Source: Myxococcota bacterium (lineage in GTDB: Bacteria > Myxococcota_A > UBA9160 > JAFDDA01). From it: 64,000 bases of DNA. Each line of letters opens with the position of its first letter. Positions within the stretch are counted from its first letter, which is position 1. The notes below the pieces were generated by a model that did not search any database, was not told where the DNA came from, and saw nothing but the letters and a program-made list of their open reading frames with translations. The DNA lies in the NCBI GenBank assembly GCA_965228475.1, contig OZ245817.1, positions 3,412,209 through 3,476,208 of the forward strand, read 5' to 3'. Made by a program: the position numbers and the translations under genes. Positions 1-64,000 of the stretch are shown piece by piece.

Positions 1-456
1 GAGCCACTTCTCCTGGGTCGCGAAGCCGCTCACCACGACCGGGCGCGAGTACACGACGTCCGCCAGGTACGCGCCGAGCAGCACGACGCGCCGGACGCCG
101 AGCTCCTGGGCGTATCCCTCGACGAGGCTGCAGAACTCCCGCCAGCGCAGGTGCGGCTCGGGCCCGACGCCGACGACGATGTCGTGCCCCTCCCGGAGGC
201 TCCCGAAGTGGAACTCCACCGCGGGCCAGTCGATCTCGCGCACCCCGCCCTCTTCGATGCGCACGCGCGGCCGTTGCACCGTGAGGTCGAGGAAGGCGTC
301 GCCTTCGATCCGCGCCAGCGGGGCCAGGCCGAGCTGCTCCGCCACGTAGCGGAGCGCCAGGCTCGCCGCCTCCCCGGCGTCGTTCCAGCCCTCGAAGGCG
401 AGCACGAGCGTCGGGTCGGAGAGCGTCGGCTCGACGCGGCGTACGAGTTCGGTCAC
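1..456 (-). CDS. PAC2 family protein (N-terminal part; gene continues beyond the left edge)
   Basis: Read by hand on the reverse strand from GTG at 456: VTELVRRVEPTLSDPTLVLAFEGWNDAGEAASLALRYVAEQLG... The LVxAFEGWNDAG opening is what I remember for bacterial PAC2 (proteasome-assembly-chaperone-like) proteins. It is absent from the ORF track because it is open at the window edge. GTGA start/stop overlap with the upstream gene (453-456). Confidence 0.55.
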   Translation of the reverse strand, partial: MTELVRRVEPTLSDPTLVLAFEGWNDAGEAASLALRYVAEQLGLAPLARIEGDAFLDLTVQRPRVRIEEGGVREIDWPAVEFHFGSLREGHDIVVGVGPEPHLRWREFCSLVEGYAQELGVRRVVLLGAYLADVVYSRPVVVSGFATQEKWL

Positions 457-1241
457 TTCTTGCGCCCCGCGGCCACGCGGCGCACGGCGTAGTTCCCCCG
501 CTCCTCGTCGAAGTCGAGCTCGAGCAGGCCCTGGTCCTCCGCATCCTCGAGCAGGTCCGAGAAGGAGGAGTAGCCGTGATAGCGCTCGTTGAAGCCCGGG
601 TGCAGACGGCGGATCGCCTGCTTGATCATCGAGCCCCAGACGACGTCGTAGTCGATCGCCATGGACTCGACGACCTCGCACAGGATCTCGAGCGCCTCGC
701 CCTTCTTCACGTCGGCGGGCTTGGTGCCCTTCTTCTTCGAGGCGGTCGCGCGCTTCTGCTGACCGGCGTCGCGGACGAGGTCGTCGTAGTAGATGAACTC
801 GTCGCACGCGGCGACGAGCAGGTTGCTCGTGGACTGCTTCACGCCGCAGCCGATCACGCGCTTGTCGTTTTCCTTCAGCTTCGAGACCAGCGGCGAGAAA
901 TCGCTGTCCCCGGAAACGAGGCCGAAGATGTCGATGTGGGACTTCGCCGCGCACAGATCCATCGCGTCGACCACCATGTGGATGTCCGCACTGTTCTTCC
1001 CGCTCATCTTGCTCTGCGGGATGTCGACCATCTCGACGCCGTTCTGGTGCAGCTCGAGCGCCGACGAGCGGAAGCGGCTCCAATCGCAGTAGGCGCGCTT
1101 GTAGACGATGCGGCCCTTCTCGAGCAGGCGCTTCAAGACCAGGTCGATCTTGAAGGCGGTGCCCTTCTTTCCGCCGGCGGGAATTCCGAGCGCGAGGTTT
1201 TCGAAGTCCACGAAGACGGCGATGCGAGGTTCGGTCGACAT
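453..1241 (-). CDS. NYN (LabA/DUF88-like) domain protein with C-terminal OST-HTH/LOTUS domain
   Basis: 262-aa ORF. N-terminal IAVFVDFENL...YCDW...ADIHMVVDAMD...GDSDFSPLVSKLKE is typical of NYN/LabA nuclease-fold proteins. The C-terminal part (WGSMIKQAIRRLHPGFNERYHGYSSFSDLLEDAE) is OST-HTH-like. Confidence 0.8.
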   Translation of the reverse strand: MSTEPRIAVFVDFENLALGIPAGGKKGTAFKIDLVLKRLLEKGRIVYKRAYCDWSRFRSSALELHQNGVEMVDIPQSKMSGKNSADIHMVVDAMDLCAAKSHIDIFGLVSGDSDFSPLVSKLKENDKRVIGCGVKQSTSNLLVAACDEFIYYDDLVRDAGQQKRATASKKKGTKPADVKKGEALEILCEVVESMAIDYDVVWGSMIKQAIRRLHPGFNERYHGYSSFSDLLEDAEDQGLLELDFDEERGNYAVRRVAAGRKK

Positions 1242-1304
1242 GGAGCAGAGTGTGGCACGTCGGGGAAGGGAGCGACAGACGGTGGCTCGCCCCGGTGCGC
1301 CTCC

Positions 1305-2000
1305 CTAGCGCACGAAACGGTAGCCGTGGCCGCGCACGGAGACGATGTGCTTCGGGCGGGAGGGGTCGCGCTCGAGATAGCGGCGCAGGCGCACGATGAA
1401 GCTGTCGACGACGCGCGTCCGCGTGTCGGGCCGGAGGCCCCAGACCTCCTCGAGCAGATCGCCGCGCGGCACCGCCTCGCCCTCGCGCTCCACGAGGACG
1501 CGCAGGAGCGCCGCCTCCTTGGTCGTCAGCTGGATCCGTTCGTCCCCGGCCTCGATCTCGAATCGGTCGAAGTGGATCTTGGCCGTGCCCACGTCGATGC
1601 TCGGAAGCGCGCCGTCGCGCTGGGCCCCGTCCCAGCGCCGGCGGCGCAGGACGCTGCGCACGCGCGCGAGGAGCTCCTCCAGGCGGAACGGCTTGAAGAG
1701 GTAGTCGTCGGCGCCGTCTTCGATGCCGCGCACGACGTCCTCGGGGTCGTCCTTCGCCGTCAGGATCAGCACGGGAGTGAAGTTCCCCGCGGCACGCATC
1801 CGCTTCACGACCTCGAAGCCCGAGAGCTCCGGCAACATGAGATCGAGCACCACGAGGTCGTAGGCAGCCTCCTGGCTCACGCGCTCGATCGCGGAGCGCC
1901 CGTCGCCGACGACGTCCGTCTCGTAGCCATCGGCTTCGAGGTTGAACTTCAGACCTTCCGCGATGTGACTTTCGTCTTCGACGACGAGGATCTTCGCCAC
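1305..2000 (-). CDS. OmpR/PhoB-family response regulator
   Basis: This is the C-terminal 231 aa of track ORF 1305..4238, from GTG at 2000: VAKILVVEDE...DLVVLDLMLPELSGFEV...ILTAKD (receiver domain) plus LTTKEAALLRVL...RGHGYRF (winged helix). The rest of the 977-aa track ORF is Arg/Pro-rich read-through. Confidence 0.9.
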   Translation of the reverse strand: MAKILVVEDESHIAEGLKFNLEADGYETDVVGDGRSAIERVSQEAAYDLVVLDLMLPELSGFEVVKRMRAAGNFTPVLILTAKDDPEDVVRGIEDGADDYLFKPFRLEELLARVRSVLRRRRWDGAQRDGALPSIDVGTAKIHFDRFEIEAGDERIQLTTKEAALLRVLVEREGEAVPRGDLLEEVWGLRPDTRTRVVDSFIVRLRRYLERDPSRPKHIVSVRGHGYRFVR

Positions 2001-2008
2001 CCGGTCTC

Positions 2009-2929
2009 CTAGGCCGCCGCGCGTAGCGTGACGACGAAACGGCTCCCCCGGCCCGCGCCCTCGCTCTGGGCCTCGACGCGACCGCCGTGACGGCGCACGA
2101 GGTCGCGCACGATGAACAGGCCGAGGCCGAGGCCCGACGCCGTGCGCTGCACGTCGCGGCCGGCCCGGTAGAAGCGCTGGAAGATCTTGCGGAGCTCGCG
2201 CTGCGGGATGCCGATGCCCTGATCCGCGATCTGCACGCGCACCCGGCGCTCCCCGGCCTCGCTGATGCCGACCCGGACGTCGACGGGCGGGTCCGAATAC
2301 TTGACGGCGTTCTCGAGCAGGTTCCGGAAGACGAGGCCGAGCTCGCCCTCGTCGCCGCGCACGAGGGGGTCTTCGTCGGCGTCGAGCCGGATCGATTCCG
2401 GGTCGAGCCCGTGGCTCTCCCGGATCTGATCGATGCACTCGGCGAGCAGCTCGCGCAGGGCGACCCGCCCCTTGTTCGGCGGCGGGGCCGCTTCCTCCGC
2501 GCGGGCCGCGGCAAGCACGTGGGCCACCGTGCGATCGAGGCGCTCGACGTCCTCGTCCATCATCCCGAGGAAGGACGCGCGACGCTCGGCGTCCGGGTCG
2601 CGGCGGCGCAGGGTGTCGACGGCGAGCCGGAGCGAAGCGATCGGCGTCTTCATCTCGTGGGTCACGGCGTCGAGGAAGGCCTGCTGCCGCTGGTTGTGCC
2701 GCATCTCGCGGATCAACCAGGCGCACAGCAGGACGAGGCCGAGGATCACGAGCCCGAAGAAGATCGAGCCGAGGATCAGGAACCACCAGTTCGCCGGCGT
2801 GAAGCCGCGCGCGACGGAACCGAAATCCGAAACGACGAGGATCTGCCAGCCGACGGCGAGCGCGACGGCGAGCACCGTCGCCACCACGCCGATGGCGAGG
2901 CGAAACACCATCGAACGCCGGCTCCACAT
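2009..2929 (-). CDS. Small membrane histidine kinase (two TM segments, no obvious sensor domain)
   Basis: Internal ATG at 2929 (MWSRRSMVFRLAIGVVATVLAVALAV...). H-box FLDAVTHEMKTPIASL, N-box FRNLLENAVKYS, G-boxes DQGIGIP and GLGLGLFIV. It ends 8 nt before the response-regulator start. Confidence 0.85.
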   Translation of the reverse strand: MWSRRSMVFRLAIGVVATVLAVALAVGWQILVVSDFGSVARGFTPANWWFLILGSIFFGLVILGLVLLCAWLIREMRHNQRQQAFLDAVTHEMKTPIASLRLAVDTLRRRDPDAERRASFLGMMDEDVERLDRTVAHVLAAARAEEAAPPPNKGRVALRELLAECIDQIRESHGLDPESIRLDADEDPLVRGDEGELGLVFRNLLENAVKYSDPPVDVRVGISEAGERRVRVQIADQGIGIPQRELRKIFQRFYRAGRDVQRTASGLGLGLFIVRDLVRRHGGRVEAQSEGAGRGSRFVVTLRAAA

Positions 2930-2969
2930 GCCGGGAGGGTACGATAGAATCGGCGCTCGGGAGAAACCT

Positions 2970-4445
2970 TTGCCCCAGCCGCCGCGCCTCCGCGCCCTTG
3001 CCGCCGCCCCCTTCCTGGCGATCCTCTGCGCCTCCTCCTTCGCCGCGCTTCCCGCCGCGGCCGAGCCTCCGCCCGAAGGCCGCTGCCCCTCGATCGCGCC
3101 GGCCGGCGCCGGCGGAGCGACCACGGATGCCATCGCCATCCCGATGCGCGAGGGCATGACCCTCACGCTCAAGGACATCTACTCCCTGCACCACCTCCTG
3201 CCGCGCGAGGTCTGGCGCAACCGCAAGATCTTCTTCCACGAGGGCATGAAGCTCGAGGTGGGGCCCTGCCACCGCCGCTACTCGCTCCCGGTCTGGTACC
3301 ACGACGCCACCGAGCGTCACGCCGACGCCGTCTCCCTCGACGACGACGGCAACCTCACGGGCTACCGCGCCGGCGTGCCCTTCCCTCCCGAGAAGATCCA
3401 CCCCGAGGATCCGGCCGCCGGCGCGCGCTGGGCCTGGAACCACGTCTACCGCTGGCAGGGCGCCGGCCCGCGCGGGCGTTTCCGTCTGACCGACATGCCG
3501 AGCCGCATCGGCAGCGTCGAGGTCTACGAGGGGAGCTTCTTCCAGGTCCAGACGGCCCACCGCGCGGACCTCGGCGCGACGAACTACGAGGCCCCGGAGG
3601 CCGAGGGCTACGCCTTCGTCTCCGGCGGCCGCTTCGAGAAGCCCTTCGACGCCCGGCACCTGGCCTGGCGCCAGATGCGCCCCCTCGATTTCGAGCAGCG
3701 CTTCAAGGAGCCGGACACCACCTTCGTCTACGTCCCCTCCATGCGGAAGTCGCGCCGGGGCGCGACGGCCTGGGTCGACGGCCTCTACCTGCCGACCTAC
3801 CGCGTCGGCCACATCCAGGCCGGCGGCGGCGTCCCCTTCGGCTCGACGGAGTTCGGCCCGGCGGGCGCGATCAACCCGACGGCGGGCATCTCCGCAGCCT
3901 CGAGCGAGCACATCCGCCGCGGCTTCGTCGGCGTGGCCCTGCGCGCGAACGCCTACAAGTGGCACCTGGTGACGAAGCGCGAGGTCCTCGCACCGATCAA
4001 CACGGTGAACCCCGTGTACCCCGAGAGCGAAGAGCGCAACTTCGGCGAATCCGGCCTCTCCCTCGGCAGCGACCGCTGGGACGTCCGCTACGCCGTGGTG
4101 ATCGAAGGCGTCTCCCGCACCGGCAGCAACCCCGTCGGCCGGCTGACCCTCTGGATCGACCATCAGACCGGGCAGCTCCTCTACTACATCTCGCGCAAGA
4201 AGAACCGGCGCATCATCGACATCGGCGTCCTGGCCCACCGCTACAGCGGGGACATCGTCGAGTACCCGGAGTGGCCGGGTGGCGGTCAGGCGCGCGTGTT
4301 CGACCCGGTGGCCGCGTCCTTCTACGGAGAGATCGAGGGCGGCACCGGCTGGCGCCGCGAATCCTGGGACATCCTCTCCATCCCGCCCGACGCCGCCGAG
4401 ATGAAGAAGATCCTCTCGACGAGCGACCTGCTGAAGGGGCGCTAG
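2970..4445 (+). CDS. DUF1329 domain protein (LolA-like / outer-membrane lipoprotein-sorting fold), secreted
   Basis: Part of track ORF 2433..4445. Signal peptide RLRALAAAPFLAILCASSFAALPAAA|EPP. Blocks YRAGVPFPPEKI, WAWNHVYRWQG, VYVPSMRKSRRG, YKWHLVTKREVLAPIN and DRWDVRYAVVIEG...LWIDHQTGQLLY fit my memory of Pfam PF07044. The chosen start is TTG 2970 (GGGAGA RBS 5 nt upstream). The alternative ATG 2928 would overlap the divergent kinase start. Confidence 0.7.
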   Translation: MPQPPRLRALAAAPFLAILCASSFAALPAAAEPPPEGRCPSIAPAGAGGATTDAIAIPMREGMTLTLKDIYSLHHLLPREVWRNRKIFFHEGMKLEVGPCHRRYSLPVWYHDATERHADAVSLDDDGNLTGYRAGVPFPPEKIHPEDPAAGARWAWNHVYRWQGAGPRGRFRLTDMPSRIGSVEVYEGSFFQVQTAHRADLGATNYEAPEAEGYAFVSGGRFEKPFDARHLAWRQMRPLDFEQRFKEPDTTFVYVPSMRKSRRGATAWVDGLYLPTYRVGHIQAGGGVPFGSTEFGPAGAINPTAGISAASSEHIRRGFVGVALRANAYKWHLVTKREVLAPINTVNPVYPESEERNFGESGLSLGSDRWDVRYAVVIEGVSRTGSNPVGRLTLWIDHQTGQLLYYISRKKNRRIIDIGVLAHRYSGDIVEYPEWPGGGQARVFDPVAASFYGEIEGGTGWRRESWDILSIPPDAAEMKKILSTSDLLKGR

Positions 4446-4457
4446 GCCGAGCGCCCG

Positions 4458-7400
4458 CTAGAACGTGTACCGGAAGGTCACGAACAGCTCCTCGCGATCG
4501 GAAACCGGCGTCAGGCCGTTGAAGCGCGTCCGTGTTTCATAGTCGTTGCCCGCGGTGGACGAGAGTGCAAGGGGCACCCGTGCCTGCCTCGCCGAGCGCG
4601 GCTCGCCTCGGAAGGTCGTCAGGCCCGTCGAGACCGAGAAGTTCTCCGTCATGCGGTAGGTGTAGTTCACGATCAGCCCGCTCGAGTTCGACTCGATCTC
4701 GTGGATCAGGGTGAAGCTCGAGATCAGTCGATCCTGCCAGAACCCCGTGAAGGCGGTCAGCGTCATCAGGGCCGAGAAGGGGCCGTCCGGGGTGAGCGCC
4801 TTGTCCGTGTAGCCATCGATCCAGCGCACGAAGAACTGGGCGTTGAAGAAGATCGTCCGGTTGGCATTGAGGAAGTTGATGAAGGTCGGGCGGTCGACGG
4901 ACACGGTGAGGTTCAGCGTGTCGTTGCGCGACCAGCCGTCTTTTTCATGGGTGTTCGAGTAGGGCTCGTCCTCGAACCAGACGAACTCGATGCCCCAGTT
5001 GGTCTTGGTGCGGTCCTCCGCGAAGTCCATCGAGAAGCCGAGTACGTTGCGGCGCTTGTAGAGGAGCCTCGCCTCTCCTCCCCCGTGCCACAGGAAGTCG
5101 CGCCGGCCGAAGCGGCCGTTGCCACCCGCCGAGATGTCCGGGCGTCGTGCCCCGGCCACCGAAAAGAGCGCGGTGATCAGCGTGCAGCTCAGGAGACCCT
5201 GTTCACTGACTGCGCTGCAGTTTTCGTTGTCCGGCAGGAGCCCGGAAAGCGTCGAGAGCAGGATCATGAGGTTGTAGGAGGTCGTCTGGACTTCGCTCTG
5301 GAAGAACTGGCCGGTGCGCGGGTCGATCTGGTTCGCGGCGCCGTTGCACTGGGCGCCGAGGCCCGGGCTCTGCTGGTTGAGCGCAGCCGCGACGGCAGGA
5401 AGGTTCACGCTCAGATCGGTCACGCAGCCGTCGATGAGGGGGTTGTAGCGGAAGCCAACGGGGTCGGTGAAGAAGGAGAACGGGCTTCGCGCCCCGGGCA
5501 ACTGCACCTGCCCGACCCCTGCGATGAAGCGAGTACCGATCGGGCCGTCGAACTGCGGGAAGGCCGAGAGGATGACCGAAGCCTCGGCGGAGTAGAGGTC
5601 GACCCCACCGAACTCGAGAACGCCGTCGCCGTCGAGGTCGTAGCCCGCTCCGCAGATGTCCGTCCCGGCGGGCGCGTTCGGGTGGAAGAACCGGCCCGTG
5701 CCGAACAGGGCTTCCTGCTGATCCGTGAGGAGGCTCCCGCACGTATCCGCGAACCCGAGATCGGCGCCATCGCTCAAGGGATTCTGATGGAGGGCGACGG
5801 CGGGCACGAAGGTCGCGCCGAGCTGCGCCGCGAGCAGTCCTCCGATGCCTGTCCAGGCCACGTCGCCACCGAGCGCGAGCCCGAGCACCGAGCGGATGGC
5901 GATGTTCACGGGCACGGTGAGCGAATCGACCGTGTTGAACAGGTCGAGCGCGCAGTCGCTCTGGAGGACCGGGGCACCTCCGCCGGCCAGCGTCACGCCC
6001 GCGTTGGCCGCGAGCCCGCTGCTGGCGGAGCACAGTACGTCGAAGAATTGCCGATTGCCCGAGGTATGAGTGCCTGCGTTGGCCGGCGACAGGCAGGTCT
6101 CCTCGAACCCGGTGATGCAGGTCCCGAGCCCCGTCGCGCCGGCGATGCGCGGGCGCCCGGTGACCGGATCCGCGTTCCGGTCGTATTCGTTGAAGATGTC
6201 GATGACCGGGACGTCCGGGAAGCCGTAGAAGTTCGTGATGGCGAAGCTGAAGCGGCCGTAGCGGAACTCGAGCCGCAGGCCGGCCTCGAGGCCGCGCGTG
6301 CTGTTCCACGGGTCCTGGGGCCGCTCCTCGCCCGCGAGCCCGACGCCGGTCAGGCCGTGGCCGTAGGCTCCGAACTTCTTCAGGCACACCAGCCAGACCG
6401 TGTAGGGCTCGCCGCAGATGCCGAGGTCCGTCGGCTCGAAGTGGTCGAGGTTCGTTGCCAACTCGAGGCGCACGTCCTCGAAGGGGCCGACGTTCCAGAA
6501 GGACCAGATCGCGCGCAGGGACCACAGCGCAATCCGCGAAGACTCGAGACTCGAGAGGGTCGCCAGGGCGATGTCCTGGGGGTTGAACTGGTCCTGGGCC
6601 CGGAAGAGCTCCGTCTTGCCCCAGACCGTCGTCTGGCGCCCGACGCGCAGGAAGAGCTGGCCGTCGAGGAACTCGATGTCGAGGTAGGCCTCGCGAAGCT
6701 CCTTGACCTGCTGCTGGCTCGCACCCCGGTTCCACTGGAGTTCGTTCTCGCTGAAGTTCACGTCGAGATCGTCGAGGTCGTCGATGATCTCGCGGAGGCG
6801 AGGCGAAGGCGAGAACAGCGAGCCCTGGGCCGGTCGCAGCGGGAGGGGGATCGGGATCGTGGCCGGGCCGGCGAGCGTCGTCACCGCGGTCGGCACGTTT
6901 CGCAGCGCCCCGTTGGCCTTCACGTCCTCGGGTGTCCACGGCCCCAACGGAGCGGTGAGCGGCCCCACGGACCCCTGGATGTGTTTGACGGCGAACTTGA
7001 AGTCCGAGACCGGTCCGAGGGTACGCGCCAGAGCCAGCTCGGTCGCGGCACCGCCGATGCCGAGAATCGTGTCGAGCGGCGGGATCTCCGCGACCCCGAC
7101 CAACCGCGCCCCCGACCCGTGCACCCGTCGCGATGGGCTCGACGGGTTGCGGAACCGTCCGGTGAAACCGCTCGACCGGCCGTTCGTGAACTGGGACGGC
7201 GCCCGGTTCGCCTCGTTGCCCCAGAGGCGCTGTCCGGTGGCGATGTGGCACATGGACTGCCAGACGCAGTCGTAGCGCCCCTCGACGCGGATGAAGCCCT
7301 GGAGGAGCGAGATCGGGCCCCAGCCGTCGGGCAGGAGGTCGAACTCCGCCTCGAGGCTCAGCGTGTGGGCCCATTGGTGCGGGTTGAAGTTGGTGAGCTC

Positions 7401-7595
7401 GAAGCTGTCCGCGATGCCGCGGAACTCCATCTGGTAGGCGCCGTGCAGCTCGACGAAGCCGTTACCGAACTCGATCGCGCGGCCGGGAGAGGAAACCAGG
7501 ATCGCTGCCGCCATGGACAGCGTGAGCGAAATCAGAAAGCCGGGCTTGCGACTCTTCTTCGACGTCGAGCGCACCACACCATCCGGACGGGTCAT
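4458..7595 (-). CDS. Giant DUF1302-like outer-membrane beta-barrel protein, paralog A (1045 aa)
   Basis: ATG 7595 is preceded by GAGGAGGAGGG. Signal peptide ...LSMAAAILVSSPGRA|IEF. Core block NRGASQQQVKELREAYLDIEFLDGQLFLRVGRQTTVWGKTELFRAQDQFNPQD. C-terminus ELFVTFRYTF, the terminal-Phe OMP signature. Collinear with the next two genes. Confidence 0.8.
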   Translation of the reverse strand: MTRPDGVVRSTSKKSRKPGFLISLTLSMAAAILVSSPGRAIEFGNGFVELHGAYQMEFRGIADSFELTNFNPHQWAHTLSLEAEFDLLPDGWGPISLLQGFIRVEGRYDCVWQSMCHIATGQRLWGNEANRAPSQFTNGRSSGFTGRFRNPSSPSRRVHGSGARLVGVAEIPPLDTILGIGGAATELALARTLGPVSDFKFAVKHIQGSVGPLTAPLGPWTPEDVKANGALRNVPTAVTTLAGPATIPIPLPLRPAQGSLFSPSPRLREIIDDLDDLDVNFSENELQWNRGASQQQVKELREAYLDIEFLDGQLFLRVGRQTTVWGKTELFRAQDQFNPQDIALATLSSLESSRIALWSLRAIWSFWNVGPFEDVRLELATNLDHFEPTDLGICGEPYTVWLVCLKKFGAYGHGLTGVGLAGEERPQDPWNSTRGLEAGLRLEFRYGRFSFAITNFYGFPDVPVIDIFNEYDRNADPVTGRPRIAGATGLGTCITGFEETCLSPANAGTHTSGNRQFFDVLCSASSGLAANAGVTLAGGGAPVLQSDCALDLFNTVDSLTVPVNIAIRSVLGLALGGDVAWTGIGGLLAAQLGATFVPAVALHQNPLSDGADLGFADTCGSLLTDQQEALFGTGRFFHPNAPAGTDICGAGYDLDGDGVLEFGGVDLYSAEASVILSAFPQFDGPIGTRFIAGVGQVQLPGARSPFSFFTDPVGFRYNPLIDGCVTDLSVNLPAVAAALNQQSPGLGAQCNGAANQIDPRTGQFFQSEVQTTSYNLMILLSTLSGLLPDNENCSAVSEQGLLSCTLITALFSVAGARRPDISAGGNGRFGRRDFLWHGGGEARLLYKRRNVLGFSMDFAEDRTKTNWGIEFVWFEDEPYSNTHEKDGWSRNDTLNLTVSVDRPTFINFLNANRTIFFNAQFFVRWIDGYTDKALTPDGPFSALMTLTAFTGFWQDRLISSFTLIHEIESNSSGLIVNYTYRMTENFSVSTGLTTFRGEPRSARQARVPLALSSTAGNDYETRTRFNGLTPVSDREELFVTFRYTF

Positions 7596-7692
7596 TTCAC
7601 CCTCCTCCTGCTCGACCCCTCGCATGTGCTGCGGAATCCGGCCCGAACCGCCGGCAGCCACCGCACCTTCCCCCAGCGATCGGGCTCCGCGC

Positions 7693-7722
7693 ATTATGAA
7701 CCGCGAAAGCGGAGGGCCTCAA
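7693..7722 (-). promoter_or_regulatory. Candidate sigma70-type promoter for paralog A
   Basis: On the reverse strand: TTGAGG (7722-7717), an 18-nt spacer, then CATAAT (7698-7693). It lies about 100 nt upstream of ATG 7595. Pattern match only. Confidence 0.3.
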
Positions 7723-7745
7723 GGATTTTCGCCCTCGAGGCCCTC
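7712..7745 (-). other. Perfect 9-bp GC-rich hairpin between paralogs B and A
   Basis: GAGGGCCTC (7712-7720) and GAGGCCCTC (7737-7745) are exact reverse complements with a 16-nt loop. It begins 27 nt downstream of the paralog B stop. There is no clear U-tract, so it is not called a terminator. Confidence 0.4.
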
Positions 7746-7771
7746 GGAAGAATCGCGCACGCTCCTCGGAG

Positions 7772-10700
7772 CTAGAACGTCTTGCGCAGGGTGAAGAAGA
7801 GTTCGTCGCGTTCGGTCAACGGCGAGACACCCTGGTAGTTGCTGCGCTGCGTCGCGTCGCAGCACGTGAAGCGCGTGAGCGGGCTCCGCTCGAGGACGCG
7901 CGAGCGGCGCGGCGAGCCGTAGAAGGTCGAGAGGCCGACCGTCGCCGAGAAGGATTCCGAGAAGCGGTAGGAGACCGTGAAGATCTGCCCGCCCGAGTTC
8001 GACTCGACCTCGTGGATGAGCGTGAGGAAGGCGTTCAGGCGGTCCTGCCAGAACCCCGTGAAGGCCGTGAAGGTCGCCAGCGCCGCCACCGGGCCGTCGA
8101 CCTCGAAGGTATCCCGGCGCTCGTAGTTCGGGATGTAGCGGAGGAAGAGCTGCGCGTTGAAGAAGATCGTGCGGTTCGCGTTCAGGAAGTTGATGAACGT
8201 CGGGCGATCGACCGAGATCGTGAGGTTCAGCGTGTCTTCCCGCGAGAAGCCGCGGTCGGCCCGCTGGTTGATGTAGGGCGCGTCCTCGATCCAGGTGAAG
8301 TCCATGCCCCAGGCGGTCTTGCTCCAATCCTCGGTGAAGTCCACGGAGACGCCCAGCACGTTCCGTCGCTCGTAGAAGAGCTGGATCTCCGAGCCGGCGA
8401 GCCAGGTCATGTCGCGCCGGCCATAGCGGCCGTTGCCCCCCGCCCGGAACTCCGGCCGTTGGACGGCGCTCGTCTCGAACAGGCCGTTCAGGAACTCGCA
8501 ACGCGTCGGGGCTGCAACGCTGCAGCCCGAGTCCGGATCGATCAGGCCGGAGATGCCGGCGAGCAGGCGAACGAGGTTCTCCGAGACGATCGCCATTTCG
8601 GTCGGGAAGAGCGTCCGGATCTGCTCGACCGTGTAGCTCGGTCCGGCGTTGTCGAAGTTGATGCGATTTCCCGGGTTTGCGCCGTCCGGAATGGGAACCA
8701 GGTACCCGACGCCGGCGCCGTCGGCCGGATCGTCGTCACACTGGTCGGCATTCGCAGCACTGATGCCGCGGCTGATCAGATCCGCCCGGACCTGAGCCCC
8801 ATAGGCACCGAGGTTCGTCAACCCGACGACGCAGCCGTCGACCGTCGGATCCCAGCGGTACCCGACCGGATCAGAGAAATAGGTGAAGACGCTGCGCGCT
8901 CCGGGAAGCTGGATGGTTCCCACGCCGGGGATGAAGCGCGTGGCGATCGCACCGTTGAGCGGGATGCCGCCGTGCTCCGATTGTGGGAAGGCTTGGTAGA
9001 GGACACTCGCCTCCAGGTTGAACAGGTCGATCCCATCGACGTTGCAGTCGGTCTGATAGAACGGGCCGCATCCGAGCAGCGCCTGCTGCTCCGGGCTGAG
9101 GAAGCCGGTGAAGGAGGTCGCGCCGGTCTGGACCGCGTCGTTTCGGCCCGGGTGCAACGGAATCGTGGCCGTCGAGGGGTCACCCCCGCCGAAGGTCTTC
9201 CCGAGGATGTTGCAGAAGACGAGACAGGCGGCGCTGCCGTTGAAGAAGTCTCCGTCCGCCAGGGTCTGGCCGAGCACGGCCGGCACGTTCCCGAGGCCCG
9301 GGATCGGGTCCGGGTTGTTGAAGATCGAGATGACGCACGACGTGATGGGAAGCAGGTTCCCGAGGTTGCCCGGGATCACGAGATTCTGGGTGGCCGAGCA
9401 CGTCGTATCGTAGAGCTGCCGATTGCCGGAGTGATACGCGAGCGCGTTGCCGACGTTCAGGCAGGCCGGTTCGTTGCCAGTTACGCAGGCCCCGGTGGCG
9501 CCCGAGATCCGCGGACGCCCGGTGTTCGGGTCGACGTTGCGGTCGTATTCGTGGAAGTAGTCAGGCGTCGGGAAGTCGTCGTAGCCGTAGAAATCGGTGA
9601 TGGCGATGGAGAAGCGGCCGATGCGGAACTCGACGCGGGCGCCGAACTCGAAGCCGGTGCCGCTCTCGTAGAAGGCCGGCGGCCGCAGCTCGCCGGCGAT
9701 GCCGAGGCCCGAGAAGCCGTGGGCGAACAGGCCGTACTGCTTCTGGCACACGAGGAACACGGCGTAGGGCTCGCCGCAGTCGCCGATGTCCGCCGGCTCG
9801 AAGTTGTCGAGGTTCACCGCCAGCTCGAGGCGGAGATCCTGGAACGGCCCGACGTCGTAGAACGAATAGACCGCCCGGGCCTGCCAGAGCGCGATCAGGG
9901 ACTCCTCGAAGCTCGGGAGATTCGAGACCGCCACGTCCTGGGGATTCAGCTGGTCCGGCGTTCCGCTTCGGAAGAGCTCCGTCTTGCCCCAACGCGTGAT
10001 CTGCTTCCCGAGCCGGAGCTGAAGGCGCCCTTCGGCCATCACGATGTCGAGATAGGCCTCCTTGAGTTCCTTCGTCTGCTGCTGGCTCGCCCCCCGGTTC
10101 CAGGCGAGCTCGTTCTCGGTGAAGTTGACGTCGGGGTTGTCGTAGTCGTCGATGAAGCGGGTCAAGCCGGCCGAGGGAATGAAGAGCGAGGGGGTCGCGG
10201 GGCGGAAGGGCAGCGCCTTCTGGTCGGGCACGGGAACGCCAGCCAGAGAGCCCGTCGAGTCGATGTGGGTCCCGGGGTCGATCGGGCCGAGCACCGAGAC
10301 CAGCGGATGGAGCGAGCCCTTCACGTGCTTGCTCGTGAACTTCGCCTCGAGCAGCTCGTCACCGAAGGTCCGCTGGATGTCTTCCGGCGAACCGAGCGTG
10401 AGCAGCGTGCTGAAGGGGTCGAAGTCCGCGAAGGAGGCGAGGCGGCTCGAAGGCTGCTCGCGCACGATCGGGTTGAGCGGGTTCGGGAGAACGCCCGTCA
10501 CGCCCCGCGTGCGGCCGTTCGAAATGTTCTCCGGCGCCCGCCTCGCGTCGTCGCCGAAGTAGTTCCACTGGCGCGCCATGTGGCAGGCGTGCTCGAACAC
10601 GCAGTCGTACTGGACGTCGACGCGCGCGAAGGCCTCCACGATGTCGAAGGGCCCGATGCCGTCGGGGAAGAGCTCCGCCTCGAACTCGAGGGAGAGCTTC

Positions 10701-10885
10701 GTGGCCATCTTGCTCAGGAACCAGTTGTGGTCCCGGACCCGATAGCCGTCCCCGATCACGCGGATCTCTTCCGAGAGCGATCCGTGGAGCTGGAGCCGGC
10801 CGTTGAAGGCCTCGAGCGCCGGTGCGACCCCGGGCGTGGCGGCCAGCAGCGCTGCCGCCACGAGCAACGGTCGAACGAGACGCAT
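7772..10885 (-). CDS. Giant DUF1302-like outer-membrane beta-barrel protein, paralog B (1037 aa)
   Basis: Start is ATG 10885 (GGAGGA 6 nt upstream); ATG 10891 is an alternative. Signal peptide MRLVRPLLVAAALLAATPGVAPA|LEA. Core block NRGASQQQTKELKEAYLDIVMAEGRLQLRLGKQITRWGKTELFR. C-terminus ELFFTLRKTF. Confidence 0.8.
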   Translation of the reverse strand: MRLVRPLLVAAALLAATPGVAPALEAFNGRLQLHGSLSEEIRVIGDGYRVRDHNWFLSKMATKLSLEFEAELFPDGIGPFDIVEAFARVDVQYDCVFEHACHMARQWNYFGDDARRAPENISNGRTRGVTGVLPNPLNPIVREQPSSRLASFADFDPFSTLLTLGSPEDIQRTFGDELLEAKFTSKHVKGSLHPLVSVLGPIDPGTHIDSTGSLAGVPVPDQKALPFRPATPSLFIPSAGLTRFIDDYDNPDVNFTENELAWNRGASQQQTKELKEAYLDIVMAEGRLQLRLGKQITRWGKTELFRSGTPDQLNPQDVAVSNLPSFEESLIALWQARAVYSFYDVGPFQDLRLELAVNLDNFEPADIGDCGEPYAVFLVCQKQYGLFAHGFSGLGIAGELRPPAFYESGTGFEFGARVEFRIGRFSIAITDFYGYDDFPTPDYFHEYDRNVDPNTGRPRISGATGACVTGNEPACLNVGNALAYHSGNRQLYDTTCSATQNLVIPGNLGNLLPITSCVISIFNNPDPIPGLGNVPAVLGQTLADGDFFNGSAACLVFCNILGKTFGGGDPSTATIPLHPGRNDAVQTGATSFTGFLSPEQQALLGCGPFYQTDCNVDGIDLFNLEASVLYQAFPQSEHGGIPLNGAIATRFIPGVGTIQLPGARSVFTYFSDPVGYRWDPTVDGCVVGLTNLGAYGAQVRADLISRGISAANADQCDDDPADGAGVGYLVPIPDGANPGNRINFDNAGPSYTVEQIRTLFPTEMAIVSENLVRLLAGISGLIDPDSGCSVAAPTRCEFLNGLFETSAVQRPEFRAGGNGRYGRRDMTWLAGSEIQLFYERRNVLGVSVDFTEDWSKTAWGMDFTWIEDAPYINQRADRGFSREDTLNLTISVDRPTFINFLNANRTIFFNAQLFLRYIPNYERRDTFEVDGPVAALATFTAFTGFWQDRLNAFLTLIHEVESNSGGQIFTVSYRFSESFSATVGLSTFYGSPRRSRVLERSPLTRFTCCDATQRSNYQGVSPLTERDELFFTLRKTF

Positions 10886-10976
10886 GCGCATCCTCCGCGC
10901 CGTGGTCAGGAGCTCCGGAACCCGGTCCAGCCTCGGTCGGCGCGATGGCTGGGCGGAGCAGCGATCGATCGAACTC

Positions 10977-13900
10977 CTAGAACGTCTTGCGCAGTCGGAC
11001 GAAGGCTTCGTCACGGTCGCGGACCACGCCGAGCCCGCGCTCGCTGAAGTCCCGGTAGGCGCCGCTTCCCGTGTTGTTGCCCAGGCTGATCGGATTGATG
11101 GGCATGCGGGTCGACTGCCACTTCCCGTAGAAGAGCGCCATGCCGAACTCCACCGAGAAGCTCTCGCTGAAGCGGTAGCTGATGCTCGGCAGGATGCCGC
11201 CGGACTCCGACATGAAGTCGTAGATCACGGTGAGGCTCGGGTTGAGGCGGTCCTGATAGAAGCCCGAGAAGACCGTCAGCGTGGCCAGCACGTTGAACGG
11301 GCCGTTGCGCGGCATCGACTGCTCGAAGCCCTCGGTGTACTGGAAGAACCACTGGGAGTTGATGAAGAACGTCCGGTTCTGGTTCAGGAAGTTGATGAAG
11401 GTCGGCCGGTCGACCGAGACCGTCATGTTGAAGAAGTCCACTTCCTTCACGCCGTCGAGAGCGTCGTTGTCCGCGACGATGACGTTGTGGAACCAGGTCG
11501 ACTCCACCGACCAGTTGGTCTTCGTGATGTCCTCGGCGAAGTCCATCGAGAAGCCGAGCACGTTGCGCTTCTGGTGCTTCAGCCGGTTCGACGTGCCGCC
11601 GTGCCACACGAAGTCCGAGCGGCCGAAGCGGCTGTTGCCGCCGGCCAGCGCCGAGTTCCGGCGCTGCCCGATGATCGAGAGGAACGCCGATACGTTCGAG
11701 CAGAACTGCGGCGCGGCCCAGGAGCAGCGGTCGGCCGCCAGCGGCGCGCGCGGGTTGAACTCGGTGACGTCGAACTCGTCGGGGTTCAGGACGGCCGTGC
11801 CCGGCGGGTCCACGACGTCGTTGTTCGCGCCGATCAGCGAGAACACGACGAGCAGCATCTGGAAGTTCCAGGAGAAGGCGTCCATGTAGCTGTACCAGCC
11901 TTCGCCCGTGAAGGGATGGCCGTTACAGAACCCGACGTCGCCCGCGATCGGGCAGTTGAAGATCGTCGCGGCCGGGAGGCCGCCGCGGTTCTCCGTGTGG
12001 GTCGGGATCTGGCGGTCCCCGTCGACCGCGAGCTGCCAGCCCGCCTCGACCGCACCCTCGGCGGCGCTGCCGGCCTTGCAGCCCGGCAGGACCACGAGGC
12101 CCGAACCCTGGACGAAGCGCTGACACCAGAACCGGCCGTTGGCCGCGGCGTAGGGGATCGTTCCGGGCTGACCGGCACCGAGCGTCGTCGACGGCGCGTT
12201 CGGCTGCGTGATCCACGCGGAGCTGATCGCGCTGGCCTCGGCGTTCAGGAGGTCGAGACCGTCGGCCTGGCAGGCCGTCCCGTAGAACGGACCGCAGCCG
12301 ATCAGGGCCTGCTGCTGGGGCGTCAGGTTGTCCAGGCCGTTGCTGTTGCCGACGGCGACGTCGAGGTCGACGATCGGGATGTTCTGGGCCGTGATGTTCG
12401 GGCAGTAGCCGAACGGGTCCGGGCCCGGGCAGGTCGTGCCGGGGAGCAGCAGCGCGAGAACCGCGGAGCCGGTGCCCAGGCCGATCTGGTCACCGCCGAG
12501 CGCCAGGCTGATCGCCTGGGCCGGGGTGATCGTGGCGAGCAGGCGGTTCTGCGAGTTGAAGATGCTCTGGGCGCACACCGTCGGGTCGAGGTCCGCCGCG
12601 AAGGCGATGCTCGTGCTGCAGATGAAGGCGAACAGCTGCTGGTTGACCGAGTGCTTGGTCAGCGCTTCGGAGGCCAGCAGGCAGTCGGCCTCGGTGCCCG
12701 TCGTGCACTGGCCGCGCTGGTTGCGCTCCCGCGGGCGGCCCGTGAAGGGATCCACGTTGCGCTCGTAGCGGAAGAGCTGGTCGGCGAAGGGGAAGTCGTC
12801 GTAGCCGTAGAAGTTGGTCAGGGCGAAGGAGAAGGCGCCGTAGCGGAACTCCATGCGCGCGCCGAACTCGAGGCCCTTGATGTCCTCCCAGGGCGCCGGC
12901 GGCCGGGTCAAGCCCGCGAGGCCGAAGCCACTGATGCCGTGGGCGAACAGGCCTGCCCGGATGTTGCAGGCGGGGTTCGGCGTATAGGGCTCGCCGCACT
13001 GGCCGAGGTCCGCGCCCTGGTACGTGTCGATGTTCGCGGCGACCTCGAGGCGCACGTCCTCGAGAGGCCCGACCTGCCAGAGCGACCAGACGGCGCGCGC
13101 CGCCCAGAGCGAGATGCGCGACTCCTCGAGGGAGGGCAGCGTCGAGAGCGCGAGGTCCTGCGGGTTGAACTGGTCCGTGGTGCGGAAGAGCTCGGTCTTC
13201 CCCATCACGATGCTCTGCTTGCCGAGGCGCAGCCACAGCGAGCTGTCGAACAGCTCGATGTCGACGTAGGCCTCCTTCAGGAAGTGGGTCTGCTGCTGGC
13301 TCGCGCCGCGGTTCCACTTGAGCTCCGACTCCCGGAAGTTCTGGTCGAAGTTGTCGAAGTTGTCGTCCGCGATCTGCTGGGCGAGCGCGAAGTTCGGGTA
13401 GTAGATGCCCTGGGCGAACTGCTGCTCGGCGCCGTTCGGGCCGACGATCGGCGCGGGGCGGTAGGGCAGCGCGGCAGTGCCGAAGCACTTCGAGGAGTTC
13501 CACTGGTCCCGGGCCGGATCGACCGGCGCCGCCGGGCCGCCGCCGTCGGCGCGCTGGGGCGTATTGAACTCGGAGCACGGCGCGACCTGCCCGCGCTGGA
13601 AGCCGACCTCGTCGTCGAGGAAGTTGCCGCGCGAGATCAGCTGCGAGCTCGGGTTCGGGCCGCCCGGCAGGAGGTCGCCGTAGGTGACCTGCGGGAGGAT
13701 CGGGTTCAGGTCGCCGCTGCGGAAGGGGTTCGGCTTGTCGCGCAGGGCGCCGGTGCCGTCCACGAAGTTCTTCGGCAGCCACGGGCCCAGGGTCTGGGTG
13801 CCGTTGCCGTTGACCGAGCCGCGCACCTTGCGGAGTCCGAACTTGTAGTCGTCGAAGCGCGAGAGCACGAACGGGGCCGGGTCGTCGAAGTCACCGAGGA

Positions 13901-14513
13901 TCGAGTTCGCGCCTTCCTGGCCGAACAGCGTGTCGATGCCGGGGACGTTGAAGATGCTCGCAGGCTTGCGGCGGCCGCCCGGGAAGAGGCCCGGCTGCTC
14001 GAGCCCGGCGGCCAGGTTGGCGGGGGTCGTCGGCGCCGGGATGCCGAACTTCGTGGGGAGGATGTCGCGCGAGATGCCATGCCGCTTGCGGACGTGGCCT
14101 GTGAACTGGCTTCCGGTGAAGCCGCTGCGGCGCCCGTCGCTGTAGCGCTTGGGCAGCTTCTTCGCGCGGTCCCCGAAGGCGTTCGCCGACGGGAAGACGT
14201 AACAGGCGCGGTCGTAGACGCAGTCGAAGCGGGCTTCCACGCGGGCGTACGCGGAGATGATGTCGAAGGGGCCCCAGCCATCGGGGGCGATGTCGAGTTC
14301 CATTTCCAGGTTGAGCACCTGGTACCACTGGGTGAGATCGAAGTCGTCGGTCCCGTCGAAGTTGCGCGAGATCACGCGCGTCTGGTTCTCGTAGAACCCG
14401 TGGATCTGAAGCGGCCCGGCTTCGATGGCCTGCACGCTCGGCGCTGCAAGCAGCACACAAACTGCGACCCACGCCGACGCAAGGAAACGGCTCGAAATCT
14501 GCACCCCGCCCAT
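10977..14513 (-). CDS. Giant DUF1302-like outer-membrane beta-barrel protein, paralog C (1178 aa)
   Basis: ATG 14513 with GGAGGG 4 nt upstream. Signal peptide MGGVQISSRFLASAWVAVCVLLAAPSVQA|IEA. Core block NRGASQQQTHFLKEAYVDIELFDSSLWLRLGKQSIVMGKTELFRTTDQFNPQD. C-terminus EAFVRLRKTF. Confidence 0.8.
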   Translation of the reverse strand: MGGVQISSRFLASAWVAVCVLLAAPSVQAIEAGPLQIHGFYENQTRVISRNFDGTDDFDLTQWYQVLNLEMELDIAPDGWGPFDIISAYARVEARFDCVYDRACYVFPSANAFGDRAKKLPKRYSDGRRSGFTGSQFTGHVRKRHGISRDILPTKFGIPAPTTPANLAAGLEQPGLFPGGRRKPASIFNVPGIDTLFGQEGANSILGDFDDPAPFVLSRFDDYKFGLRKVRGSVNGNGTQTLGPWLPKNFVDGTGALRDKPNPFRSGDLNPILPQVTYGDLLPGGPNPSSQLISRGNFLDDEVGFQRGQVAPCSEFNTPQRADGGGPAAPVDPARDQWNSSKCFGTAALPYRPAPIVGPNGAEQQFAQGIYYPNFALAQQIADDNFDNFDQNFRESELKWNRGASQQQTHFLKEAYVDIELFDSSLWLRLGKQSIVMGKTELFRTTDQFNPQDLALSTLPSLEESRISLWAARAVWSLWQVGPLEDVRLEVAANIDTYQGADLGQCGEPYTPNPACNIRAGLFAHGISGFGLAGLTRPPAPWEDIKGLEFGARMEFRYGAFSFALTNFYGYDDFPFADQLFRYERNVDPFTGRPRERNQRGQCTTGTEADCLLASEALTKHSVNQQLFAFICSTSIAFAADLDPTVCAQSIFNSQNRLLATITPAQAISLALGGDQIGLGTGSAVLALLLPGTTCPGPDPFGYCPNITAQNIPIVDLDVAVGNSNGLDNLTPQQQALIGCGPFYGTACQADGLDLLNAEASAISSAWITQPNAPSTTLGAGQPGTIPYAAANGRFWCQRFVQGSGLVVLPGCKAGSAAEGAVEAGWQLAVDGDRQIPTHTENRGGLPAATIFNCPIAGDVGFCNGHPFTGEGWYSYMDAFSWNFQMLLVVFSLIGANNDVVDPPGTAVLNPDEFDVTEFNPRAPLAADRCSWAAPQFCSNVSAFLSIIGQRRNSALAGGNSRFGRSDFVWHGGTSNRLKHQKRNVLGFSMDFAEDITKTNWSVESTWFHNVIVADNDALDGVKEVDFFNMTVSVDRPTFINFLNQNRTFFINSQWFFQYTEGFEQSMPRNGPFNVLATLTVFSGFYQDRLNPSLTVIYDFMSESGGILPSISYRFSESFSVEFGMALFYGKWQSTRMPINPISLGNNTGSGAYRDFSERGLGVVRDRDEAFVRLRKTF

Positions 14514-14580
14514 GAAACCCTCCAGCAGACGGCCCGGGTTCGACCCGGCGCCCGTCGCGCGCCCCAGTAACGACACCGCC

Positions 14581-14610
14581 CTTATATGATGAAACGTTGC
14601 GTGATTACAA
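14581..14610 (-). promoter_or_regulatory. Candidate sigma70-type promoter for paralog C (head of the barrel array)
   Basis: On the reverse strand: TTGTAA (14610-14605), an 18-nt spacer, then TATAAG (14586-14581). It sits in the only AT-richer patch of the 300-bp gap upstream of ATG 14513. Pattern match only. Confidence 0.35.
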
Positions 14611-14815
14611 CGGATTCTTGCGAGCGGACGATGTGGTGTAGGGGGGGTTCGGGCCCAGCGGTCCGAAACGCGGCGAACGACGCAGCGCGCGGCGCACTGC
14701 GTCATTCGCGGATCGGCGTCGCGGAATCCGGGCGAAGGCCCCGGATCCGGCTCGACGGACGACGCTGGAGTTCAGGTTTGGCGGGGGCTTGGCGCCGTCG
14801 GGGGCGCGCTTTCGG

Positions 14816-17689
14816 CTAGTCGTCGTTCTCGGGCGCCGACTTCCGGGCGGCGGCCTTCTTGGTCGTCTTCTTGGCGGCCGCCTTCTTCTTCGTGGCCTTC
14901 TTGGTCGTCTTCTTCTTGGCCGTTTTTTTCTTGGCGGTCTTCTTCTTCGCGGCCTTCTTCTTCCCGGAGGCGCGGGCGGCCTTGCGGCGGGGCTCGGCGC
15001 CCTCCGCCTTGGCGGGCGTCTTGCCCTTCTTCTTCTTGCCCTCCCCCCGCGGCTGGAACTCGAAGCCGTGGCGGCCGGTGTCCTTGAGCACGAGCGTCGC
15101 CGAGAACGGCCGCCCGAAGCGCGAGGTGAAGTCGGTCAGGAGCTCGGTGCGGCGGTTCGCCAGGTAGTGGAGCGCCTCGTCCCGGGTGATTTCACGCTTG
15201 CAGACCGTCCGCGGCAGGATGTAGCCGCAGGCCTTCTCGACCTTCTTCCGCCGCTTCTTCTTGACCGTCTTGCCTTCCTTGGCCGCGGCCTCGACCTCGG
15301 CGGCGAAGGCCTCTTCCTCGGCCTTGGCGATCTTCGCGAGCTCCTCTTCCTGCTTGAGCCGCGCCTCGCACTCGAAGGTCGTCGCGGTCTCGACGATCGG
15401 GTGGTCCTCGCACATCGGGCACTGGCCGAGGGGCTCGGTATCGACGTCGTATTCGGGCGTCGCGCTCTCGCCTTCCTCGTTCCAGCCGACCGAGCGGACC
15501 TTCACCTTCCACTCGTCGCGGTCGAGCTCGAGCACGCCCTTGTAGGTGCGCCCGTTGCGCGCGGTGAAGCCGTCGAGGACGGGCGTCTCGCCGTGCTCGA
15601 TCAAGGCCTTCACGGCGCCGCGATCCATGTAGCGGCCCGAGGTGTCCTTCCAGAAGATGACGGGCGGGTTCTCGTCGTCGTTCTCGCCCTCGGCCTTGTA
15701 GAACCAGGAGTGCTCGAAGACGGGCTTGCCGTTGCGCGGGTCCTTGCCGAGCGGCTCCTCGTCCCGGTAGAGCTCGTCGTACTCGAAGTGCTTGGCCACC
15801 TCGACGATCCCGCGCGCGTAGTCCTTGATGTCCTCGATGAACTTCTCGCCCGTGCGCTCGCCCTTCTCCACTTCGCGGAGCTGGAACTCGAGCTCACCGG
15901 TCAGGGCCGGCGAGGCGATGCGGTCGATGTCGGCGGCGTGGGCGCGCCCGGCCTCGGTCTTCGCCATGCGCACGAGGCTGTCGATCAGGCGCATGCCTTT
16001 CACCGTCGGGCGAAGCGACTTCCCGAGCCGGACGGCGTAGCCCTTGGCGATCAGGTTCTCGATCACCTCGGCGCGCGTCGCCGGAGTACCGATGCCCTTC
16101 TCGTGCAGCGCCGCGGAGAGTTCCTCGTCCTCGATCTGCTTGCCGGCGTTCTCCATGAGCGAGAGCAGGCGCGCTTCCGAGATGCGCGGGGGCGGCTTGG
16201 TCTCTTCCTCGCTCGATTCGACGCCGAGCGCCTCGACGGCGACGCCGCTCGCCTCGGTCTCGCCGCTGCGCAGGGCCGGCAGCGTCTCGGCTTCGTCGTC
16301 GCTCCCCGCCGGCAGGATCGCGCGCCAGCCGGGCGTGCGGAGCACGCGCGCCCGCGAGCGGAAGCTCTCCCCCGCGACCTCGGTGGTGCGCTCGACGCGC
16401 TCCCAGATCGCGACGGGGTGGAAGGTCGCGAGGAAGCGCCGGGTCACGAGGTCGTAGAGGCGGCGGTCGTCGCCGGAGAGCTCGCCCGAGGGCAGCGTTC
16501 CGGTCGGGATGATCGCGAAGTGGTCGGAGACGCCCTTGTCGTCGAAGGTGCGCTTCTCGTTCTCGAGCCCGTTGTCGATCAGGTTCTTCGCGGCGGTGGC
16601 GTACTCCGCGAGCGGCAGCGGCGCACTCCCCTTCCCTTCCGCGAAGCTCGCGAGGATGCCGTCGACGGTCTCGCGGTAGTCGTTCGGCAGGCAGCGGGAG
16701 TCGGTCCGCGGGTAGGTCAGGATCTTGTGACCCTCGTAGCAGCGCTGGGCGGCCGAGAGCGCCCGGCGCGCCGACCAGCCGAAGCGGCGGTTCGCTTCGC
16801 GCTGGAGGCTCGTCAGGTCAAACAGCGGCGGTGCACTCTCGCGCGAGGGCTTGCGCGTCTCGCTCGCCTCGGCGGGCTGGCCCGTCGTGGCCTCGACGAT
16901 CGCGCGCGCGCGCTGCTCGTCGAAGATGCGGTCTTCCTTGGCGTGCTCGTCGTCGCCCGCCTTGAAGTTCGGATCGAACCACGTGCCGAGGTATTCGTTG
17001 CTCTCGTGGGAGAAGCGCGCCTCGACCTTCCAGAAGGGCTTCGGGACGTGGGCCAGGACCTCGTGCTCGCGCGCCACGAGCAGCGCGAGCGTCGGCGTCT
17101 GCACGCGGCCGGCCGACCACGCGCCCGCCTCGCGCCGGCTCTTGAAACGCTTGGTGATGGCGCGCGTCGCGTTCATGCCGATCAGCCAGTCCGCGACGGA
17201 ACGGCACTCGGCGGCGGCGGCAAGGCCTTCGAGCTCCTCGCCCGGCCGGAGGTTCTCGAAGCCGTTCTTGATGGCATCCCGCGTCATGGACTGGAGCCAG
17301 AGCCGCTTCACGGGCTTGTCGGACTCGAAGTACTTCAGGATCTCGCGGAAGATGAGCTCACCCTCGCGCCCGGCGTCGCAGGCGTTCACGACGGCGTCGA
17401 TGTCCTTGCGCTGGAGGAGCTTCTTGATCACGCGGATGCGCTCGCTCTGGCGCGCCTTCGGCTTCAGGGGAACCGTCTCGGGCACGATCGGGAGCACGTC
17501 GAGGGTCCAGCGCTTGAAGACCGGGTCGACCTCCTCGGGGCCGAGCAGCTCGAACAGGTGGCCGACCGCGAAGGTCAGGACGCGGTCGTCGCTCTCCCAA
17601 TATCCATCGTGCTCTTCGAAGCCGCCGAGGGCCGCGGCGATGTCGCGCGCGACGCTCGGTTTCTCCGTGATGATGAGGTCCTTGCCCAC
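14816..17689 (-). CDS. topB: DNA topoisomerase III with C-terminal topoisomerase repeats and a lysine-rich tail
   Basis: LIITEKPSVARDIAAAL...FAVGHLFEL...RWTLDVLPIVPE...ACDAGREGELIFREI...ADWLIGMNATRAITKRF matches the TOPRIM and type-IA core of TopB rather than TopA. The chosen start is GTG 17689 (GGGGGAGAG upstream). ATG 17755 is the alternative. Confidence 0.9.
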   Translation of the reverse strand: MGKDLIITEKPSVARDIAAALGGFEEHDGYWESDDRVLTFAVGHLFELLGPEEVDPVFKRWTLDVLPIVPETVPLKPKARQSERIRVIKKLLQRKDIDAVVNACDAGREGELIFREILKYFESDKPVKRLWLQSMTRDAIKNGFENLRPGEELEGLAAAAECRSVADWLIGMNATRAITKRFKSRREAGAWSAGRVQTPTLALLVAREHEVLAHVPKPFWKVEARFSHESNEYLGTWFDPNFKAGDDEHAKEDRIFDEQRARAIVEATTGQPAEASETRKPSRESAPPLFDLTSLQREANRRFGWSARRALSAAQRCYEGHKILTYPRTDSRCLPNDYRETVDGILASFAEGKGSAPLPLAEYATAAKNLIDNGLENEKRTFDDKGVSDHFAIIPTGTLPSGELSGDDRRLYDLVTRRFLATFHPVAIWERVERTTEVAGESFRSRARVLRTPGWRAILPAGSDDEAETLPALRSGETEASGVAVEALGVESSEEETKPPPRISEARLLSLMENAGKQIEDEELSAALHEKGIGTPATRAEVIENLIAKGYAVRLGKSLRPTVKGMRLIDSLVRMAKTEAGRAHAADIDRIASPALTGELEFQLREVEKGERTGEKFIEDIKDYARGIVEVAKHFEYDELYRDEEPLGKDPRNGKPVFEHSWFYKAEGENDDENPPVIFWKDTSGRYMDRGAVKALIEHGETPVLDGFTARNGRTYKGVLELDRDEWKVKVRSVGWNEEGESATPEYDVDTEPLGQCPMCEDHPIVETATTFECEARLKQEEELAKIAKAEEEAFAAEVEAAAKEGKTVKKKRRKKVEKACGYILPRTVCKREITRDEALHYLANRRTELLTDFTSRFGRPFSATLVLKDTGRHGFEFQPRGEGKKKKGKTPAKAEGAEPRRKAARASGKKKAAKKKTAKKKTAKKKTTKKATKKKAAAKKTTKKAAARKSAPENDD
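14819..15050 (-). repeat. Low-complexity coding repeat encoding the (A/T)KKK tail of TopB
   Basis: The top strand is a run of cttctt/ggc(g/c) units. It translates to GKKKKGKTPAKA...GKKKAAKKKTAKKKTAKKKTTKKATKKKAAAKKTTKKAAARK. Confidence 0.8.
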
Positions 17690-17870
17690 GAAGCTCTCTC
17701 CCCCCTCGGTCGAGTCGTGATGGGGCGCACGGGTAGCCCGGCATTTCGAACCCATCAAATGGGTTGTTTTACACACGCCTCTCGGGGCCCCGGCGAGCGC
17801 CCCGTCCGCAACGCGTCGGATGTGGGCCCGCGAACTTGAGCCCGGCCCGCCCACCGGTTGAGCTCCTTGA

Positions 17871-19019
<1,149 letters not shown>

Positions 19020-19042
19020 TCCCGAGCGCCCCCTGACCCGGG

Positions 19043-19084
19043 GGACGTTCCTGCCTAGCTGACGAGACGGACGTTCCTGCCTAG
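19043..19084. repeat. 16-bp perfect direct repeat, two copies
   Basis: GGACGTTCCTGCCTAG occurs at 19043-19058 and 19069-19084. The second copy contains the TAG stop (19081-19083, reverse strand) of the FG-GAP gene. Confidence 0.9.
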
Positions 19085-20433
19085 GGCGCGAGCGGTGCCG
19101 GGTCGCCCTGGGGCACGAGGCTCTCGGGGACCGGCATGATGTTCCAGGTCAGGTACGCGCTCGGGTGCTCCTTGCGGTAGATCACTTCCTTCTCGAAGCG
19201 GCCGTTCTCCCACGCGTAGCGCCGCAGCTCGCCGTCCTGATCGCTCGCGACGTAGAGCTCGTCGCGCCCGTCGCCGTCGAGGTCGGTCAGGGTCGAGGCG
19301 TGCTCGAAGCCGCCGGACTGCCGGTCGATCTGGGTGCGCGTCCAGGAGCCGTTCGGGTCGTCGCCGGGCCGCAGGAGCCACAGCCCGCTGCGGAAGGAGG
19401 CCACGACCATCTCCTTCGTGCCGTCGCCGTCGACGTCGCCCACGGTGATGAAGCGGCAGAGCCGGTCCTGGAGCGTCGCGACGACGGCGCCGGCCGCCGG
19501 GTCCGTGCCGGCCTCGTAGCGGCGGATCTCCACCGGGTGGACGAGCCGGGTCGAGGCGCCCTTCCCTTCCGCGTGGCCCTCGACGGCGACGTACAGTTCG
19601 TCGGTGCCGTCGCCGTCGACGTCGCCGACGTAGATCTCCTTGGCGTGGCGGTCGCCTAGGTCGGCGGCCACCGTGCCTTCGATCGGCTCGCCGGGAGCCC
19701 CCGGCACGTAGCGCTTCACCTGGCCGCGCTGGACGCTGCCGTCGAGCCGGTTCGGCTCGCTCGGCGTCGAGTAGATCTCGAGCTGGCCGTCGCCGTCGAC
19801 GTCGCCGATCTCGATCTCGTGGACGAAGGTGTCGGCCTCCGCGTCGATGCGCTCGACGTCCCAGCCGCCTTCGGCCTTCGGCGAGACGATCGCCACGACG
19901 CCCTGGTCGTGGGTGGCGACCGCGATCTCGGGCCGGCCCGAGCCGTGGAGGTCGGCGATCTCCGCGTCGCGCATGCGGTTGAACTTGCCGCCGAACTCGG
20001 CCTCCCAGAGGTTCTCGGCGATCCACTGGTTGTTGCCGGTGCCGGGCTCCCAGAGCTTCAGGAACGCGCCGGAACCGCCCAGGGTGAGGATCCCGGTGCG
20101 GCCGTTCGGCGGCGTGTAGACCATGGCCTTGTGGTAGACGTTCGAGTCCTTGTCCTCGAGGGTCGACATCTGCCAGACGCCGTCGCGCTGGGCCAGGAAC
20201 TCGAGCAGCGCGGGGCCGGGCTTGGGCAGGACCTTCCCCTCCGGGCTCACCTCGAACTGCGAGAGCGCGACGAGCAGGCCGTTCGGCAGGGTCGGCCCGG
20301 CCGGGGCCGCCGGCTCGCTCTCGCCGCCGCCGCAGCCGCCCAGCACGAGGGCGGCCGCGCACAGGGCGCCTCCGAGTTGCCGCGCCCGCGCGGCCTTCGC
20401 TCCGTGGCTTCCGATCGACTCCGTACCCTGCAT
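19081..20433 (-). CDS. FG-GAP/VCBS-repeat lipoprotein
   Basis: This is the C-terminal 450 aa of track ORF 19081..21807, from ATG 20433. Lipobox AAALVLGGC. Repeated GDVDGDG(Q/T)xE(I/L/M)(Y/V) and DLDGDGRDELY motifs. Confidence 0.75.
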   Translation of the reverse strand: MQGTESIGSHGAKAARARQLGGALCAAALVLGGCGGGESEPAAPAGPTLPNGLLVALSQFEVSPEGKVLPKPGPALLEFLAQRDGVWQMSTLEDKDSNVYHKAMVYTPPNGRTGILTLGGSGAFLKLWEPGTGNNQWIAENLWEAEFGGKFNRMRDAEIADLHGSGRPEIAVATHDQGVVAIVSPKAEGGWDVERIDAEADTFVHEIEIGDVDGDGQLEIYSTPSEPNRLDGSVQRGQVKRYVPGAPGEPIEGTVAADLGDRHAKEIYVGDVDGDGTDELYVAVEGHAEGKGASTRLVHPVEIRRYEAGTDPAAGAVVATLQDRLCRFITVGDVDGDGTKEMVVASFRSGLWLLRPGDDPNGSWTRTQIDRQSGGFEHASTLTDLDGDGRDELYVASDQDGELRRYAWENGRFEKEVIYRKEHPSAYLTWNIMPVPESLVPQGDPAPLAP

Positions 20434-20538
20434 GCTCGTGCCCCTCTCGATCCGGGGGCGTGCCCCCTTTGAACCGGTGTCTTGTAGCAACTGGCGGAGC
20501 GCCGCGCCGCGCGCCGGGGCCGTGCCTGCGCTAATTCC

Positions 20539-21834
20539 ATGGGCGTGGCGGGGAAAGACGGACACCTCCAGGCGCCGCGCGGGACCCGGGACTTCTACCC
20601 CGAGGACGTTCGCCTGCGCAGCTGGCTCTTCGGGCACTTCCGGGAAGTGGCCCGGCGCTTCGGCTTCGAGGAGGTCGACGCGCCGATCGTCGAGCACGCG
20701 GAGCTCTTCATCCGCAAGGCCGGCGAGGAGATCGTCGACCAGCTCTACCACTTCGAGCTCCACGGCCGGCACCTGGCGCTGCGTCCCGAGCTCACGCCCT
20801 CGCTCTCGCGCATGCTGATCGCCCGGGCGGGCGCCCTGGCCCTGCCCGTGCGCTGGTTCGCGATCGGCCAGAACTGGCGCTACGAGCGCATGACCCGCGG
20901 CCGCAAGCGCGAGCACTACCAGTGGAACGTCGAGATCCTCGGCGAGGCCTCCGTGGCCGCCGAAGCCGAGCTGATGGCCGCGATCTTCACCCTCTTCGAT
21001 CGCGTCGGGCTCCCGCGCGATGCCATCCGCATGCGGGTGAACAGCCGCGCCCTGCTCGAGGAGACCCTGCGCGGCGGCGTCCTGCGGGACCGGCCGGAGG
21101 TGTTCGAGCCGCTCTGCGTCGTGATCGACAAGCTCGACAAGATCGGCGCCGAGGCCGTGGTCGAGCAGCTGACGGCCGCGGACGGCCCGGTCGGGCTCGG
21201 TGAAGCCGAAGCGCGGGAGGTGCTCGCCGCTCTCCAGGTGAAGGACCTCGAGGAGGCCGCAGCGCGAGCGCCCGCCGACTCCGCCGGCCTCGCGGACCTG
21301 CGGCGCCTGTTCGAGCTGCTCGAGGCCTACGGCGTGGCCGACCGGGTGGTCTTCGACGCCGCGGTGGTCCGGGGCCTCGCCTACTACACCGGCATCGTCT
21401 TCGAGGCCTTCGACGCCGCCGGGGAGCTGCGCGCCGTGTGCGGCGGCGGGCGCTACGACGGCCTGGTCGAGCAGCTCGGCGGCCCCTCCCAGCCCGCGGT
21501 CGGCTTCGGCTTCGGCGACGTCGTGATCCTCGAGCTGCTCTCGGACCGCGGCCTCCTGCCCGAGCTCCCGCGGGACCTCGACGCCCTGGTCTTCGCCTTC
21601 TCGGAGGAGGAGCGGCCCGCCGCCGTGCGCGTGGCCTCGCAGCTGCGCGCCGCGGGCCGCTCGACGGAGCTCGTGCTCGGGACGCCCCGGCTCAAACGGG
21701 TGCTGAAGGACGCGGACCGCTCCGGCGCGCGCGAGCTCTGGGCGATCGGCCCGGACGAGGCCGCCCGCGGCGTGGCCCGGGTCCGGGACCTCGCGAGCGG
21801 CGAGCAACGGGACGAGCCACTTCCCGAGGCCTGA
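20539..21834 (+). CDS. hisS: Histidine--tRNA ligase
   Basis: PRGTRDFYPED, LRPELTPSLSRM, WFAIGQNWRYERMTRGRKREHYQWNVEILG, GGGRYDGL and GFGFGDVV are class-IIa HisRS motifs. Confidence 0.95.
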   Translation: MGVAGKDGHLQAPRGTRDFYPEDVRLRSWLFGHFREVARRFGFEEVDAPIVEHAELFIRKAGEEIVDQLYHFELHGRHLALRPELTPSLSRMLIARAGALALPVRWFAIGQNWRYERMTRGRKREHYQWNVEILGEASVAAEAELMAAIFTLFDRVGLPRDAIRMRVNSRALLEETLRGGVLRDRPEVFEPLCVVIDKLDKIGAEAVVEQLTAADGPVGLGEAEAREVLAALQVKDLEEAAARAPADSAGLADLRRLFELLEAYGVADRVVFDAAVVRGLAYYTGIVFEAFDAAGELRAVCGGGRYDGLVEQLGGPSQPAVGFGFGDVVILELLSDRGLLPELPRDLDALVFAFSEEERPAAVRVASQLRAAGRSTELVLGTPRLKRVLKDADRSGARELWAIGPDEAARGVARVRDLASGEQRDEPLPEA

Positions 21835-21974
21835 GCCGGCTGTCGAGCCTTCGCCCCGGCCGTCCGCCGCCCGGGCCGGAACCCACTCACTTCGACCGAC
21901 TTTTTCCCCGACCGGCCCCGAAGCCGGCGCTATAACCTAACGGCGTTTCGCCCCATGGAGCAGGAGCCCCGCCC

Positions 21975-23879
<1,905 letters not shown>

Positions 23880-23902
23880 GGCCTATCTCTGATACGCCGC
23901 GC

Positions 23903-24001
23903 CGGGTTGGGGGAAGGTCTGCCGAACCGACGTCACGCAGGTCTTGCCAGTGACCGGCATCGGGGATGGGTTTACGGTCCGGCAGACCTTCCCCCAACCC
24001 G
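23903..24001. repeat. Perfect 22-bp inverted repeat (IR1) with a 55-nt spacer
   Basis: The arm CGGGTTGGGGGAAGGTCTGCCG (23903-23924) is the exact reverse complement of 23980-24001. Checked base by base. Confidence 0.95.
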
Positions 24002-24051
24002 ACGCTCCTCGGGGTGCGGTCGTCCCGCCGCAGGTTTTTTGGGAGTACGGA

Positions 24052-24155
24052 CGCGGGGTGGATGGGTCCCAGCCGAGACCGTAAACCACGCCCAGCAGTG
24101 CTCGTGACCCAGCCGCCCAAGACGCCGGTCTCGGCTGGGACCCATCCACCCCGCG
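24052..24155. repeat. Perfect 30-bp inverted repeat (IR2) with a 44-nt spacer
   Basis: The arm CGCGGGGTGGATGGGTCCCAGCCGAGACCG (24052-24081) is the exact reverse complement of 24126-24155. Checked base by base. Confidence 0.95.
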
Positions 24156-24189
24156 GTCTCCGAACCGAGAGTGGTAACCTCAGCGCTCG

Positions 24190-24588
24190 ATGGCCTCCGA
24201 GCACCACGAGCTGATCGTCATGCGCCAGCTCGCGAGCTACCTCGCGATGCCGATCTTCGTCCAGGACGAAGAGGGCACCCTCGTCTACTTCAACGAGCCG
24301 GCCGAGCCGATCCTCGGGCGCCGCTTCGACGAGACCGGCGCGCTCTCGCGCCAGGAGCTCTGGGATCTGTTCCGCCCGGTGCGCGAGGACGGAAGCCCCC
24401 TCCCCTACGACGACAGCCCCTTCCGGACCGTCCGCGACCTCGGCGCGCCGATCCACCAGATCTTCCACATGCGCGGCATGGACGGCATCCGCCGGCACGT
24501 CGAGGGCACGGCGATCCCGCTGACGACGCCGGACGGCAAGATCGTGGGGTCGTTCTCGGTCTTCTGGGAGATCGACGAAGGGGCCTAG
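24190..24588 (+). CDS. Stand-alone PAS domain protein
   Basis: 132 aa. MPIFVQDEEGTLVYFNEPAEPILGRRFDE...IRRHVEGTAIPLTTPDGKIVGSFSVFWE has the PAS-fold pattern. No output domain is present. Confidence 0.65.
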   Translation: MASEHHELIVMRQLASYLAMPIFVQDEEGTLVYFNEPAEPILGRRFDETGALSRQELWDLFRPVREDGSPLPYDDSPFRTVRDLGAPIHQIFHMRGMDGIRRHVEGTAIPLTTPDGKIVGSFSVFWEIDEGA

Positions 24589-24592
24589 GCCC

Positions 24593-25216
24593 GTGGAGCC
24601 TCGTGACTTGAAGTTCTACAACGCTGGTGCGCCCAACCCGCGCAAGGTCCGGATCTTCCTCGCGGAGAAGGGCCTCGAGATCCCTCGCATCGACCTCGAC
24701 CTGGGAGCCGGGGAGAGCCGGACGCCCGAGTTCCTCGCCAAGAACCGGCTGGGGGAGACTCCCGTCCTCGAACTCGACGACGGAACCATCCTGACCGAGA
24801 ACAACGCGATCTGCCGTTTCCTCGAGGAGCTCCACCCCGACCCGCCCTTGTTCGGTCGCGACGCTCTCGAACGGGCGAAGGTCGAGATGTGGACGCGTCG
24901 CATCGAGATCCAGGTCGTGGCGACGGCGGCGCACGTCGCCGAGCACACCTTCGAGTTCTTCGCCTCGCGGCGACGTCAGGTCCCGGAGTTCGCGGAGGCC
25001 GAGCGCGCGGCGCTCGGCGACAAGCTCGCCTGGCTCGACAGCGAACTCTCCGACGGCCGGCCCTTCGCGACCGGCGACCGCTTCACCTTTGCCGACATCA
25101 CCGGAATGACGGCAGGGCTGATTCTCGGGTTCATCGATTGCACGGTGCCGGACGAGAACGTTCACCTGCGGGCCTACTTCGAGCGGCTGAAGACCCGCCC
25201 GAGCTGGGACGCCTAG
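24593..25216 (+). CDS. Glutathione S-transferase
   Basis: NPRKVRIFLAEKGLEIPRIDLDL...EFLAKNRLGETPVLELDDGTILTENNAICRFLEE is a thioredoxin-like GST N-domain. An alpha-helical C-domain follows. Confidence 0.85.
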   Translation: MEPRDLKFYNAGAPNPRKVRIFLAEKGLEIPRIDLDLGAGESRTPEFLAKNRLGETPVLELDDGTILTENNAICRFLEELHPDPPLFGRDALERAKVEMWTRRIEIQVVATAAHVAEHTFEFFASRRRQVPEFAEAERAALGDKLAWLDSELSDGRPFATGDRFTFADITGMTAGLILGFIDCTVPDENVHLRAYFERLKTRPSWDA

Positions 25217-27399
25217 CGCGCGTTCCGCGCGAGCCATTCGGCGCGCGCGACGAGCGCGGCCAGGGCGCCGACGGCGCGGTGGGCGCTCGGGTAGCAGACG
25301 CGGCCGGCCTCGCGGACGCCGGCGGGGCCGGCGTTCTCGTAACCGCGGCTCGTGTGCACGAGTTCGGTCGTCGTGAGCACGGGTTTGCCGTGGCGCTCGG
25401 ACGCCTCCTTCGCGACCTGGGCGTAGCGCCGGTCCTGCCCCTCGTGGAACTGGCTGATGCGCTCGAGGCCGTGGTCCGGGAAGAACTCCCCCGAGCGGAA
25501 GACGTTCGCCTGGCCGGCCTGGATGCCGATGCCGAGGTGCAGCACGGCGTCGACCTCCGGGTGTCCGCACACGAGGTCGAGCACCTGCTCGACGGTGTCA
25601 CGCGTCTCGCCGCCGGCGAGGTCGATCGGGTTGTTGCGGCTCCAGCGCGGTGGGACGAGCTTGCCGATGGATTCGCGCAGGTCGTCGGGCAGCGCGATGA
25701 CGTCGAGGCCGGCCTCGGAGCAGGCGTCCGCCGCGAGCACGCCCCAGCCGCCGACGGTCGTGAAGGTCACGGTGCGGCGGCCCGGCGGGAGCGGCTGGGT
25801 CGAGAACGTCGCGGCCCACTCGAAGGCCTCTTCGACGGTCGGGGCCCGCAGGGCGCCGACCTGCCGGGCGATGCCGTCGAAGACGCGATCGTCGCTCGCG
25901 AGCGCCCCGGTGTGGCTGGCCGCCGCCCGCTGGCCCGCGTCGCCGACACCGCCCTTCACGAGCACGAGGGGCTTCTTGGCCGTCAACCGGCGCATGGCCT
26001 CGATGAGCCGGCGTCCGTCCCCGACGCCTTCCAGGTAGGTCACGACGGCGTCGGTCTCGTCGTCCGCGGCGAAGTAGGCGAGCACCTCGGCAAGGTCGGT
26101 CTGGGCGGAGTTTCCGCACGAGACGGCCTTCGAGACACCGACGCCCGTCTGCACCGCGTAGTTCAGGAAGGCCGAGACGAGATTCCCGCTCTGGCTCACC
26201 ACGGAGATGCGCCCGGGCGGCGGATACGGCGCCACGATCTGGGCGCACATGCTCTTGCCCGTCGAGATCACGCCCTGGCCGTTCGGCCCGATCATCAGGA
26301 GCCCGAGTTCGTCGCACAGGGCCACGAGCTCGCGCTGGCGCGCGATGCCCTCCTCGCCCGCCTCGCCGTAGCCCGCGCTGCACATGAACGCCGCGCGCAC
26401 GCCGCGCGCCGCGCACTCCCGGAGCAGGCCCTCGTTGATCTTCGCCGGCGTGCAGACGAACACGAGATCCGCCGCGCCTTCCGGAACGTCCGCGATCTCC
26501 TTGAAGGTCGGGCGGCCGAGGATCTCCTCGCCGTCGCGCTGGATCGGAAAGAGCTCACCTTCGAAGCCGTAGCGGAGGAGGTTGTGGTACGTGACGAAGC
26601 CGAACTTGCCCGGGTGCGCGGAGACGCCCGTCACGATGATGCCGCGCGGCGAGAAGAGCGGTGCGAAGCGCTCGCGGAGGGTCGCCTCGTCGGGGAGCGG
26701 GCGCACCGCGGGCTCGGGCGCTCCCTCGGCCAGCTCGACCAGGGCATCGACGGCGACCGGCCGGTCGCCCACCACGATCAACGGGTTCAGGTCGACGCTC
26801 GCGACGTCGGCCCGCTCCTCGGCGAGCCGCGAGAGCCCGAGCAGGACCTCGGCGAGCGCGCCGCGGTCGATGGCCGGCTCGCCGCGGAAGGGCTTCGTCA
26901 CGAGGTGATGCGCCGAGAGGCCCTCGACCATCGCCTCCGCCTCTTCGCGGGCGAGCGGGGCCCGGGCGAAGACGGCGTCGGCGAGCGCTTCGGTGAGGAT
27001 GCCGCCCAGGCCGAGCACCACGCAGGGCCCGAACTGCGGGTCGCGCACGAGGCCCGCGATGAGCTCCCGCCGCCCGGCGACCTGCTCGGCCACGAGCAGG
27101 CCGACCTCGCCGTCCTCGGGGCGGGCCGCGGCCAGGAGCTCCGCGGCCTGGGACTCGACGGCGCCGGCGTCGCCGAGCCCCAGGCGCACGAGGTTGCGTT
27201 CGGTCTTGTGGGCGATGGCGTCGCCGCAGAGCTTCACGACGACGGGGAAGCCGAGCGCCTCGGCGGCCGCACGCGCCGCCACCGGATCCCGAACGAACTC
27301 CTCCCGCGCGCACGGCACGCCGTACTGCGAGAGGAGCTGCTTGGATTCGTGCTCGGAAAGGGTGCGCGAAGCCGAGGAAGGGAACGAGGCGTCGGTCAT
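25213..27399 (-). CDS. Acetate--CoA ligase family protein (ADP-forming acyl-CoA synthetase, fused ATP-grasp and CoA-binding/ligase domains)
   Basis: 728 aa. The N-terminal ATP-grasp region is LSEHESKQLLSQYGVPCARE...GFPVVVKL. It is followed by the CoA-binding region FSPRGIIVTGVSAHPGKFG...IGPNGQGVIS...SQSGN. Confidence 0.85.
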   Translation of the reverse strand: MTDASFPSSASRTLSEHESKQLLSQYGVPCAREEFVRDPVAARAAAEALGFPVVVKLCGDAIAHKTERNLVRLGLGDAGAVESQAAELLAAARPEDGEVGLLVAEQVAGRRELIAGLVRDPQFGPCVVLGLGGILTEALADAVFARAPLAREEAEAMVEGLSAHHLVTKPFRGEPAIDRGALAEVLLGLSRLAEERADVASVDLNPLIVVGDRPVAVDALVELAEGAPEPAVRPLPDEATLRERFAPLFSPRGIIVTGVSAHPGKFGFVTYHNLLRYGFEGELFPIQRDGEEILGRPTFKEIADVPEGAADLVFVCTPAKINEGLLRECAARGVRAAFMCSAGYGEAGEEGIARQRELVALCDELGLLMIGPNGQGVISTGKSMCAQIVAPYPPPGRISVVSQSGNLVSAFLNYAVQTGVGVSKAVSCGNSAQTDLAEVLAYFAADDETDAVVTYLEGVGDGRRLIEAMRRLTAKKPLVLVKGGVGDAGQRAAASHTGALASDDRVFDGIARQVGALRAPTVEEAFEWAATFSTQPLPPGRRTVTFTTVGGWGVLAADACSEAGLDVIALPDDLRESIGKLVPPRWSRNNPIDLAGGETRDTVEQVLDLVCGHPEVDAVLHLGIGIQAGQANVFRSGEFFPDHGLERISQFHEGQDRRYAQVAKEASERHGKPVLTTTELVHTSRGYENAGPAGVREAGRVCYPSAHRAVGALAALVARAEWLARNAR

Positions 27400-27430
27400 T
27401 CCCGCGTCTCTTGGACGCCTTCGGACAAGC

Positions 27431-27628
27431 TCAGTCCCTCGTCTCTTCTTCTTCGTCGCCCACGGGGAAGCCGTAGCCAGCCAGGTCGTCCGCGCTGGCG
27501 ACCTGGTTGCTCTCGCCTGCGCCGTCCTCGCCGAGTTCGGCCTGGCGCTCCTTCTTCAGAGCCGCCTTTTCGGCCTTCTTCAGCTCACGCTGTCGCTTGA
27601 GAACCGAGGACCCACTCTTTCTTCCCAT
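27431..27628 (-). CDS. Small Lys/Glu-rich hypothetical protein (65 aa)
   Basis: ATG 27628 with GGGGAG 6 nt upstream, 11 nt after the thiolase stop. Sequence: MGRKSGSSVLKRQRELKKAEKAALKKERQAELGEDGAGESNQVASADDLAGYGFPVGDEEEETRD. No family recognised. Confidence 0.5.
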   Translation of the reverse strand: MGRKSGSSVLKRQRELKKAEKAALKKERQAELGEDGAGESNQVASADDLAGYGFPVGDEEEETRD

Positions 27629-27639
27629 GGTGTGCTCCC

Positions 27640-28821
27640 CTAGGCGGCCTCGAACAGCGATGCGAAGCCCTGCCCGCCGCCGACGCACATGGTAACGATC
27701 CCGTACCGGCCGCCGCTGCGCTTCAGGTGGCGGAGCAGCGCGCCCGTGAGGCGCGATCCGGTCATCCCGAAGGGGTGGCCGATGGCGATCGAGCCGCCCG
27801 CCGGGTTCAGCTTCTCGTTGTCGATCTCGAGCACGCGCTGGCACTGGAGGAGCTGCGAAGCGAAAGCCTCGTTCAGCTCCACCGCGTCGATGTCGTTCAT
27901 CGAGAGGCCGTGCTGCTTCAGGAGCTTCGGCACCGCGTAGATCGGGCCGATGCCCATCTCTTCCGGCCCACAGCCCGCCACGGCCGAGCCGCGGTAGATG
28001 CCGAGCGGCTCGACGCCGAGCTGGTTCGCCTTCTCGGCGCTCATCAGCAGGGTGGCCGAAGCGCCGTCGGAGAGCTGCGAGGCGTTGCCGGCGGTGATCG
28101 TGCCGTCTTCCTTGAAGACCGGCTTCAGGCTGTTCAGGCCCTCGAGCGTGGTCTGCGGGCGGTTGCACTCGTCCTTCTCGACGACGAACTCTTCCTCGTA
28201 CGGATCCTCGCCCTTCTTCATCACCTTGCGGGTGACGGTCATCGGGGCGATCTCCTCGGCGACCCAGCCCTTCTCGACCGCGGCGGCGTAGCGCTGCTGG
28301 CTCTGGAGGCCGTAGGCGTCCTGGTCTTCGCGCGAAACGTCGTAGCGCTCGGCCACGATCTCCGCGGTGATGCCCATCGGGAAGTAGAGGCCCGGGAAGC
28401 GCTCCTGGGCGGTCTTGTTCGCCAGGCGGTTCGTGTTCTGGGTGCCGTCCTGCATCATCGTGATGGTCTCGCAGCCCGCGCCGATGGCGACGTCCGCGCC
28501 TTCGTAGATGCGGTTGGCGGCCATCATCACGGCCTGGGAGCCCGAAGAGCAGAAGCGGTTCACCGTGACGCCGGCGACGTCCTTCGGGAAGCCCGCGGCC
28601 ATGGCGGCGATGCGCGCCATGTTCATGCCCTGGCAGCCTTCCGGGAAACCCGTGCCGACGATGACGTCGTCGATCTCGGCGGGGTCGAGGTTCTTCTGGC
28701 CCTCGGCGACGGCCTTGAGCACGTGGGCGGTGTAGTCGACCGGCTCGGTGATGTTGAACGAGCCACGGTGAGCCTTGGTGAGGCCCGTGCGCAGACTGTC
28801 GACGATGACGGCTTCCCGCAT
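27640..28821 (-). CDS. Acetyl-CoA C-acyltransferase (thiolase)
   Basis: ATG 28821 with AAGGAG 7 nt upstream. VNRFCSSGSQAV (active-site Cys), NEAFASQ, GGSIAIGHPFGMTG and CVGGGQG are thiolase signatures. Confidence 0.95.
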   Translation of the reverse strand: MREAVIVDSLRTGLTKAHRGSFNITEPVDYTAHVLKAVAEGQKNLDPAEIDDVIVGTGFPEGCQGMNMARIAAMAAGFPKDVAGVTVNRFCSSGSQAVMMAANRIYEGADVAIGAGCETITMMQDGTQNTNRLANKTAQERFPGLYFPMGITAEIVAERYDVSREDQDAYGLQSQQRYAAAVEKGWVAEEIAPMTVTRKVMKKGEDPYEEEFVVEKDECNRPQTTLEGLNSLKPVFKEDGTITAGNASQLSDGASATLLMSAEKANQLGVEPLGIYRGSAVAGCGPEEMGIGPIYAVPKLLKQHGLSMNDIDAVELNEAFASQLLQCQRVLEIDNEKLNPAGGSIAIGHPFGMTGSRLTGALLRHLKRSGGRYGIVTMCVGGGQGFASLFEAA

Positions 28822-28953
28822 GGAGATCTCCTTTGCAGCGATTCGGGGAACCGCTAATGCTACACGGCCGGCCGGCACGCGCAAACCCCCGTTTCCGTGG
28901 GGATTTCGGGGCCGTCGGGGGCGGGCGAGGATTTCGCCGCGAGGGGGGAAGGC

Positions 28954-30408
28954 GTGGAGGGCATCCGCAGTGCCATGGCGTGGCTCGAGGGCGCCTTTGG
29001 CGAATGGGTCGTGGCGCCGCTGTCGGCGGTCATCTTCTTCGACCTCTGGTTCTGGGACGCGCCGGGCAAGGCCGGGGTCGAGCTCCCGGCGGTGGTCGCC
29101 TGGCTGATCGTCGGCGCGACCTTCTTCACCCTGCGCTTCCGCTTCGTGAACCTGCGCGCCTTCGGCCACGCCGTCGCCTGCATCCGCGGCAAGTACGACA
29201 AACCGGGCGACACCGGAGAGATCTCGCACTTCCAGGCGCTCTCGGCAGCGCTCTCCGCCACGGTCGGGCTCGGCAACATCGCCGGGGTGGCGGTGGCGGT
29301 CGGCCTCGGCGGGCCGGGCGCGGTCTTCTGGATGATCCTCGCGGGCTTCCTCGGCATGACCTCGAAGTTCGCCGAGTGCACCCTCGCCCAGCGCTACCGC
29401 ACCGTGCGCGAAGACGGCCGCGTGGCCGGTGGGCCGATGTACTACCTGAAGGCCGGACTCGCCGAGATCGGCATGCCGCGTTTCGGCGCCGTGCTCGCGG
29501 CGATGTTCTCGGTCTTCTGCATCGGCGGGAGCCTCGGCGCTGGCAACATGTTCCAGGCGAACCAGGCCTACGTGCAGGTCTCGAACGTCGTCCCCGGCAT
29601 GGACGGGGAGTTCTCCTCGGCGATCTTCGGCGTCGTGCTCGCCGCCTGCGTCGGCGTGGTGATCGTGGGCGGCATCCGCCGCATCGGGCTGATCGCCGCG
29701 AGCCTCGTGCCGTTGATGTGTTCGGTCTACGTGCTGACCGGCCTGTTCATCCTGCTCGCGAACGCGAGCGAGCTCGCCGACGGCATCGTCACCATCGTCC
29801 ACTCGGCCTTCGCCCCCGACGCCGCCTACGGCGGCTTCGTCGGCGTCCTGATCCAGGGGTTCCGGCGCGCCTGCTTCAGCAACGAGGCGGGCGTCGGATC
29901 GGCGCCGATCGCCCACTCGGCCGCGCGCACCGAAGAGCCCGTGCGCGAGGGGCTCGTCGCCCTCCTCGAACCCTTCGTCGACACGCTCATCGTCTGCACG
30001 ATGACCGGGCTCGTGATCGTCGTGACGGGCGCCCACCTCCAGCCGGGGCTCAGCGGCATCGAGATCACCTCCTGGGCCTTCGAGTCCGTCTTCCCCTGGT
30101 TCAAGTACGTGCTCTCGCTCTCGGCGGTGCTCTTCGCCTTCTCGACCCAGATCTCCTGGAGCTACTACGGCGAGCGCTCCTGGGAGTACCTGTTCGGCGA
30201 CGGATCGACGATCGTCTACAAGGGCGTATTCCTGTTCTTCGTCTGGTTCGGCGCGGTCTCGGAACTCGCGGTGGTGGTCGAGTTCTCGGACCTGCTGCTG
30301 TTCGCCATGGCCTTCCCGAACCTGCTCGGCATCTACCTGCTGGCTAAGAAGATCGACCTCGACCTGACCTCCTACCTGACCCGCCTGCGCGCCGGCGCCT
30401 TCGACTAG
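28954..30408 (+). CDS. Alanine/glycine:cation symporter (AGCS family)
   Basis: ISHFQALSAALSATVGLGNIAGVAVAVGLGGPGAVFWM, MTSKFAECTLAQ.YR and FSNEAGVGSAPIAH are AGCS hallmarks. The chosen start is GTG 28954 (G-rich RBS). ATG 28975 is the alternative. Confidence 0.9.
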   Translation: MEGIRSAMAWLEGAFGEWVVAPLSAVIFFDLWFWDAPGKAGVELPAVVAWLIVGATFFTLRFRFVNLRAFGHAVACIRGKYDKPGDTGEISHFQALSAALSATVGLGNIAGVAVAVGLGGPGAVFWMILAGFLGMTSKFAECTLAQRYRTVREDGRVAGGPMYYLKAGLAEIGMPRFGAVLAAMFSVFCIGGSLGAGNMFQANQAYVQVSNVVPGMDGEFSSAIFGVVLAACVGVVIVGGIRRIGLIAASLVPLMCSVYVLTGLFILLANASELADGIVTIVHSAFAPDAAYGGFVGVLIQGFRRACFSNEAGVGSAPIAHSAARTEEPVREGLVALLEPFVDTLIVCTMTGLVIVVTGAHLQPGLSGIEITSWAFESVFPWFKYVLSLSAVLFAFSTQISWSYYGERSWEYLFGDGSTIVYKGVFLFFVWFGAVSELAVVVEFSDLLLFAMAFPNLLGIYLLAKKIDLDLTSYLTRLRAGAFD

Positions 30409-30471
30409 GCCGCCCTCCCCGCGCGGCTGCCCGGCCAAATCGTCCGATACCCGCCCCGCGGCGGGCCCGGT

Positions 30472-31719
30472 ATGCTCCGCGCCATGGCACGGACCAACCC
30501 GCACTACGCAAAGCTTCAGGCCGGTTACCTCTTCCCCGAGATCGGACGGCGCGTGCGCGCCTTCGCGGAGGCGAACCCCGACGCCGCGATCATCCGGCTC
30601 GGCATCGGCGACGTCACCGAGCCGCTCTCGCCCGTCGTCGTCGAGGCGCTGAAGGCCGCCGCCGACGAGATGGGGACCGCCGAGGGCTTCCACGGCTACG
30701 GCCCCGAGCAGGGCTACGGCTTCCTACTCGATGCGATCGTCGAGCACGACTACCGCTCGCGCGGCGTGGACGTCGATGCCGAGGAAATCTTCGTCTCCGA
30801 CGGGAGCAAGCAGGACAGCGGGAACATCCAGGAGATCTTCGGCGCCGACTGCCGCATCGTGGTGACGGACCCGGTCTACCCGGTCTACGTCGACAGCAAC
30901 GTGATGGCGGGGCGCACGGGCGAGGCGGACGGCGATGGCCAGTACGAGGGCCTCGTCTACGTGCCCTCCACCGAAGCGAACGGCTTCTCCCCGGGCCCCC
31001 CGAGCGAGGCGGCCGACGTCGCCTACCTCTGCTCGCCGAACAACCCGACCGGCGCCGTCATGACGCGCGAGCGCATCGCCGAGTGGGTCGCCTGGGCGCG
31101 CGCGAACGACGCCGTGCTGATCTTCGACGCCGCCTACGACGCCTTCATCCAGGACCCGGCGCTGCCGCGCTCGATCTACGAGGTCGACGGCGCGCGCGAG
31201 TGCGCGATCGAGATGCGCAGCTTCTCGAAGCGCGCCGGATTCACCGGCGTGCGCTGCGCCTACACGGTGATCCCGAAGGAGCTCACGGGCGAAGGGCCGG
31301 ACGGCGCGCGGATCCCCCTGCGCGATCTCTGGAACCGGCGGCATAGCACCAAGTTCAACAGCGTCCCCTACGTGATCCAGAAGGCCGCGGCGGCCGTCTT
31401 CACGCCGGAAGGCCTGAAGCAGACCGGCGAACAGGTCGCCTTCTACATGGAGAACGCCCGGCGCCTGCGCGAGGGCCTCGGCGGCGCCGGCTTCACCGTC
31501 TTCGGCGGCGAGCACGCCCCCTACATCTGGCTGCGCACGCCGGGGGGTGCGGGCTCCTGGGACTTCTTCGACCGGCTGCTCGCCGAGACCCACGTCGTCG
31601 GCACGCCCGGCGCCGGCTTCGGCTCCTCGGGCGAGGGCTACTTCCGCCTCTCGGCCTTCAACTCGCGGGAGAACGTCGACGAAGCCATCGCGCGGGTGAC
31701 GAAGGCCTTCGGGAGCTAG
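30472..31719 (+). CDS. dapL: LL-diaminopimelate aminotransferase
   Basis: [54 protein letters not shown] and the [16 protein letters not shown]-lysine motif match DapL. Confidence 0.85.
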
Positions 31720-31754
31720 CCGAAAGACTCCGCCCCTCGCGGATCCGATCGAAT

Positions 31755-32627
31755 ATGCTGGCCCCGGCGGATCGCCGCCGGGAGGCCAGCATGGGTGTAT
31801 CGACGGAGCGATGGCAGGCGGATGCGGCGAGCGCTGCGCCGCCGGCGGCCGCGGGCGCCACGCCGCGCTCGCTCTCTCCCACCGCGCGCCGCGCCTTCAC
31901 GATCTGGACGGTCGTCTGGTGGAGCGGCGTCGTCCTCGCCGGCGGCCTCTTCTACGGCGGCGCGCTCGATTTCACGACGAGCGCCAAGGCCTCCCTCTAC
32001 GGCGTCAGCATCTGGCTGAACGGCTGGCTGCTCGCCTACTGGGCCCGCAGCCGGGAGGCGCGCTCCGACCTCGACCTCCTCCACGACTGCCTCGTGCTCT
32101 GGATGGTCTCCTACGCGATCACGAACCTGGCCTGGGAGATCCCCTGGGTGATCCTCTCGCCCTTCGTCTTCGACGGCCTGCACACGCTCGACGACCTCGT
32201 CGCCCAGACGGGCTACATGCGCTCGAGCCTGCCGAACATGTACTTCTGGGTGCTCTCGGCCTTCGGTTCGGTCGACCTCCGGACCGTCAACCACGACCCG
32301 ACGTTCTACTGCGTCGAGCTCTTCGCCTTCTTGAACCTGGCCACGACGGCCGCGTTCTTCCACCTGCACCGGAAGCGCTCGCCGTACCGGTACCTGATCC
32401 CGCTGATCGGCTGCGGCGAGCCGATCGCCGCGACCTTCATCTTCTCGTTCTCCGAGGTCTTCGGAGGCTTCGCGAACATGCCGGGCGGCATGGCGGACAC
32501 GCTCCTGGCCCTGGTCTGGACCCAGTACCAGTACCTGGTGTTCCCGCTGATCCTCGGCGGCTTCGCCTTCCGGCTGCTGCGCGAGGACCTGCGCCGTGAG
32601 GCGGTGGAGAAGGCCGCGCGCGCCTAG
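31755..32627 (+). CDS. Multi-pass membrane protein, possibly EXPERA/EBP-like
   Basis: 290-aa ORF with at least five hydrophobic segments. The start is uncertain; MGVSTERW at 31791 is also possible. See findings for the EBP-like stretch. Tail-to-tail CTAG overlap with the peroxiredoxin gene. Confidence 0.6.
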   Translation: MLAPADRRREASMGVSTERWQADAASAAPPAAAGATPRSLSPTARRAFTIWTVVWWSGVVLAGGLFYGGALDFTTSAKASLYGVSIWLNGWLLAYWARSREARSDLDLLHDCLVLWMVSYAITNLAWEIPWVILSPFVFDGLHTLDDLVAQTGYMRSSLPNMYFWVLSAFGSVDLRTVNHDPTFYCVELFAFLNLATTAAFFHLHRKRSPYRYLIPLIGCGEPIAATFIFSFSEVFGGFANMPGGMADTLLALVWTQYQYLVFPLILGGFAFRLLREDLRREAVEKAARA

Positions 32628-33097
32628 AGGGCGGCGAGGATCGAGTCCGCGTCGGAGACCTCGAACTTCATCGGCGCCTCCACGGCGACGTGCTTCACCA
32701 CGCCGTCCTCGGCCACGAGGGCGAAGCGCTGGCCGCGCAGGCCGAAGCCGATGCCCGTGCCGTCCATCTCGAGACCGAGGGCCTTCACGAGATCCCCGTT
32801 GCCGTCGGCGATCAGCTCGACGGCGTCGCCGGCGCCGCGGTCCTTGCCCCAGGCGTCCATCACGAAGGCATCGTTGACGGCGGTGCAGACGATCGAATCC
32901 ACACCCTTGGCCTTGATCTCGGCCGCCTTCTCGATGAAGCCCGGCAGGTGCTTCGCCGAGCACGTGGGCGTGAAGGCGCCGGGCACCGAGAAGAGCACGA
33001 CCTTCTTCCCGCCGAAGAGTTCGTCCGTCGTCACGTCGGACATGTCCGTCCGCTTGAGCTTCACGCTGGGAATCTTTTCACCGACCTGGATGGGCAT
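32624..33097 (-). CDS. Peroxiredoxin (Prx5-like, atypical 2-Cys)
   Basis: ATG 33097 with AAGGAG 6 nt upstream. KKVVLFSVPGAFTPTCSAKHLPGF contains the PGAFTPTC peroxidatic motif. Confidence 0.9.
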   Translation of the reverse strand: MPIQVGEKIPSVKLKRTDMSDVTTDELFGGKKVVLFSVPGAFTPTCSAKHLPGFIEKAAEIKAKGVDSIVCTAVNDAFVMDAWGKDRGAGDAVELIADGNGDLVKALGLEMDGTGIGFGLRGQRFALVAEDGVVKHVAVEAPMKFEVSDADSILAAL

Positions 33098-33129
33098 CGC
33101 TGGCTCCTTGTGGTTGCGGGAACGCTGGA

Positions 33130-33843
33130 TCATACCAGGGCAGGCCGTTCATCCCAGGTCTCCCCATCCAACGTTCGGCCGGTCCGCTTCTTTTGCACAC
33201 CGCCCCACTGTTTAAAGAAGAACGGTACGCCGCGTGCAACACACCGGTCGCGAATACTGCGGACCCACTCCGCCTCGATGGGCCTCGCACCAGGCCCCGA
33301 TTCGCCGCCAACGATCACCCAGCCAATACCCGCAAGCGGCAACCGACGGATCGGACCCAGGAGCGGCTCAACGGAGAGGAAGCGGAGCCTAGCGGGCACC
33401 TGTTGCAGGTCGCGAACCCGCTCGACGTAGTCCTTGTTTTCGACGCTCACCCCCATCCAGAGATTGCGAGGCCAATCGAGCTCGGGAGCGATCTCGCGCA
33501 GGCGCTCGGAGCGTTTCGTCAGCACCTGGAACACGTGCTGATCCGCCCGCTTGATCGTGTCGAACACGGCGCGGATATAGTCGGTTGGCACGTCGGCATG
33601 GAAGAGGTCGCTCATCGAGTTGACGAAGATCACTCGCGGCGTCGCCCACCGAAGCGGCAGCTCCAGCAGATCGGGCTGGAGCGTCGGGCGGAAGCCGTTG
33701 CGGTAGCGGTGCTGCCCCATGGCATGCAGTCGCCCAGCCATGCGTTCCGCGTAGCAGAACTTGCACCCGGGGCTGATCTTCGTGCAGCCCGTGACCGGGT
33801 TCCACGTCGCGTCGGTCCACTCGATCGGGGAGAGCTGGGCCAT
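33130..33843 (-). CDS. Three-Cys-motif Gp37/Gp68 family protein (DUF5131, Pfam PF07505)
   Basis: 237 aa. [30 protein letters not shown] carries a Cx6Cx2C motif. [14 protein letters not shown] and [10 protein letters not shown]...[11 protein letters not shown]-type blocks also fit the family as I remember it. AGGAGG overlaps the tcmP stop 10 nt upstream. Confidence 0.85.
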
Positions 33844-33853
33844 GCCGCGCCTC

Positions 33854-34687
33854 CTAGAAAGGGAGATTCATCTGGGGATTGCTGGACTTGCGGGCTTCGC
33901 GCCAGAATTTCTTGCCCAGCTCGTGCTGGCTGAAGAACCCAAGATGGTAGATGGGTCGACCTCCGTCCTTGGAGCTGATGGCAACCGTTTCGTCTGGCCC
34001 ACCGTAGAGAAAGCCACGCTCGCGCATCGAACGGCCGAACTGATCGACGATGAAGTGGCCAAAATCTCCGGTCGTCTCGGCGCGCAGATCCTTCCACAAC
34101 GGATTTCCGAGAAAGTCTGCAACGACATTGTTCCCAGGTTCCGAATAGACGCCCTCGTTGCGATGAGCGTCCATGTAGGACGAGATGAGGACCAGAAAAT
34201 CCATGCGTCCTCGCATCAGCTGCTCGACAGTCTCGAAGCGCAGATTCTTGAGGTTGAATGGATCCAGGACACAGAAGGACAGGACCCCGCGGCCACCGAC
34301 GCGAGGCGGGAGTTCGGCCACAACCTGCGCAGCAAGGTCGTTTGAGTCGCCCTCCAGGATCCGTACGTCCCGGCCCGGATAGTCACGCTCTACGCGATCC
34401 CGTAACGCAGCCACACAAGTAGAATCAATGTCACAGAAGATGTAGCGATCGAAGGGATCGCGAACGGCCAAGGCCAAGAGCGTCGACGTCGATACGATCC
34501 GCTCCGTTTCTCGGATACGTGCACGGCCGGCGCCCGCGAACAGGTCAATGTAGACCCGCGACCACTTCTTCTTCATCGAGGTCGCGAACATCTGAGCGTA
34601 GTTCGAGATCAGGCGGTACTTCTGCTCGGACCACGGCCCGACCGCGGGCGTATGCAACCCATCGTCGGCGAGGCTGGGGCTCGGCAC
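33854..34687 (-). CDS. tcmP: Three-Cys-motif partner protein TcmP (TIGR04474-like), methyltransferase-like fold
   Basis: GTG 34687 with GAGGAGG 8 nt upstream. [20 protein letters not shown]...[13 protein letters not shown], then FCVLDPFN. The position directly upstream of a Gp37/Gp68 gene is the defining context of TcmP as I remember the TIGRFAMs entry. Confidence 0.7.
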
Positions 34688-34689
34688 TG

Positions 34690-34800
34690 CAGCGGCCTCC
34701 TCTAGCTCGGGGCTGCTAGAAAGTACGAAAACTCTATATTTTCGCTATTTTTTCGTCATTTCACTGCGACCCAACGATCAAGCGCGGCACAAACATACGC
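34690..34800 (-). promoter_or_regulatory. AT-rich upstream region of the tcmP operon (probable promoter region, no motif assigned)
   Basis: The line 34741-34800 counts 29 G+C out of 60 (48%), against about 67% in neighbouring genes. It contains ctatattttcgctattttttcgtcatttc. No convincing -35/-10 pair could be placed. Confidence 0.3.
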
Positions 34801-34938
34801 CAGGGCTTCATGCCAGCCTCAAGGTCTCGGCCAGCCGCTCTTTGACGGCAAAGTGGACGCGCCCGTGCAGCCGATCGAACGACATCGGCGCGAGTCTAGT
34901 CCTCGGCTCGCGGGAGCAGAAGCGATTCGCTCGAACGG

Positions 34939-36615
<1,677 letters not shown>

Positions 36616-36718
36616 GGGGCGGAACGTAGCGGGCCAGGGAGCGTCTCTCTAGCCACGACGACCGTCGTCCGTCGAGTCTTCGGGCATCGGGTAGACTGCG
36701 GGGCGATCGGAGGTCCGG

Positions 36719-38989
36719 ATGGCTCGCTCCCTGCCCGCGCATCACGAACTGGTTCATCGCTCCTGCCCGCTGTGCGAAGCGCACTGCGGCATCTCGGTGG
36801 AGGTCGACCGCAAGGAACAGCAGGTCGTCACCGTGAAGGGCGACCCGGAGGATCCGCGCAGCCGAGGCTACATCTGCCCGAAGGCCTACGGGCTGAAGGG
36901 CCTCCACGAAGACCCGGACCGGCTGCGGCGCCCGCTGCGCCGCAAGGGCCCCCGCCCCGCCACCGGCCCCGGCGATTTCGAGGAGATCTCCTGGGAGGAG
37001 GCCTTCGACCTCGTCGCCGAGCGGCTCTCGGGCCTGCGCGAAGCCCACGGCGCGAACAGCATCGCCACCTACATCGGCAACCCGACCGCCCACGACCTCG
37101 GCTCCGTGATCTACGGCCAGACCTTCCAGCGCGCCCTCGGCACGAAGTGGCGCTTCTCCGCGAGCAGCGTCGACCAGCTGCCGAAGATGCTCTCGAGCGC
37201 GTTCATGTATGGGAGCCCGCTGGCGTTCCCGGTGCCGGATCTCGACCGCACGGATCACCTGCTCATGCTCGGCGCGAACCCGCTCGTCTCGAACGGAAGC
37301 CTTTGTACCGCGCCCGACTTCAAGGGCCGGCTCGAGGCGATCCGCGCACGCGGCGGCAAGCTCATCGTCGTCGACCCGCGTCGCACGGAGACCGCGGCGA
37401 TCGCCGACCGGTGGGTGCCGATCCGCCCCGGCGCCGACGCCTACCTCCTCTTCGCCATGGCGAACGTGCTGTTCGAGGAAGGCCTCGTCCGGCTCGGCGC
37501 CCTGGAAGGCTTCACCAACGGCGTCGAAGAGGTGCGCACCCTCGCCAAGGAGTTCACCCCCGAGGCCGTGGCCGACGCCACGGGCATCCCTCCGGAGACC
37601 ACGCGGGAGCTGGCCCGGGAGCTCGCCGCCGCCGAGCGCGCCGTCTGTTACGGCCGCATCGGGACCTGCACCCAGGCCTTCGGCAGCCTCGCGAGCTGGC
37701 TGGTCGACGTCGTGAACGCCCTCGCCGGCAACGTCGACGTGCCGGGCGGTGCCATGTGGCCGCGCGCGGCCTCCGGCGCGGCGAACGACCCGCCGCGATC
37801 GCCGGGCCCGGTGCCCTATGCGCGCTGGCGCACGAACGTGCGGGGACTGCCGGAGTTCAACGGCGAACTCCCGGTCGCCGCCCTGGCCGAGGAGATCGAC
37901 GAAGCACCCGAGGACGTGCGCGTGCGCGCGCTCGCCACCATCGCGGGCAACCCCGTGCTCTCGACGCCGAACGGCGAGCGCCTCGGCCGCGCCCTCGAGG
38001 GCCTCGACTTCATGGTGTGCGTCGACCTCTACCTGAACGAGACCACACGCTACGCCGACGTGATCCTCCCGCCGACGGGCCACCTCGAACACTCGAACTA
38101 CGAGATGGTCTTCGACATGGTCTCCGTGCGGCACTGGAGCAAGTTCTCGCCCCAGGTGATGCCGAAGCCCGAGGGCACGAAGCACGTCCACGAGATCCTG
38201 ACCGAGATCGCCGCCCGCCTTTCGGGCGTCGGGCCCGAGGTCGTCGAGCAGGTGATGCTCGCGGCACTGCTGCCCGCGACGGTCGGCGGCCCGCGGACCG
38301 CGTGTCCGGAAACGAGCGAGGCCGAGGCCCGCGAAGCCCTCGGCGACGAGCCCGGCCCCGAGCGGCTGCTCGACCTCATGCTCCGCGCAGGCCCGTACGG
38401 CGACCGGTTCGGCGAGCGCGAGGAGGGCCTCTCGCTCGAGGCCGTTCGCACCGCCGAGCACGGCATCGACATCGGGCCGATGGAGCCGCGCCTGCCCGGC
38501 ATGCTCGCCACCGAGAGCGGGCGCCTCGAGCTCGCCCCGGAGGTGCTCGTGGCGGACGTCGAACGCCTGCGGGCCGAGCTCCCCGAGCGCTCCCAGCGCG
38601 ACGGGCTCGTGCTGATCGGCCGCCGGAACATCCGCTCGAACAACAGCTGGATGCACAACCTCCCCTCCCTCGCGAAGGGGCCGGAGCGCTGCACGCTGCT
38701 CGTGAACCCCGAGGACGCCGAACGGCTCGGCCTTTCGGACGGCGGCGAGGCGCGGATCCGCTCGCGCGTCGGCGAGGTCGTGGCGCCGGTCTCGGTGAGC
38801 GATGGCCTCCTTCCGGGGGTCGTGTCCCTCCCCCACGGCCACGGTCACCGCTCGCCCGGGATCCGCATGGGGGTCGCCGCGAGCCGGCCCGGGGTGAATT
38901 CGAACCTCCTGACCGACGAGTCCTGCATCGACGTGCCCTCGGGCAACGGCGTGCTCTCGGGCATCCCGGTCGAGGTCTCCCCGGCCTGA
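36719..38989 (+). CDS. Molybdopterin-dependent oxidoreductase (MopB superfamily)
   Basis: 756 aa. N-terminal CPLCEAHCG...YICPK Fe-S motif, a long MopB catalytic region and a C-terminal molybdopterin dinucleotide-binding beta-barrel (LLVNPEDAERLGL...VVSLPHGHG). Confidence 0.9.
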   Translation: MARSLPAHHELVHRSCPLCEAHCGISVEVDRKEQQVVTVKGDPEDPRSRGYICPKAYGLKGLHEDPDRLRRPLRRKGPRPATGPGDFEEISWEEAFDLVAERLSGLREAHGANSIATYIGNPTAHDLGSVIYGQTFQRALGTKWRFSASSVDQLPKMLSSAFMYGSPLAFPVPDLDRTDHLLMLGANPLVSNGSLCTAPDFKGRLEAIRARGGKLIVVDPRRTETAAIADRWVPIRPGADAYLLFAMANVLFEEGLVRLGALEGFTNGVEEVRTLAKEFTPEAVADATGIPPETTRELARELAAAERAVCYGRIGTCTQAFGSLASWLVDVVNALAGNVDVPGGAMWPRAASGAANDPPRSPGPVPYARWRTNVRGLPEFNGELPVAALAEEIDEAPEDVRVRALATIAGNPVLSTPNGERLGRALEGLDFMVCVDLYLNETTRYADVILPPTGHLEHSNYEMVFDMVSVRHWSKFSPQVMPKPEGTKHVHEILTEIAARLSGVGPEVVEQVMLAALLPATVGGPRTACPETSEAEAREALGDEPGPERLLDLMLRAGPYGDRFGEREEGLSLEAVRTAEHGIDIGPMEPRLPGMLATESGRLELAPEVLVADVERLRAELPERSQRDGLVLIGRRNIRSNNSWMHNLPSLAKGPERCTLLVNPEDAERLGLSDGGEARIRSRVGEVVAPVSVSDGLLPGVVSLPHGHGHRSPGIRMGVAASRPGVNSNLLTDESCIDVPSGNGVLSGIPVEVSPA

Positions 38990-39155
38990 GGCACCCCGGG
39001 CGCCGGGCCCCGCCCCGCCGAGACCGGTTCGCCCGGGAGGCGGCGGTCAGGGGACCGGGCCCGGTTTGGACTCAAGGGAATCCCGGATCCGCCGATTCGG
39101 GTGCGAGTTGCGCGTGAATTGCGAACGCTCCCCCCGCCCCCCGCGGAGGATTCCC

Positions 39156-39434
39156 ATGCATCGTCTCATCCTGGTCGGCCTCGCCGCTGCGTTCCTGCCG
39201 GCGTCCGGCTGCGCCAAGGCGCCCGTCGTCGCCAACACCTCGGCCGTCGAGCTGCCGCCGGTCAATGCGGGCCCCTCGCCCTGCGACCTCCTGTTCGAGC
39301 GCCTGCGCGGCGCCCAGCCGGCCTCCGCCCAGGCGGCCTGGTTCGGCGGCCCCGAGCGCATGGCCGAGGCGCACCGCGTCCGCGCCCTCGAAGCGCGCGC
39401 CGCGGCGCTCGGCTGCGGCCTGCCGCGCAGCTAG
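39156..39434 (+). CDS. Small lipoprotein, paralog 1 (92 aa)
   Basis: ATG 39156 with GGAGGA 5 nt upstream. Lipobox FLPASGC. Two further Cys residues. C-terminus RVRALEARAAALGCGLPRS. Confidence 0.5.
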   Translation: MHRLILVGLAAAFLPASGCAKAPVVANTSAVELPPVNAGPSPCDLLFERLRGAQPASAQAAWFGGPERMAEAHRVRALEARAAALGCGLPRS

Positions 39435-39591
39435 GCCAATCGCCGGGCGGCAGGCCGCCCGCAGAACACACCCGAAAGCGGCGACGCGCTTCGCGCCGTC
39501 GGCGTGCTGGGTTTCGCCCTCAAGGGTTCCGCCGAGACGGCCGATCCATGGAGGAAGCCCAACACTCGACGTTGGCGAAGAAGAGCCCCCC

Positions 39592-39918
39592 ATGCGCAAC
39601 GCACTCGTCCGTCTTTCCCTCGGTCTCGTTCTCGGCCTCGGTTCCGGCTGCGCCGGCACCCTTCCGGAGGCCGCGCCGACGCCTCGCCAAGGCGCCACCC
39701 AGGCGGCCCAGCCCGATCTCGCGGTGGCCGGCTGGCGCGTCCCCTTCCAGTGCCTCGAGCTCTCGGAGCGAATCGAAGCGAGCCAGACCCGCCTCTACGA
39801 GCGGGTCTCGGGCGTGCTCTCGACCGACCGCGCCACCGACGAGCGCCGCCTGCGCTCCCTCGAGGCGCGCGCGGACGAGCTCGGCTGCCTGGTCCCGGGA
39901 TCGCCCCATACCTACTGA
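39592..39918 (+). CDS. Small lipoprotein, paralog 2 (108 aa)
   Basis: ATG 39592. Lipobox LGLGSGC. Two further Cys residues. C-terminus RLRSLEARADELGCLVPGS parallels the preceding gene. Confidence 0.5.
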   Translation: MRNALVRLSLGLVLGLGSGCAGTLPEAAPTPRQGATQAAQPDLAVAGWRVPFQCLELSERIEASQTRLYERVSGVLSTDRATDERRLRSLEARADELGCLVPGSPHTY

Positions 39919-39936
39919 GGGCGCGCGGCCGGCCGG

Positions 39937-40827
39937 CTAGTCCGCGCCCTCGGACGGTGCTTCGGCGTCGGTCAGCAGCATCAGGCTCGAGGTGTCGAAG
40001 CGGCCGCCGCCGCGTTCCTGCACGCGCTCGTAGAAGCCGTCGACGATCTTCGCGACCGGCAACGGCGCCCCGTTGCGTTCCGCCTCGGCGAAGGCCATGC
40101 CGAGATCCTTGCGCATCCAGTCGACGGCGAAGCCGAAGTCGAACTCGCTGGCGATCATCGTCCGGGCGCGCGCATCCATCTGCCAGGATTGCGCCGCGCC
40201 CTTCGAGATCACCTCGACCACGCGCTCCGGGTCGAGCCCGGCCCGCCGCGCGAAGCCGAGCCCCTCGGCGAGCCCCTGCACCGCGCCCGCGATGCAGATC
40301 TGGTTGACCATCTTGGTGAGCTGGCCGGCTCCGGCCGGCCCCATCCGGACCGCCGTTCGCGCGTAGTGCGCGAGCAGCGGGCGGACACGTTCGAAATCCG
40401 CTTCCTCGCCGCCCACCATCGTGGTGAGCTGGCCCTTGCGGGCGCCCTCCTCCCCGCCCGAGACCGGCGCATCGAGGAAGGCTACGCCGCGCGCCGCCGC
40501 GGCCTCGGCGAGTTCGCCCGCGATCTCGGCCGAAGCGGTCGTGTGGTCGACGAGCACGCTGCCGTCGGAGAGAGCCTCGAGCGCACCCTCGGTGCCGAGC
40601 AGGACGGCGCGCAGGTCGTCGTCGTTCCCCGTGCAGACGAACAGGACGTCCGCCCCGGCGGCGGCCTCGGCCGGCGTTTCCGCCGCGGCGCCGCCGAACT
40701 CCCGGACCCACTCCCGGGCCCGCTCGGCCGTGCGGTTGTAGACGCGGACGTCGTGCCCCGCGCGCGCGAGGTGTCCCGCCATCGGATACCCCATCCGCCC
40801 GAGACAAAGGAACGCGATCTTCTCCAC
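39937..40827 (-). CDS. NAD(P)-dependent oxidoreductase (3-hydroxyisobutyrate / 6-phosphogluconate dehydrogenase-like)
   Basis: GTG 40827 with GGAGGG 7 nt upstream. IAFLCLGRMGYPMAGHL Rossmann motif, DAPVSGG and GAGQLTKMVNQ. Confidence 0.85.
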   Translation of the reverse strand: MEKIAFLCLGRMGYPMAGHLARAGHDVRVYNRTAERAREWVREFGGAAAETPAEAAAGADVLFVCTGNDDDLRAVLLGTEGALEALSDGSVLVDHTTASAEIAGELAEAAAARGVAFLDAPVSGGEEGARKGQLTTMVGGEEADFERVRPLLAHYARTAVRMGPAGAGQLTKMVNQICIAGAVQGLAEGLGFARRAGLDPERVVEVISKGAAQSWQMDARARTMIASEFDFGFAVDWMRKDLGMAFAEAERNGAPLPVAKIVDGFYERVQERGGGRFDTSSLMLLTDAEAPSEGAD

Positions 40828-40871
40828 CTTCGAGCCCTCCTGCCGAGAGGGCGGCAAGCTAGCATCACCGG

Positions 40872-41786
40872 ATGCAACGCATCGTTTCGCTGCTGCCGAG
40901 CCTGACGGAGATCGTCTGCGAGATCGGCCTCGGTCCCGCGCTCGTCGGTCGCTCCCACGAGTGCGACTTCCCGGAAGACCTCGGCGAAGTGCCGGTGCTG
41001 ACGGAAGCCAAGCTCGATGCCGAGGCGCCGAGCGGCGCGATCGATGCCCGCGTCCGGGAGCTCGTCGAGCGCGGGCTCTCGGTCTACCGCGTGGATCCGG
41101 AGCGCCTGCGCGAAGTGGCGCCGGACGTGATCCTGACCCAGGACCACTGCGAAGTCTGCGCCGCGAGCCTCGCCGACGTCGAGGCCGCCCTCGCCGAATG
41201 GACGGGCGCGGCCCCGCGCGTCGTCTCGGTCGCTCCCAAGCGCTTGACCGAAGTGCTTTCGAGTTTCGGCCGCATCGGCCGGGAACTCGGCGAGACCGAC
41301 GCCGGCTTCGCGCTCTCCGCACGCGTGCTCGGCGGCATGGAGGAGATCGCCGCGCGCACCCATGCCATTCCCAACCCGCCGAAGGTCGCGTGCATCGAGT
41401 GGCTCGACCCCCTGATGGGCGCGGGCAACTGGATGCCCGAGCTCATCGGCATGGCCGGGGGCGAACCGCTCTTCGGCGATGCGGGCGAACACTCCCCGTG
41501 GATCGACGCGGTGACGCTCGCCGAGGCGGACCCGGACGTCCTGCTCCTCGTCCCCTGCGGCTTCGACGTCGCCCGAACGCGCGCCGAACTCGAAGGCCTT
41601 CCGGGACGGGAGGAGCTACTCGGCCTGCGCGCGGTGGCCGCCGGGCGCGCCTTCGTCGCCGACGGCAACGCCTACTTCAACCGGTCCGGGCCGCGCCTGC
41701 TCGACTCCCTCGAGATCCTCGCCGAGATCCTGCACCCGAGCCGTTTCCCGGCGCGGCACGAAGGCTCCGGCTGGCAGCGCCTCTAG
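40872..41786 (+). CDS. Cobalamin-binding / BtuF-like periplasmic-binding-fold protein (no signal peptide seen)
   Basis: RIVSLLPSLTEIVCEIGLG..LVGRSHECDFP, DVILTQDHCEVC and GNWMPELIGMAGGE resemble class-8 substrate-binding proteins annotated as cobalamin-binding. Confidence 0.7.
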   Translation: MQRIVSLLPSLTEIVCEIGLGPALVGRSHECDFPEDLGEVPVLTEAKLDAEAPSGAIDARVRELVERGLSVYRVDPERLREVAPDVILTQDHCEVCAASLADVEAALAEWTGAAPRVVSVAPKRLTEVLSSFGRIGRELGETDAGFALSARVLGGMEEIAARTHAIPNPPKVACIEWLDPLMGAGNWMPELIGMAGGEPLFGDAGEHSPWIDAVTLAEADPDVLLLVPCGFDVARTRAELEGLPGREELLGLRAVAAGRAFVADGNAYFNRSGPRLLDSLEILAEILHPSRFPARHEGSGWQRL

Positions 41787-42907
41787 TCCGCGACCGCCCC
41801 GCCCAGGAAGCGATCCGGCAGGAACGCCTTGGCGTCCTCGGCCGTCGCCTGGCCGGAGATCCAATCGACGATGATCTCGCCGGTCACCGGCGAGAGCAGG
41901 ACGCCGTTGCGGTGATGACCCGCCGCCAGCGCCAGCCCCTCGACGCCGGGCACCGGGCCGAGGAGCGGGAAGCCGTCGGGCGTGCCGGGGCGGAGCCCCG
42001 CCCAGGCCGTGCGGAAGGTCGCGTCGCCGAGCCCGGGAAGCAGCGCGCGCCCGATCGCCAATAGCTGGTTGACGCCCTCGGCCGTCACGCGGGCGTCGAA
42101 ACCGACCCGCTCCTCGGTCGCGCCGAGCACGACGCTGCCGTCGCGTTTCGGGACGGCGTAGCCTCCGGCGCCGCGGAGCATGTGGCCGAGTTTCGGGGTC
42201 GGAGGGTCGAGCGAAAGGATCTGACCGCGCACGGGCTCGACGGGCGGAAGCGTCGAACCCTCGGGCCAAACGCCCGCGAGACCCGACCAGGCCCCCGCAC
42301 AGAACACCACCCGCGGCGTCGACCAGGCCCCGTCGGCGCTGTCCACCCCCGTGATCCGGCCGCCCTCGACGCGGACCCCGGTGACCTCGCAGCCGGTCTC
42401 GATGCGTGCGCCGAAGCGCCGCGCGGCCGTCGCGTAGGCACGGACCAGCAGCGGACTCCGGACGTGGGCTTCGTCCGGGCAGAAGAGCGCACCGAGTGCT
42501 TCCGGGGAGACCGCGGCTTCGCTGGCTCGCAGGGCTGACGCGTCGAGCCACTCCCCGACGCCCTCGCCAGCGGCGCGCGCCTCGAGAGAAGCGGCCTCGC
42601 CTTCCTCGTGCGCCAGGACGAGCGTGCCGCAGCGTTCCCACTCGCAGTCGACCCCGGAGCGGTCGAGCAGCTCCTTCGCGAGCGGGGCGAAACGTTCGTG
42701 GCTGCGCTCGGCGAGGGCGCGGAACGCCCCCTCCGCGACGGCCTCGCTGCGCGGCGCCAGCATCCCGGCCGCAGCGCCCGACGCGCCCGCGGCGAGGGCG
42801 TCGCGTTCGAGGAGCGTCACCTCGATTCCCTCGCGCGCGAGGTGGAAGGCGACGCTCGTTCCGATGACGCCGCCTCCGACGACGACGACTTCACTCGTTC
42901 GCATCAT
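41783..42907 (-). CDS. thiO: FAD-dependent glycine oxidase-like oxidoreductase
   Basis: VVVVGGGVIGTSVAFHLAREGIEVTLLE dinucleotide fold and C-terminal AAGHHRNGVLLSPVTG, as in ThiO/DAO-family enzymes. The specific ThiO assignment is tentative. Confidence 0.7.
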   Translation of the reverse strand: MMRTSEVVVVGGGVIGTSVAFHLAREGIEVTLLERDALAAGASGAAAGMLAPRSEAVAEGAFRALAERSHERFAPLAKELLDRSGVDCEWERCGTLVLAHEEGEAASLEARAAGEGVGEWLDASALRASEAAVSPEALGALFCPDEAHVRSPLLVRAYATAARRFGARIETGCEVTGVRVEGGRITGVDSADGAWSTPRVVFCAGAWSGLAGVWPEGSTLPPVEPVRGQILSLDPPTPKLGHMLRGAGGYAVPKRDGSVVLGATEERVGFDARVTAEGVNQLLAIGRALLPGLGDATFRTAWAGLRPGTPDGFPLLGPVPGVEGLALAAGHHRNGVLLSPVTGEIIVDWISGQATAEDAKAFLPDRFLGGAVAD

Positions 42908-42999
42908 CCGAGGTTAGCGCCCCCTCGGCGGCGAGGGCCTCCGCGCGAGCCAACCGCCCGCCGTCTTCCGACGACGGGCGGCAAGCTCCCGCGTTGGCG

Positions 43000-44019
43000 C
43001 TAGAAGGCGTACTGCCAGCCGACGGTCGCGATCCAATCCGTCTCGAGCTGCGGGCCGTCGAGGGATTGGTGGACCGGGCGCGCGATCTCGATCGCGAGCC
43101 GATTCCCCGCCAGCGGACCGTCCGGCACGACGAAGTTCAAGCCGAGGGCCGCGTCCACGCGCCGGCCCGCCCGCAGGGCGGTGTCGGCGGTCGGGACGAA
43201 GTTCTCGTTGAAGTCGTCGTCGTCCCCGACGATGTCCTTCCACTTCTCGAAGGCCAGGCGGACCGAAGCCGAGACCCACTGGACGATCTCGTACTCCACC
43301 CAGCCGGTCGCCATCATGCGATGCCCGAGCCGGTAGCCCTCCCGGTTCCGGCCGATGCGGTACGTCCCCTTCACCTGGCTGCCGAGGCGGAACCGGCCGA
43401 AGTGGCCGTTCCAGGTGAGACCGGGCTGGAAGTCCGGCGTCCCCGAGCCGAGCTGCATCGGGTACGGGAGCTTCACCCGCTCCCCCCCGGTGAAGGGCAG
43501 GTTGTCCTCCGCCCGCAGCGTGCCCGTCGGCGCGCTCATGCCGATGTCGAGCAGGAGCTCGTTCTGCTGACCGGCGAAGACCCGGGCCAGCATCGAGAGC
43601 TTCACGTCCCCGAGCCCCTTCGAGCGCGTCGTGAAGCTGCCGCCCATGCGGGTGCGGTGCTCCATGTCGAGGCGCAGGAAGGGCACCATCGCCATCAGGG
43701 TGATCTCGTCGCTCGGGGCCCACATGGCGCCGAGCATGTGCATCTCCATGTCCATGGCGGTGGGCGTCACCGGGAAGTTCGCCAGGACGTCCGAGGCGCT
43801 CTGGCGCTCCGTCCCGTCGCGGTTGCCGCGCATGCTCATGAACATGAATCGATAGGAGAGCATGACCTCTCCCGCTTTGTGGACGTGTTCTCCCATCACG
43901 CCGATCGGCGCGTGGGTGATGGCGTGATGCCCGTCGGCCCGGACCGTCCCGGGCAGCCAGACGGACGTACACAGCGCGGCCGCACACGCGGCGGCCGCCA
44001 CACGAATCGCTCGTGTCAC
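43000..44019 (-). CDS. Met/His-rich outer-membrane beta-barrel (MetA-pathway/phenol-degradation-like transporter family)
   Basis: Signal peptide AAALCTSVWLPGTVRA|DGHH. HAPIGVMGEHVHKAGEVMLSYRFMFMSMRGN is the family opening I remember for Pfam PF13557. C-terminus VGWQYAF. Confidence 0.7.
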   Translation of the reverse strand: MTRAIRVAAAACAAALCTSVWLPGTVRADGHHAITHAPIGVMGEHVHKAGEVMLSYRFMFMSMRGNRDGTERQSASDVLANFPVTPTAMDMEMHMLGAMWAPSDEITLMAMVPFLRLDMEHRTRMGGSFTTRSKGLGDVKLSMLARVFAGQQNELLLDIGMSAPTGTLRAEDNLPFTGGERVKLPYPMQLGSGTPDFQPGLTWNGHFGRFRLGSQVKGTYRIGRNREGYRLGHRMMATGWVEYEIVQWVSASVRLAFEKWKDIVGDDDDFNENFVPTADTALRAGRRVDAALGLNFVVPDGPLAGNRLAIEIARPVHQSLDGPQLETDWIATVGWQYAF

Positions 44020-44082
44020 GAATGTCTCCTCGCGCGGGCTGCCCGAGGGCGCCCGCGAACCGTTCGATACTTCGAAGATGGA

Positions 44083-44577
44083 TCAGACGGTTCGGGAGAG
44101 AATCGGGACGGGTTCGGGCGGGTCGGCGATTGCCTCGACCCAACGGGGAGCGGGCGGGGCTCCGAGCCTTTCGATCGCCGGTACGGCGATGGGCGGGCGC
44201 GCAGCGAGCAGGCCCCGGTCGAGCCGCTGGCCGGTCACGGGCGACGGGGCGTCGCCATTGCAGCCGCAGGGGCACACGGCCTTGAAGGCGGGAGTGGATT
44301 CCTCGCCACGAGGGCGGTGCATTCCGGAGCCCGCCCCGTGATGCGCGTGGTCCGCCCCGCGGCCCGAAGCACCATGCTCGTGTCGTTCGTGATGCGCGTG
44401 GGGAATCGCGTGACCTTCGACCTCGCGCGCGTGGGCGTGCCCGTCGCCGTGGCCTGCGTGGCTCGCGTGGGCATCGACGGTCGCGTGCTCGCCGCCCGCG
44501 GGCATGCACGGGACCGAGACCGCGCCGAGGTAGGCAGCCACGAAGGCGAGCAGGACGGTGCGCAGCGCGGGAGTCAC
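44083..44577 (-). CDS. Secreted His-rich protein with CPCGC motif (putative metal-binding)
   Basis: GTG 44577. Signal-like N-terminus LRTVLLAFVAAYLGAVSV. 16 His occur in about 60 residues (HATVDAHASHAGHGDGHAHAREVEGHAIPHAHHERHEHG...DHAHHGAGSGMH), followed by KAVCPCGCNG. It lies 63 nt upstream of the barrel gene on the same strand. Confidence 0.55.
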   Translation of the reverse strand: MTPALRTVLLAFVAAYLGAVSVPCMPAGGEHATVDAHASHAGHGDGHAHAREVEGHAIPHAHHERHEHGASGRGADHAHHGAGSGMHRPRGEESTPAFKAVCPCGCNGDAPSPVTGQRLDRGLLAARPPIAVPAIERLGAPPAPRWVEAIADPPEPVPILSRTV

Positions 44578-44612
44578 GCGCAGAGCCTACGGCGGGGAGG
44601 GACCCACCGCCA

Positions 44613-45446
44613 TCATCCGCCGAGGTCGGCTTCGAACCTTTCGGGAAGCTGGGCCAGGTCGAATCGGAAACTGCGGCGAAACGTCACGCCGATGCGGCCG
44701 TGGCGCACGGTGTTCCGGACGAAATCTCGGAGATCCCGCTCTCCGTGGCGCCGAGCGAGGTACTCGATCATTCCGTAGCTCTGGAGGTAGGCGAAGCCCG
44801 CCGCCTGCGGCCCGAACCCCGCGAGGCTCGGCGCGGAGAGGTCCGCGAGGCGGAAGAGCGCCCCGGCCCGCGACGCGCGCTGGAGCGCGCTCAGCTCGTG
44901 CGCCGAGAGTCGGCGCTTGCCGATGGCGCGGGCCTCGAACCATTCGGCAACGCCTTCGTTCAACCACGCCGGCAGGACGAGGGAGGGGGCGAGCTGGTCG
45001 AAGGCGGCGTGGACGAGTTCGTGGTGCAGGACCCGCTCGAGGTAGGTCGTCAGCTGGGTTTCACCGCGGATGCGGATCACGCCGTGGTAGAAGCCCGCCG
45101 CGGGGAAGCGGAAATAGCCGGCGAACTCCGCGTCGAAGATCGCGGGGTCGTAGACCGCGACGGTGATCGGCCGCTCCGGGCGGAGGCCGAGATACTGGTG
45201 CAGGCGGTCGTGGGCCCGCTCGAGCGCTTCGAGCACCTGCCGCTCGAAGCGGAGCGATCCGTGGAAGCCGCCGCGCCGGTCGATGGCGACGTCCTGGAGC
45301 AGGACGAAGTGGGTGGTGCGGCGTTCGCTCCACTCCCCGTCGGCGCCGCGTGCGGCCGCCGGGCCCGGCAGCATGACGGCGCCCGCCAGGGCGACCGCCG
45401 CCGCCAGACGGGCGACGGCCGGGCTCTTCGTCGGCCTCACCCTCAC
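44613..45446 (-). CDS. Peptidase MA-like zinc metalloprotease (secreted)
   Basis: GTG 45446, in a GTGA overlap with the aldo/keto reductase stop. Signal peptide VARLAAAVALAGAVMLPGPAAA. HExxH motif as VLHHELVHA with downstream NEGVAEW. Confidence 0.6.
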   Translation of the reverse strand: MRVRPTKSPAVARLAAAVALAGAVMLPGPAAARGADGEWSERRTTHFVLLQDVAIDRRGGFHGSLRFERQVLEALERAHDRLHQYLGLRPERPITVAVYDPAIFDAEFAGYFRFPAAGFYHGVIRIRGETQLTTYLERVLHHELVHAAFDQLAPSLVLPAWLNEGVAEWFEARAIGKRRLSAHELSALQRASRAGALFRLADLSAPSLAGFGPQAAGFAYLQSYGMIEYLARRHGERDLRDFVRNTVRHGRIGVTFRRSFRFDLAQLPERFEADLGG

Positions 45447-46459
45447 CCGAGCGGGTACGGGATCTCGCGGGCGATGCGCTTCGCCTCGGCCAGGGCCTCG
45501 GCCGGGAGTTCGACGTCCGCCGCCGCCAGGTGGTCGTCGAGCTGGTCCGCCGAGGTGACGCCGATGATGGTGCTGCCGACGTAGTCCTTCGTGAGCGTCC
45601 AGGCGATGGAGAACGTCACCGGCGACATCCCGCAGTCGGCCGCGAGCTTCATGTAGCGCTCGGTGGCCGCGAGGCTGCGCTCGTTCACGAAGCGCTTCGT
45701 CATGGCCTGGGTGCGCGGGCTGTCCTCCTGGTAGCGCGAGAACCGCGCGCCCTCGGGAAACGCGCCGCCCTGATACTTGCCCGAGAGCACGCCCGCCGCG
45801 ATCGGGCTGTAGGGCAGCAGGCTCACGTCCTCGCCGCGGCACACGCGGGCGAGCTCGTCGTTGAAGCGCCAGTTCAGCAGGCTGAAGTTGTTCTGGATCG
45901 TCTCGTAGCGCGGCAGGCCGGCGCGGTCCGCCGCCCAGAGGCTCTTCGTGTAGCCGTAGGCGGTCTCGTTGCTGCAGCCAATGGCGCGGACCTTGCCGGC
46001 GTCGATCACTCGCGAGAGCCCTTCGAGGGTTTCTTCGTAGGGCAGCCCCGGGTCCGGCCAGTGGGTCTGGTAGAGGTCGATGTAGTCCGTGCCGAGGCGG
46101 CGCAGGCTCGCATCGACGGCGCGCTCGATGTTGTGGGCGTCGAGGCTGGTCTTGCCATGCCGCACCGGGGCCTGGAACCAGCCGCGCCCGGGGCCGGCCA
46201 CCTTCGTCGCGATGAAGACCGAGTCCCGCGCCTTGCTGCGCAGCCACTTGCCGACGATCTCCTCGGTGCGGCCGGCCCACTCGGCTCGCGGCGGGACGGG
46301 GTAGACCTCCGCCACGTCGAGGAAATCGACGCCGGCGTCGAATGCCTTGTCCATGCACTCGATCCCCGCGGCTTCGTCTGCCATGCTGCCGAAGGTCATG
46401 GTGCCGAGACAGATTTCGGAAACGACCAGGCCCGAGCGGCCGAGGCGGCGATACTTCAT
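45443..46459 (-). CDS. Aldo/keto reductase
   Basis: ATG 46459 with GGAGGA upstream. MKYRRLGRSGLVVSEICLGTMTFG, DTAEVY-like DVAEVY, YIDLYQTHWPD and GCSNE. Confidence 0.9.
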   Translation of the reverse strand: MKYRRLGRSGLVVSEICLGTMTFGSMADEAAGIECMDKAFDAGVDFLDVAEVYPVPPRAEWAGRTEEIVGKWLRSKARDSVFIATKVAGPGRGWFQAPVRHGKTSLDAHNIERAVDASLRRLGTDYIDLYQTHWPDPGLPYEETLEGLSRVIDAGKVRAIGCSNETAYGYTKSLWAADRAGLPRYETIQNNFSLLNWRFNDELARVCRGEDVSLLPYSPIAAGVLSGKYQGGAFPEGARFSRYQEDSPRTQAMTKRFVNERSLAATERYMKLAADCGMSPVTFSIAWTLTKDYVGSTIIGVTSADQLDDHLAAADVELPAEALAEAKRIAREIPYPLG

Positions 46460-46478
46460 GGCTTCCTCCGAGCGGGGG

Positions 46479-47018
46479 ATGGGTGCGCCGGGGAAGGGTA
46501 TCGCGGGGGCTCGCCTCGGGCTCGCGAGCCTCCGGGCGATCGCCGCTGTGATCGCCCCTCTGATCGGATTGGGCTGCGCCTCCGCGCCGCCGGCCTCCCC
46601 TTCCGCGGCGGCCCGCCTGGATGCCGCCGCGAGCCCCGCGCCGCCCCCCTCGCCCGACGCCATCGTCGTTCGCCTGGCCTTCGCCGCGGAGGTCGATCTC
46701 GACCTCTACGTGACGGGGCCCCTCGGCGAGACCGTCTACTTCGCCAACACGCCCGCGCGCACCGGAGGCCGCCTGCTCGCCGACGCCCGTTGCGAGGGAA
46801 GGACCGCGGAGCCGACCCGGCTCGAGACGGTGATCTTCGATCCGGCCCAGCCGGGCCGCTACCGCGTCGGGATCGACTTCCCGGAGCGCTGCGACGGCGG
46901 CAAGGGTCCGGCGGCCTTCGCCCTGTCCGTGGAGGGAGCAGGCGCGGGCCCGCTGCGCAGGGAGTCGACGATCGCCCTGCGCGCCTTCGATGCCGTGGTG
47001 CTCGAGTTCGATCGCTGA
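46479..47018 (+). CDS. Lipoprotein with possible DUF2135-like beta-sandwich domain
   Basis: Lipobox PLIGLGC. VDLDLYVTGPLGETVYFANTPARTGGRLLADARC resembles the YfaP/DUF2135 motif from memory. The start is ATG 46479 or ATG 46458. Confidence 0.5.
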   Translation: MGAPGKGIAGARLGLASLRAIAAVIAPLIGLGCASAPPASPSAAARLDAAASPAPPPSPDAIVVRLAFAAEVDLDLYVTGPLGETVYFANTPARTGGRLLADARCEGRTAEPTRLETVIFDPAQPGRYRVGIDFPERCDGGKGPAAFALSVEGAGAGPLRRESTIALRAFDAVVLEFDR

Positions 47019-47040
47019 AGTCTCAGCTTGGCCGCGGCGG

Positions 47041-48789
47041 CTAGCGCTCGTCGCCGGCGGCCGGAAGCCAGACGTCGAAGCGCGTGCCGTTGCCCGGGCT
47101 CGACTCGACGTCGATCATGCCCCGATGCCGGCTCACGATCTCGGCGGAGATCGCGAGGCCGAGCCCCGTCCCCTCCCCTTCCTGCTTCGTCGTGAAGAAA
47201 GGGTCGTAGATGCGGTCGACGGTCTCCGGAGCGATCCCGTGGCCGTCGTCGCTGATGCTGACGACGACGGTCTTCCCCTCGCTGCGCGTGGCCACCTCGA
47301 CGCGGCCGCCCTCGTCGATCGCCTGGAGCGCGTTGATCAGGAGGTTCAGGAAGACCTGCTTCAGCTCCTGGCCCGAGCAGCGGACGAGCGGGAGGTCGCC
47401 GAAGTCCGTCACGATCTGGCCGTTCTTGTGGTTCTGGGCCTCCGCCACGCGGATCACCGACGCGATCAGCCGGTTCACTTCTTCGAGCTCGTGGAGCGGG
47501 CTTCCGGCCCGCGCCAGCCCCTTCACGTCGCGAACGAAGCTCGCGGTCCGCTCGACGCCTTCGAGGGACTCCTCGATCAGCTCTTCGCCCTCGCGGACGA
47601 TCTCGTCGAGGCCGGGCCGGCGCGCCGCATCCACCGCGCCGGCGAGGGTCTTCCAGTGGGACTCGAGCAGGGTGAGGTTCGTGCGGATGAAGGCCAGCGG
47701 GTTGTTCACTTCGTGCGCGATTCCCGCGGCGAGCTCGCCCACCGCAGCCAGGCGGTCCGAGGTGATCAGCCGGTTGCGCAGGCTCACGACCTCGCGGAGG
47801 TCCCGCACCACGAGCACCATGCCGATCGCGTAGCCGCGGCGGTCGTTCACGTGGGTGGAGGAGACGGCGACGGGCAGCAGCACCCCGCGCGCATCCCGAA
47901 GACGAACCTCTTCGTCGCGGACCTCGCGCGCCGGCGCGACGGGAGCATCGGGCACGATCTCCGTGATCGGCTTCCCGGTCAGATCCCGGACGGACACGCC
48001 GACGAGCTCCGCGAGCGCGGCGTTGGCGGTCCGCACGTGGCCGTCCATGCCGAGCAGCGCGACGCCCTCGGGCAGGATCGAGAGCATCTCCTGCCGGAAG
48101 GTCCACGAAGCCGTCATGCTGTAGCCGAAGTAGAGGATGTTGCCGGAGAGCACGGCGCCGAGCGCGGCGAGCGAGAGCGAACCGAACTGCGGCGTGACGT
48201 AACCGAGCATCGGGAGCAGGGCGTCGGTCAGCGAGGCGACGCAGAGCGGGATCGAGAGCGCGAGGGCGAGCCACTTGCCCTGACGGCGCTCACGCGGATC
48301 GCGATTGGCCTGGAAGCCCTTTCGCCCCCAGTACAAGCCGAGACCGACGTTCAGGATCGTGAACACGTAGAAGACGCCGAAGCCCGCCCCGGGCACGTAC
48401 GACCAGCCCCACGGCGTCGCGACGGCTTCGCTGTGGATGCTGTCGGTGGTCCAGGCCAGGGCGAGGAGCGCGACGGCAAACGCGTACTGGCTCTGCACGA
48501 AGCGGCGCTTGCCCCGGCTCGGCTGGGGTTCGAGGTCGAGGAAGAGCTGGGCGACGCTCGGCCCGAGCCAGACCCAGCCGAGCGCGGAGGCGCGCATCCA
48601 GAAGTGGGCGGACTCCGCATCGGGCCGGGTGTTCCAGGCGATCTCGCACAGGGCCCAGTACGCGCCGCAGATCAGGATCTGGACGGCGGCCCGGCTCGTC
48701 CCGTACGCCGCACTCCGCGCGAAGAGCATGCCGGCGCTGGCCGCGCAGCCGACGCAGGCCAGCATCGGGACGATCAGATACGGGTGCAC
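47041..48789 (-). CDS. Multi-TM sensor histidine kinase with PAS domain
   Basis: GTG 48789, 11 nt after the upstream stop. About six N-terminal TM segments, a PAS-like segment (LSILPEGVALLGMDGHVRTANAALAELVG), H-box AAGIAHEVNNPLAF and an ATPase domain (FLNLLINALQA, DDGHGI, GTGLGLAIS). Confidence 0.85.
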   Translation of the reverse strand: MHPYLIVPMLACVGCAASAGMLFARSAAYGTSRAAVQILICGAYWALCEIAWNTRPDAESAHFWMRASALGWVWLGPSVAQLFLDLEPQPSRGKRRFVQSQYAFAVALLALAWTTDSIHSEAVATPWGWSYVPGAGFGVFYVFTILNVGLGLYWGRKGFQANRDPRERRQGKWLALALSIPLCVASLTDALLPMLGYVTPQFGSLSLAALGAVLSGNILYFGYSMTASWTFRQEMLSILPEGVALLGMDGHVRTANAALAELVGVSVRDLTGKPITEIVPDAPVAPAREVRDEEVRLRDARGVLLPVAVSSTHVNDRRGYAIGMVLVVRDLREVVSLRNRLITSDRLAAVGELAAGIAHEVNNPLAFIRTNLTLLESHWKTLAGAVDAARRPGLDEIVREGEELIEESLEGVERTASFVRDVKGLARAGSPLHELEEVNRLIASVIRVAEAQNHKNGQIVTDFGDLPLVRCSGQELKQVFLNLLINALQAIDEGGRVEVATRSEGKTVVVSISDDGHGIAPETVDRIYDPFFTTKQEGEGTGLGLAISAEIVSRHRGMIDVESSPGNGTRFDVWLPAAGDER

Positions 48790-48800
48790 CCCGCCGCCCC

Positions 48801-49460
48801 CTAGAAGAGCCCCAGGCGATAGAGCTGGGAGTAGACCTCCGCAGCCACCACCGCGGCTTCGACCACGGCGTCGAGGGTCACGCGGATCTTCTCGGCGAGG
48901 GACGGTTCGACCCACGGGCACGAGAATCGCTCCCCGCGCGCTTCCAACCGATCGATGGTGTCGAGCAGGGAGGCCTGCCAGAGCATGTCTTCCCGCTCCT
49001 CGGCCAGGGCGAGCTGGAACCGGTAGCGGGCGATCTGGTTCGCGAGCACGACGCACTCGTTGCGTTCGCGGGAGACGGTGCAGTCGCCCTCGTCCCCGCC
49101 GTCGAGGTCTTCCTGGCTCACTGCGTCCTTCACGGCGGCGCCGGGCACCGCGGCCCACCAGCCGTAGTCCGTATCGTGAACCCACGCGCCGTTGATGTCG
49201 TCGTCGCCGTCGGTCCCGGACTCGTGGACCCAGCGGTTCGACGCCTGGTGGACCCAGTCGTCGTCGCCCGAATCGTGGTGCCAGCCGTACTGGGTGTCGT
49301 GGGGCCAGCGGTCGTCGGTCTCCACGCCCTCTTCCGGCGCATGCGCGGCGGGCGGCGCGGGCGTTCGGCATTCCTTGCGAGCTTCGGCCGGAGCGGCGGC
49401 CAGCAGGACGGCGGCAACGATCAGCGCGGTGGCCCCCGCGCGTACGGTGAGCGATCTCAT
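48801..49460 (-). CDS. Secreted Trp/His/Asp-repeat protein (219 aa), unknown family
   Basis: ATG 49460 with GGAGAC 6 nt upstream. Signal peptide ATALIVAAVLLAAAPAEA|RKE. Repeats: RWPHDTQYGWHHDSGDDDWVHQASNRWVHESGTDGDDDINGAWVHDTDYGWW. Helical C-terminal half with four Cys in total. Confidence 0.55.
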   Translation of the reverse strand: MRSLTVRAGATALIVAAVLLAAAPAEARKECRTPAPPAAHAPEEGVETDDRWPHDTQYGWHHDSGDDDWVHQASNRWVHESGTDGDDDINGAWVHDTDYGWWAAVPGAAVKDAVSQEDLDGGDEGDCTVSRERNECVVLANQIARYRFQLALAEEREDMLWQASLLDTIDRLEARGERFSCPWVEPSLAEKIRVTLDAVVEAAVVAAEVYSQLYRLGLF

Positions 49461-49567
49461 GAGGCGTCTCCAAGGGGTCGTCGACCTGCCACTCATCGGC
49501 AGGACCGGGCTCCGCCTGAAGCGGCAGGAAGCGCGCGAGAGGCCCGAAAACGCGGTCGATCCGGCCC

Positions 49568-51115
49568 CTAGGGGAGCCGGTCGTCGATCACACCTGCCTG
49601 GCGGTGGGCCAGGGCCATCCCGGTGAACATCGGATTCACGCCGGTGCAGCGCGGGAAGATCCCGGTGTCGGCGATCCAGAGGTTCTCGAGATCGTGGGCC
49701 TTGCCGTCCTCGTCGACCACGCCCTGGCTCGGGTCCCCGTGCATGCGCGTGGTGCAGAACGCGTGGTTCCCGCCGCACACGAGGTCCGTGCCGCGGATCT
49801 CCGCCGTGCGCAGGATCTCGGCCTCGGCCGGCGAGTTCATGACGTCCGGCAGGCCATGCACGCCGGGCATGATCTTCCGGGCGCCGGCGGCGAAGAAGAT
49901 CTCCGAGAGCACGACCAGGGCGTTCTGGAGGATCTTCACGTCCTCGCGGTCGAGCCGGTAGTGGAGGACCGGGTCCATCCCCCGGCGGCGCGCCACGACC
50001 TTGCCGAGCGAACGGTGGCAGCTCGCGATGGCGTCCCAGGTGGCGGAGTGCGTCACCTCGGCCAGGTGCTCCTTCAGGGCGTGGCCCATGCCCGGCGTGC
50101 GTACCGCGAGCACGGCGGGGGGCGCCCAGAGCGTCTCGAGCTTGAACCCCTGCTCGATGAACTGGAGCGACTGGTAGCCCTGGGTGGCGCCGAAGCGCGG
50201 GTTCGTCGGTTCGGGAAAGACGCCCGTGATGGCGACCCCCGGGTGGAACTGGAGGTTCTCGCCGACCTGCTCCGAGCGGTTCGCGAGGTTCCCGCTCCGC
50301 TGCAGGATCACCGGCGTCGCCATGCAGCCGGCCGCCAGCACGACCGCGGCAGCCTTCACCCGGAAGCGCGCGCCCTCGCGGCCGGTGAACGGCTCGACCA
50401 CCCGGCCCGTGACGGCCTCGACGCGGCCGCCGCGGTGCTCGACTTCTTCGACGCGCACCGAGGTCAGGACCCGCGCTCCCGCCCGGATCGCCGCCGGGAC
50501 GTAGGAGATGTCCATGGACTGCTTCGCGCGGGCTCGGCAGCCGGTGAAGCACTCGCCGCTCCCGCGGCAGCCCCGCACGTTGCGCGGGATCGGCTCGCTC
50601 GAATAGCCGAGCGCCTTGCAACCGTCCCGGAAGAGCAGATTGCGCGGGCCCTGGACCTCGTCGGGCGTCGGTGCGATGCCGAGGAACTCGGCGACGGCGT
50701 CGTAGTGGGGGTCGAGATCCTTGCGGGACGTTCGCGCGAGGTCGTAGCGCGTGCACCAATCCTCGAGGACGGATTCCGGCGCCCGCGGGCAGATGGCCGA
50801 GTTCACGAGCGAGCCGCCGCCGAGGGCGATGGCCTGCATGGTCGGCATCACGTGGCCGCGCGTCGCGCGCAGGCCGCCCTCGCGCATGGTGCGGACCATG
50901 GAGGTCGCGCCGTCGAGGGCGAAGTCCTCCGGCGTGAAGGGAGGGCCCTCCTCGAGCAGGACGACCTTGCGCCCTGCGATGGCCAGCTCGTGGGCGACGA
51001 CCGCACCGGTCGGGCCGGAGCCGACGACGACGACGTCGGCCTCCTCCTGGAAGTCGCCTGCGTAGTCCGCGAAGACCCGGACCTCCCCCTCGCCGGGCCG
51101 CACCGTGACGGTCAA
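49568..51115 (-). CDS. GMC-family FAD oxidoreductase
   Basis: ADVVVVGSGPTGAVVAHELAIAGRKVVLLEEG FAD fold, then GGGSLVNSAI and a C-terminal HAFCTTRMG...ADTGIFP-type substrate domain. The start is TTG 51115 (TTGA overlap with the upstream stop) or GTG 51103. Confidence 0.85.
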   Translation of the reverse strand: MTVTVRPGEGEVRVFADYAGDFQEEADVVVVGSGPTGAVVAHELAIAGRKVVLLEEGPPFTPEDFALDGATSMVRTMREGGLRATRGHVMPTMQAIALGGGSLVNSAICPRAPESVLEDWCTRYDLARTSRKDLDPHYDAVAEFLGIAPTPDEVQGPRNLLFRDGCKALGYSSEPIPRNVRGCRGSGECFTGCRARAKQSMDISYVPAAIRAGARVLTSVRVEEVEHRGGRVEAVTGRVVEPFTGREGARFRVKAAAVVLAAGCMATPVILQRSGNLANRSEQVGENLQFHPGVAITGVFPEPTNPRFGATQGYQSLQFIEQGFKLETLWAPPAVLAVRTPGMGHALKEHLAEVTHSATWDAIASCHRSLGKVVARRRGMDPVLHYRLDREDVKILQNALVVLSEIFFAAGARKIMPGVHGLPDVMNSPAEAEILRTAEIRGTDLVCGGNHAFCTTRMHGDPSQGVVDEDGKAHDLENLWIADTGIFPRCTGVNPMFTGMALAHRQAGVIDDRLP

Positions 51116-51756
51116 GCCGTCACCACGCGGTAGTCGGGATGAATCGGGGTCTCCGCGCCGAGGGGGCGGGCCTCCCCGGGAGGCGTGAGGTCGGCTTCGG
51201 TCCGGGTGATCGACGAGCGCGGCTGCCCGATGCGCGGGTAGAGCAGATCCGCCTCGACCACCGGGGACTCGATCTCCCAGGGAGAGAGCTCGAGCCGGTC
51301 GAGCACCCGCGGGTCTGCCAGGTAGGCCATGCAGAGGATCGCCCGAAGGCTCGTGAAGACGAGGCGCCGCGGGAAGAGCGAGCTCGTCCGCCAGCCCTCG
51401 AGGACCGCCTGCTGCTGTTCGAGCGAGAGCGCCGAGAAGCGCCGTCGCCCGCCAGAGCCCGGCGCGGGGAAGAGGAGCGTCGCCTGCTCGACGAGCAGGA
51501 AGAGCAGCCGCATCAGGATCCGCATCATCGCCGGCACGCTCGCCACGTAGCCATCGACCCACTCGGCCGCCCCGGCCTGGCTGCCGGAGGGAGGAATGGC
51601 ACCACCGCGCGGAAACAGGGCATCCCCTGCCGCGGCCACGACGGCGGTCTCGCGGGCCGTGAGAAGGCGGGCGTTCTCGGGAGCGGGGCCATAGCCGAAG
51701 AACAGGCGGCGAATGCCCCAGATGAGGGCGGCAAGGAGCAGGAGGCGAATCAGCAT
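51112..51756 (-). CDS. Gluconate 2-dehydrogenase subunit 3-like small subunit
   Basis: ATG 51756. N-terminal TM/signal MLIRLLLLAALIWGI. LTARETAVVAAAGDALFPRGGAIPPSGSQAGAAEWVDGYV fits the small-partner family of GMC dehydrogenases from memory. Confidence 0.55.
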   Translation of the reverse strand: MLIRLLLLAALIWGIRRLFFGYGPAPENARLLTARETAVVAAAGDALFPRGGAIPPSGSQAGAAEWVDGYVASVPAMMRILMRLLFLLVEQATLLFPAPGSGGRRRFSALSLEQQQAVLEGWRTSSLFPRRLVFTSLRAILCMAYLADPRVLDRLELSPWEIESPVVEADLLYPRIGQPRSSITRTEADLTPPGEARPLGAETPIHPDYRVVTA

Positions 51757-51894
51757 GCGGGCAGGATAACGCGCCGGGAGTCCAGCTAAAGCCCCAGGCT
51801 CGATCGGCCGAACTCCCCAGACGATGCACGCGACCGGAACAGCGCGCCCGCGCCCGGCGGGACCCGGGCACGAACCCGCAGGCGGGGCCTCGCG

Positions 51895-53379
51895 GTGAGT
51901 CCGGTCTCGGTCGCGACCCTGGCGGTCGCCGTCGCCGCGCTCTACTCCGCCGGCCTCCACGGCTGGCTCCACTGGAGCTACCGGCGCGGGCGGATCCATC
52001 TGTGGCACAGCGTCACGTCCCTTGCGGTGTGCGGGCTCGCCGGCTCGATCTTCCTGCTCTACGAGAGCGCCGGCCTCGAAGAAGCCAAGCGCTGGCAGAA
52101 CTGGATGTTCGTCTTCTCGGCGCCGCTCCTCGTCGGCTACTTCCAGTTCAGCTGGGAGTTCCTCGCGCTCTCCGGGCGCTGGCAGCGCTGGCTCGTCGGC
52201 ACCTTCGGGGTCGCCATTGGGCTCGTCGCGGGCACCACGGACCTCTTCCTCGAGCACCAGCGCTTTCGCACTTCGATCCCGTCCGTCGGGCTCGACTTCG
52301 TCTACGCGCCCCTCTCGGATCTCGGGAACCTCGCGGTCGTCGGCTTCGGCATCACGGTGCTCTACCTGGCTTCGCTCTTCGTCCGGTACGCACGCAAGGA
52401 CGACATCGAGTTCCGGGTGATCGCGGCCGCCACGGCCTTGCTGTGTGCCGCCGGGGCCGTCGATCTCGCGAAGTCCTGGCAGTGGATCACCGCACCCTAC
52501 GTCGCTCCGTTCGGCTACCTCGCCCTCGTGGCGGGCAGTTCGGGCATCCTCCTGCGGCGCTTCGTGAAGTCCATGGTCTACGCCGAAGCGCTCGCCGGGA
52601 ACCTCCACGACCTGGTCGAGCGGCGCACCGCGGAGATCCGCCAGAAGGACATCCAGCTCGCCCACGGCGAGCGCATGGCCGTCGTCGGCACCCTCGCGGC
52701 GGGCATCGCCCACGAGGTGAACAACCCGATGGCCTTCCTGTCCTCGAACCTGAACCGGCTCGAGGAACTCTGGACCAAGCCGGACTCGGCCGGCGAGGCC
52801 ATGGAGATCCTCGGAGAGTGCCAGGAGGGTGCGGACCGGGTGCGCTCGACGGTCGCGGAGCTCTTGAGCCTCTCGCGGCGCGACGAGAGCAACCTCGAGC
52901 CCGTCGACCTGACCGACGTCGTGGCCTCGGTCCTGCGGATGGTCCGCTACGAAGCGCGCGAACGCGCGCTCATCGTGAAGGATCTGGCGACCTGCGCCCC
53001 CTTCCCGGGCGACCGGCGGCTCGTCGCCCAGGTGGTCCTGAACCTGGTGATGAATGCGCTCCAGGCGATCGGAGAGGGGCGGCCGGACGAGAACCGCGTG
53101 CTCGTTCGCACGCGTGACCTCGGCGACCGCATCGAGCTGCGGGTGGAAGACACCGGGCCCGGCATCCCCGAGCCCTTCCGCACCGAGATCTTCGACCCGT
53201 TCTTCACGACCAAACGAGCGGGGGAAGGGACGGGGCTCGGCCTCGCCGTGACCCGGAAGATCGTGCGCGAACACCGCGGCGACATCCGCGTCGAGAGTTC
53301 GAACCTCGGGACGCGCATGATCGTGGAGTTCCCGGTGGGCGAGCGCGGCGGAGACGCACCGGCCGAGGCCTCGGCCTAG
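51895..53379 (+). CDS. Multi-TM sensor histidine kinase (7TM-type N-terminus)
   Basis: 494 aa. About seven hydrophobic segments, then H-box AAGIAHEVNNPMAF, VLNLVMNALQA, DTGPGIP and GTGLGLAVT. Confidence 0.85.
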   Translation: MSPVSVATLAVAVAALYSAGLHGWLHWSYRRGRIHLWHSVTSLAVCGLAGSIFLLYESAGLEEAKRWQNWMFVFSAPLLVGYFQFSWEFLALSGRWQRWLVGTFGVAIGLVAGTTDLFLEHQRFRTSIPSVGLDFVYAPLSDLGNLAVVGFGITVLYLASLFVRYARKDDIEFRVIAAATALLCAAGAVDLAKSWQWITAPYVAPFGYLALVAGSSGILLRRFVKSMVYAEALAGNLHDLVERRTAEIRQKDIQLAHGERMAVVGTLAAGIAHEVNNPMAFLSSNLNRLEELWTKPDSAGEAMEILGECQEGADRVRSTVAELLSLSRRDESNLEPVDLTDVVASVLRMVRYEARERALIVKDLATCAPFPGDRRLVAQVVLNLVMNALQAIGEGRPDENRVLVRTRDLGDRIELRVEDTGPGIPEPFRTEIFDPFFTTKRAGEGTGLGLAVTRKIVREHRGDIRVESSNLGTRMIVEFPVGERGGDAPAEASA

Positions 53380-54854
53380 AGCACCCCGTCCCAGGCGCGC
53401 CGTTCGGCCGCGTAGGGATCCCGGGCGAGCGCGGATTCGGCGCCGAAGACCATCGTCGCGCGTGAACCGCTCTCGTAGGCCGGCCAGTCGCTGCCCGGCG
53501 CCCCGTCCGTCGCGAAAGCCAGCCACGCGTCCTGCATGCGGTCGGCCAGCCGGTAGGCCGCGGGCTCGACTCCCACCAGACCGTGGAGGTTCGGGTCGCC
53601 GTCGAGCCCGAAGACGAAGGGGATCTCGAGGGCGTGGCAGGAGCCGAGCGCTCCCTCGAGTGCGGGCGAGGCCCAGGTGAAGAGGTAGCTGTAGACCGGC
53701 GCCTCGTGGGCTTCGGCCAGGCGAAGGGCGGGCATGCGGAAGTAGCGGTCGGTCTCGATCGCGAACCAGAGGTCGGCCGGGCTCGCCGACCGGCCTTCCG
53801 CAGCCGCCTCGTAGGCGGCGATCACGTTGGCGGCCGGGTCTCCGATCGTGCGTTCGCAGCGGCGCAGGAGGGCGGCCGCGTCGAGGCGGCGCGCCTTCGG
53901 ATCCGCCAGCCCGAAGAACTTCCACTCGTCGAGGTTCGTCCCGACGAGGATCGGAACGCGAGCGCCCTCCCCCGCCGCGAGCGCGGCCTTCGGCGCTCGC
54001 GGGAGAACGCGGCCGTCCACGGTCGGCTGGAACGGGAGGCCGCGGTGCGCGAGTCCGCGAACGGCGAGCACCTCGGCCTGGGCTTCGAGCAGGGCCTCGA
54101 CCGGCGCGGCGTGGAGCCCGTCCACGTCTCCGGGAGCGAGACCGAGGGCCTCGGTGAAACGCTCGGCCACCGCCGCCGCCTGCTCGGGCGTGGCGGCGTT
54201 CTCGGTGGCGCCGCTCTGCAGGATCACGCGGTGGAGGAGGCCGCGGGCCTCCGGCGCGGCCAGCAGGGCGCCGATGCTCATTGCGCCCGCGCTCTCGCCG
54301 AAGACCGTGACGTTGCCGGCGTCGCCGCCGAAGACCTCCGCGTTCTCGCGGACGAAGCGCAGCGCCGCGATCTGGTCGAGCAGGCCGGCGTTGCCGAGAG
54401 CGTCGGGGCGCTCGCGATCGAGCCCGGGCAGGGCCAGCCAGCCGAGGGCCCCGAGCCGGTAGTGGATCGTCACGACGACGACGTCGCCGCGCTGGGCGAG
54501 GCGGGCCCCGTCGTAGACGGGCTGGGAGCCCGCGCCGACCGTGAAGCTCCCGCCGTGGACCCACACCAGGATCGGCCGTTTGCGGGCGCCGGCCGGCGTG
54601 AAGACGTCGAGCGTGTGGCAGTCCTCGTCCGCGGCGCCCGGCGTGACGCCGAGCATGCGGGCCACCATGCCGCCGTTCTGGGGTGCGCTCGGCGGGACTT
54701 CGAGCGCGTCGCGAACGCCGGCCCAGGGCTTCGGCGGCCGGGGCGCGGCCCAGCGCGAGGGCGCCTCGGCGAAGGGCACGCCGCGGAAGACGTGGAGCCC
54801 ATCCTCGGCGTGGCCGCGGATCCGGCCCGCACTCGTTTCGACGACGACGTCCAT
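53376..54854 (-). CDS. Carboxylesterase type B (para-nitrobenzyl esterase-like)
   Basis: ATG 54854. G.IRG......VFRGVPFAEAP, EDCHTLDVFTP, VWVHGGSF and FGESAGA (nucleophile elbow). Confidence 0.9.
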   Translation of the reverse strand: MDVVVETSAGRIRGHAEDGLHVFRGVPFAEAPSRWAAPRPPKPWAGVRDALEVPPSAPQNGGMVARMLGVTPGAADEDCHTLDVFTPAGARKRPILVWVHGGSFTVGAGSQPVYDGARLAQRGDVVVVTIHYRLGALGWLALPGLDRERPDALGNAGLLDQIAALRFVRENAEVFGGDAGNVTVFGESAGAMSIGALLAAPEARGLLHRVILQSGATENAATPEQAAAVAERFTEALGLAPGDVDGLHAAPVEALLEAQAEVLAVRGLAHRGLPFQPTVDGRVLPRAPKAALAAGEGARVPILVGTNLDEWKFFGLADPKARRLDAAALLRRCERTIGDPAANVIAAYEAAAEGRSASPADLWFAIETDRYFRMPALRLAEAHEAPVYSYLFTWASPALEGALGSCHALEIPFVFGLDGDPNLHGLVGVEPAAYRLADRMQDAWLAFATDGAPGSDWPAYESGSRATMVFGAESALARDPYAAERRAWDGVL

Positions 54855-54911
54855 GACCCGGACATTATAGACGGTCCCTGGGGACCCTCGGATCTGGTAA
54901 CTCCGGAGGCG

Positions 54912-55868
54912 TTGGCCTCGCATCCGCACAACGCCCGCCGCCCTCCGCACAACGTCCGCCGCGGAGCGGCGCACGCCGAGCCCGGCCCGGAGCCGCGCCG
55001 CCCGCCCGCCTGGCGCCTGTTCTCGGTCGTCGCCCTCGGCGCCCTCGGCATCGCGGCGGCGGCGATCTTCGTCCGGCTTGCCCTTCCGGCGCCCCCGGTC
55101 GTGACCGGCTTCTACCGCATGGCGTTCGCGTTGCCGGTGCTCGCGGCCGTCGTCGCCTGGCAGGGCGGCTTCCGCGACGCGCCCACCCGGGCGCTCGGGC
55201 TCGCCTTCAGCGCCGGGCTCTTCTTCGGCGCGGACCTCTCGCTCTGGCACCTCGCCCTGGTCGAGACCTCGGTCGCCAGCGCCACCCTGCTCGTCAACAC
55301 GACGCCGATCCCGATCGGACTGTGGAGCCTGCTCGTCCTGCGCGAGCGCCCCGGTCGCCCCTTCGTGGCCGGCGCGTTCCTCGCGCTCTGCGGCACGACG
55401 CTCCTCCTCGGGTCGGATCTGCGAGAAGGAATCGGCTGGCACGGCGGTGCCCTCGCCCTCGGCGCCGCCTTCTTCTACGCCGGGTACCTCGTCCTGATCC
55501 AGGCGGCGCGCAGCGGGCTCGATGCGTGGACGGGGACGCTCGCCTCGACGGCCGGCGGCGTGCTGGTGATCGGCGTCTTCGCCGCGGTGCGCGGAGATTC
55601 GTTCAGCGGCTTCCCGCCCCACTCCTGGGCGACCTTCGTGGCCGCCGCGCTGGTCTCCCACGTCGGCGGCGTGCTCGGGATCGCCTGGGCCCTGCGCTGG
55701 CTGCGCGCGACGTTCGCCTCGGTCGCCCTGCTGATCCAGCCGCTCGGCGCGACGCTCCTGGCGTGGTGGCTCTTCGACGAGACGCTCTCGCCCGGGCAGG
55801 CGCTCGGCGGCGTCGCGGTGCTCGCGGGGATCTTCGTCGCTTCGCGGGGCGCGCTCCGGACGCGCTAG
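54912..55868 (+). CDS. DMT-superfamily (EamA-like) transporter
   Basis: About ten hydrophobic segments with two EamA-like halves. The frame has no ATG upstream of the first TM segment, so TTG 54912 is a guess. The 5' end is uncertain. Confidence 0.75.
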   Translation: MASHPHNARRPPHNVRRGAAHAEPGPEPRRPPAWRLFSVVALGALGIAAAAIFVRLALPAPPVVTGFYRMAFALPVLAAVVAWQGGFRDAPTRALGLAFSAGLFFGADLSLWHLALVETSVASATLLVNTTPIPIGLWSLLVLRERPGRPFVAGAFLALCGTTLLLGSDLREGIGWHGGALALGAAFFYAGYLVLIQAARSGLDAWTGTLASTAGGVLVIGVFAAVRGDSFSGFPPHSWATFVAAALVSHVGGVLGIAWALRWLRATFASVALLIQPLGATLLAWWLFDETLSPGQALGGVAVLAGIFVASRGALRTR

Positions 55869-55890
55869 AGGCTCCGGCCTCGGGGGCGCT

Positions 55891-57147
55891 TCAGGCCGCC
55901 TCGGCCGACAGCCCGTTCACCCAGACGTAGGCGTCGAGGAGCGCCTGCCGGAGCTCCGGCGTGCCGAGTTCGTAGCGGTCGAGGTGCTTCGAGATCTCGG
56001 GCACGTCGAGGCGTTCGATGCCTTCGGCGATCGCGAGGAAGGCACCCAGGTCACCTTCGCCGTGGAGCAGCGCCGCGTGGATTTCCGGCTCGAGGCTCAT
56101 CGTCTCGAGCAGCTCCGTCCGCGGCACGCCGAGCAGCGCGTCGGCCAGGGAGAGCATGCCGACGAGGAAGGCGCGGTCGGCCACCTGCCGATCGCTGTGC
56201 GGGTCGCTCTCGCGGCTCGCGAGTCCGACGATGTTCTCCATCAACCGCCCGCGCACGGCCGCGGTCTGGAGCAGTGCGGAGCTGCCCGGCTCCGAGTCGG
56301 CCCCCGCGAAGAGCAGCAGGGTGAGCCAGCGCCGGAGCTGCCGGCGGCCGAGGTAGGCCACGGCCTCGGCGACGCTCGCCACGTTCACCGCCCGGCCCAT
56401 CGCCGCCGAGTTCACCAGGCGCAGCAGGTTCAGGCCGAGGTCCGCGTTCTGCTTGATCGTGTCGGCGAGCGGCTCGGAGTCGACGTCGGCCGAGAGCTGC
56501 TCGATCGCCTGGAGCACGGTGGCGCGCGCCGGGTCGATGGCCTTGCCGCTCACGACCGTCGGCTTCGAGAAGAAGTAGCCCTGGTAGAGGTCGAAGCCGA
56601 GCTGCTTGCAGCGCTCGAACTCCTCGCGGTCCTCGACCTTCTCGGCGAGCAGCAGGACGTCGTTCCGCCGCAGCCGGGAGACGAGCCGCGGGAGGTCCTT
56701 CATGCCGACGTCGAGGATGTCGACCTTGACCAGGTCGACCCGCTCGAGGAGCGGCTCGCGGGGGTCCCGCAGCACGTAGTCGTCGAGCGCGAGGCGGTAG
56801 CCGAGGCGCCGGAGCGCGCTGCAGCGGGCGGCGACCCGCGGCCCGGGCTTCACCGTCTCGAGGATCTCAAGCACCACGCGCTCCTTGGGGAGCGCTTCGA
56901 GCATCTCGTCGTGGAAGACCGTCTCGGTCAGATTCAGGAAGGCATCGGCCTTGCCGCCGAGGACCGCGTCGACGCCCATGCGCGCGAAGGTGTTGACGAT
57001 CACCCGCACCGCCGCGACGTCGTAGTCGTCGATCGAGGCGAAGGTGGCGGTCGCCGAATCGCGGAACAGCAGCTCGTAGGCCGCGACGCGGCCGTGCCGG
57101 TCGAGGATCGGCTGCCGCCCGATGAAGATGTCGCGATCGCCGCTCAC
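55891..57147 (-). CDS. EAL domain plus HDOD domain signalling protein
   Basis: FIGRQPILDRHGRVAAYELLFR, EILE, LALDDY, KVD and AEKVE...QGYFFSKP form the EAL domain. The C-terminal NLLRLVNSAAMG...VAEAVAYLG forms the HDOD domain. Confidence 0.85.
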   Translation of the reverse strand: MSGDRDIFIGRQPILDRHGRVAAYELLFRDSATATFASIDDYDVAAVRVIVNTFARMGVDAVLGGKADAFLNLTETVFHDEMLEALPKERVVLEILETVKPGPRVAARCSALRRLGYRLALDDYVLRDPREPLLERVDLVKVDILDVGMKDLPRLVSRLRRNDVLLLAEKVEDREEFERCKQLGFDLYQGYFFSKPTVVSGKAIDPARATVLQAIEQLSADVDSEPLADTIKQNADLGLNLLRLVNSAAMGRAVNVASVAEAVAYLGRRQLRRWLTLLLFAGADSEPGSSALLQTAAVRGRLMENIVGLASRESDPHSDRQVADRAFLVGMLSLADALLGVPRTELLETMSLEPEIHAALLHGEGDLGAFLAIAEGIERLDVPEISKHLDRYELGTPELRQALLDAYVWVNGLSAEAA

Positions 57148-57204
57148 CCCCGGCTCATCGGCCGTTCCGGCAGGCTCGGACAGCGTGCTTCCCCCGAGAG
57201 CGCC

Positions 57205-58059
57205 TCAGGTCTTGAAGGGGAGCTCCGGCCACCAGGGGTAGAAATCCGGAAGGTCCTCGCTGGGCTTCATCGAGAACGCGGGGGGCCGCTTCTCGAGGAA
57301 ACTCTGCACGCCCTCGTAGGCATCCGGGGAACGCCCCATGGAGTAGATGGCCTGGGAGTCGATGCGGTGGGCCTCCATCGGGTGCTCGGCCCCGAGCATC
57401 TTCCAGAGGAGTTGCCGGGAGAGTGCGATCGACACGGCGCTCGTGTTCTCGGCGATCTCGCGCGCCAGGGCCTGCGCTTCCCCGAGGAGGTCGTCGTGGG
57501 GGACGATGCGCGAGACGAGCCCCCCGGCCAGCGCCTCCTCGACCGGGAACACCCGGCCCGTCGCCACCCACTCCATGGCCTGGCTGATGCCGACCACGCG
57601 TGGGAGGAACCAGCTGCTGCAGGCCTCGGGCACGATGCCGCGCCGGGCGAACACGAAGCCCATCTTCGCGCGGTCGCTCGCGAGACGGACGTCCATCGGG
57701 AGCGTCATCGTGATGCCGACCCCGACGGCCGGCCCGTTGATCGCGGCGATCAGGGGCTTCTTGCAGTCGAAGAAGCGGAGCGTGACGCGCCCGCCGCCGT
57801 CCCGGTGGTCGCTCACCTCTTCGTGGCCGCTCGAATCGAAGGTTTCGCCCCCGCCGCCGAGATCCGCGCCGGCGCAGAAGCCCCGCCCGGCGCCCGTGAA
57901 GACCACGGCCCGCACGGCGTCGTCCGCGTCGATCTCGTCCGTCAACGCGAGCAGGTCGTTCATCATCTGGGTGGTGAACGCGTTCATGCGGTCCGGACGG
58001 TTCAGGGTCACCGTCAAGACGCCGCCGGTGCGCTCGGTCAGCAGGGTTTCGTAGGCCAT
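57205..58059 (-). CDS. Enoyl-CoA hydratase/isomerase (crotonase) family protein
   Basis: ATG 58059 with GAGGAGGAG upstream. LTVTLNRPDRMNAF, VVFTGAGRGFCAGADL and IAAINGPAVGVG. Confidence 0.9.
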   Translation of the reverse strand: MAYETLLTERTGGVLTVTLNRPDRMNAFTTQMMNDLLALTDEIDADDAVRAVVFTGAGRGFCAGADLGGGGETFDSSGHEEVSDHRDGGGRVTLRFFDCKKPLIAAINGPAVGVGITMTLPMDVRLASDRAKMGFVFARRGIVPEACSSWFLPRVVGISQAMEWVATGRVFPVEEALAGGLVSRIVPHDDLLGEAQALAREIAENTSAVSIALSRQLLWKMLGAEHPMEAHRIDSQAIYSMGRSPDAYEGVQSFLEKRPPAFSMKPSEDLPDFYPWWPELPFKT

Positions 58060-58127
58060 GTCGGTTCGCTCCTCCTCGGGTGCGCGGTAGGATACAGCGC
58101 CAAACCCCACTTCCGAGGAGAGCTTTC

Positions 58128-58418
58128 ATGCCGCTGTACGTGATCATCGGCCGGGATGGCCCGCGCGGCCTCGAACTCCGCAAGCAACACCGCGACGCCC
58201 ATCTCGCCGGGCTCGAGGGCCTCGAGGCGGCCGGCCGCATCCGGCACGCCGGGCCGCTTCGCGACGAAGCCGGCGATCCGTGCGGCTCGGTGATCGTGTT
58301 CGAAGCCGAGAGCCTCGAGGAGGCGCGGCGCCAGGCGGCCTCGGACCCCTACGTGACCGAGGGCGTCTTCGCGAGCCACGAGGTCTTCGAGACCCTCCAG
58401 GTCTTCCCGAAGGCGTAG
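58128..58418 (+). CDS. YciI family protein
   Basis: ATG 58128 with GAGGAG 7 nt upstream. MPLYVIIGRDGP...RKQHRDAHLAGL...DPYVTEGVF is typical of YciI-like proteins. Confidence 0.85.
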   Translation: MPLYVIIGRDGPRGLELRKQHRDAHLAGLEGLEAAGRIRHAGPLRDEAGDPCGSVIVFEAESLEEARRQAASDPYVTEGVFASHEVFETLQVFPKA

Positions 58419-58440
58419 CGCCCCCCGCAGCGCCCCTGCC

Positions 58441-59229
58441 CTAGTAGCGATGGCTCGGGATGTTGGGCGGGCTCGGGGTGCTGGGTGGACTCGGGATGCT
58501 GTGCACGTCCGGCGACGAGGAGGGCGGCCGCGGCTTCGTCACGTTGCCCGGCAGGGTCGGCTTGCGCTGCCCCGTCTCGATCTCGCTGCGGAAGGGTCGA
58601 TCGAGCGGATCGGTCTGGTCTTCCTCGTCCTTCGTGGCTTCGCGCGGTTCGCTCGGCTCGTCGCCGAGGCTCTCGACCGAGCTCGCGTCGTCCTTCTGGT
58701 CGATGACGGCCATCCCGCGCACGCCGCGCACGACGATCTTGCCCTCGCGCAGGATCACGGTGGTCGCGAAGTCGACGGCCGCGACCAGCACGTCGAAGAT
58801 CGTCCCGCGCACGCCGATCGAAGCCACGGGCGTCTTCACCTCGTAGCTCTCGGGCTCGAGCACCCCCGTGGTGAAGCGCATCAGGCCGACGCCCATCTCG
58901 ACGAGGACCTTCCCGGAGCCGCTCGAAGGCTCGTAGACGAAGTCGTCGATGTGGATGCGGGAGCTCGGGCCGACCACGAGTTCGGTCTCGTCGTGCAGCT
59001 CGATCTTCGCCCGGGCCTTCTTCTCGGTCTCGATCCAGTCGCCCCTATAGACGGCGTCGCCCCGCCCGACGCGGCGCGAGTCCGCCCCGAGCGTCGCCAT
59101 CACCTTCTTCTCGACCGCCACGATCTTGCCCACGGGCTCCGCGCCGGAAGCCGCCGGATCGTCGGCCGCGGAGGGCGCGGACGTCGCGAGCATCGAGCAC
59201 AGCGTGAGGATGACGAGCAGGGGTCGCAT
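58441..59229 (-). CDS. FecR-domain protein, secreted, with Pro/Ser-rich tail
   Basis: Signal peptide MRPLLVILTLCSMLATSAPSAA. GDAVYRGDWIETEKKARAKIELHDETELVVGPSSRIHID is a FecR-type beta-sandwich. C-terminus PPSSSPDVHSIPSPPSTPSPPNIPS. Confidence 0.7.
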   Translation of the reverse strand: MRPLLVILTLCSMLATSAPSAADDPAASGAEPVGKIVAVEKKVMATLGADSRRVGRGDAVYRGDWIETEKKARAKIELHDETELVVGPSSRIHIDDFVYEPSSGSGKVLVEMGVGLMRFTTGVLEPESYEVKTPVASIGVRGTIFDVLVAAVDFATTVILREGKIVVRGVRGMAVIDQKDDASSVESLGDEPSEPREATKDEEDQTDPLDRPFRSEIETGQRKPTLPGNVTKPRPPSSSPDVHSIPSPPSTPSPPNIPSHRY

Positions 59230-59269
59230 GAGGGCTCCCGAGGGTGAAGTCCGCCGAGCCGGACCGCGT

Positions 59270-59977
59270 TCAGTCGAGCTTTACCGTCTGGCGCTCGGGC
59301 CGATCGAGCAGCACCGTCCGGATGTCGGCCAGGACGAGGCGCGGGTCCATCAAGCCCACACTGTAGACGTTGCGGACCCGGCGGCGCTCGTCGAGCAGGT
59401 AGACCTTCAGCACGTGCTCGAGGACGCCGGTTTCGGCCCCGTCGACGTCGAGCAGGGAGACCACGCGCTGGCCGTAGTCTTCGAGCACCGGAGCCAGGGC
59501 TTCGGGGCTCGCCGAGGTGAGGAAGCGCCAGTCGGTGCGGGGGGCGAGGCCCTCGCGGAGCGCGCGCATCCGTGCGGGCGAGTCGCGCTTCGGGTCGAAG
59601 CTCACGGTCAAGAGCCGCACGTGCTCGCGCAGGTCCTTCCGCTCGGCGATGGCGCGGTCGAGCTGCTGCAGCGTCGCCAGGGCCATCGGACAGCTCTGAC
59701 CACAGCTCGCGTAGATGAAGGCGACGACGGCGACCTGACCGGGCGCGAGGTCCGGCACCCCATGGGGCTGCCCCGCTTCATCGAGCAGCACGTGTTCCGC
59801 GACGCTTCCGAAGGCCGGGAGTTCGTAGCTCCCCGGGGCCGGCGGCTCGAAGAGCGGCGGCCCCGCGGCGTGCGCCGCCTCCTTCCCGTGGCCTTCGCTG
59901 CCGTGGGCGTGAGCCTCCGGCGCGGCGGCAAAGGCCGCGGCGAGCACGAGCCCGGCGATCGCGAGCCCGTGCCTCAA
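59270..59977 (-). CDS. SCO1/SenC-family copper chaperone (thioredoxin fold)
   Basis: TTG 59977 in a TTGA overlap with the upstream stop. Signal peptide [34 protein letters not shown] is a CxxxC motif, followed by SFDPKRD. Confidence 0.8.
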
Positions 59978-61275
59978 CGCGCCGCCACCTGCGGGGTCGA
60001 ATCCGTCGCGGCCATGCGGCCCCGGTAGAGGCCGATCTTTCCGAAGCGCATGATGTGGGGCCGGCCGAGCTCCTCGGCGCGGAAGTCGATGGCGAAGGTC
60101 GGCTCGAGGGTCTTGCCGTCCCAGTCGTAGGCCTTCAGGAACTGCTCGTCCTCGCCGCCGAAGCCGTCCCACTTCGAGAGCAGCGAGGACGTGAAGTAGA
60201 CGCGCTTCCCGTCCCAGGACTGGGAGACCATGTTCACCTGGGCGCCGATCTTCTTCTCGTGGATGACGCGCGGCGCGCGCGGGTTCGAGACGTCGAAGAC
60301 CCGCACCATGCCGTCGAGGAAGGTGTCGACGAAGAGCGTCTTGTCGTCGGAGGAGATGCTGATGTCGACGGGCAGCGGCGTCTTGGACGGATCGCCGACG
60401 TCCGCCAGCTCGACGGCCTCGAACGTGCCGTCGTCCTTGCGGAAGAGGCCCCAGAGCTTCGAGGTGAGCGCGGTCGTCGTGAAGGCGTAGTGGTTGCGCG
60501 GGTCGAGCGCCCAGCGCACCTCGAGCGGCGCGCCCGGCACTTCGAAGGTCTGGAGCGGGCGGCGCGCGTGGAAGTCCCACACCACCATCTGGTTGCCGAA
60601 CTCCTTCATCGCCTCGGCGTCCGCGAGGAGGTCGCCGAGCGGCCGCATGTAGTTCTTGTGGCCCGTGAAGGAGGACGTGATCATGCGGTTCAGGTTCGCG
60701 TTCACGCGCGCGTCGTAGCCGTACTCGGCGCCCGGCGGCATCCAGCGCGTGCGGATGAACTGGCCGTCGTTGCTGTACTCGACGATCGCCGTCTTGCCGT
60801 TCCCGGTGTGGGCGTTGCTCAGGGAAGGGATCAACATCCGGCCGGGCAGCGCGTAGAACCCGTGCGGGCCGACGACGCCGCCGGTCATCTGCACGAAATC
60901 GTCGATGACCTTCACGAGCTTCGGGCGCGCCGGGTTCGTCGCCACGTCGATGATGAAGATCTTGCTCGTGTCGAGGCCGCCGAGCCAGAGGTGGCTGCGG
61001 TCGTCGGTGAAGCCGCCGTGGTGGGCCTCGTGACGCCCGCCCACGGAGACCGACGAAACGACCTTGCCGTAGTCGGGCCGGGCCGGGTTCGCGCCGACGG
61101 TGACGAGCTTGTCCGAGCCGTCGCCCAGCCCCTCGATCCCGAGCGTCCAGACGTAGATGAAGTCTTCCTGCCCGGTGATCTTCGGGAGGTAGGGGGATTG
61201 GCAGGTCTCGTCCGCGCGCACCTGCGCGGCCGCGAAGAAACCCACCACCAAGGCCAGGGCGACCCGAACGACCAT
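59974..61275 (-). CDS. Selenium-binding protein family (SBP56), methanethiol-oxidase (MtoX)-like, secreted
   Basis: ATG 61275 (GAAGGAGGAG upstream); ATG 61296 is the alternative. Signal peptide [42 protein letters not shown] and HIMRFG resemble SBP56 along the whole length. Confidence 0.8.
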
Positions 61276-61326
61276 CCGCTCTCCTCCTTCGGACATGGGA
61301 TTGCGCCGCGTATAGTACACCGACCG

Positions 61327-62274
61327 ATGCCCGAGCTGCCCGACGTCACGGTCTACGTGGAGAGCATCGCGCGCCGCGCGGTGGGCGAGCCGCTGCTCGA
61401 AGTGCGGGTCACGAGCCCCGCCCTGCTGCGCACCGTCGACCCGCCGCCCTCGGCGCTGGTCGGCCTGCCCCTCGAGGGGGTCCGCCGGCTCGGCAAGCGG
61501 ATCGTGCTCGCCTTCGCGGACGAACACTTCTGCGTCATCCACCTCATGATCGCCGGCCGCTTCCGCTGGAAGAAGGGCGCCGCCGCTCCCCCGAAGAAGC
61601 TCGGCCTCGCGGCCTTCCGCTTCGAGCCCGGCACGCTCGTCCTGACCGAGGCGGGAACCAAGCGGCGGGCGACGCTCCACGTGGTGCGGGGCGAAGCCGC
61701 CCTGGCGGAGCTCGACCCGGGCGGCATCGAGCCGCTCGAGACCGACCTCGCCGGTTTCCGCGAGGCGCTGCTCCGTGAAAACCACACCCTGAAGCGCTCG
61801 CTCACGGACCCCCATCTCCTGAGCGGGATCGGCAATGCCTACTCCGACGAGATCCTCCACCGCGCGCGCCTCTCGCCGGTCAAGTGGACGGAGCGGCTCG
61901 GCGACGAAGAGATCGAGCGGCTCTTCGAAGCCACCCGCGCCGTCCTCGAGGAGTGGACGGACCGCCTCCGCGAAGAAGCCGGCGATCGTTTCCCGGAGAA
62001 GGTCACGGCGTTCCGCCCCGAAATGGCCGTCCACGGACGCCATCGCGAGCCCTGCCCCGTCTGCGGCGCGCCGGTGCAGCGCATCGTCTACGCCTCGAAC
62101 GAGACCAACTACTGCGCCCCGTGCCAGACCGGCGGGAAGCTCCTCGCCGACCGCGCCATGTCGCGGCTCCTGCGCAAGGACTGGCCGCGCACGATCGAGG
62201 CGCTCGAGGCCCGGCGGGCAGCCCAGGCGATCGGTCCGCCCGCAGGCCCCGCCAAGGCGAAGAAGAGGAAGTAG
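61327..62274 (+). CDS. Fpg/Nei-family DNA glycosylase/AP lyase
   Basis: MPELPDV N-terminus (catalytic Pro2, Glu3). H2TH segment [25 protein letters not shown]-terminal zinc finger CPVCGAPV...YCAPCQ. Lys-rich tail AKAKKRK. Confidence 0.85.
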
Positions 62275-62281
62275 CGGCGAC

Positions 62282-64000
62282 CTACGCCCGCGTCTTCGGG
62301 TAGCCGAGACGCCCGAGGGCCTCGGTGATCTCGTCGAGGATCACCGGGTCGTCGATCGTCGCGGGCAGGCGCCAGGGTGAGGCGTCCGCGATGCAGCGCA
62401 TCGTGCCGCGCAGCACCTTGCCCGAGCGCGTCTTCGGAAGCCGCGGCACCACGCAGGCCTGCTTGAAGGCCGCGACGGGCCCGATCGTCTCGCGCACGCG
62501 GGCGACGAGCTCCGCCACGATCTCGGCCTCGGGTCGGTCGACGCCCGCCTTCAGCACCGCGAAGCCCAGGGGGAGCTGGCCCTTCAGTGCGTCCGCGACC
62601 CCGACGACCGCGCACTCGGCGACGTCCGGGTGGCCGGCCAGCACCTCCTCGATCGCGCCGGTCGAGAGGCGGTGCCCGGCGACGTTGATCACGTCGTCGG
62701 TGCGGCTCATGATCCAGAGGTAGCCGTCCTCGTCGAGGTGCCCGGCGTCGGCGGTCTCGTAGTAGCCGGGGAAGCGCGAGAGGTACTTCTCGCGGAAACC
62801 CTCCTCGTCGTTCCACAGCGTCGGCAGACAGCCCGGGGGCAGAGGCAGCTTCACGACGACGCGCCCGGTCTCGCCCGCCGGCACGGGCCCGCCTTCGTCG
62901 TCGAGGATGCGGACGTCCCAGCCGGGCACGGCCTTCGTCGGCGAGCCGTGCTTGACGGGGAGCGGCTCGAGCCCCCGGCAGTTGGCCGCGATCGGCCAGC
63001 CCGTCTCCGTCTGCCACCAGTGGTCGATCACCGGGATGCCGAGCGCGCGCTCCGCCCAGGCGACGGTGTCCGGATCCGCGCGCTCGCCCGCCAGGAAGAG
63101 CGTACGCAGGCGGGAGAGGTCGTGATCCGCCACGCGCGCGGCCTCGGGATCCTCGCGCTTGATGCCGCGCAGCGCCGTCGGTGCCGTGAACAGGGCGTCG
63201 ACCCCGTGCTCCGCCGCCACCCGCCAGAAGGCGCCGGCATCGGGCGTCCCGACCGGCTTGCCTTCGTAGAGCACCGAGGTGCAACCGAGGAAGAGCGGCG
63301 CGTAGACGATGTAGGAGTGGCCGACGACCCAGCCGATGTCCGAGGCCGCCCAGAACGTCTCGCCCGGCCGCATGCCGTAGACGTTCTCGAGGCTCCAGTG
63401 CAGGGCGACGAGATGCCCGCCCGTGTCGCGGACGACGCCCTTGGGCGTCCCGGTCGTTCCCGAGGTGTAGAGGATGTAGAGCGGGTCCGTCGCCGCGACG
63501 GGGACGCAATCCGCTTCGGGAGCGCCCGCGAGGAAGTCCTCCCAGGACAGATCGCGGGCCGGGTCGAGCTCCGCGGGCTGCTCGTCGCGCTGAACCACGA
63601 TGGAGCGCTCCGGGCGGTGGCTCGCGAGTTCGAGGGCGCCGTCGAGGAGAGGCTTGTAGGCGACGATGCGCCCGGGCTCGATCCCGCAGCTCGCCGCCAC
63701 GATCACCTTCGGCCGTGCATCGTCGATGCGGCTGGCGAGCTCCTGGGAGGCGAAGCCGCCGAAGACGACCGAGTGGATCGCGCCGAGACGCGCGCAGGCG
63801 AGCATCGCGACCACCGCTTCCGGAATCATCGGCATGTAGACGAGCACGCGATCCCCGGGGCCCACCCCCTGCCGCGCCAGCGCTCCCGCCGCGCACGCGA
63901 CCCGGGCACGCAGCACCTCGTACGTGATGCGCTCCTTGCGCCCGGTCACCGGGCTGTCGTAGACGAGTGCGAGACGCGCGCCGTGGCCGGCGGCGACGTG
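62282..64000 (-). CDS. prpE: Propionate--CoA ligase-like AMP-forming acyl-CoA synthetase (N-terminus beyond right edge)
   Basis: YTSGTTGTPKGV, WWQTETG, DEDGYLWIMSRTDDVINVAGHRL and LPKTRSGKVLRGTM. The frame stays open from 63949 to 64000 (HVAAGHGARLALVYDSPV read by hand), so the track start at 63949 is not the true start. Confidence 0.85.
   Translation of the reverse strand, partial: HVAAGHGARLALVYDSPVTGRKERITYEVLRARVACAAGALARQGVGPGDRVLVYMPMIPEAVVAMLACARLGAIHSVVFGGFASQELASRIDDARPKVIVAASCGIEPGRIVAYKPLLDGALELASHRPERSIVVQRDEQPAELDPARDLSWEDFLAGAPEADCVPVAATDPLYILYTSGTTGTPKGVVRDTGGHLVALHWSLENVYGMRPGETFWAASDIGWVVGHSYIVYAPLFLGCTSVLYEGKPVGTPDAGAFWRVAAEHGVDALFTAPTALRGIKREDPEAARVADHDLSRLRTLFLAGERADPDTVAWAERALGIPVIDHWWQTETGWPIAANCRGLEPLPVKHGSPTKAVPGWDVRILDDEGGPVPAGETGRVVVKLPLPPGCLPTLWNDEEGFREKYLSRFPGYYETADAGHLDEDGYLWIMSRTDDVINVAGHRLSTGAIEEVLAGHPDVAECAVVGVADALKGQLPLGFAVLKAGVDRPEAEIVAELVARVRETIGPVAAFKQACVVPRLPKTRSGKVLRGTMRCIADASPWRLPATIDDPVILDEITEALGRLGYPKTRA

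Follow-up and report, generated by a model that had tools for sequence, protein, structure and literature searches.

We propose, with moderate confidence in the reading as a whole, that a DUF1329 gene, three giant DUF1302-type barrel genes and a divergent two-component system make up a clade-specific DUF1302/DUF1329 envelope module of uncultured Myxococcota, which has its own two-component system and a shared bidirectional -10 element and provides a route for hydrophobic cargo. The system is known but uncharacterised, and the clade variant would be marked out by its giant barrels, by the presence of one to four of them per DUF1329 and by the link to a minimal kinase. Some 70 related genomes (about 70) keep this kinase link, which suggests that a little-understood type of envelope transport has a regulator dedicated to it. 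Coordinates (Table 1) refer to the window, that is, the whole 64,000-nt stretch of DNA that was analysed.

Table 1. Coordinates of the genes and sequence elements of the module in the window
Feature	Position	Strand	Description
OmpR-family response regulator	1305-2000	-	231 aa, GTG start 2000
Minimal histidine kinase	2009-2929	-	306 aa; TM1, ~15-aa loop, TM2, directly followed by HisKA and HATPase_c
Divergent control region	2930-2969		40 nt between kinase and DUF1329 start codons
Symmetric TACGATA (TANNNTA) element	2940-2946		Predicted shared -10 for divergent transcription
DUF1329 protein	2970-4445	+	491 aa, TTG start, Sec-type signal peptide ending ...ALPAAA/EPPPEG
GC-rich inverted repeat	4437-4456		Covers DUF1329 stop codon and 12-nt spacer of the convergent genes
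Giant DUF1302-type outer-membrane barrel A (predicted)	4458-7595	-	1045 aa; PF06980 49.8 bits vs 23.2
Sigma-70-like promoter-like site, barrel A	7693-7722	-	TTGAGG-18-CATAAT
Giant DUF1302-type barrel B	7772-10885/10891	-	1037-1039 aa; PF06980 56.0 bits vs 23.2
Giant DUF1302-type barrel C	10977-14513	-	1178 aa; PF06980 29.7 bits vs 23.2
Promoter-like site, barrel C	14581-14610	-	TTGTAA-N17-ATATAA(G), read from sequence

A predicted periplasmic DUF1329 protein and three giant barrels

The DUF1329 assignment of the original prediction was borne out by a Pfam HMM search, in which the product of the gene matched PF07044 in two stretches (93.6 bits against a gathering cut-off of 23.1, E = 1.9e-26), and the best of its 713 homologues at E <= 1e-5 share 50-78% identity with it and all carry PF07044. 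The TTG start is preceded by a Shine-Dalgarno sequence (GGGAG, 2959-2963), and homologues repeat this arrangement of motif, Shine-Dalgarno sequence and start; the public gene call, which begins at ATG 2928 and yields 505 aa, is probably too long. Reading of the N-terminus revealed a signal peptide (...RLRALAAAPFLAILCASSFAALPAAA/EPPPEG) and no lipobox, and the product, in which C39 and C100 are conserved, is predicted to be exported to the periplasm. AlphaFold2 gave an unusable model (pLDDT 47.5) from a 22-sequence alignment, and the DUF1329 profile matched nothing relevant among PDB sequences, the LolA/LolB-like fold of DUF1329 being a statement from the literature. A DUF1329 paralogue at a related locus (L086) additionally matches PF17131 (TP_0789-like), an indirect support for this fold.

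As predicted, DUF1329 is convergent with the three-barrel array, its TAG stop codon (4443-4445) lying 12 nt (4446-4457) from the stop codon of barrel A on the opposite strand (4458-4460). The arms of the inverted repeat at this junction (GGGCGCTAGG / CCGAGCGCCC) are 90% complementary, and inspection of both strands revealed no T-run after it.

All three barrels exceed the PF06980 gathering score, with best stretches that cover only about 130-218 of the 541 profile positions, and all begin with a signal peptide and end in ...TF (...RYTF in barrel A, ...RKTF in barrel C). Pairwise identity is 39-44% (44% between A and B, 39-41% between C and either of these); barrel A contains 14 cysteines and has a 69% identical ortholog at locus L003, and barrel B, whose start is likely ATG 10885, has conserved cysteine pairs. 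A typical DUF1302 protein has about 540-650 aa and an 18-stranded barrel; this size was ruled out for the three proteins, which at 1037-1178 aa (980-2205 aa among relatives) are about twice as long as the Pfam DUF1302 model and harbour a helical, cysteine-rich insertion of about 360 aa. In the AlphaFold2 model of barrel B (pLDDT 85.2, pTM 0.86), long antiparallel β strands at residues 26-449 and 808-1038, in about two dozen segments by an inexact count from the secondary-structure string, flank a mostly helical insertion at 450-807. Foldseek searches with this model returned weak local matches only, all to porin, AlgE or FadL barrels and with a query-normalised TM-score of only ~0.12, and no PDB chain showed sequence similarity to the barrel. 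Taken with the model, these features identify A, B and C as predicted outer-membrane β-barrels.

One DUF1329 partner for three barrels, as noted originally for this locus, proved not to be typical of the system as a whole: related loci encode one, two, three or four barrels with a single DUF1329, one being commonest, and single barrels are mostly most similar to barrel C. The ratio of 1:3 found here reflects a tandem expansion specific to the lineage.

A kinase with intramembrane-sensing architecture and an OmpR-type regulator

Intramembrane-sensing histidine kinases, as known from BceS and LiaS, have an input part that consists solely of two TM helices joined by an outside linker of less than about 25 aa. 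By its sequence the kinase encoded next to DUF1329 fits this architectural definition, with hydrophobic segments at residues ~8-33 and ~48-73, HisKA (82-146) and HATPase_c (192-304) recognised by Pfam, and no PAS, HAMP, GAF or any further Pfam domain found in its 306 aa, in agreement with its original description as minimal. Its start at 2929 (an alternative ATG at 2911 would give 300 aa) is backed by a conserved N-terminus, M-x-R-R-S, and alignment of 66 orthologs revealed that the RRS motif and W48 are invariant and that conservation is lowest in the periplasmic loop (mean top-residue frequency of 0.55 versus 0.70-0.85 in the TM helices and linker). The top 120 kinase homologues are all 278-341 aa long and identical in their two-domain make-up. 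NCBIfam ranking describes the kinase core as PnpS/PhoR-like, far under the cut-offs, and PhoR identity was rejected (TIGR02966, 164 bits against a cut-off of 334; PAS domain absent).

The regulator that follows the kinase is of the OmpR type, as had been claimed: Response_reg (E = 3.1e-29) and Trans_reg_C (E = 7e-23) domains place it in the OmpR/PhoB family. Its extent, earlier drawn to 2012, had to be corrected to 1305-2000, such that its GTG codon begins 8 nt past the kinase stop. No NCBIfam equivalog reached its cut-off, the best being of the MtrA, RpaB and PhoB types, and PhoB identity was likewise rejected (TIGR02154, 175 bits against a cut-off of 296). Regulators at related loci are 59-87% identical.

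A symmetric element in the divergent control region

The control region between kinase and DUF1329 is, as predicted, shorter than 45 bp, and gene calls put the corresponding gaps in relatives at 16-101 nt. Its sole conserved feature is the symmetric TACGATA (TANNNTA) element, which has an exact copy in 33 of 71 intergenic regions of related loci and a TANNNTA form in 54 of 69, usually at a distance of 12-25 nt from the start of the kinase. On both strands of 1.25 Mb of loci TACGATA was counted only 41 times, and the element is missing from the three loci that have no kinase. In symmetric bidirectional -10 elements, -7T and -11A pair reciprocally and transcription starts lie 18 bp apart (PMC10268837). 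TACGATA is likely a bidirectional -10 of this kind, and from its geometry transcription would start near 2952 on the plus and near 2934 on the minus strand. A sigma-70-like match, TCCACA-16-TAGAAT, lies at 2923-2950 (+), and the 15.5 kb scanned contain just one other. We found no recognisable conserved -35 in the control region (the host has ~70% G+C) and no regulator binding site in the form of a direct repeat near the promoter.

The promoter-like site of barrel A is kept at loci L002 and L003 and is followed downstream by a conserved 5'UTR motif, GGGGGAAGG, at 7674-7661. The site ahead of barrel C was not reported by a stricter sigma-70-like scan; similar TTGTCA-N17-TATAA sites are found upstream of barrel genes at other loci, and a set of 56 upstream regions shows enrichment of GGGTATAA and GGGGGAA k-mers ahead of barrel genes. 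The original prediction that the two-component system controls the DUF1329/barrel module was sustained only in part: DUF1329 alone shares a control region with the kinase, and separate sigma-70-like promoter-like sites precede barrels A and C. Since, in addition, no motif common to the barrel promoter sites and 2930-2969 was found, control of the barrels by the two-component system is not supported.

Linkage of the kinase to DUF1329 in related genomes

Co-conservation of the two-component system with the module, named beforehand as decisive, was observed in a survey of related loci, all from uncultured Myxococcota MAGs: the kinase adjoins DUF1329 in 70 of 73 informative loci, directly divergent in 68 and with a barrel in between in two. 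In the reverse check from the kinase side, all three sampled homologues, that of L087 among them, adjoin DUF1329 and DUF1302. The link survives two gene orders and one genome with unrelated flanks. At three loci (L044, L076 and L088) the barrel precedes the kinase-regulator pair on one strand, with a barrel-kinase gap of 18 nt in L088, and at L087 barrel, DUF1329 and kinase remain together, with no regulator adjacent, between NQR genes and a Mo-oxidoreductase. Two further loci (L029 and L037) have no barrel within 9-10 kb. Around the DUF1329 paralogues elsewhere in these genomes (~40% identity), both the kinase and barrels of this kind are missing.

Alternative explanations

The two-component system could be a mere syntenic neighbour that regulates other genes, its head-to-head position being inherited without regulatory meaning. 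Synteny across the clade extends over alternative complex III genes, thiolase, acyl-CoA dehydrogenases, Trm112, PAC2, NYN, regulator, kinase, DUF1329, barrels, TopA and PNP, a block that includes genes without a plausible link such as TopA; adjacency alone is therefore weaker evidence than it appears, and much of it could be inherited gene order. The three loci that retain DUF1329 and a barrel without the two-component system and the separate promoter-like sites of the barrels speak for the same explanation. Yet the kinase stays by DUF1329 and the barrel despite the changed flanks of L087 and in the rearranged order of L044, L076 and L088, and the short intergenic region carries one conserved symmetric element that is lost together with the kinase. 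On this evidence we regard a merely inherited neighbourhood as unlikely. The module could also have the function of the canonical four genes (DUF1302, DUF1329, BNR/Ycf48-like and COG1033 RND), namely export of an envelope or cell-wall lipid component, with RND and BNR encoded elsewhere. Price et al. reported that the four genes are cofit and split over two loci in Pseudomonas stutzeri, AlphaFold co-folding for P. putida pointed to binding of DUF1329 to the RND and BNR proteins as well, and the ~71 kb inspected here come from a genome of roughly 5 Mb. The originally noted absence of RND and BNR partners held for RND, with none at the locus or among the 27 Pfam-scanned ORFs of the window, which include every candidate ORF of at least ~700 aa; for BNR, none was seen among the same 27 ORFs, and several ORFs of BNR size (~260-430 aa) lie outside the scan. 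The genes called over the 7 kb upstream of the window likewise include neither family, and what weighs against the canonical function is that no unexplained ORF large enough for an RND protein turned up within ±10 kb of 80 related loci or near a second DUF1329/giant-barrel module of the same genome. This second pair sits within a cluster of P450, luciferase-like monooxygenase, enoyl-CoA hydratase, acyl-CoA ligase, TetR and esterase genes, and in the kinase-less loci a Trm112-like gene lies directly upstream of DUF1329 on the same strand, at L014 with two acyl-CoA dehydrogenase genes before it; such catabolic contexts (acyl-CoA dehydrogenases, P450, acyl-CoA ligase, esterase) fit uptake better than export, and we judge the canonical export function improbable here. 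DUF1302/DUF1329 mutants of Pseudomonas putida did not succeed in growing on Tween 20 and fatty esters. Our best guess is that the cargo would be a lipid or other hydrophobic molecule.

As originally proposed, the kinase might depend on an accessory protein; by analogy with BceAB for BceS or VraG for GraS, it would be informed of cargo flux or occupancy by DUF1329 or a barrel. The intramembrane-sensing architecture and the tight genetic coupling of the kinase to the module are in keeping with this idea, as is the use of transporter partners by Firmicutes kinases of such a type, for example VraG-GraS (PMC7951975); SaeS is a further kinase of this class (PMC4388633). However, the poor conservation of the periplasmic loop argues against a specific periplasmic site at which DUF1329 or a barrel would dock on the kinase, and neither DUF1329 nor the barrels have a predicted inner-membrane segment able to contact the kinase TM helices, so that sensing through these envelope proteins seems doubtful to us.

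Proposed mechanism

In the module that we favour, with its own two-component system, RNA polymerase would use TACGATA as a shared bidirectional -10 and start at sites ~18 bp apart, one on each strand, such that DUF1329 and the kinase-regulator operon might be expressed in a coupled way that is tuned by the phosphorylated regulator, and the barrels would be transcribed from strong promoters of their own. DUF1329 and the barrels may give hydrophobic or lipid molecules a passage through the outer membrane and periplasm, with uptake likelier than export, and extra barrel paralogues could broaden the substrate range with one periplasmic partner in common. The sensor-less kinase would read a signal within the membrane (e.g. 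cargo or membrane state) or via a partner protein. No inner-membrane transporter or energy source was found encoded near the locus.

Comparison with known systems

The Gammaproteobacteria envelope system (Shewanella Sama_1588-1591; Pseudomonas putida PP_0765/PP_0766 and PP_2018/PP_2019), for which lipid or ester phenotypes have been reported, has the same adjacent families, a secreted DUF1329 protein and an outer-membrane β-barrel, and as here lies near genes for catabolism of fatty acids or hydrophobic compounds. By contrast, the Myxococcota barrels are 2-4 times longer, have the helical cysteine-rich insertion and match the Pfam model only partially; one to four of them accompany a single DUF1329, and DUF1329 and barrels are convergent rather than in one operon. 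The adjacency to BNR/Ycf48-like (COG4447) and RND-like (COG1033) genes of the canonical four-gene cluster (Price et al.) was not found here, and the regulator is a two-component system instead of the LuxR- or AraC-type regulators reported for Pseudomonas. In structure, the barrel part comes closest, if only weakly, to monomeric outer-membrane barrels of the AlgE, OccD/OprD and FadL type, which are substrate-specific channels and have no counterpart of the helical insertion; AlgE and Occ are also the nearest folds given by ECLIPSE for canonical DUF1302.

The kinase shares with the Firmicutes intramembrane-sensing kinases BceS, GraS, LiaS and SaeS the two TM helices, the very short outside loop and the lack of a cytoplasmic input domain, and is similarly encoded beside the envelope machinery of its presumed response. 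It differs from them in that its host is a diderm (Myxococcota), its neighbour is an outer-membrane/periplasmic module and not an inner-membrane ABC transporter or LiaF-type protein, no TM-helix partner is encoded nearby and its core is PhoR/PnpS-like. Finally, as far as the symmetric -10 bidirectional promoters of Warman et al. (2021) are described in PMC10268837, the predicted element has the same TANNNTA core with -11A and -7T on both strands; here, both of the predicted divergent transcripts, with starts 18 bp apart, would be mRNAs.

Gene layout around the DUF1329 gene

With a G+C content of ~70%, spurious long ORFs are common in the window, and genes were chosen by third-position G+C and domain content (see table). 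The original prediction had described one DUF1329 gene for three outer-membrane barrels, placed head-to-head with a sensor-less two-component system that was suggested to regulate them. Its sequence statements were all correct, the exact start of the regulator being the sole exception, and HMM search upheld the DUF1329 assignment. An ORF considered as a fourth barrel was recognized by Pfam scan as TopA, the next large gene after the barrels. Between the TAG stop codon of DUF1329 (4443-4445) and that of the convergent barrel A (4458-4460, minus strand) lie 12 nt, and a GC-rich inverted repeat of 10 nt extends over this spacer and the stop codon of DUF1329. No T-run follows the repeat on either strand, and it could form a hairpin common to both convergent transcripts.

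The original note had seen no RND or BNR partner in the window. Neither type was found among the 27 window ORFs scanned with Pfam or among the annotated genes of the 7 kb that precede the window; the statement stands for RND, since the scan took every window ORF of RND size, and is qualified for BNR, none being seen in a scan that took only part of the ORFs of BNR size.

In the closest relatives the regulator is followed on the same strand by a protein with NYN and OST-HTH/LOTUS domains (as in the window and in the related locus L001) and by a PAC2-family protein, a CBS-domain protein replacing the NYN gene in locus L005; a link of the NYN and PAC2 genes to the module is not evident. Elsewhere in the window, a GMC oxidoreductase lies between two histidine kinases whose input domains are of the 7TM type (HisKA_7TM, 7TMR-DISM_7TM), with a carboxylesterase nearby; the group may be another membrane-sensing, lipid-related cluster.

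Positions of features in the window and, where named, in related loci
Feature	Position	Strand	Evidence or remark
NYN/OST-HTH protein	453-1241	-	domain content
OmpR-type response regulator	1305-2000	-	Response_reg E 3.1e-29, Trans_reg_C E 7e-23 (Pfam)
Histidine kinase	2009-2929	-	HisKA E 1.8e-10, HATPase_c E 2.4e-27, no other domain (Pfam)
Symmetric TACGATA (TANNNTA) element	2940-2946		between divergent kinase and DUF1329 starts
DUF1329 gene	2970-4445	+	PF07044 93.6 bits vs cut-off 23.1, E 1.9e-26
Inverted repeat	4437-4456		10 nt, GC-rich
Barrel A	4458-7595	-	above PF06980 (DUF1302) gathering score
GGGGGAA(G/A)G, window copy	7661-7674	-	
Sigma-70-like match upstream of barrel A	7722-7693	-	TTGAGG-18-CATAAT
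Barrel B	7772-10885/10891	-	above PF06980 (DUF1302) gathering score
Barrel C	10977-14513	-	above PF06980 (DUF1302) gathering score
Promoter-like site upstream of barrel C	14610-14581	-	TTGTAA-N17-ATATAA
TopA	14816-17854	-	next large gene after barrels
7TM-kinase/GMC oxidoreductase/carboxylesterase cluster genes	47041-49473, 51895-53379, 49568-51871, 53376-55661	-, +, -, -	
NYN + OST-HTH/LOTUS protein, L001	6753-7529		
DUF1329/Trm112 junction, L014	~9650-10000		kinase-less locus
DUF1329/Trm112 junction, L049	~2000-2260		kinase-less locus
DUF1329/Trm112 junction, L062	~7900-8080		kinase-less locus
Second module, L086 (same genome, other contig)	8647-12946		DUF1329 then DUF1302 barrel, same strand

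The kinase is conserved with DUF1329 and the barrels

A DUF1329 protein identical to that of the window is on record from a MAG. Scanning one genome per species yielded 80 loci, all labelled uncultured Myxococcota or 'Deltaproteobacteria' MAGs, among which 78 carry a DUF1329 at least 45% identical and 73 of these extend far enough upstream to be informative. Of the 73, 70 have the kinase, which is directly divergent from DUF1329 in 68 and separated from it by a barrel in two (loci L044 and L076), and the regulator comes after the kinase wherever the contig permits. Conversely, all three kinase homologues sampled adjoin DUF1329 and DUF1302 genes, and the co-conservation of the two-component system with the module is thereby confirmed in related genomes. 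Identity across loci is higher for the kinase (56-84%) and the regulator (59-87%) than for DUF1329 (46-78%) or the barrels (~40-70%).

Adjacency alone is nevertheless weak evidence, because the wider neighbourhood is likewise syntenic: alternative complex III genes, a thiolase, two acyl-CoA dehydrogenases, Trm112 and PAC2, then TopA and PNP. In most loci of the clade, the gene immediately after the barrel array is TopA, with PNP farther along; the position of TopA is conserved housekeeping synteny and a caution against inferring function from adjacency alone. Three observations exceed inherited gene order. In the complete 3.67-Mb genome that holds locus L087, a barrel, DUF1329 and the kinase occur together amid unrelated NQR genes and a Mo-oxidoreductase, with no adjacent regulator. 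In L088, L076 and L044, a barrel lies directly upstream of the kinase-regulator pair on the same strand, the gap between barrel and kinase being 18 nt in L088. Finally, neither the kinase nor barrels of this kind are found near the clade's DUF1329 paralogues of ~40% identity; these paralogue loci, considered as possible canonical clusters, turned out to be orphans between housekeeping genes.

The upstream kinase and regulator are absent from three loci (L014, L049 and L062), in which DUF1329 comes right behind a Trm112-like gene of the same orientation. L014 has two acyl-CoA dehydrogenase genes ahead of DUF1329, whose start overlaps the upstream stop. The kinase and regulator genes missing here form, in the other loci, a minus-strand block with PAC2 and NYN.

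A symmetric promoter-like element separates the kinase and DUF1329

The intergenic region between the kinase start (2929) and the DUF1329 start (2970) spans 40 nt, and both starts are supported by comparison with homologues: the kinase by a conserved M-x-R-R-S N-terminus, DUF1329 by a Shine-Dalgarno sequence and start codon 30-45 nt past a conserved motif. The public DUF1329 call from ATG 2928 begins ahead of the conserved promoter-like motif and is probably too long, which is why we prefer TTG 2970. In this lineage the kinase could also start at ATG 2911, with GGAG upstream.

The motif is a symmetric TACGATA. Of 71 related intergenic regions, 33 have the exact 7-mer, and 54 of 69 have a TANNNTA; the distance to the kinase start is mostly 12-25 nt, and a GGG usually stands before the motif. 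Both strands of 1.25 Mb of locus sequence together contain just 41 copies, and the element is absent from the three kinase-less loci. Nothing is kept beyond the motif and the preceding GGG when regions are anchored on TANNNTA. Read on either strand, TANNNTA gives a TANNNT -10 hexamer, and in the bidirectional promoters described for bacteria, -7T of one strand pairs with -11A of the other and the starts are 18 bp apart (PMC10268837). The element fits this geometry, with predicted starts near 2952 (plus strand) and 2934 (minus strand); the DUF1329 leader would then be 18 nt long and include a Shine-Dalgarno sequence, and that of the kinase would be very short. A generic sigma-70-like scan of 15.5 kb returned only two matches, one of them in this control region. 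No OmpR-box-type direct repeats were found, and Rfam gave no credible RNA family in window positions 1-15500.

The second sigma-70-like match lies upstream of barrel A and is kept in the related loci L002 and L003, and barrel C is preceded by a promoter-like site as well. In 56 barrel upstream regions, k-mer counts revealed strong enrichment of the promoter-like GGGTATAA and of GGGGGAA. As GGGGGAA(G/A)G, the latter sits shortly downstream of the barrel -10, in a long 5'UTR (~50-250 nt before the start codon), without an Rfam match; it precedes barrel genes in L002, L003, L008, L024, L046, L064 and other loci. No element, GGGTATAA and GGGGGAA included, is common to the barrel upstream regions and 2930-2969. 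The barrels are thus predicted to have promoters of their own, and only DUF1329 is demonstrably wired by position to the kinase operon: the suggested control of the module by this system is supported by position for DUF1329 only.

Giant barrels vary in number around a single DUF1329

Barrels A, B and C each carry a signal peptide and end in ...TF, the usual C-terminus of outer-membrane barrels, and are mutually 39-44% identical. An AlphaFold2 model of barrel B (51 homologues; pLDDT 85.2, pTM 0.86) has long antiparallel strands at residues 26-449 and 808-1038 and a mostly helical insertion of ~360 aa (450-807). The insertion is cysteine-rich, with conserved cysteine pairs largely in or around it, and this helical, disulfide-rich part of the giant barrels may bind substrate. 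Against the PDB, Foldseek returned weak local matches alone (porins, AlgE, FadL; query-normalised TM-score ~0.12), a viral fold library gave nothing informative, and profile searches of PDB sequences with DUF1329 and with a barrel found nothing relevant; no DUF1302 structure has been solved. The AlphaFold2 model of DUF1329 (22-sequence alignment, pLDDT 47.5) was unusable as a check on the LolA-like fold proposed for the family, and NCBIfam has no family for DUF1329 or the barrels. A full HMMER search of 1.84 billion cluster representatives retrieved 744 barrel relatives at E<=1e-3, of which 233 reach E<=1e-30. The best are 980-2205 aa long, with conserved blocks at query residues ~234-470 and ~787-1039 and a variable middle. 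The barrels score as DUF1302 in Pfam but are not of the family's usual size, and they constitute an unusual, small subfamily of giant DUF1302-type barrels without a close solved structure.

Each related locus has only one DUF1329 gene. When counts are limited to TopA-delimited loci, one barrel is present in 21 loci, two in seven, and three in the window and its relative L003, which carries orthologues of A, B and C at 69, 60 and 58% identity, respectively. Beyond this set, L016 has at least three barrels, L044 one upstream and three downstream, and L029 and L037 none within 9-10 kb. Single barrels mostly resemble the C type most and range from ~980 to 1850 aa. In L015 an additional ORF separates DUF1329 from the barrel; considered as a module component, it proved to encode a Glx-tRNA synthetase. 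The one-to-three ratio, correct for the window, is therefore a local expansion and not a general feature.

How the kinase might receive its signal

The kinase is truly minimal, as predicted: two hydrophobic segments (residues ~8-33 and ~48-73) enclose a ~15-residue loop, the H-box region begins at residue 82, and HisKA and HATPase_c are the only domains, with no HAMP, PAS or GAF found by Pfam. Its best 120 homologues in a 5.8-billion-protein collection are all 278-341 aa long with the same two domains. PnpS and PhoR rank nearest to its catalytic core in NCBIfam; we reject a PhoR/PhoB phosphate system, however, because these scores are less than half of the cut-offs and the regulator, like the kinase, reaches no equivalog cut-off. 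Across 66 aligned orthologues, W48 and the RRS motif near the N-terminus never vary, and the mean top-residue frequency is 0.85 in the linker from TM2 to the H-box, 0.70-0.73 in the TM helices and 0.55 in the periplasmic loop, the lowest of the N-terminal segments; only the variable DHp-catalytic stretch (residues 147-190, 0.50) falls below the loop. Without a sensor domain and with a poorly conserved loop, the kinase most likely reads its signal within the membrane. A partner protein that reports to it is possible by analogy with VraG-GraS, in which the kinase's signal is reported by a partner (PMC7951975).

Cargo and comparison with known systems

DUF1302 and DUF1329 are widespread envelope proteins whose mutants show lipid-related and pleiotropic phenotypes; for neither has a mechanism been described or a structure solved. 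In Gammaproteobacteria, DUF1302, DUF1329, BNR/Ycf48-like and COG1033 RND genes cofit and are proposed exporters of an envelope component, and AlphaFold co-folding suggested a barrel-DUF1329 complex; in P. putida, PP_0765/0766, adjoined by a LuxR-type regulator, are needed on Tween 20 and fatty esters. The contexts seen here are catabolic. The conserved block holds two acyl-CoA dehydrogenases and a thiolase, and in loci without the two-component system DUF1329 comes directly after it in the same orientation. A second module in the same genome (L086) pairs a 449-aa DUF1329, 31% identical to that of the window, with a 981-aa barrel in a cluster with a P450, a luciferase-like monooxygenase, an enoyl-CoA hydratase, an acyl-CoA ligase, TetR, a fatty-acid desaturase and an esterase, and lacks a two-component system as well as RND and BNR genes. 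These contexts favour uptake, and we infer that hydrophobic or lipid substrates would be taken up across the outer membrane, with DUF1329 as the periplasmic partner common to the barrels and extra barrels adding specificities.

The kinase and the module might even form a trans-envelope sensing circuit of a diderm bacterium, a scheme that we consider rather improbable. Hydrophobic cargo would enter through interchangeable giant barrels and one common periplasmic carrier to reach the inner membrane, where the TM helices of the kinase would read it or the carrier would report it, and the kinase would feed back by resetting the carrier's expression and its own from one symmetric bidirectional promoter. 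If true, such a circuit would parallel, in a Gram-negative bacterium, the transporter-coupled intramembrane-sensing kinases known from Firmicutes and would supply the first defined input-output logic for the DUF1302/DUF1329 family. A dedicated, very simple two-component system could show what the module responds to; should the regulatory link be real, whatever induces the regulator would lead straight to the cargo. Natural variation from one to four barrels per DUF1329 bears on the specificity of barrel-carrier pairing, and the giant subtype with its large helical, disulfide-rich insertion is a third new handle on these families.

Compared with the canonical four-gene system, there is no local RND gene here and no BNR gene was seen. 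Regulators so far reported for DUF1302/DUF1329 are of LuxR and AraC type, and the literature searched held no paper linking DUF1329 with a two-component system. The finding is not categorically new and belongs to the known but uncharacterised DUF1302/DUF1329 kind, here with members all from uncultured organisms (Myxococcota MAGs), a practical limitation: the families are the same, whereas the regulator, the giant barrels and the variable ratio of barrels to carrier are new.

Follow-up and report, generated by a model that had tools for sequence, protein, structure and literature searches.

Three consecutive genes in a 64-kb stretch of Myxococcota DNA (the window from here on) code for proteins of 1037-1178 aa that bear the marks of the DUF1302 family, outside the size of about 550-650 aa typical of that family (a usual property and not a formal criterion). 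A sequence-only reading had put them forward as a candidate for an undescribed envelope system. The locus raises the questions of what the additional length consists of, with which partner such proteins would work and whether the system is really new.

Three old paralogs in tandem

The array consists of the following genes:

4458-7595, minus strand: paralog A, 1045 aa, long DUF1302 barrel of the A/B type
7772-10885, minus strand: paralog B, 1037 aa, long DUF1302 barrel of the A/B type
10977-14513, minus strand: paralog C, 1178 aa, long DUF1302 barrel of the C type, first gene of the array
7693-7745, minus strand: inverted repeat GAGGGCCTC...GAGGCCCTC between B and A, read from the sequence

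The sequence-only reading had given the same three minus-strand genes and lengths, and its coordinates equal the public gene calls. The translations match exactly gene products in a public collection, where each of them is a nameless singleton 90% cluster. By all-vs-all BLASTP, A and B are 44% identical over their full length (813 bits, E = 0), while A and C share 41% and B and C 39% over the C-terminal ~850 residues, close to the 40-50% that had been estimated by eye. The N-terminal ~250-310 residues of C are 29-32% identical to those of A and B, and in a MAFFT alignment the column identity to A was 49% and 44% for the other two. At the level of sequence this similarity is far above chance. 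The collinear motifs that had been listed as common to the three proteins are all present, although some are altered in C (AGGNSRFGRSD, TVFSGFYQDRL). The Sec signal peptides and the common C-terminal outer-membrane signature that had been proposed can also be read off the sequences, as signal-peptide-like segments ending in A-x-A and as termini ending in ...R(Y/K)TF. A GGAGGG precedes the ATG of C by 5 nt. Long antisense ORFs opposite the three genes (e.g., 4701-7775 on the plus strand) were dismissed as high-GC artefacts because of their codon-position GC.

The inverted repeat between B and A overlaps a sigma-70-like site, TTGAGG-18-CATAAT, found by consensus scan. Being consensus matches only, the two could possibly serve as a terminator (or attenuator) and as a promoter of A's own; terminators were not enriched over shuffled sequences (10 found versus 6.6 +/- 2.8 expected).

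Among uncultured Myxococcota the long form of DUF1302 is frequent; a genome has several copies of it, and its members span about 950 to 2205 aa. Hundreds of these long proteins are found in databases, labelled 'hypothetical' or 'DUF1302 family protein'. Orthologs of A and B show 56-71% identity, those of B 56-66%; one of the latter, P0015, is located between a C-type and an A-type gene on a JGI metagenomic contig (L080). L080 thus has the same C-B-A triplet, which indicates that the triplication is old. The order of a C-type gene followed by an A/B-type gene is conserved in many MAGs, C itself being placed in the C-type clade by a neighbour-joining tree. In the tandem arrays of long forms, one DUF1329 gene goes with 2-4 barrels. 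The proposal of an old and maintained triplication is thus borne out, and both the forms above 1000 aa and the tandem triplets recur.

One barrel with two enlarged loops

All three proteins exceeded the Pfam gathering threshold for PF06980 (23.2 bits, whole-protein score), with 49.8 bits for A, 56.2 for B and 29.8 for C, and a precomputed match to this family exists for nearly all homologs of ~1000 aa. The best stretch covered only profile positions ~130-218 of 541, a match over part of the length as had been anticipated; in A the Pfam core begins at profile position ~144, which corresponds to residue 298. No NCBIfam family was found for A, B or C. In the AF2 model of A (pLDDT 89.3, pTM 0.90), the pattern of strands is compatible with 18 long ones, as counted on the secondary-structure string of the model (DSSP), joined alternately by short turns (2-11 aa) and long loops. 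An 18-strand model has been published for canonical DUF1302 (PMC13499233; 10.64898/2026.03.07.710327). The outer-membrane beta-barrel expected from the sequence is therefore what the model gives, and the estimate of about twice the canonical length agrees with the 605 aa of AmeA of Castellaniella defragrans (PMC6394551) and the 541 positions of the Pfam profile. Because the model of A is a single barrel, we consider a double barrel, or an internal duplication, unlikely.

As canonical comparator we used a DUF1302 gene of a Pseudomonas veronii plasmid, the sole tblastn match among plasmids. Its product aligns collinearly with residues 326-454 (E 4e-11) and 844-1045 (E 5e-13) of A, a comparison that is confined to the C-terminal 402 aa, and leaves aside the N-terminal third of A, because the gene is frameshifted and spans the record origin. 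A profile of 120 homologs retrieved no relative from the PDB by sequence, and Foldseek of the whole model against the PDB gave just weak partial matches to porins, FadL and AlgE. Taken together, A, B and C are very probably DUF1302-family outer-membrane barrels with loop expansions.

Two insertions can be delimited in A from the DSSP assignment of the model:

6699-7268, minus strand: L2 insert, residues 110-299, after strand 3
5067-6233, minus strand: L5 insert, residues 455-843, after strand 9

According to the model, a single barrel has gained its extra length in these two inserts, which jointly account for over half of the mature protein. Across the three paralogs the insert after strand 3 measures about 190-310 aa (largest in C, ~314 aa) and the one after strand 9 about 385-405 aa (~407 aa in C). 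Where A has 389 aa in L5, the canonical Pseudomonas protein has 35. The L2 insert opens with the pair Cys110/Cys116 and lies in a region rich in indels among the paralogs. The L5 insert, modelled with confidence, consists largely of helix and coil and contains five Cys pairs; pLDDT is mostly above 85 in both inserts. The 14 Cys of A form seven closely spaced pairs, every one of them in loops, and relatives of up to 2205 aa have 32-37 Cys of the paired type. By the usual topology rules of outer-membrane proteins both inserts would be extracellular, and the spacing of their cysteines suggests that they are probably stapled by disulfides.

These insertions have their own pattern of divergence. 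The barrel core is 45-62% identical among the paralogs versus 34-47% for the inserts (34-41% for L5), which also accumulate most of the indels. The length of L5-type inserts varies about tenfold among relatives. A search among 1.84 billion representatives gave only 154 matches to the L5 insert and, where position could be judged, nearly all were located in long DUF1302 proteins, or fragments of them, at the position that corresponds to L5. Pfam gave no match for the L2 and L5 inserts taken on their own, the inserts match no solved structure, and in relatives of 1784-2205 aa Pfam found only the DUF1302 core. We therefore discarded the fusion of a known domain as the source of the additional residues. 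Within this variable background D666, E671 and S673 in L5, and H413 in the adjacent loop L4, are invariant across the 120 homologs. The comparison shows that two particular loops of the DUF1302 barrel are hot spots of growth while the barrel and its LolA-like partner (see below) stay conserved. In the Myxococcota subfamily they have passed from tens to hundreds of residues, and to well over a thousand in some relatives. Substrate recognition is therefore probably located there.

A LolA-like neighbour in a probable catabolic context

Next to paralog A, the window contains:

2925-4445, plus strand: DUF1329 gene, 505-506 aa, PF07044 at 93.5 bits, convergent with A
2009-3178, minus strand: sensor histidine kinase (HisKA and HATPase_c), divergent from the DUF1329 gene
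1305-2012, minus strand: OmpR-type response regulator (Response_reg and Trans_reg_C), downstream of the kinase

The DUF1329 gene, which does not figure in the earlier description of the locus, ends 12 nt from the stop codon of A. DUF1329 is the canonical partner of DUF1302, and the convergent arrangement of barrel and partner is kept in 20+ related loci. The protein has a signal peptide without a canonical lipobox. A search of the PDB by sequence found nothing for it. Its AF2 model (pLDDT 88.6) matched LolA3 (9tp6, E 1.4e-12, TM 0.76) and also 3bk5, 4z48 and 3buu, 4z48 being itself a DUF1329 protein. On the basis of the model, this neighbour would be a LolA-like periplasmic carrier. The true start of the kinase is probably downstream of 3178, since in its longest version the ORF covers the 5' end of the DUF1329 gene. 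The synteny of kinase and regulator with DUF1329 is kept in related loci.

Orthologous loci have the order barrel(s), DUF1329, kinase and regulator and, further away, two acyl-CoA dehydrogenases and a thiolase. A fourth long paralog of the same genome lies in the order DUF1329, DUF1302, carboxylesterase, flanked by genes for a P450, an acyl-CoA ligase, enoyl-CoA hydratases, an acyl-CoA dehydrogenase, a fatty-acid desaturase and a TetR regulator. Near solitary paralogs we found wax-ester synthase/DGAT, alpha/beta hydrolases, ECH, thiolase and TetR genes. These neighbours, which were clustered with a codon-position GC filter, are suggestive of lipid catabolism. At the present locus, however, the nearest genes upstream of the array are housekeeping ones (topoisomerase, PNP, hisS). 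No RND or COG4447 (BNR) gene was found in the 64-kb window, nor among the genes that recur around ~45 related loci.

What the barrels may transport

In the mechanism we propose, the L2 and L5 surface domains would capture a hydrophobic or lipidic substrate, the barrel would pass it through the outer membrane and the LolA-fold DUF1329 carrier would ferry the hydrophobic ligand across the periplasm. The three old paralogs, most divergent in their loop domains, would give differing surface specificities to one shared carrier. We infer the interaction of barrel and carrier, and the class of substrate, in part from the canonical systems. AF-multimer predicts a DUF1302-DUF1329 complex with an ipTM of 0.84, for canonical pairs only (PMC13499233; also PMC10866462). 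The pair of P. putida is genetically tied to Tween 20 and butyl stearate (10.1101/2020.07.04.188060) and that of Castellaniella to monoterpenes (PMC6394551), and DUF1302 and DUF1329 show cofitness across species (10.1101/072470). That A, B and C transport hydrophobic substrates together with DUF1329 appears reasonably probable to us as a functional proposal, and evenly balanced when the statement is taken as a whole. As to direction, import for catabolism is the one we tentatively favour, at somewhat less than even confidence. If confirmed, lipid import would represent a FadL-independent route of hydrophobic-nutrient uptake in an abundant uncultured lineage of soils and sediments.

The opposite direction is rather unlikely but deserves consideration. 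The barrels would then let out a hydrophobic toxin or a lipidic component of the envelope, handed from an HAE3-type RND pump encoded elsewhere to DUF1329 and on to the barrel, a scheme already put forward for AmeABCD and for the cofitness group of DUF1302/DUF1329/BNR/RND. AmeABCD, the best-studied homologous system, has been read as an exporter in which an HAE3 RND pump and a COG4447 protein take part, and cells from which it is deleted tolerate monoterpenes less well and accumulate more Nile Red (PMC6394551). Price et al. proposed the export of a cell-wall component (10.1101/072470), AF co-folding suggests that DUF1329 binds BNR and RND proteins too (PMC10866462), and the P. veronii plasmid has a YCF48-like gene adjoining DUF1302/DUF1329. 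However, the lack of RND and COG4447 genes in the window and among the recurrent neighbours argues against export, as does the catabolic nature of the latter (acyl-CoA dehydrogenases, thiolase, ECH, esterase, acyl-CoA ligase, P450). Moreover, huge and variable surface domains suit the capture of a substrate better than a simple exit duct.

Loops that evolve fast, are rich in indels and vary greatly in length, in several paralogs per genome, could also belong to proteins for recognition or structure: adhesins for prey or particles, anchors of a surface layer, or variable antigens under phage or predator pressure. The pairing with DUF1329 would in such a case reflect assembly and not transport. 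DUF1302 and DUF1329 proteins have been found in the outer-membrane-vesicle 'nanopods' of Delftia, and the term DUF1302 reportedly occurs in a paper on laminin receptors of P. aeruginosa (PMC6890786). We consider this reading improbable, given that the proximity of a LolA-fold lipid carrier and of lipid-catabolic genes is conserved and that the canonical members have substrate-specific phenotypes.

Least probable, and very much so, is that the expanded loops are a displayed esterase or lipase that hydrolyses extracellular lipids or esters: the inserts are confidently folded, contain the invariant D666, E671 and S673 (H413, in the adjacent loop L4, is equally invariant), and Thompson et al. proposed an esterase for the missing hydrolysis step with Tween 20 and butyl stearate, but no hydrolase family, GxSxG motif or hydrolase structural match (Foldseek) was detected, the fast evolution and tenfold length variation of the insert are atypical of an active-site scaffold, and the carboxylesterase gene beside the fourth paralog suggests that a separate enzyme does the hydrolysis. 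Such a role would extend the esterase hypothesis raised for PP_0765/PP_0766.

Returning to the transport of hydrophobic substrates with DUF1329, a broader version of it can be formulated, which we regard as speculative and unlikely as it stands. The loop inserts would be an unrecognised class of cell-surface domains, made up wholly of two extracellular loops of an 18-strand barrel, stapled by numerous disulfides and expandable far beyond 1000 aa, and the arrays of barrels sharing one LolA-like carrier would be a multi-specificity battery for lipid import, characteristic of uncultured Myxococcota, in which lipids from the surroundings or from prey are bound, and perhaps even processed, by the surface domains.

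Comparison with known systems

TonB-dependent receptors have a 22-stranded barrel, an N-terminal plug domain and a TonB box. No Plug or TonB_dep_Rec Pfam match was found in A, B or C, and the model of A superimposed on Fiu and PfeA with rmsd >20 A and TM <0.2 (Foldseek). With FadL/TodX the barrels share the proposed job, hydrophobic passage over the outer membrane, and a weak partial Foldseek match (E ~1e-3, TM 0.12 on the query). FadL/TodX differ in their 14 strands and N-terminal hatch, without sequence kinship (no Toluene_X Pfam match in A, B or C) or a LolA-like partner. The barrels of the AlgE/OccAB type also have 18 strands and, according to the literature, come nearest to canonical DUF1302 among PDB folds, with TM ~0.55 (PMC13499233), but the match of A is weak (AlgE, E ~8e-3, TMq 0.11), the sequences form separate clusters and giant loop domains are absent from AlgE/OccAB. 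Like in LptD-LptE and Lol, with their lipid carriers of LolA fold or jellyroll type, a periplasmic carrier of hydrophobic ligands would dock to an outer-membrane barrel, and the DUF1329 model matches the LolA superfamily; here, however, the barrels are not homologous and nothing points to lipoprotein or LPS as cargo.

The known DUF1302/DUF1329 pairs are AmeAB of Castellaniella, PP_0765/0766 of P. putida and Sama_1588/1589 of Shewanella. With AmeABCD, i.e., DUF1302-DUF1329-BNR(COG4447)-RND(COG1033, HAE3), the locus has in common the pair of barrel and LolA-like periplasmic protein and the connection to the metabolism of hydrophobic compounds. In contrast, genes for the two inner components are missing from the 64-kb window, and the context is catabolic where efflux was proposed for AmeABCD. 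In some Pseudomonas the DUF1302/DUF1329 and BNR/RND genes are unlinked (10.1101/072470).

The canonical DUF1302 proteins, AmeA (C. defragrans), PP_0765 (P. putida), Sama_1588 (Shewanella amazonensis) and PipA (Thauera), share with A, B and C the collinear barrel segments, the EAY.D...LR.G.Q..WG...NP.D core, the Cys pair of loop L4 (GxCGxP...C), the C-terminal ...LRY(S/T)F, a pattern compatible with 18 strands, the adjacent DUF1329 partner and the link to genes for hydrophobic substrates. Compared with these proteins of ~600 aa, A, B and C are expanded by ~170-300 aa after strand 3 and ~355 aa after strand 9, have seven or more Cys pairs in loops, and belong to a long form found mainly in Myxococcota instead of Pseudomonadota, with the tandem arrays described above. 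At the locus, the DUF1329 gene is convergent and not co-directional, COG4447 and HAE3-RND genes are not adjacent, and a two-component system takes the place of the LuxR-type regulator.

With DUF1302 barrels beside their usual lipid-carrier partner, the locus is therefore a variant, so far undescribed, of a system already known, and the claim of a new envelope system is not supported. By itself it represents a divergent case of a gene pair that has already been recognised. Of the related claim that giant triplicated DUF1302 barrels had not been described, what stands is that the giant-loop subfamily and its tandem arrays are undescribed in the searchable literature, although hundreds of the long proteins were already in databases. 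DUF1302/DUF1329 is one of the larger outer-membrane barrel families without a solved structure or biochemical function, despite clear fitness phenotypes on hydrophobic substrates, and the long forms of Myxococcota offer natural 'loop-swap' variants of it for probing recognition.

Three barrel genes in tandem

Three consecutive paralogous genes, here C, B and A in the order of the array, were found on the minus strand of the window:

10977-14513, minus strand, C, ORF of 1178 aa
7772-10885, minus strand, B, ORF of 1037 aa
4458-7595, minus strand, A, ORF of 1045 aa

The sequence-only reading had announced such a triplet, and it is real: the coordinates hold, GC at third codon positions (GC3 0.88-0.94) marks these frames as coding, and for each product a public collection has an identical called protein, unnamed and a singleton at 90% clustering. 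By BLASTP, A and B are 44% identical end to end, and A and B match C at 41 and 39%, respectively, across the C-terminal ~850 residues and at 29-32% in the N-terminal part. Read directly in the sequence, all three start with signal-peptide-like segments with an A-x-A end and finish in ...R(Y/K)TF, and the shared motifs listed in that reading are found in all, with small deviations in C. Opposite each gene lies an antisense ORF of more than 1000 codons (4701-7775, 8012-11047 and 10803-14570, all plus strand). These were rejected as genes because their codon-position GC pattern is non-coding; they are high-GC artefacts, able to mislead ORF-based annotation. Just ahead of each start is a Shine-Dalgarno-like GGAGG motif. 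Between B and A an inverted repeat (GAGGGCCTC...GAGGCCCTC) overlaps a sigma-70-like match, and A may thus be transcribed from a promoter of its own; terminator-like sites overall showed no enrichment over shuffles.

One DUF1302 barrel with two expanded loops

The three proteins pass the Pfam gathering threshold of PF06980, confirming the proposed DUF1302 membership, with the best stretch covering only profile positions ~130-218 of 541; NCBIfam had no model for any of them. We built a confident AlphaFold2 model of A on 120 homologs (mean pLDDT 89.3, pTM 0.90), in which the DSSP assignment is consistent with 18 long strands:

Strands of A in the AlphaFold2 model (DSSP, residues)
Strands 1-3: 48-62, 71-88, 95-109
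Strands 4-9: 300-309, 314-321, 357-369, 372-382, 437-446, 449-458
Strands 10-14: 849-860, 865-881, 888-902, 914-926, 940-951
Strands 15-18: 957-966, 971-981, 986-996, 1035-1044

Short turns of 2-11 residues alternate with long loops, an asymmetry well known from outer-membrane proteins. The extra length of A sits in two stretches, residues 110-299 after strand 3 (L2) and about 459-848 after strand 9 (L5). As both follow odd-numbered strands, with periplasmic termini L2 and L5 would be extracellular in the model. Eighteen strands were also given for DUF1302 in a published AlphaFold analysis (PMC13499233), and another study gives both 18 and 16 (10.64898/2026.03.07.710327).

A canonical member for comparison is encoded on the Pseudomonas veronii plasmid NZ_CP142043.1 (L083/L084), in the gene order YCF48-like, DUF1302, DUF1329. 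No annotation exists for the DUF1302 gene, which runs across the origin of the record; an apparent frameshift leaves just its C-terminal 402 codons in a single frame. As an independent test by sequence, these 402 aa are collinear with A 326-454 and 844-1045, with 35 residues in place of 389 in A. The collinearity and the insert positions indicate that the "double length" comes from two loop expansions in one barrel. Thus the barrel and the length proposed from sequence stand, but the model and this alignment speak against an additional barrel or fused domain as the source of the extra residues.

Family-specific, cysteine-rich inserts

Barrel cores of A, B and C are 45-62% identical and inserts 34-47%; most indels fall in the inserts, and L2 of C is ~124 residues longer. 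The whole-family profile found no sequence match in the PDB, and Foldseek aligned the A model with PDB entries of porins, FadL, AlgE and TonB-dependent receptors only weakly and in part (best E 5e-4; TM normalized to the query <=0.19). When L5 alone was searched by HMMER among 1.84 billion cluster representatives, only 154 proteins passed E<=1e-3, and just 6 passed E<=1e-30. The position-informative matches fell almost without exception at the corresponding site of long DUF1302 proteins or of their fragments, and in most of them conservation was confined to the two barrel-proximal ends. These sequence comparisons mark the insert as family-specific and fast-evolving.

All 14 cysteines of A fall in seven closely spaced loop pairs (110/116, 394/404, 493/501, 522/548, 619/648, 724/750 and 793/804). 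Much larger relatives exist, P0218 (2205 aa), P0198 (1938 aa), P0203 (1907 aa), P0183 (1835 aa) and P0252 (1784 aa), in which Pfam recognizes the DUF1302 core only. They share the barrel ends (N-terminal FEA..GR.QAHG, C-terminal RDRDEVF..LRYTF), with inserts of well over 1000 aa in between and 32-37 cysteines, paired as in A. This repeated pairing suggests that the inserts are disulfide-stapled extracytoplasmic domains.

Recurrence and age of the array

More than 600 homologs of A have about 950-1100 aa; those with a named source come from uncultured "Deltaproteobacteria"/Myxococcota MAGs or metagenomes, under the names "hypothetical" or "DUF1302 family protein". In contigs sampled at one genome per species, relatives are encoded in 245 stretches, several per genome; the 5.8-Mb chromosome OZ245002.1, for example, has at least four loci. 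We re-annotated 79 related loci and found a conserved order: hisS, an FG-GAP protein, PNP and a topoisomerase upstream; a C-type barrel, an A/B-type barrel and a convergent DUF1329 gene; then a kinase, a regulator, sometimes an NYN gene, PAC2, two acyl-CoA dehydrogenases, a thiolase and cytochrome c.

The neighbour-joining tree separates a C-type from an A/B-type clade, within which A and B of the window are sister lineages. Both have orthologs (64-71% identity for A, 56-66% for B), and the triplet recurs on JGI contig L080, with a C-type barrel of 1149 aa, a B ortholog of 1073 aa and an A ortholog of 1023 aa, followed by a convergent gene. This makes the triplication an old one that has been maintained, as had been supposed; it exemplifies a broader tendency toward arrays, with two to four barrels in other genomes (L009, L025, L028).

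What is new here, to judge from the literature that could be searched, is a giant-loop, cysteine-rich DUF1302 subfamily, mainly of Myxococcota MAGs, together with the tandem arrays conserved in it. The suggestion of an undescribed envelope system is not supported: the triplet is real and genuinely DUF1302, but it is paired with DUF1329 and is no new system. The subfamily represents an unusual outer-membrane-protein architecture, recognized by standard annotation, in a family of open function.

Gene context

The following neighbours were identified in the window:

453-1241, minus strand, NYN + OST-HTH/LOTUS protein (predicted RNase or RNA-binding), after the two-component system
1305-2012, minus strand, OmpR-type regulator, next after the kinase
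2009-3178, minus strand, histidine kinase, divergent from the DUF1329 gene
2925-4445, plus strand, DUF1329 protein (PF07044, 93.5 bits)
14816-17854, minus strand, topoisomerase (Toprim, Topoisom_bac and C-terminal repeats)
49568-52012, minus strand, GMC oxidoreductase (stop-to-stop ORF)
53376-55916, minus strand, COesterase-family carboxylesterase (stop-to-stop ORF)
59974-62340, minus strand, SBP56-like protein (stop-to-stop ORF)
62282-64000, minus strand, acyl-CoA (AMP-binding) ligase (ORF)

The DUF1329 gene, missed by the first reading, ends 12 nt from the A stop on the opposite strand. Its AlphaFold2 model (pLDDT 88.6) matches LolA-superfamily structures by Foldseek, namely P. gingivalis LolA3 (9tp6, E 1.4e-12, TM 0.76 on target), 3bk5, 4z48 (a DUF1329 protein), 3buu and bona fide LolA. 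With 51-78% identity to its 120 best homologs, the DUF1329 protein is more conserved than the barrels (about 40-46% for most barrel homologs). The longest ORFs of the kinase and DUF1329 genes overlap by ~250 nt at their 5' ends; as the kinase ortholog at the related locus L081 has only 301 aa, the true kinase start is probably further downstream. A short divergent promoter region is probably common to both genes; a sigma-70-like match was located at 2923-2950 (plus strand). The NYN/OST-HTH gene keeps its place after the two-component system, as in L081.

Upstream of C are the topoisomerase, a PNP-family phosphorylase, hisS and speA. The topoisomerase gene is kept directly upstream of the array in 19 loci, and its long lysine/alanine/threonine-rich tail (KKKTAKKKTAKKK...) resembles histone H1-like tails. 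Interspersed among the carboxylesterase, GMC oxidoreductase, SBP56-like and ligase genes are 7TM-type sensor kinases; the first three ORFs have a stretch of ~320-380 codons ahead of their domains that may be upstream non-coding sequence.

The same genome contains a fourth long paralog, P0110 (981 aa), on another replicon or contig (L082, 8647-13951), in a co-directional DUF1329, DUF1302, carboxylesterase operon. Around it are a fatty-acid desaturase, TetR, an acyl-CoA ligase, a P450, a luciferase-like monooxygenase, two enoyl-CoA hydratases and an acyl-CoA dehydrogenase, and the cluster looks like a dedicated lipid or hydrocarbon utilization island. Near solitary paralogs (110 ORFs scanned) we counted TetR (5), wax-ester synthase/DGAT (4), alpha/beta hydrolases (4), ECH (3) and thiolase (3). 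The context in this lineage is catabolic.

Possible function

With this catabolic context we favour passage of hydrophobic or lipid substrates across the outer membrane by the long barrels, in which the giant variable loops would capture the substrates or confer specificity and DUF1329 would carry them in the periplasm. The substrate and a contact between barrel and carrier are putative parts of this reading. For canonical members, AlphaFold co-folding had suggested a shuttle, with DUF1329 binding to the barrel or else to the BNR+RND pair (PMC10866462), and a DUF1302-DUF1329 complex was predicted with ipTM 0.84 (PMC13499233).

As to direction, import appears more likely than export. RB-TnSeq in several gammaproteobacteria linked DUF1302 and DUF1329 by cofitness to a Ycf48-like BNR protein and a COG1033 RND pump, and an export role was proposed for the group (10.1101/072470). 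Export here would involve an unlinked RND pump, no RND or BNR/COG4447 gene being found within the 64-kb window, and we consider it unlikely. An adhesive or antigenic role, for which loops evolving this fast might be invoked, is improbable beside the catabolic neighbourhood. Still more doubtful is a surface-displayed hydrolase, as the L2 and L5 inserts matched no Pfam family. P. putida does need PP_0765/PP_0766 on Tween 20 and butyl stearate, which led to an esterase hypothesis (10.1101/2020.07.04.188060).

The known system for comparison with hydrophobic or lipid passage is AmeABCD, required for monoterpene tolerance in Castellaniella, where AmeA is a DUF1302 protein of 605 aa (PMC6394551). 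AmeABCD was read as an efflux system, whereas the long-form lineage has its barrels in a catabolic context.

Follow-up and report, generated by a model that had tools for sequence, protein, structure and literature searches.

A laterally acquired tcmP-DUF5131 gene pair of the PDC-M41 kind lies between ettA and prx in an uncultured myxobacterium

The 64-kb stretch of DNA analysed here (the window) comes from an uncultured myxobacterium and contains a two-gene islet, in which tcmP and a gene coding for a DUF5131 (Gp37/Gp68) protein are wedged on the minus strand between the housekeeping genes prx and ettA. This arrangement had been described in an initial annotation, and the open reading frames lie where it placed them. 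The islet and its flanks are organized as follows:

32624-33097, minus strand: prx, the downstream flanking housekeeping gene, a Redoxin-family peroxiredoxin of 157 aa (PF08534, 2.6e-37) with an AAGGAG ribosome-binding site (RBS)
33098-34938, no strand: insertion bracket, the 1841 nt from the ettA stop to the prx start
33129-33136, minus strand: -10-like element GGTATGAT, ~30 nt upstream of prx and overlapping the DUF5131 stop codon
33130-33843, minus strand: DUF5131 (Gp37/Gp68) gene, 237 aa, ATG at 33841-33843 (PF07505, PDC-M41B, phrog_2045)
33844-33856, minus strand: tcmP/DUF5131 junction, where, as read from the sequence, the tcmP TAG (33854-33856) overlaps an AGGAGG RBS (33850-33855)
33854-34687, minus strand: tcmP (three-Cys-motif partner protein), 277 aa, GTG start and GAGGAGG RBS (TIGR04474, PDC-M41A)
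34688-34765, minus strand: tcmP leader, AT-rich, with the GAGGAGG RBS at 34696-34702 and an imperfect palindrome (arms 34719-34731 and 34750-34762)
34939-36615, minus strand: ettA, the upstream flanking housekeeping gene, outside the module (TIGR03719, 973 bits; GC3 0.945)

The two islet genes are separated by 10 nt, and they do not overlap. With so short a gap and the tcmP stop overlapping the DUF5131 RBS, the translational coupling originally asserted is plausible. Gaps of 1-12 nt are found in five homologous co-directional pairs, and one of 134 nt in the pair at locus L106. The tcmP leader may be a promoter/operator brought in by the insert, an assignment kept putative because the leader has no match to the sigma-70 consensus promoter. 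No terminator-like site is seen between the pair and prx (33130 to 33097), so prx is now possibly co-transcribed with the pair; two terminator-like matches at the islet are both inside coding sequence and occur at the chance rate, and no Rfam family is present in the islet or its leaders. The prx gene most likely starts at ATG 33097 rather than at 33133.

The islet is distinct in composition. Its GC content is 0.592 in tcmP and 0.646 in the DUF5131 gene, with 0.699 for the window, and GC3 is 0.73 and 0.80, respectively, with 0.93-0.96 in six flanking genes and a mean of 0.895. No other 834-nt stretch of the window is as low in GC as tcmP (z=-3.6), the islet is the sole GC trough within the 64 kb, and the pair ranks 1 and 2 of the window's 33 coding-like ORFs in low GC3 and codon-usage distance. 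The contrast with the flanks is thus real, but the line counts of 53-55% first quoted are local minima, and the gene averages are higher.

Three related Myxococcota genomes (loci L093/L094, L095, and L096), with EttA 85-89% identical and the shared synteny Mo-oxidoreductase-ettA-prx-aminotransferase, have prx directly after ettA and lack the pair. These empty sites, located by an EttA protein search and then contig look-ups, have an ettA-prx spacing of 111-216 nt, versus 1841 nt here, and nucleotide homology to them stops at ~34948 and restarts at ~33099. The empty junctions indicate an insertion of ~1.6-1.7 kb, and with the composition anomaly they bear out the proposal that the islet is a horizontally acquired, inserted cassette. 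The region upstream of prx has been displaced by it. In an intergenic comparison, the counterparts of GGTATGAT in the empty-site relatives are GCTATGAT, GCTATCCT, or GCTATGCT, and by this comparison a conserved -10-like element survives here as GGTATGAT; the insert ends on the right at this element, whose promoter function is presumed from the sequence. Neither a target-site duplication nor terminal inverted repeats were detected at the insert, where the only repeats are short, imperfect, and explicable by chance; it codes for no integrase or recombinase, and there is no tRNA target at the islet. In the window, the cassette has housekeeping genes around it and no other defence gene nearby. A separate search of GTDB genomes, anchored on a neighbouring 278-aa membrane protein, gave 80 loci, none with prx or ettA nearby; these relatives are too distant. 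Elsewhere, TcmP copies that are 100% identical occur in different genomes but with different flanks.

The assignment of the upstream gene to TcmP is upheld by TIGR04474 (124 bits, cutoff 53), with residues 18-267 matching profile positions 1-260 of 263, and the PADLOC PDC-M41A model also matches (1.9e-19). The family is large, with ~4,700 cluster representatives. A Pfam search of TcmP yields no family at E<=0.01, and methyltransferase Pfam models give only sporadic matches to 60 TcmP members (E>=0.079). The AF2 model (pLDDT 93.5) has a class I SAM-methyltransferase fold, and the best 50 Foldseek matches in the PDB are all of this type (probability 0.99-1.0), many of them SAM or SAH bound; the nearest solved structures are RlmJ, DUF519 (2oo3), and Trm1, and BFVD matches are mostly methyltransferases too. 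Neither TcmP nor the DUF5131 protein has sequence homology to solved structures in single-sequence or profile searches, including a PDB HMM search. The conserved features of TcmP are:

34619-34621, minus strand: invariant K23 (conservation)
34526-34546, minus strand: motif I, DLFAGAG within YIDLFAGAG (sequence and conservation)
34424-34438, minus strand: motif II, FCDID (sequence and conservation)
34256-34264, minus strand: motif IV, DPF within LDPF (sequence and conservation)

The D48-x-(F/Y)-x-G-x-G and D/E86 residues are kept in 60 close and 6 divergent TcmP members, and DxFxGxG, the acidic motif II, D-(P/Q)-(Y/F), K23, and W198-R199 are retained even in TcmPs that are 25-30% identical. The model thus gives TcmP the fold of a class I SAM methyltransferase, in which the cofactor pocket is intact, and the methyltransferase likeness first read from motif I holds at the level of the fold, with motif I itself conserved. 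The suggestion that LDPF corresponds to motif IV stands in part: D142-(P/Q)143-(Y/F)144 is conserved and directly follows strand beta-4 (residues 135-141 in the AF2 model), but with one proline and one residue fewer it departs from the canonical (D/N/S)PP(Y/F/W) and is a resemblance only. Cysteines C85 and C139 were considered as catalytic residues and rejected, being invariant in the close subfamily only and not family-wide.

The best structural match to TcmP is RlmJ, the Escherichia coli 23S rRNA m6A2030 methyltransferase (DUF519/PF04378; Foldseek E ~1e-6, TM ~0.5), and the two have a similar motif I (Y-[IL]-D-x-x-AGAGR) and an Asp-Pro-aromatic motif after beta-4. However, they are only 11-14% identical, and RlmJ is a housekeeping enzyme that acts alone and has DPPY, compared to DP(Y/F) in TcmP. 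Membership of TcmP in the RlmJ family was rejected, as PF04378 is matched by 1 of 60 members (E=0.17); an hhalign comparison of TcmP with E. coli RlmJ gives a probability of 13% over 28 columns.

The downstream gene product is a confirmed Gp37/Gp68 (DUF5131) protein, matching PF07505 over residues 5-234 (338.3 bits, cutoff 28.9, E=3.3e-101), as well as the PADLOC PDC-M41B model (3.4e-114) and phrog_2045. Two of its motifs are of note:

33754-33786, minus strand: CX6CX2C, C20-x6-C27-x2-C30 (sequence)
33295-33309, minus strand: GGESG (sequence; residue conservation)

All three cysteines (C20, C27, and C30) are kept without exception in the 50 close and 12 diverse DUF5131 members compared, both paired and solo. 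The radical-SAM resemblance of this triad, which had been noted in the initial annotation, is documented, CX6CX2C being the hallmark of the DUF5131 radical-SAM subgroup, RadicalSAM.org Megacluster-5-2 (PMC9477430). The AF2 model (pLDDT 85.7) appears to be a partial TIM barrel; NifB, spore photoproduct lyase (SPL), LipA, and SuiB are among its best structural neighbours, although the matches are weak, with none at E<=0.001 in Foldseek. SPL acts on DNA and shares Megacluster-5 with DUF5131 (PMC9477430), and its structural TM is 0.42-0.46 with weak Foldseek E-values; it has a CX3CX2C motif rather than CX6CX2C, the DUF5131 protein is ~100 residues shorter, and there is no sequence-level match between them. 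The sole NCBIfam model touched by the DUF5131 protein is TIGR04471 (radical SAM mobile pair protein A), which also describes a mobile paired radical-SAM gene, but the score of 81 bits is far under the cutoff of 355 and it is not a member. A C-terminal KKxxGRxLDGxxWD motif was considered as specific to paired DUF5131 proteins and rejected, as solo phage forms carry this tail too.

With adjacent genes matching the PDC-M41 A and B models, the pair corresponds to the PADLOC candidate defence system PDC-M41 (related to PDC-M30), from which it has no structural difference; PDC-M41 itself is a bioinformatic candidate only. It likewise does not differ from the TIGR04474/PF07505 gene pair, scoring above both cutoffs and having the defining adjacency. 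The window pair is an ordinary member of this catalogued kind, and on its own it reveals nothing beyond what databases had already flagged. The first description was made without knowledge of the PDC-M41 listing, which lowers the novelty; what is new here is the TcmP fold and its family-wide motifs, together with the rates, pairing, and neighbourhoods described below. No experimental test of any TcmP/DUF5131 member or of phage protection by PDC-M41 was found in the literature, and in one study 4 of 8 PADLOC PDC candidates tested protected against phage (PMC12881386). A PADLOC scan of the pair gives no match to viperin or Ophion systems. Prokaryotic viperins and Ophion (OpnA-B-C, an anti-phage system with a radical-SAM component; bioRxiv 10.1101/2025.09.30.679545) have radical-SAM immune components, as proposed here for DUF5131, but of other radical-SAM subgroups and with different partners (PHP and PRTase for Ophion; for viperins a kinase, if any; TcmP here).

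About 18 TcmP contexts were inspected by hand, and a DUF5131 gene adjoins tcmP in all of them (18/18), with the order TcmP then DUF5131 in all close homologs. At the same loci, identity to the window copies is 26-59% for TcmP and 43-82% for DUF5131 (for example, 55% versus 82%), so that TcmP evolves much faster than DUF5131, an asymmetry in keeping with TcmP conferring specificity and DUF5131 catalysis. The neighbours are typically defence or mobile genes, including integrases and restriction-modification (RM)-like genes. One locus has SoFic, a retron RT-Toprim, a DpdE/ZorD-like helicase, and PDC-S31 as neighbours, another has AbiEii and Gp49, and elsewhere there are methyltransferase, helicase, AAA_21+DUF4276, UvrD, and AbiEii genes. 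In Sinorhizobium meliloti, Hna is directly upstream of the pair, and they are listed as one putative transcription unit and are co-upregulated. A plasmid and pSymA version of PDC-M41 has three genes, the extra one coding for a long TcmP paralog that bears a winged-helix domain; this paralog is absent from the window pair.

The pair, or DUF5131 alone, is found in bacteria, haloarchaeal viruses, temperate phages, and plasmids. Where temperate phages carry both genes, these sit in the lysogeny/immunity module, and solo DUF5131 genes, without TcmP, are in phage early/replication modules beside DNA methylase, HNH, and ASCH genes. The TcmP subfamily of the window is rare in viral collections (2 of 50,697 records by tblastn), but a near-absence of TcmP from phages was rejected, as HMM searches show that the Gordonia phage "methyltransferase" gp43 and a Synechococcus phage neighbour are TcmPs; the low tblastn count arises because TcmP is diverged. 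The proposed phage derivation of the islet is accordingly only partly sustained: phages often carry DUF5131, and some temperate ones carry the pair, but the TcmP subfamily is rare in viruses and the islet flanks are not phage-like.

The explanation we favour, with moderate confidence and from sequence and models, is that the pair works as a mobile module of two subunits that depends on SAM to modify nucleic acids, most likely directed against phages or other mobile elements. The cassette passes from genome to genome, most often into defence islands, which makes a role in immunity the most likely one. DUF5131 would be the conserved catalytic subunit, a minimal radical-SAM enzyme in which a [4Fe-4S] cluster, bound by the CX6CX2C triad, would generate a 5'-deoxyadenosyl radical by cleaving SAM. 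As the fast-diversifying targeting subunit, TcmP would bind SAM through a Rossmann fold like that of RlmJ and Trm1, and it has a D-P-(Y/F) loop similar to those in which a flipped-out base is held; its task would be to choose the target nucleotide and present it, possibly also donating a methyl group. DUF5131 would then perform radical chemistry on the nucleotide presented by TcmP. DNA is favoured over RNA as the target, as hinted by the winged-helix TcmP paralog and the RM-like neighbours. We infer the Fe-S and SAM binding, the TcmP-DUF5131 complex, its substrate and chemistry, and the defence phenotype from these lines of evidence. Should the pair prove to be an immune system, anti-phage defence would gain a new kind of radical chemistry; should it prove to be a modification enzyme, a new mark on DNA or RNA may come to light.

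Several observations count against this module. The window cassette is alone among housekeeping genes, the two-gene form has no nuclease or other obvious effector, and TcmP reaches no methyltransferase Pfam model. Its link to RlmJ is at the fold level only. Motif IV of TcmP lacks a second proline, and the DUF5131 structural matches are weak. The solo DUF5131 genes of phages imply that TcmP is not strictly needed, and DUF5131 may serve phages rather than hosts. A more specific version of the defence module is speculative, and we hold it only tentatively: the pair would represent a new class of split radical-SAM/methyltransferase-fold enzyme, in which TcmP flips a specific base out of DNA and the DUF5131 5'-deoxyadenosyl radical installs a chemically new modification or does damage through one (e.g., unactivated-carbon methylation or a cross-link) as the immune mechanism, with fast-evolving TcmP variants setting specificity and the solo phage DUF5131 being ancestral or counter-acting.

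A protective role is an unlikely alternative, in which the pair is an epigenetic or anti-restriction module that marks the DNA of its own carrier in an unusual way and lets a mobile element or host escape restriction, acting as an orphan "M" and not as an immune effector. The TcmP methyltransferase fold with its intact SAM pocket, the pairs beside RM-like genes, and the two-gene form without an effector nuclease are all consistent with this, and the DNA methylase, HNH, and ASCH neighbours of solo DUF5131 are as expected of phage self-modification or anti-restriction. However, the lysogeny/immunity location in temperate phages is typical of prophage-expressed defence, PADLOC derived the pair as a defence candidate, and fast TcmP evolution is not obviously needed by a self-marking enzyme.

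RNA is a less probable target, with the pair acting as a mobile RNA-modification module whose rRNA or tRNA marks would alter how strongly ribosomes or tRNAs are affected by antibiotics, toxins, or phage anticodon nucleases. RlmN and Cfr provide the model; these class A radical-SAM methylases are single polypeptides with a canonical Cys motif, and cfr is mobile. The likeness is a functional analogy only (radical SAM and SAM-dependent methyl transfer to a nucleic-acid base), drawn from general knowledge, and no homology of the pair to RlmN/Cfr was detected. The nearest structures to TcmP are RNA methyltransferases, RlmJ (23S m6A2030) and Trm1 (tRNA m2,2G26), but this similarity is only TM ~0.5 at 11-14% identity, and although annotators of Mycobacterium abscessus prophages call DUF5131 an "RNA methyltransferase," the label is not experimental. 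One homologous pair adjoins an RtcR-RtcB-Hen1-Pnkp RNA-repair cluster; the winged-helix domain of the long TcmP paralog and the RM-like neighbours point instead to DNA. The islet also adjoins ettA, which codes for a ribosome-associated ABC-F factor, but this adjacency is incidental, because ettA-prx is the ancestral junction and none of the other pairs examined is near ettA.

That the islet is a passenger in decay or without function, left over from a recent insertion and with no current role in this genome, is very improbable. Its isolation without mobility genes, a target-site duplication, or partner defence genes and its displacement of the prx upstream region might suggest this, but both ORFs are full length with good RBSs, all residues invariant in 50-60 homologs are retained, and strong purifying selection is indicated by the 85% identity of the closest DUF5131 relative. 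With its intact ORFs and conserved residues, this minimal cassette is a good construct for heterologous testing, and the instance is a clean natural experiment, with two genes and their own leader at a defined site that is empty in relatives.

Two minus-strand genes lie between ettA (TIGR03719, 973 bits) and the gene for a Redoxin-family peroxiredoxin (prx):

33854-34687, minus strand: tcmP, 277-aa ORF with a GTG start
33130-33843, minus strand: DUF5131 gene, 237-aa ORF

The DUF5131 protein is covered end to end by PF07505 (DUF5131, 'phage Gp37/Gp68'; Pfam, E = 3.3e-101) and also matches phrog_2045 and PADLOC model PDC-M41B (3e-114); TcmP matches NCBIfam TIGR04474 (124 bits; cutoff, 53) and PDC-M41A (2e-19), and no Pfam family. 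The motifs quoted in the initial annotation, CX6CX2C in DUF5131 and DLFAGAG and DPF in TcmP, are all present in the sequence. Between the two genes lie 10 nt, with the AGGAGG ribosome-binding site of the DUF5131 gene overlapped by the tcmP TAG stop, and tcmP itself is preceded by a GAGGAGG site. The true prx start is most likely ATG 33097, with an AAGGAG site, 32 nt past the DUF5131 stop. The ettA-tcmP intergenic region also holds a 25-codon ORF (MSFDRLHGRVHFAVKERLAETLRLA; 34808-34885, minus strand), with no evidence for gene status.

The pair is an insertion into the ettA-prx junction. The closest EttA orthologs (85-89% identity) are on contigs with the window gene order on both sides (DAO oxidase, Peripla_BP_2, NAD_binding_2, two small genes, Mo-oxidoreductase, ettA, prx, aminotransferase), and in these related Myxococcota contigs prx follows ettA directly after 111, 216, or 167 nt (L093/L094, L095, and L096, respectively), with neither tcmP nor DUF5131 present. 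The interval in the window is 1841 nt, and nucleotide homology with the empty-site relatives ends at ~34948 and picks up again at ~33099. These empty sites bear out the horizontal acquisition proposed initially; the nearest relatives of a gene neighboring the pair are Myxococcota MAGs. The empty sites have a conserved -10-like element ~30 nt upstream of prx (GCTATGAT, GCTATCCT, or GCTATGCT; compared over window 33095-33140, L093 9750-9800, L095 6720-6760, and L096 9810-9850), and the window copy, GGTATGAT (33129-33136), overlaps the DUF5131 stop codon; because it persists there, the right edge of the insert lies at that stop. Everything upstream of the element is replaced by the insertion, such that the -35 region of prx may be gone and prx may now share a transcript with the cassette, and with no terminator-like site between the pair and prx, read-through into prx is also predicted as a possibility. 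The insert has no accompanying tRNA or recombinase and shows neither a target-site duplication nor a terminal inverted repeat. The tcmP leader is AT-rich, does not match the sigma-70 consensus, and contains an imperfect palindrome at 34719-34762 (GAAATGACGAAAA...TTTTCGTACTTTC around a TATAG-rich core; window 34712-34765, minus strand); it presumably arrived together with the cassette, and the palindrome is possibly an imported operator/promoter.

The compositional anomaly noted from single lines of sequence is real when GC, GC3, and codon-usage distance are computed. G+C is 59.2% in tcmP and 64.6% in the DUF5131 gene (window mean, 69.9%), and GC3 is 0.73 and 0.80, respectively, compared with 0.93 to 0.96 in six neighboring genes. 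tcmP is the lowest-GC 834-nt stretch of the entire 64 kb (z = -3.6), and the islet is the sole trough in the coarse GC profile. Among 33 coding-like, non-overlapping ORFs, the two genes take the top two places on each of two measures, low GC3 and distance in codon usage from the other ORFs (B = 0.451 and 0.336 versus 0.20±0.07). tcmP is also lower in GC than its flanks in 10/10 loci compared.

A DUF5131 gene adjoins tcmP in all 18 loci examined (chromosomes, plasmids, phages, and IMG/VR contigs), and tcmP precedes DUF5131 in every pair of the close subfamily, with gaps of 1 to 12 nt in five of six loci measured and 134 nt in the other (L106). TcmP is always far more diverged from the window copy than the DUF5131 protein of the same locus (55 versus 82%, 53 versus 80%, 49 versus 68%, and 26 versus 61% identity), and identity to the nearest relative other than self is 62% for TcmP and 85% for DUF5131; such asymmetry would be expected if a catalytic subunit stays conserved and its partner, serving specificity or recognition, diversifies. 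The reverse of strict pairing fails, and DUF5131 does not strictly need TcmP alongside: it is present in 181 phage records, and four of six phage loci sampled (Bipper, prophiGD53-3, phi1026b, and PhiCh1) have a longer, solo DUF5131 in early/replication modules that retains all core motifs, with no TcmP detected by HMM. The solo form recurs near ASCH-domain proteins, HNH endonucleases, and a DNA methylase (Bipper gp79-82, L099; PhiCh1 gp65-71, L102; prophiGD53-3 gp19-23, L100), which possibly points to a role in nucleic-acid modification on the phage side, different from that of the TcmP-paired form.

DUF5131 is a curated radical-SAM subgroup (SFLD; RadicalSAM.org Megacluster-5-2) in a megacluster that also includes spore photoproduct lyase (5-3) and MJ0683-like proteins (5-1), and the CX6CX2C variant of the cluster-binding motif, whose resemblance to a radical-SAM site had been pointed out initially, is noted for this subgroup (PMC9477430). 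C20, C27, C30, G179-G-E-S-G183, and K211-Q212 are invariant both in 50 close homologs and in 12 diverse ones, phage and plasmid proteins among them; T109-K-R111, S157, and E159-P160 are conserved in both, and N75-S-M-S-D79 is invariant in the close set, with only S76 and D79 holding across the diverse set. AlphaFold predicts a partial barrel of alternating beta and alpha elements (pLDDT 85.7), with Foldseek neighbors including NifB, spore photoproduct lyase (TM 0.42-0.46), lipoyl synthase, SuiB, and designed TIM barrels, none at E<=0.001, and no related solved structure is detectable by sequence search. The prediction of a radical SAM enzyme is thus well supported by curation and motif, with a consistent fold.

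TcmP is modeled (pLDDT 93.5, pTM 0.91; 60-sequence alignment) with a confidently predicted class I SAM-dependent methyltransferase fold, and the methyltransferase-like reading holds at this level. Its best solved Foldseek matches are RlmJ, the DUF519 homolog 2oo3, and Trm1, followed by EgtD, CmoA, and others (top matches at E ~1e-6, TM ~0.5, and 11-14% identity). RlmJ forms m6A2030 in 23S rRNA, and Trm1 forms m2,2G26 in tRNA. In 60 close members, and still in 6 that are very divergent (25-30% identity; phage, plasmid, and pSymA), there is conservation of K23 in the N-terminal helix, motif I (D48-x-(F/Y)-x-G-x-G), an acidic residue at position 86 (motif II), D142-(P/Q)-(Y/F), and W198-R199, a set that makes the predicted cofactor pocket look functional. 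The D142 motif directly follows strand beta-4, the motif IV position, but is one proline short of the canonical (D/N)PP(Y/F). C85 and C139, invariant in the close subfamily only, are ruled out as general catalytic residues. TcmP resembles RlmJ in fold and motif I and differs in motif IV, and membership in the RlmJ and Trm1 families is rejected since no methyltransferase Pfam model reaches TcmP and hhalign with the E. coli RlmJ sequence aligns motif I alone (Y-[IL]-D-x-x-AGAGR, 28 columns, probability 13%); the TcmP family profile finds nothing among PDB sequences. TcmP may work like, or at least is predicted to be shaped like, an RlmJ/Trm1-type enzyme. The family is of moderate size, with 4,683 representatives at E<=0.001 among 1.84 billion, with no fusions among the best 150 matches.

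Homologous pairs occur in the following contexts.

Genomic contexts of homologous pairs
Geobacter pair: SoFic immediately upstream (E = 4e-91)
Second genome, TcmP 100% identical to Geobacter TcmP: retron type I-C RT-Toprim immediately downstream
Third genome, same TcmP as Geobacter: flanks differ again
Pair locus: AbiEii and Gp49/HTH toxin-antitoxin genes, RtcR-RtcB-Hen1-Pnkp cluster
Pair locus: Dcm, Vsr, MTaX1, MmeI fragment, and DpdE/ZorD-like SNF2 helicase
Pair locus: phage-type integrase
Pair locus: rve transposase
Closest DUF5131 relative: N6/N4 methyltransferase, 1,757-aa helicase, AAA_21/15+DUF4276, UvrD, AbiEii
Acidovorax plasmid: DNA methyltransferase, DEAD helicase, GIY-YIG nuclease, then DUF5131-TcmP-TcmP, then PIN
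Burkholderia plasmid: pair in transposon
Gordonia phage Jablanski: lysogeny module between integrases, with RelBE and immunity repressor
S. meliloti 1021 pSymA (L107, 1250750-1263226): hna directly followed by short TcmP, convergent with DUF5131 and a long TcmP-like paralog

Together with the low GC of tcmP, these contexts are the signature of a mobile defense-island cargo pair, in agreement with the PADLOC candidate systems PDC-M41 and PDC-M30; the window copy, unlike the other pairs, is alone among housekeeping genes. The hna gene beside the pSymA TcmP is a validated defense gene. The two are listed as one putative unit and are co-upregulated in S. meliloti (PMC12445080). Only about half of PDC candidates prove valid (4/8 in PMC12881386). 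Plasmid versions are three-gene systems with DUF5131, a long (~425 aa) TcmP paralog, and a short TcmP (L002 6691-7974; L003 5610-6881), and the Acidovorax long paralog (L002) has a C-terminal GMT-like winged-helix domain (PF22560); the window holds the short type only. Jablanski gp43 (L098 4737-5861), annotated 'methyltransferase', is a TcmP. Labels are inconsistent, with DUF5131 called 'RNA methyltransferase' in M. abscessus prophage records and the Gordonia TcmP 'methyltransferase', neither being experimental.

On balance, we lean toward a two-subunit SAM-dependent nucleic-acid enzyme with a probable role in immunity. The analysis covers fold, motifs, pairing, mobility, and genomic context, and everything further is inferred. 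TcmP, as modeled, would bind SAM and the target and use its D-P-(Y/F) pocket to offer a base that is flipped out; DUF5131 would generate a 5'-deoxyadenosyl radical at a [4Fe-4S] cluster bound by CX6CX2C and perform radical chemistry on the nucleotide offered, and the biological role would probably be immunity. A protective or anti-restriction modification is an unlikely alternative purpose for the pair. Somewhat less likely still is a Cfr-like RNA modification: the nearest solved folds to TcmP are RNA methyltransferases, which keeps an RNA substrate in play, but the winged helix of the long paralog and the restriction-modification-like neighbors favor DNA. That the pair is a functionless passenger is very improbable.

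We found no publications with a test of the pair. Databases already list both families and the fact that they pair, as well as the assignment to radical SAM and the defense candidacy, and the locus is therefore one more uncharacterized pair of known type, a good experimental target and no surprise. The analysis cleanly demonstrates the insertion, gives TcmP a confident methyltransferase fold and a set of motifs that holds throughout the family, shows that the two genes diverge at different rates, and corrects phage 'methyltransferases' beside DUF5131 to TcmPs.

The ettA-prx neighborhood is variable in this lineage and looks like a local hotspot of gene gain and loss (compared over L093 10275-11636, L095 7248, L096 6148-7950, and window 31755-32627 and 36616-36718). 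A histidine kinase gene is inserted between Mo-oxidoreductase and ettA in L096, and prx is followed by a sulfatase in L093, by nothing in L095, and by a membrane protein in the window. The best non-self EttA match (P0122, 1249 bits; L092, JGI 3300043311 contig, 4079 nt) is called as 749 aa in a different context, with an MtrB_PioB-like gene upstream, an opposite-strand gene downstream, and no prx, which may be due to a wrongly called start, another gene arrangement, or chimerism of the contig. The membrane protein adjoining prx (window 31791-32627, plus strand; 278 aa, multi-pass, no Pfam family) is a conserved unknown of patchy distribution, with relatives at 55-70% identity in lineages very far apart, namely Myxococcota, Halieaceae/Pseudomonadales, Mycobacterium, Nocardia, and Binatia, always in different contexts (L012-L091).
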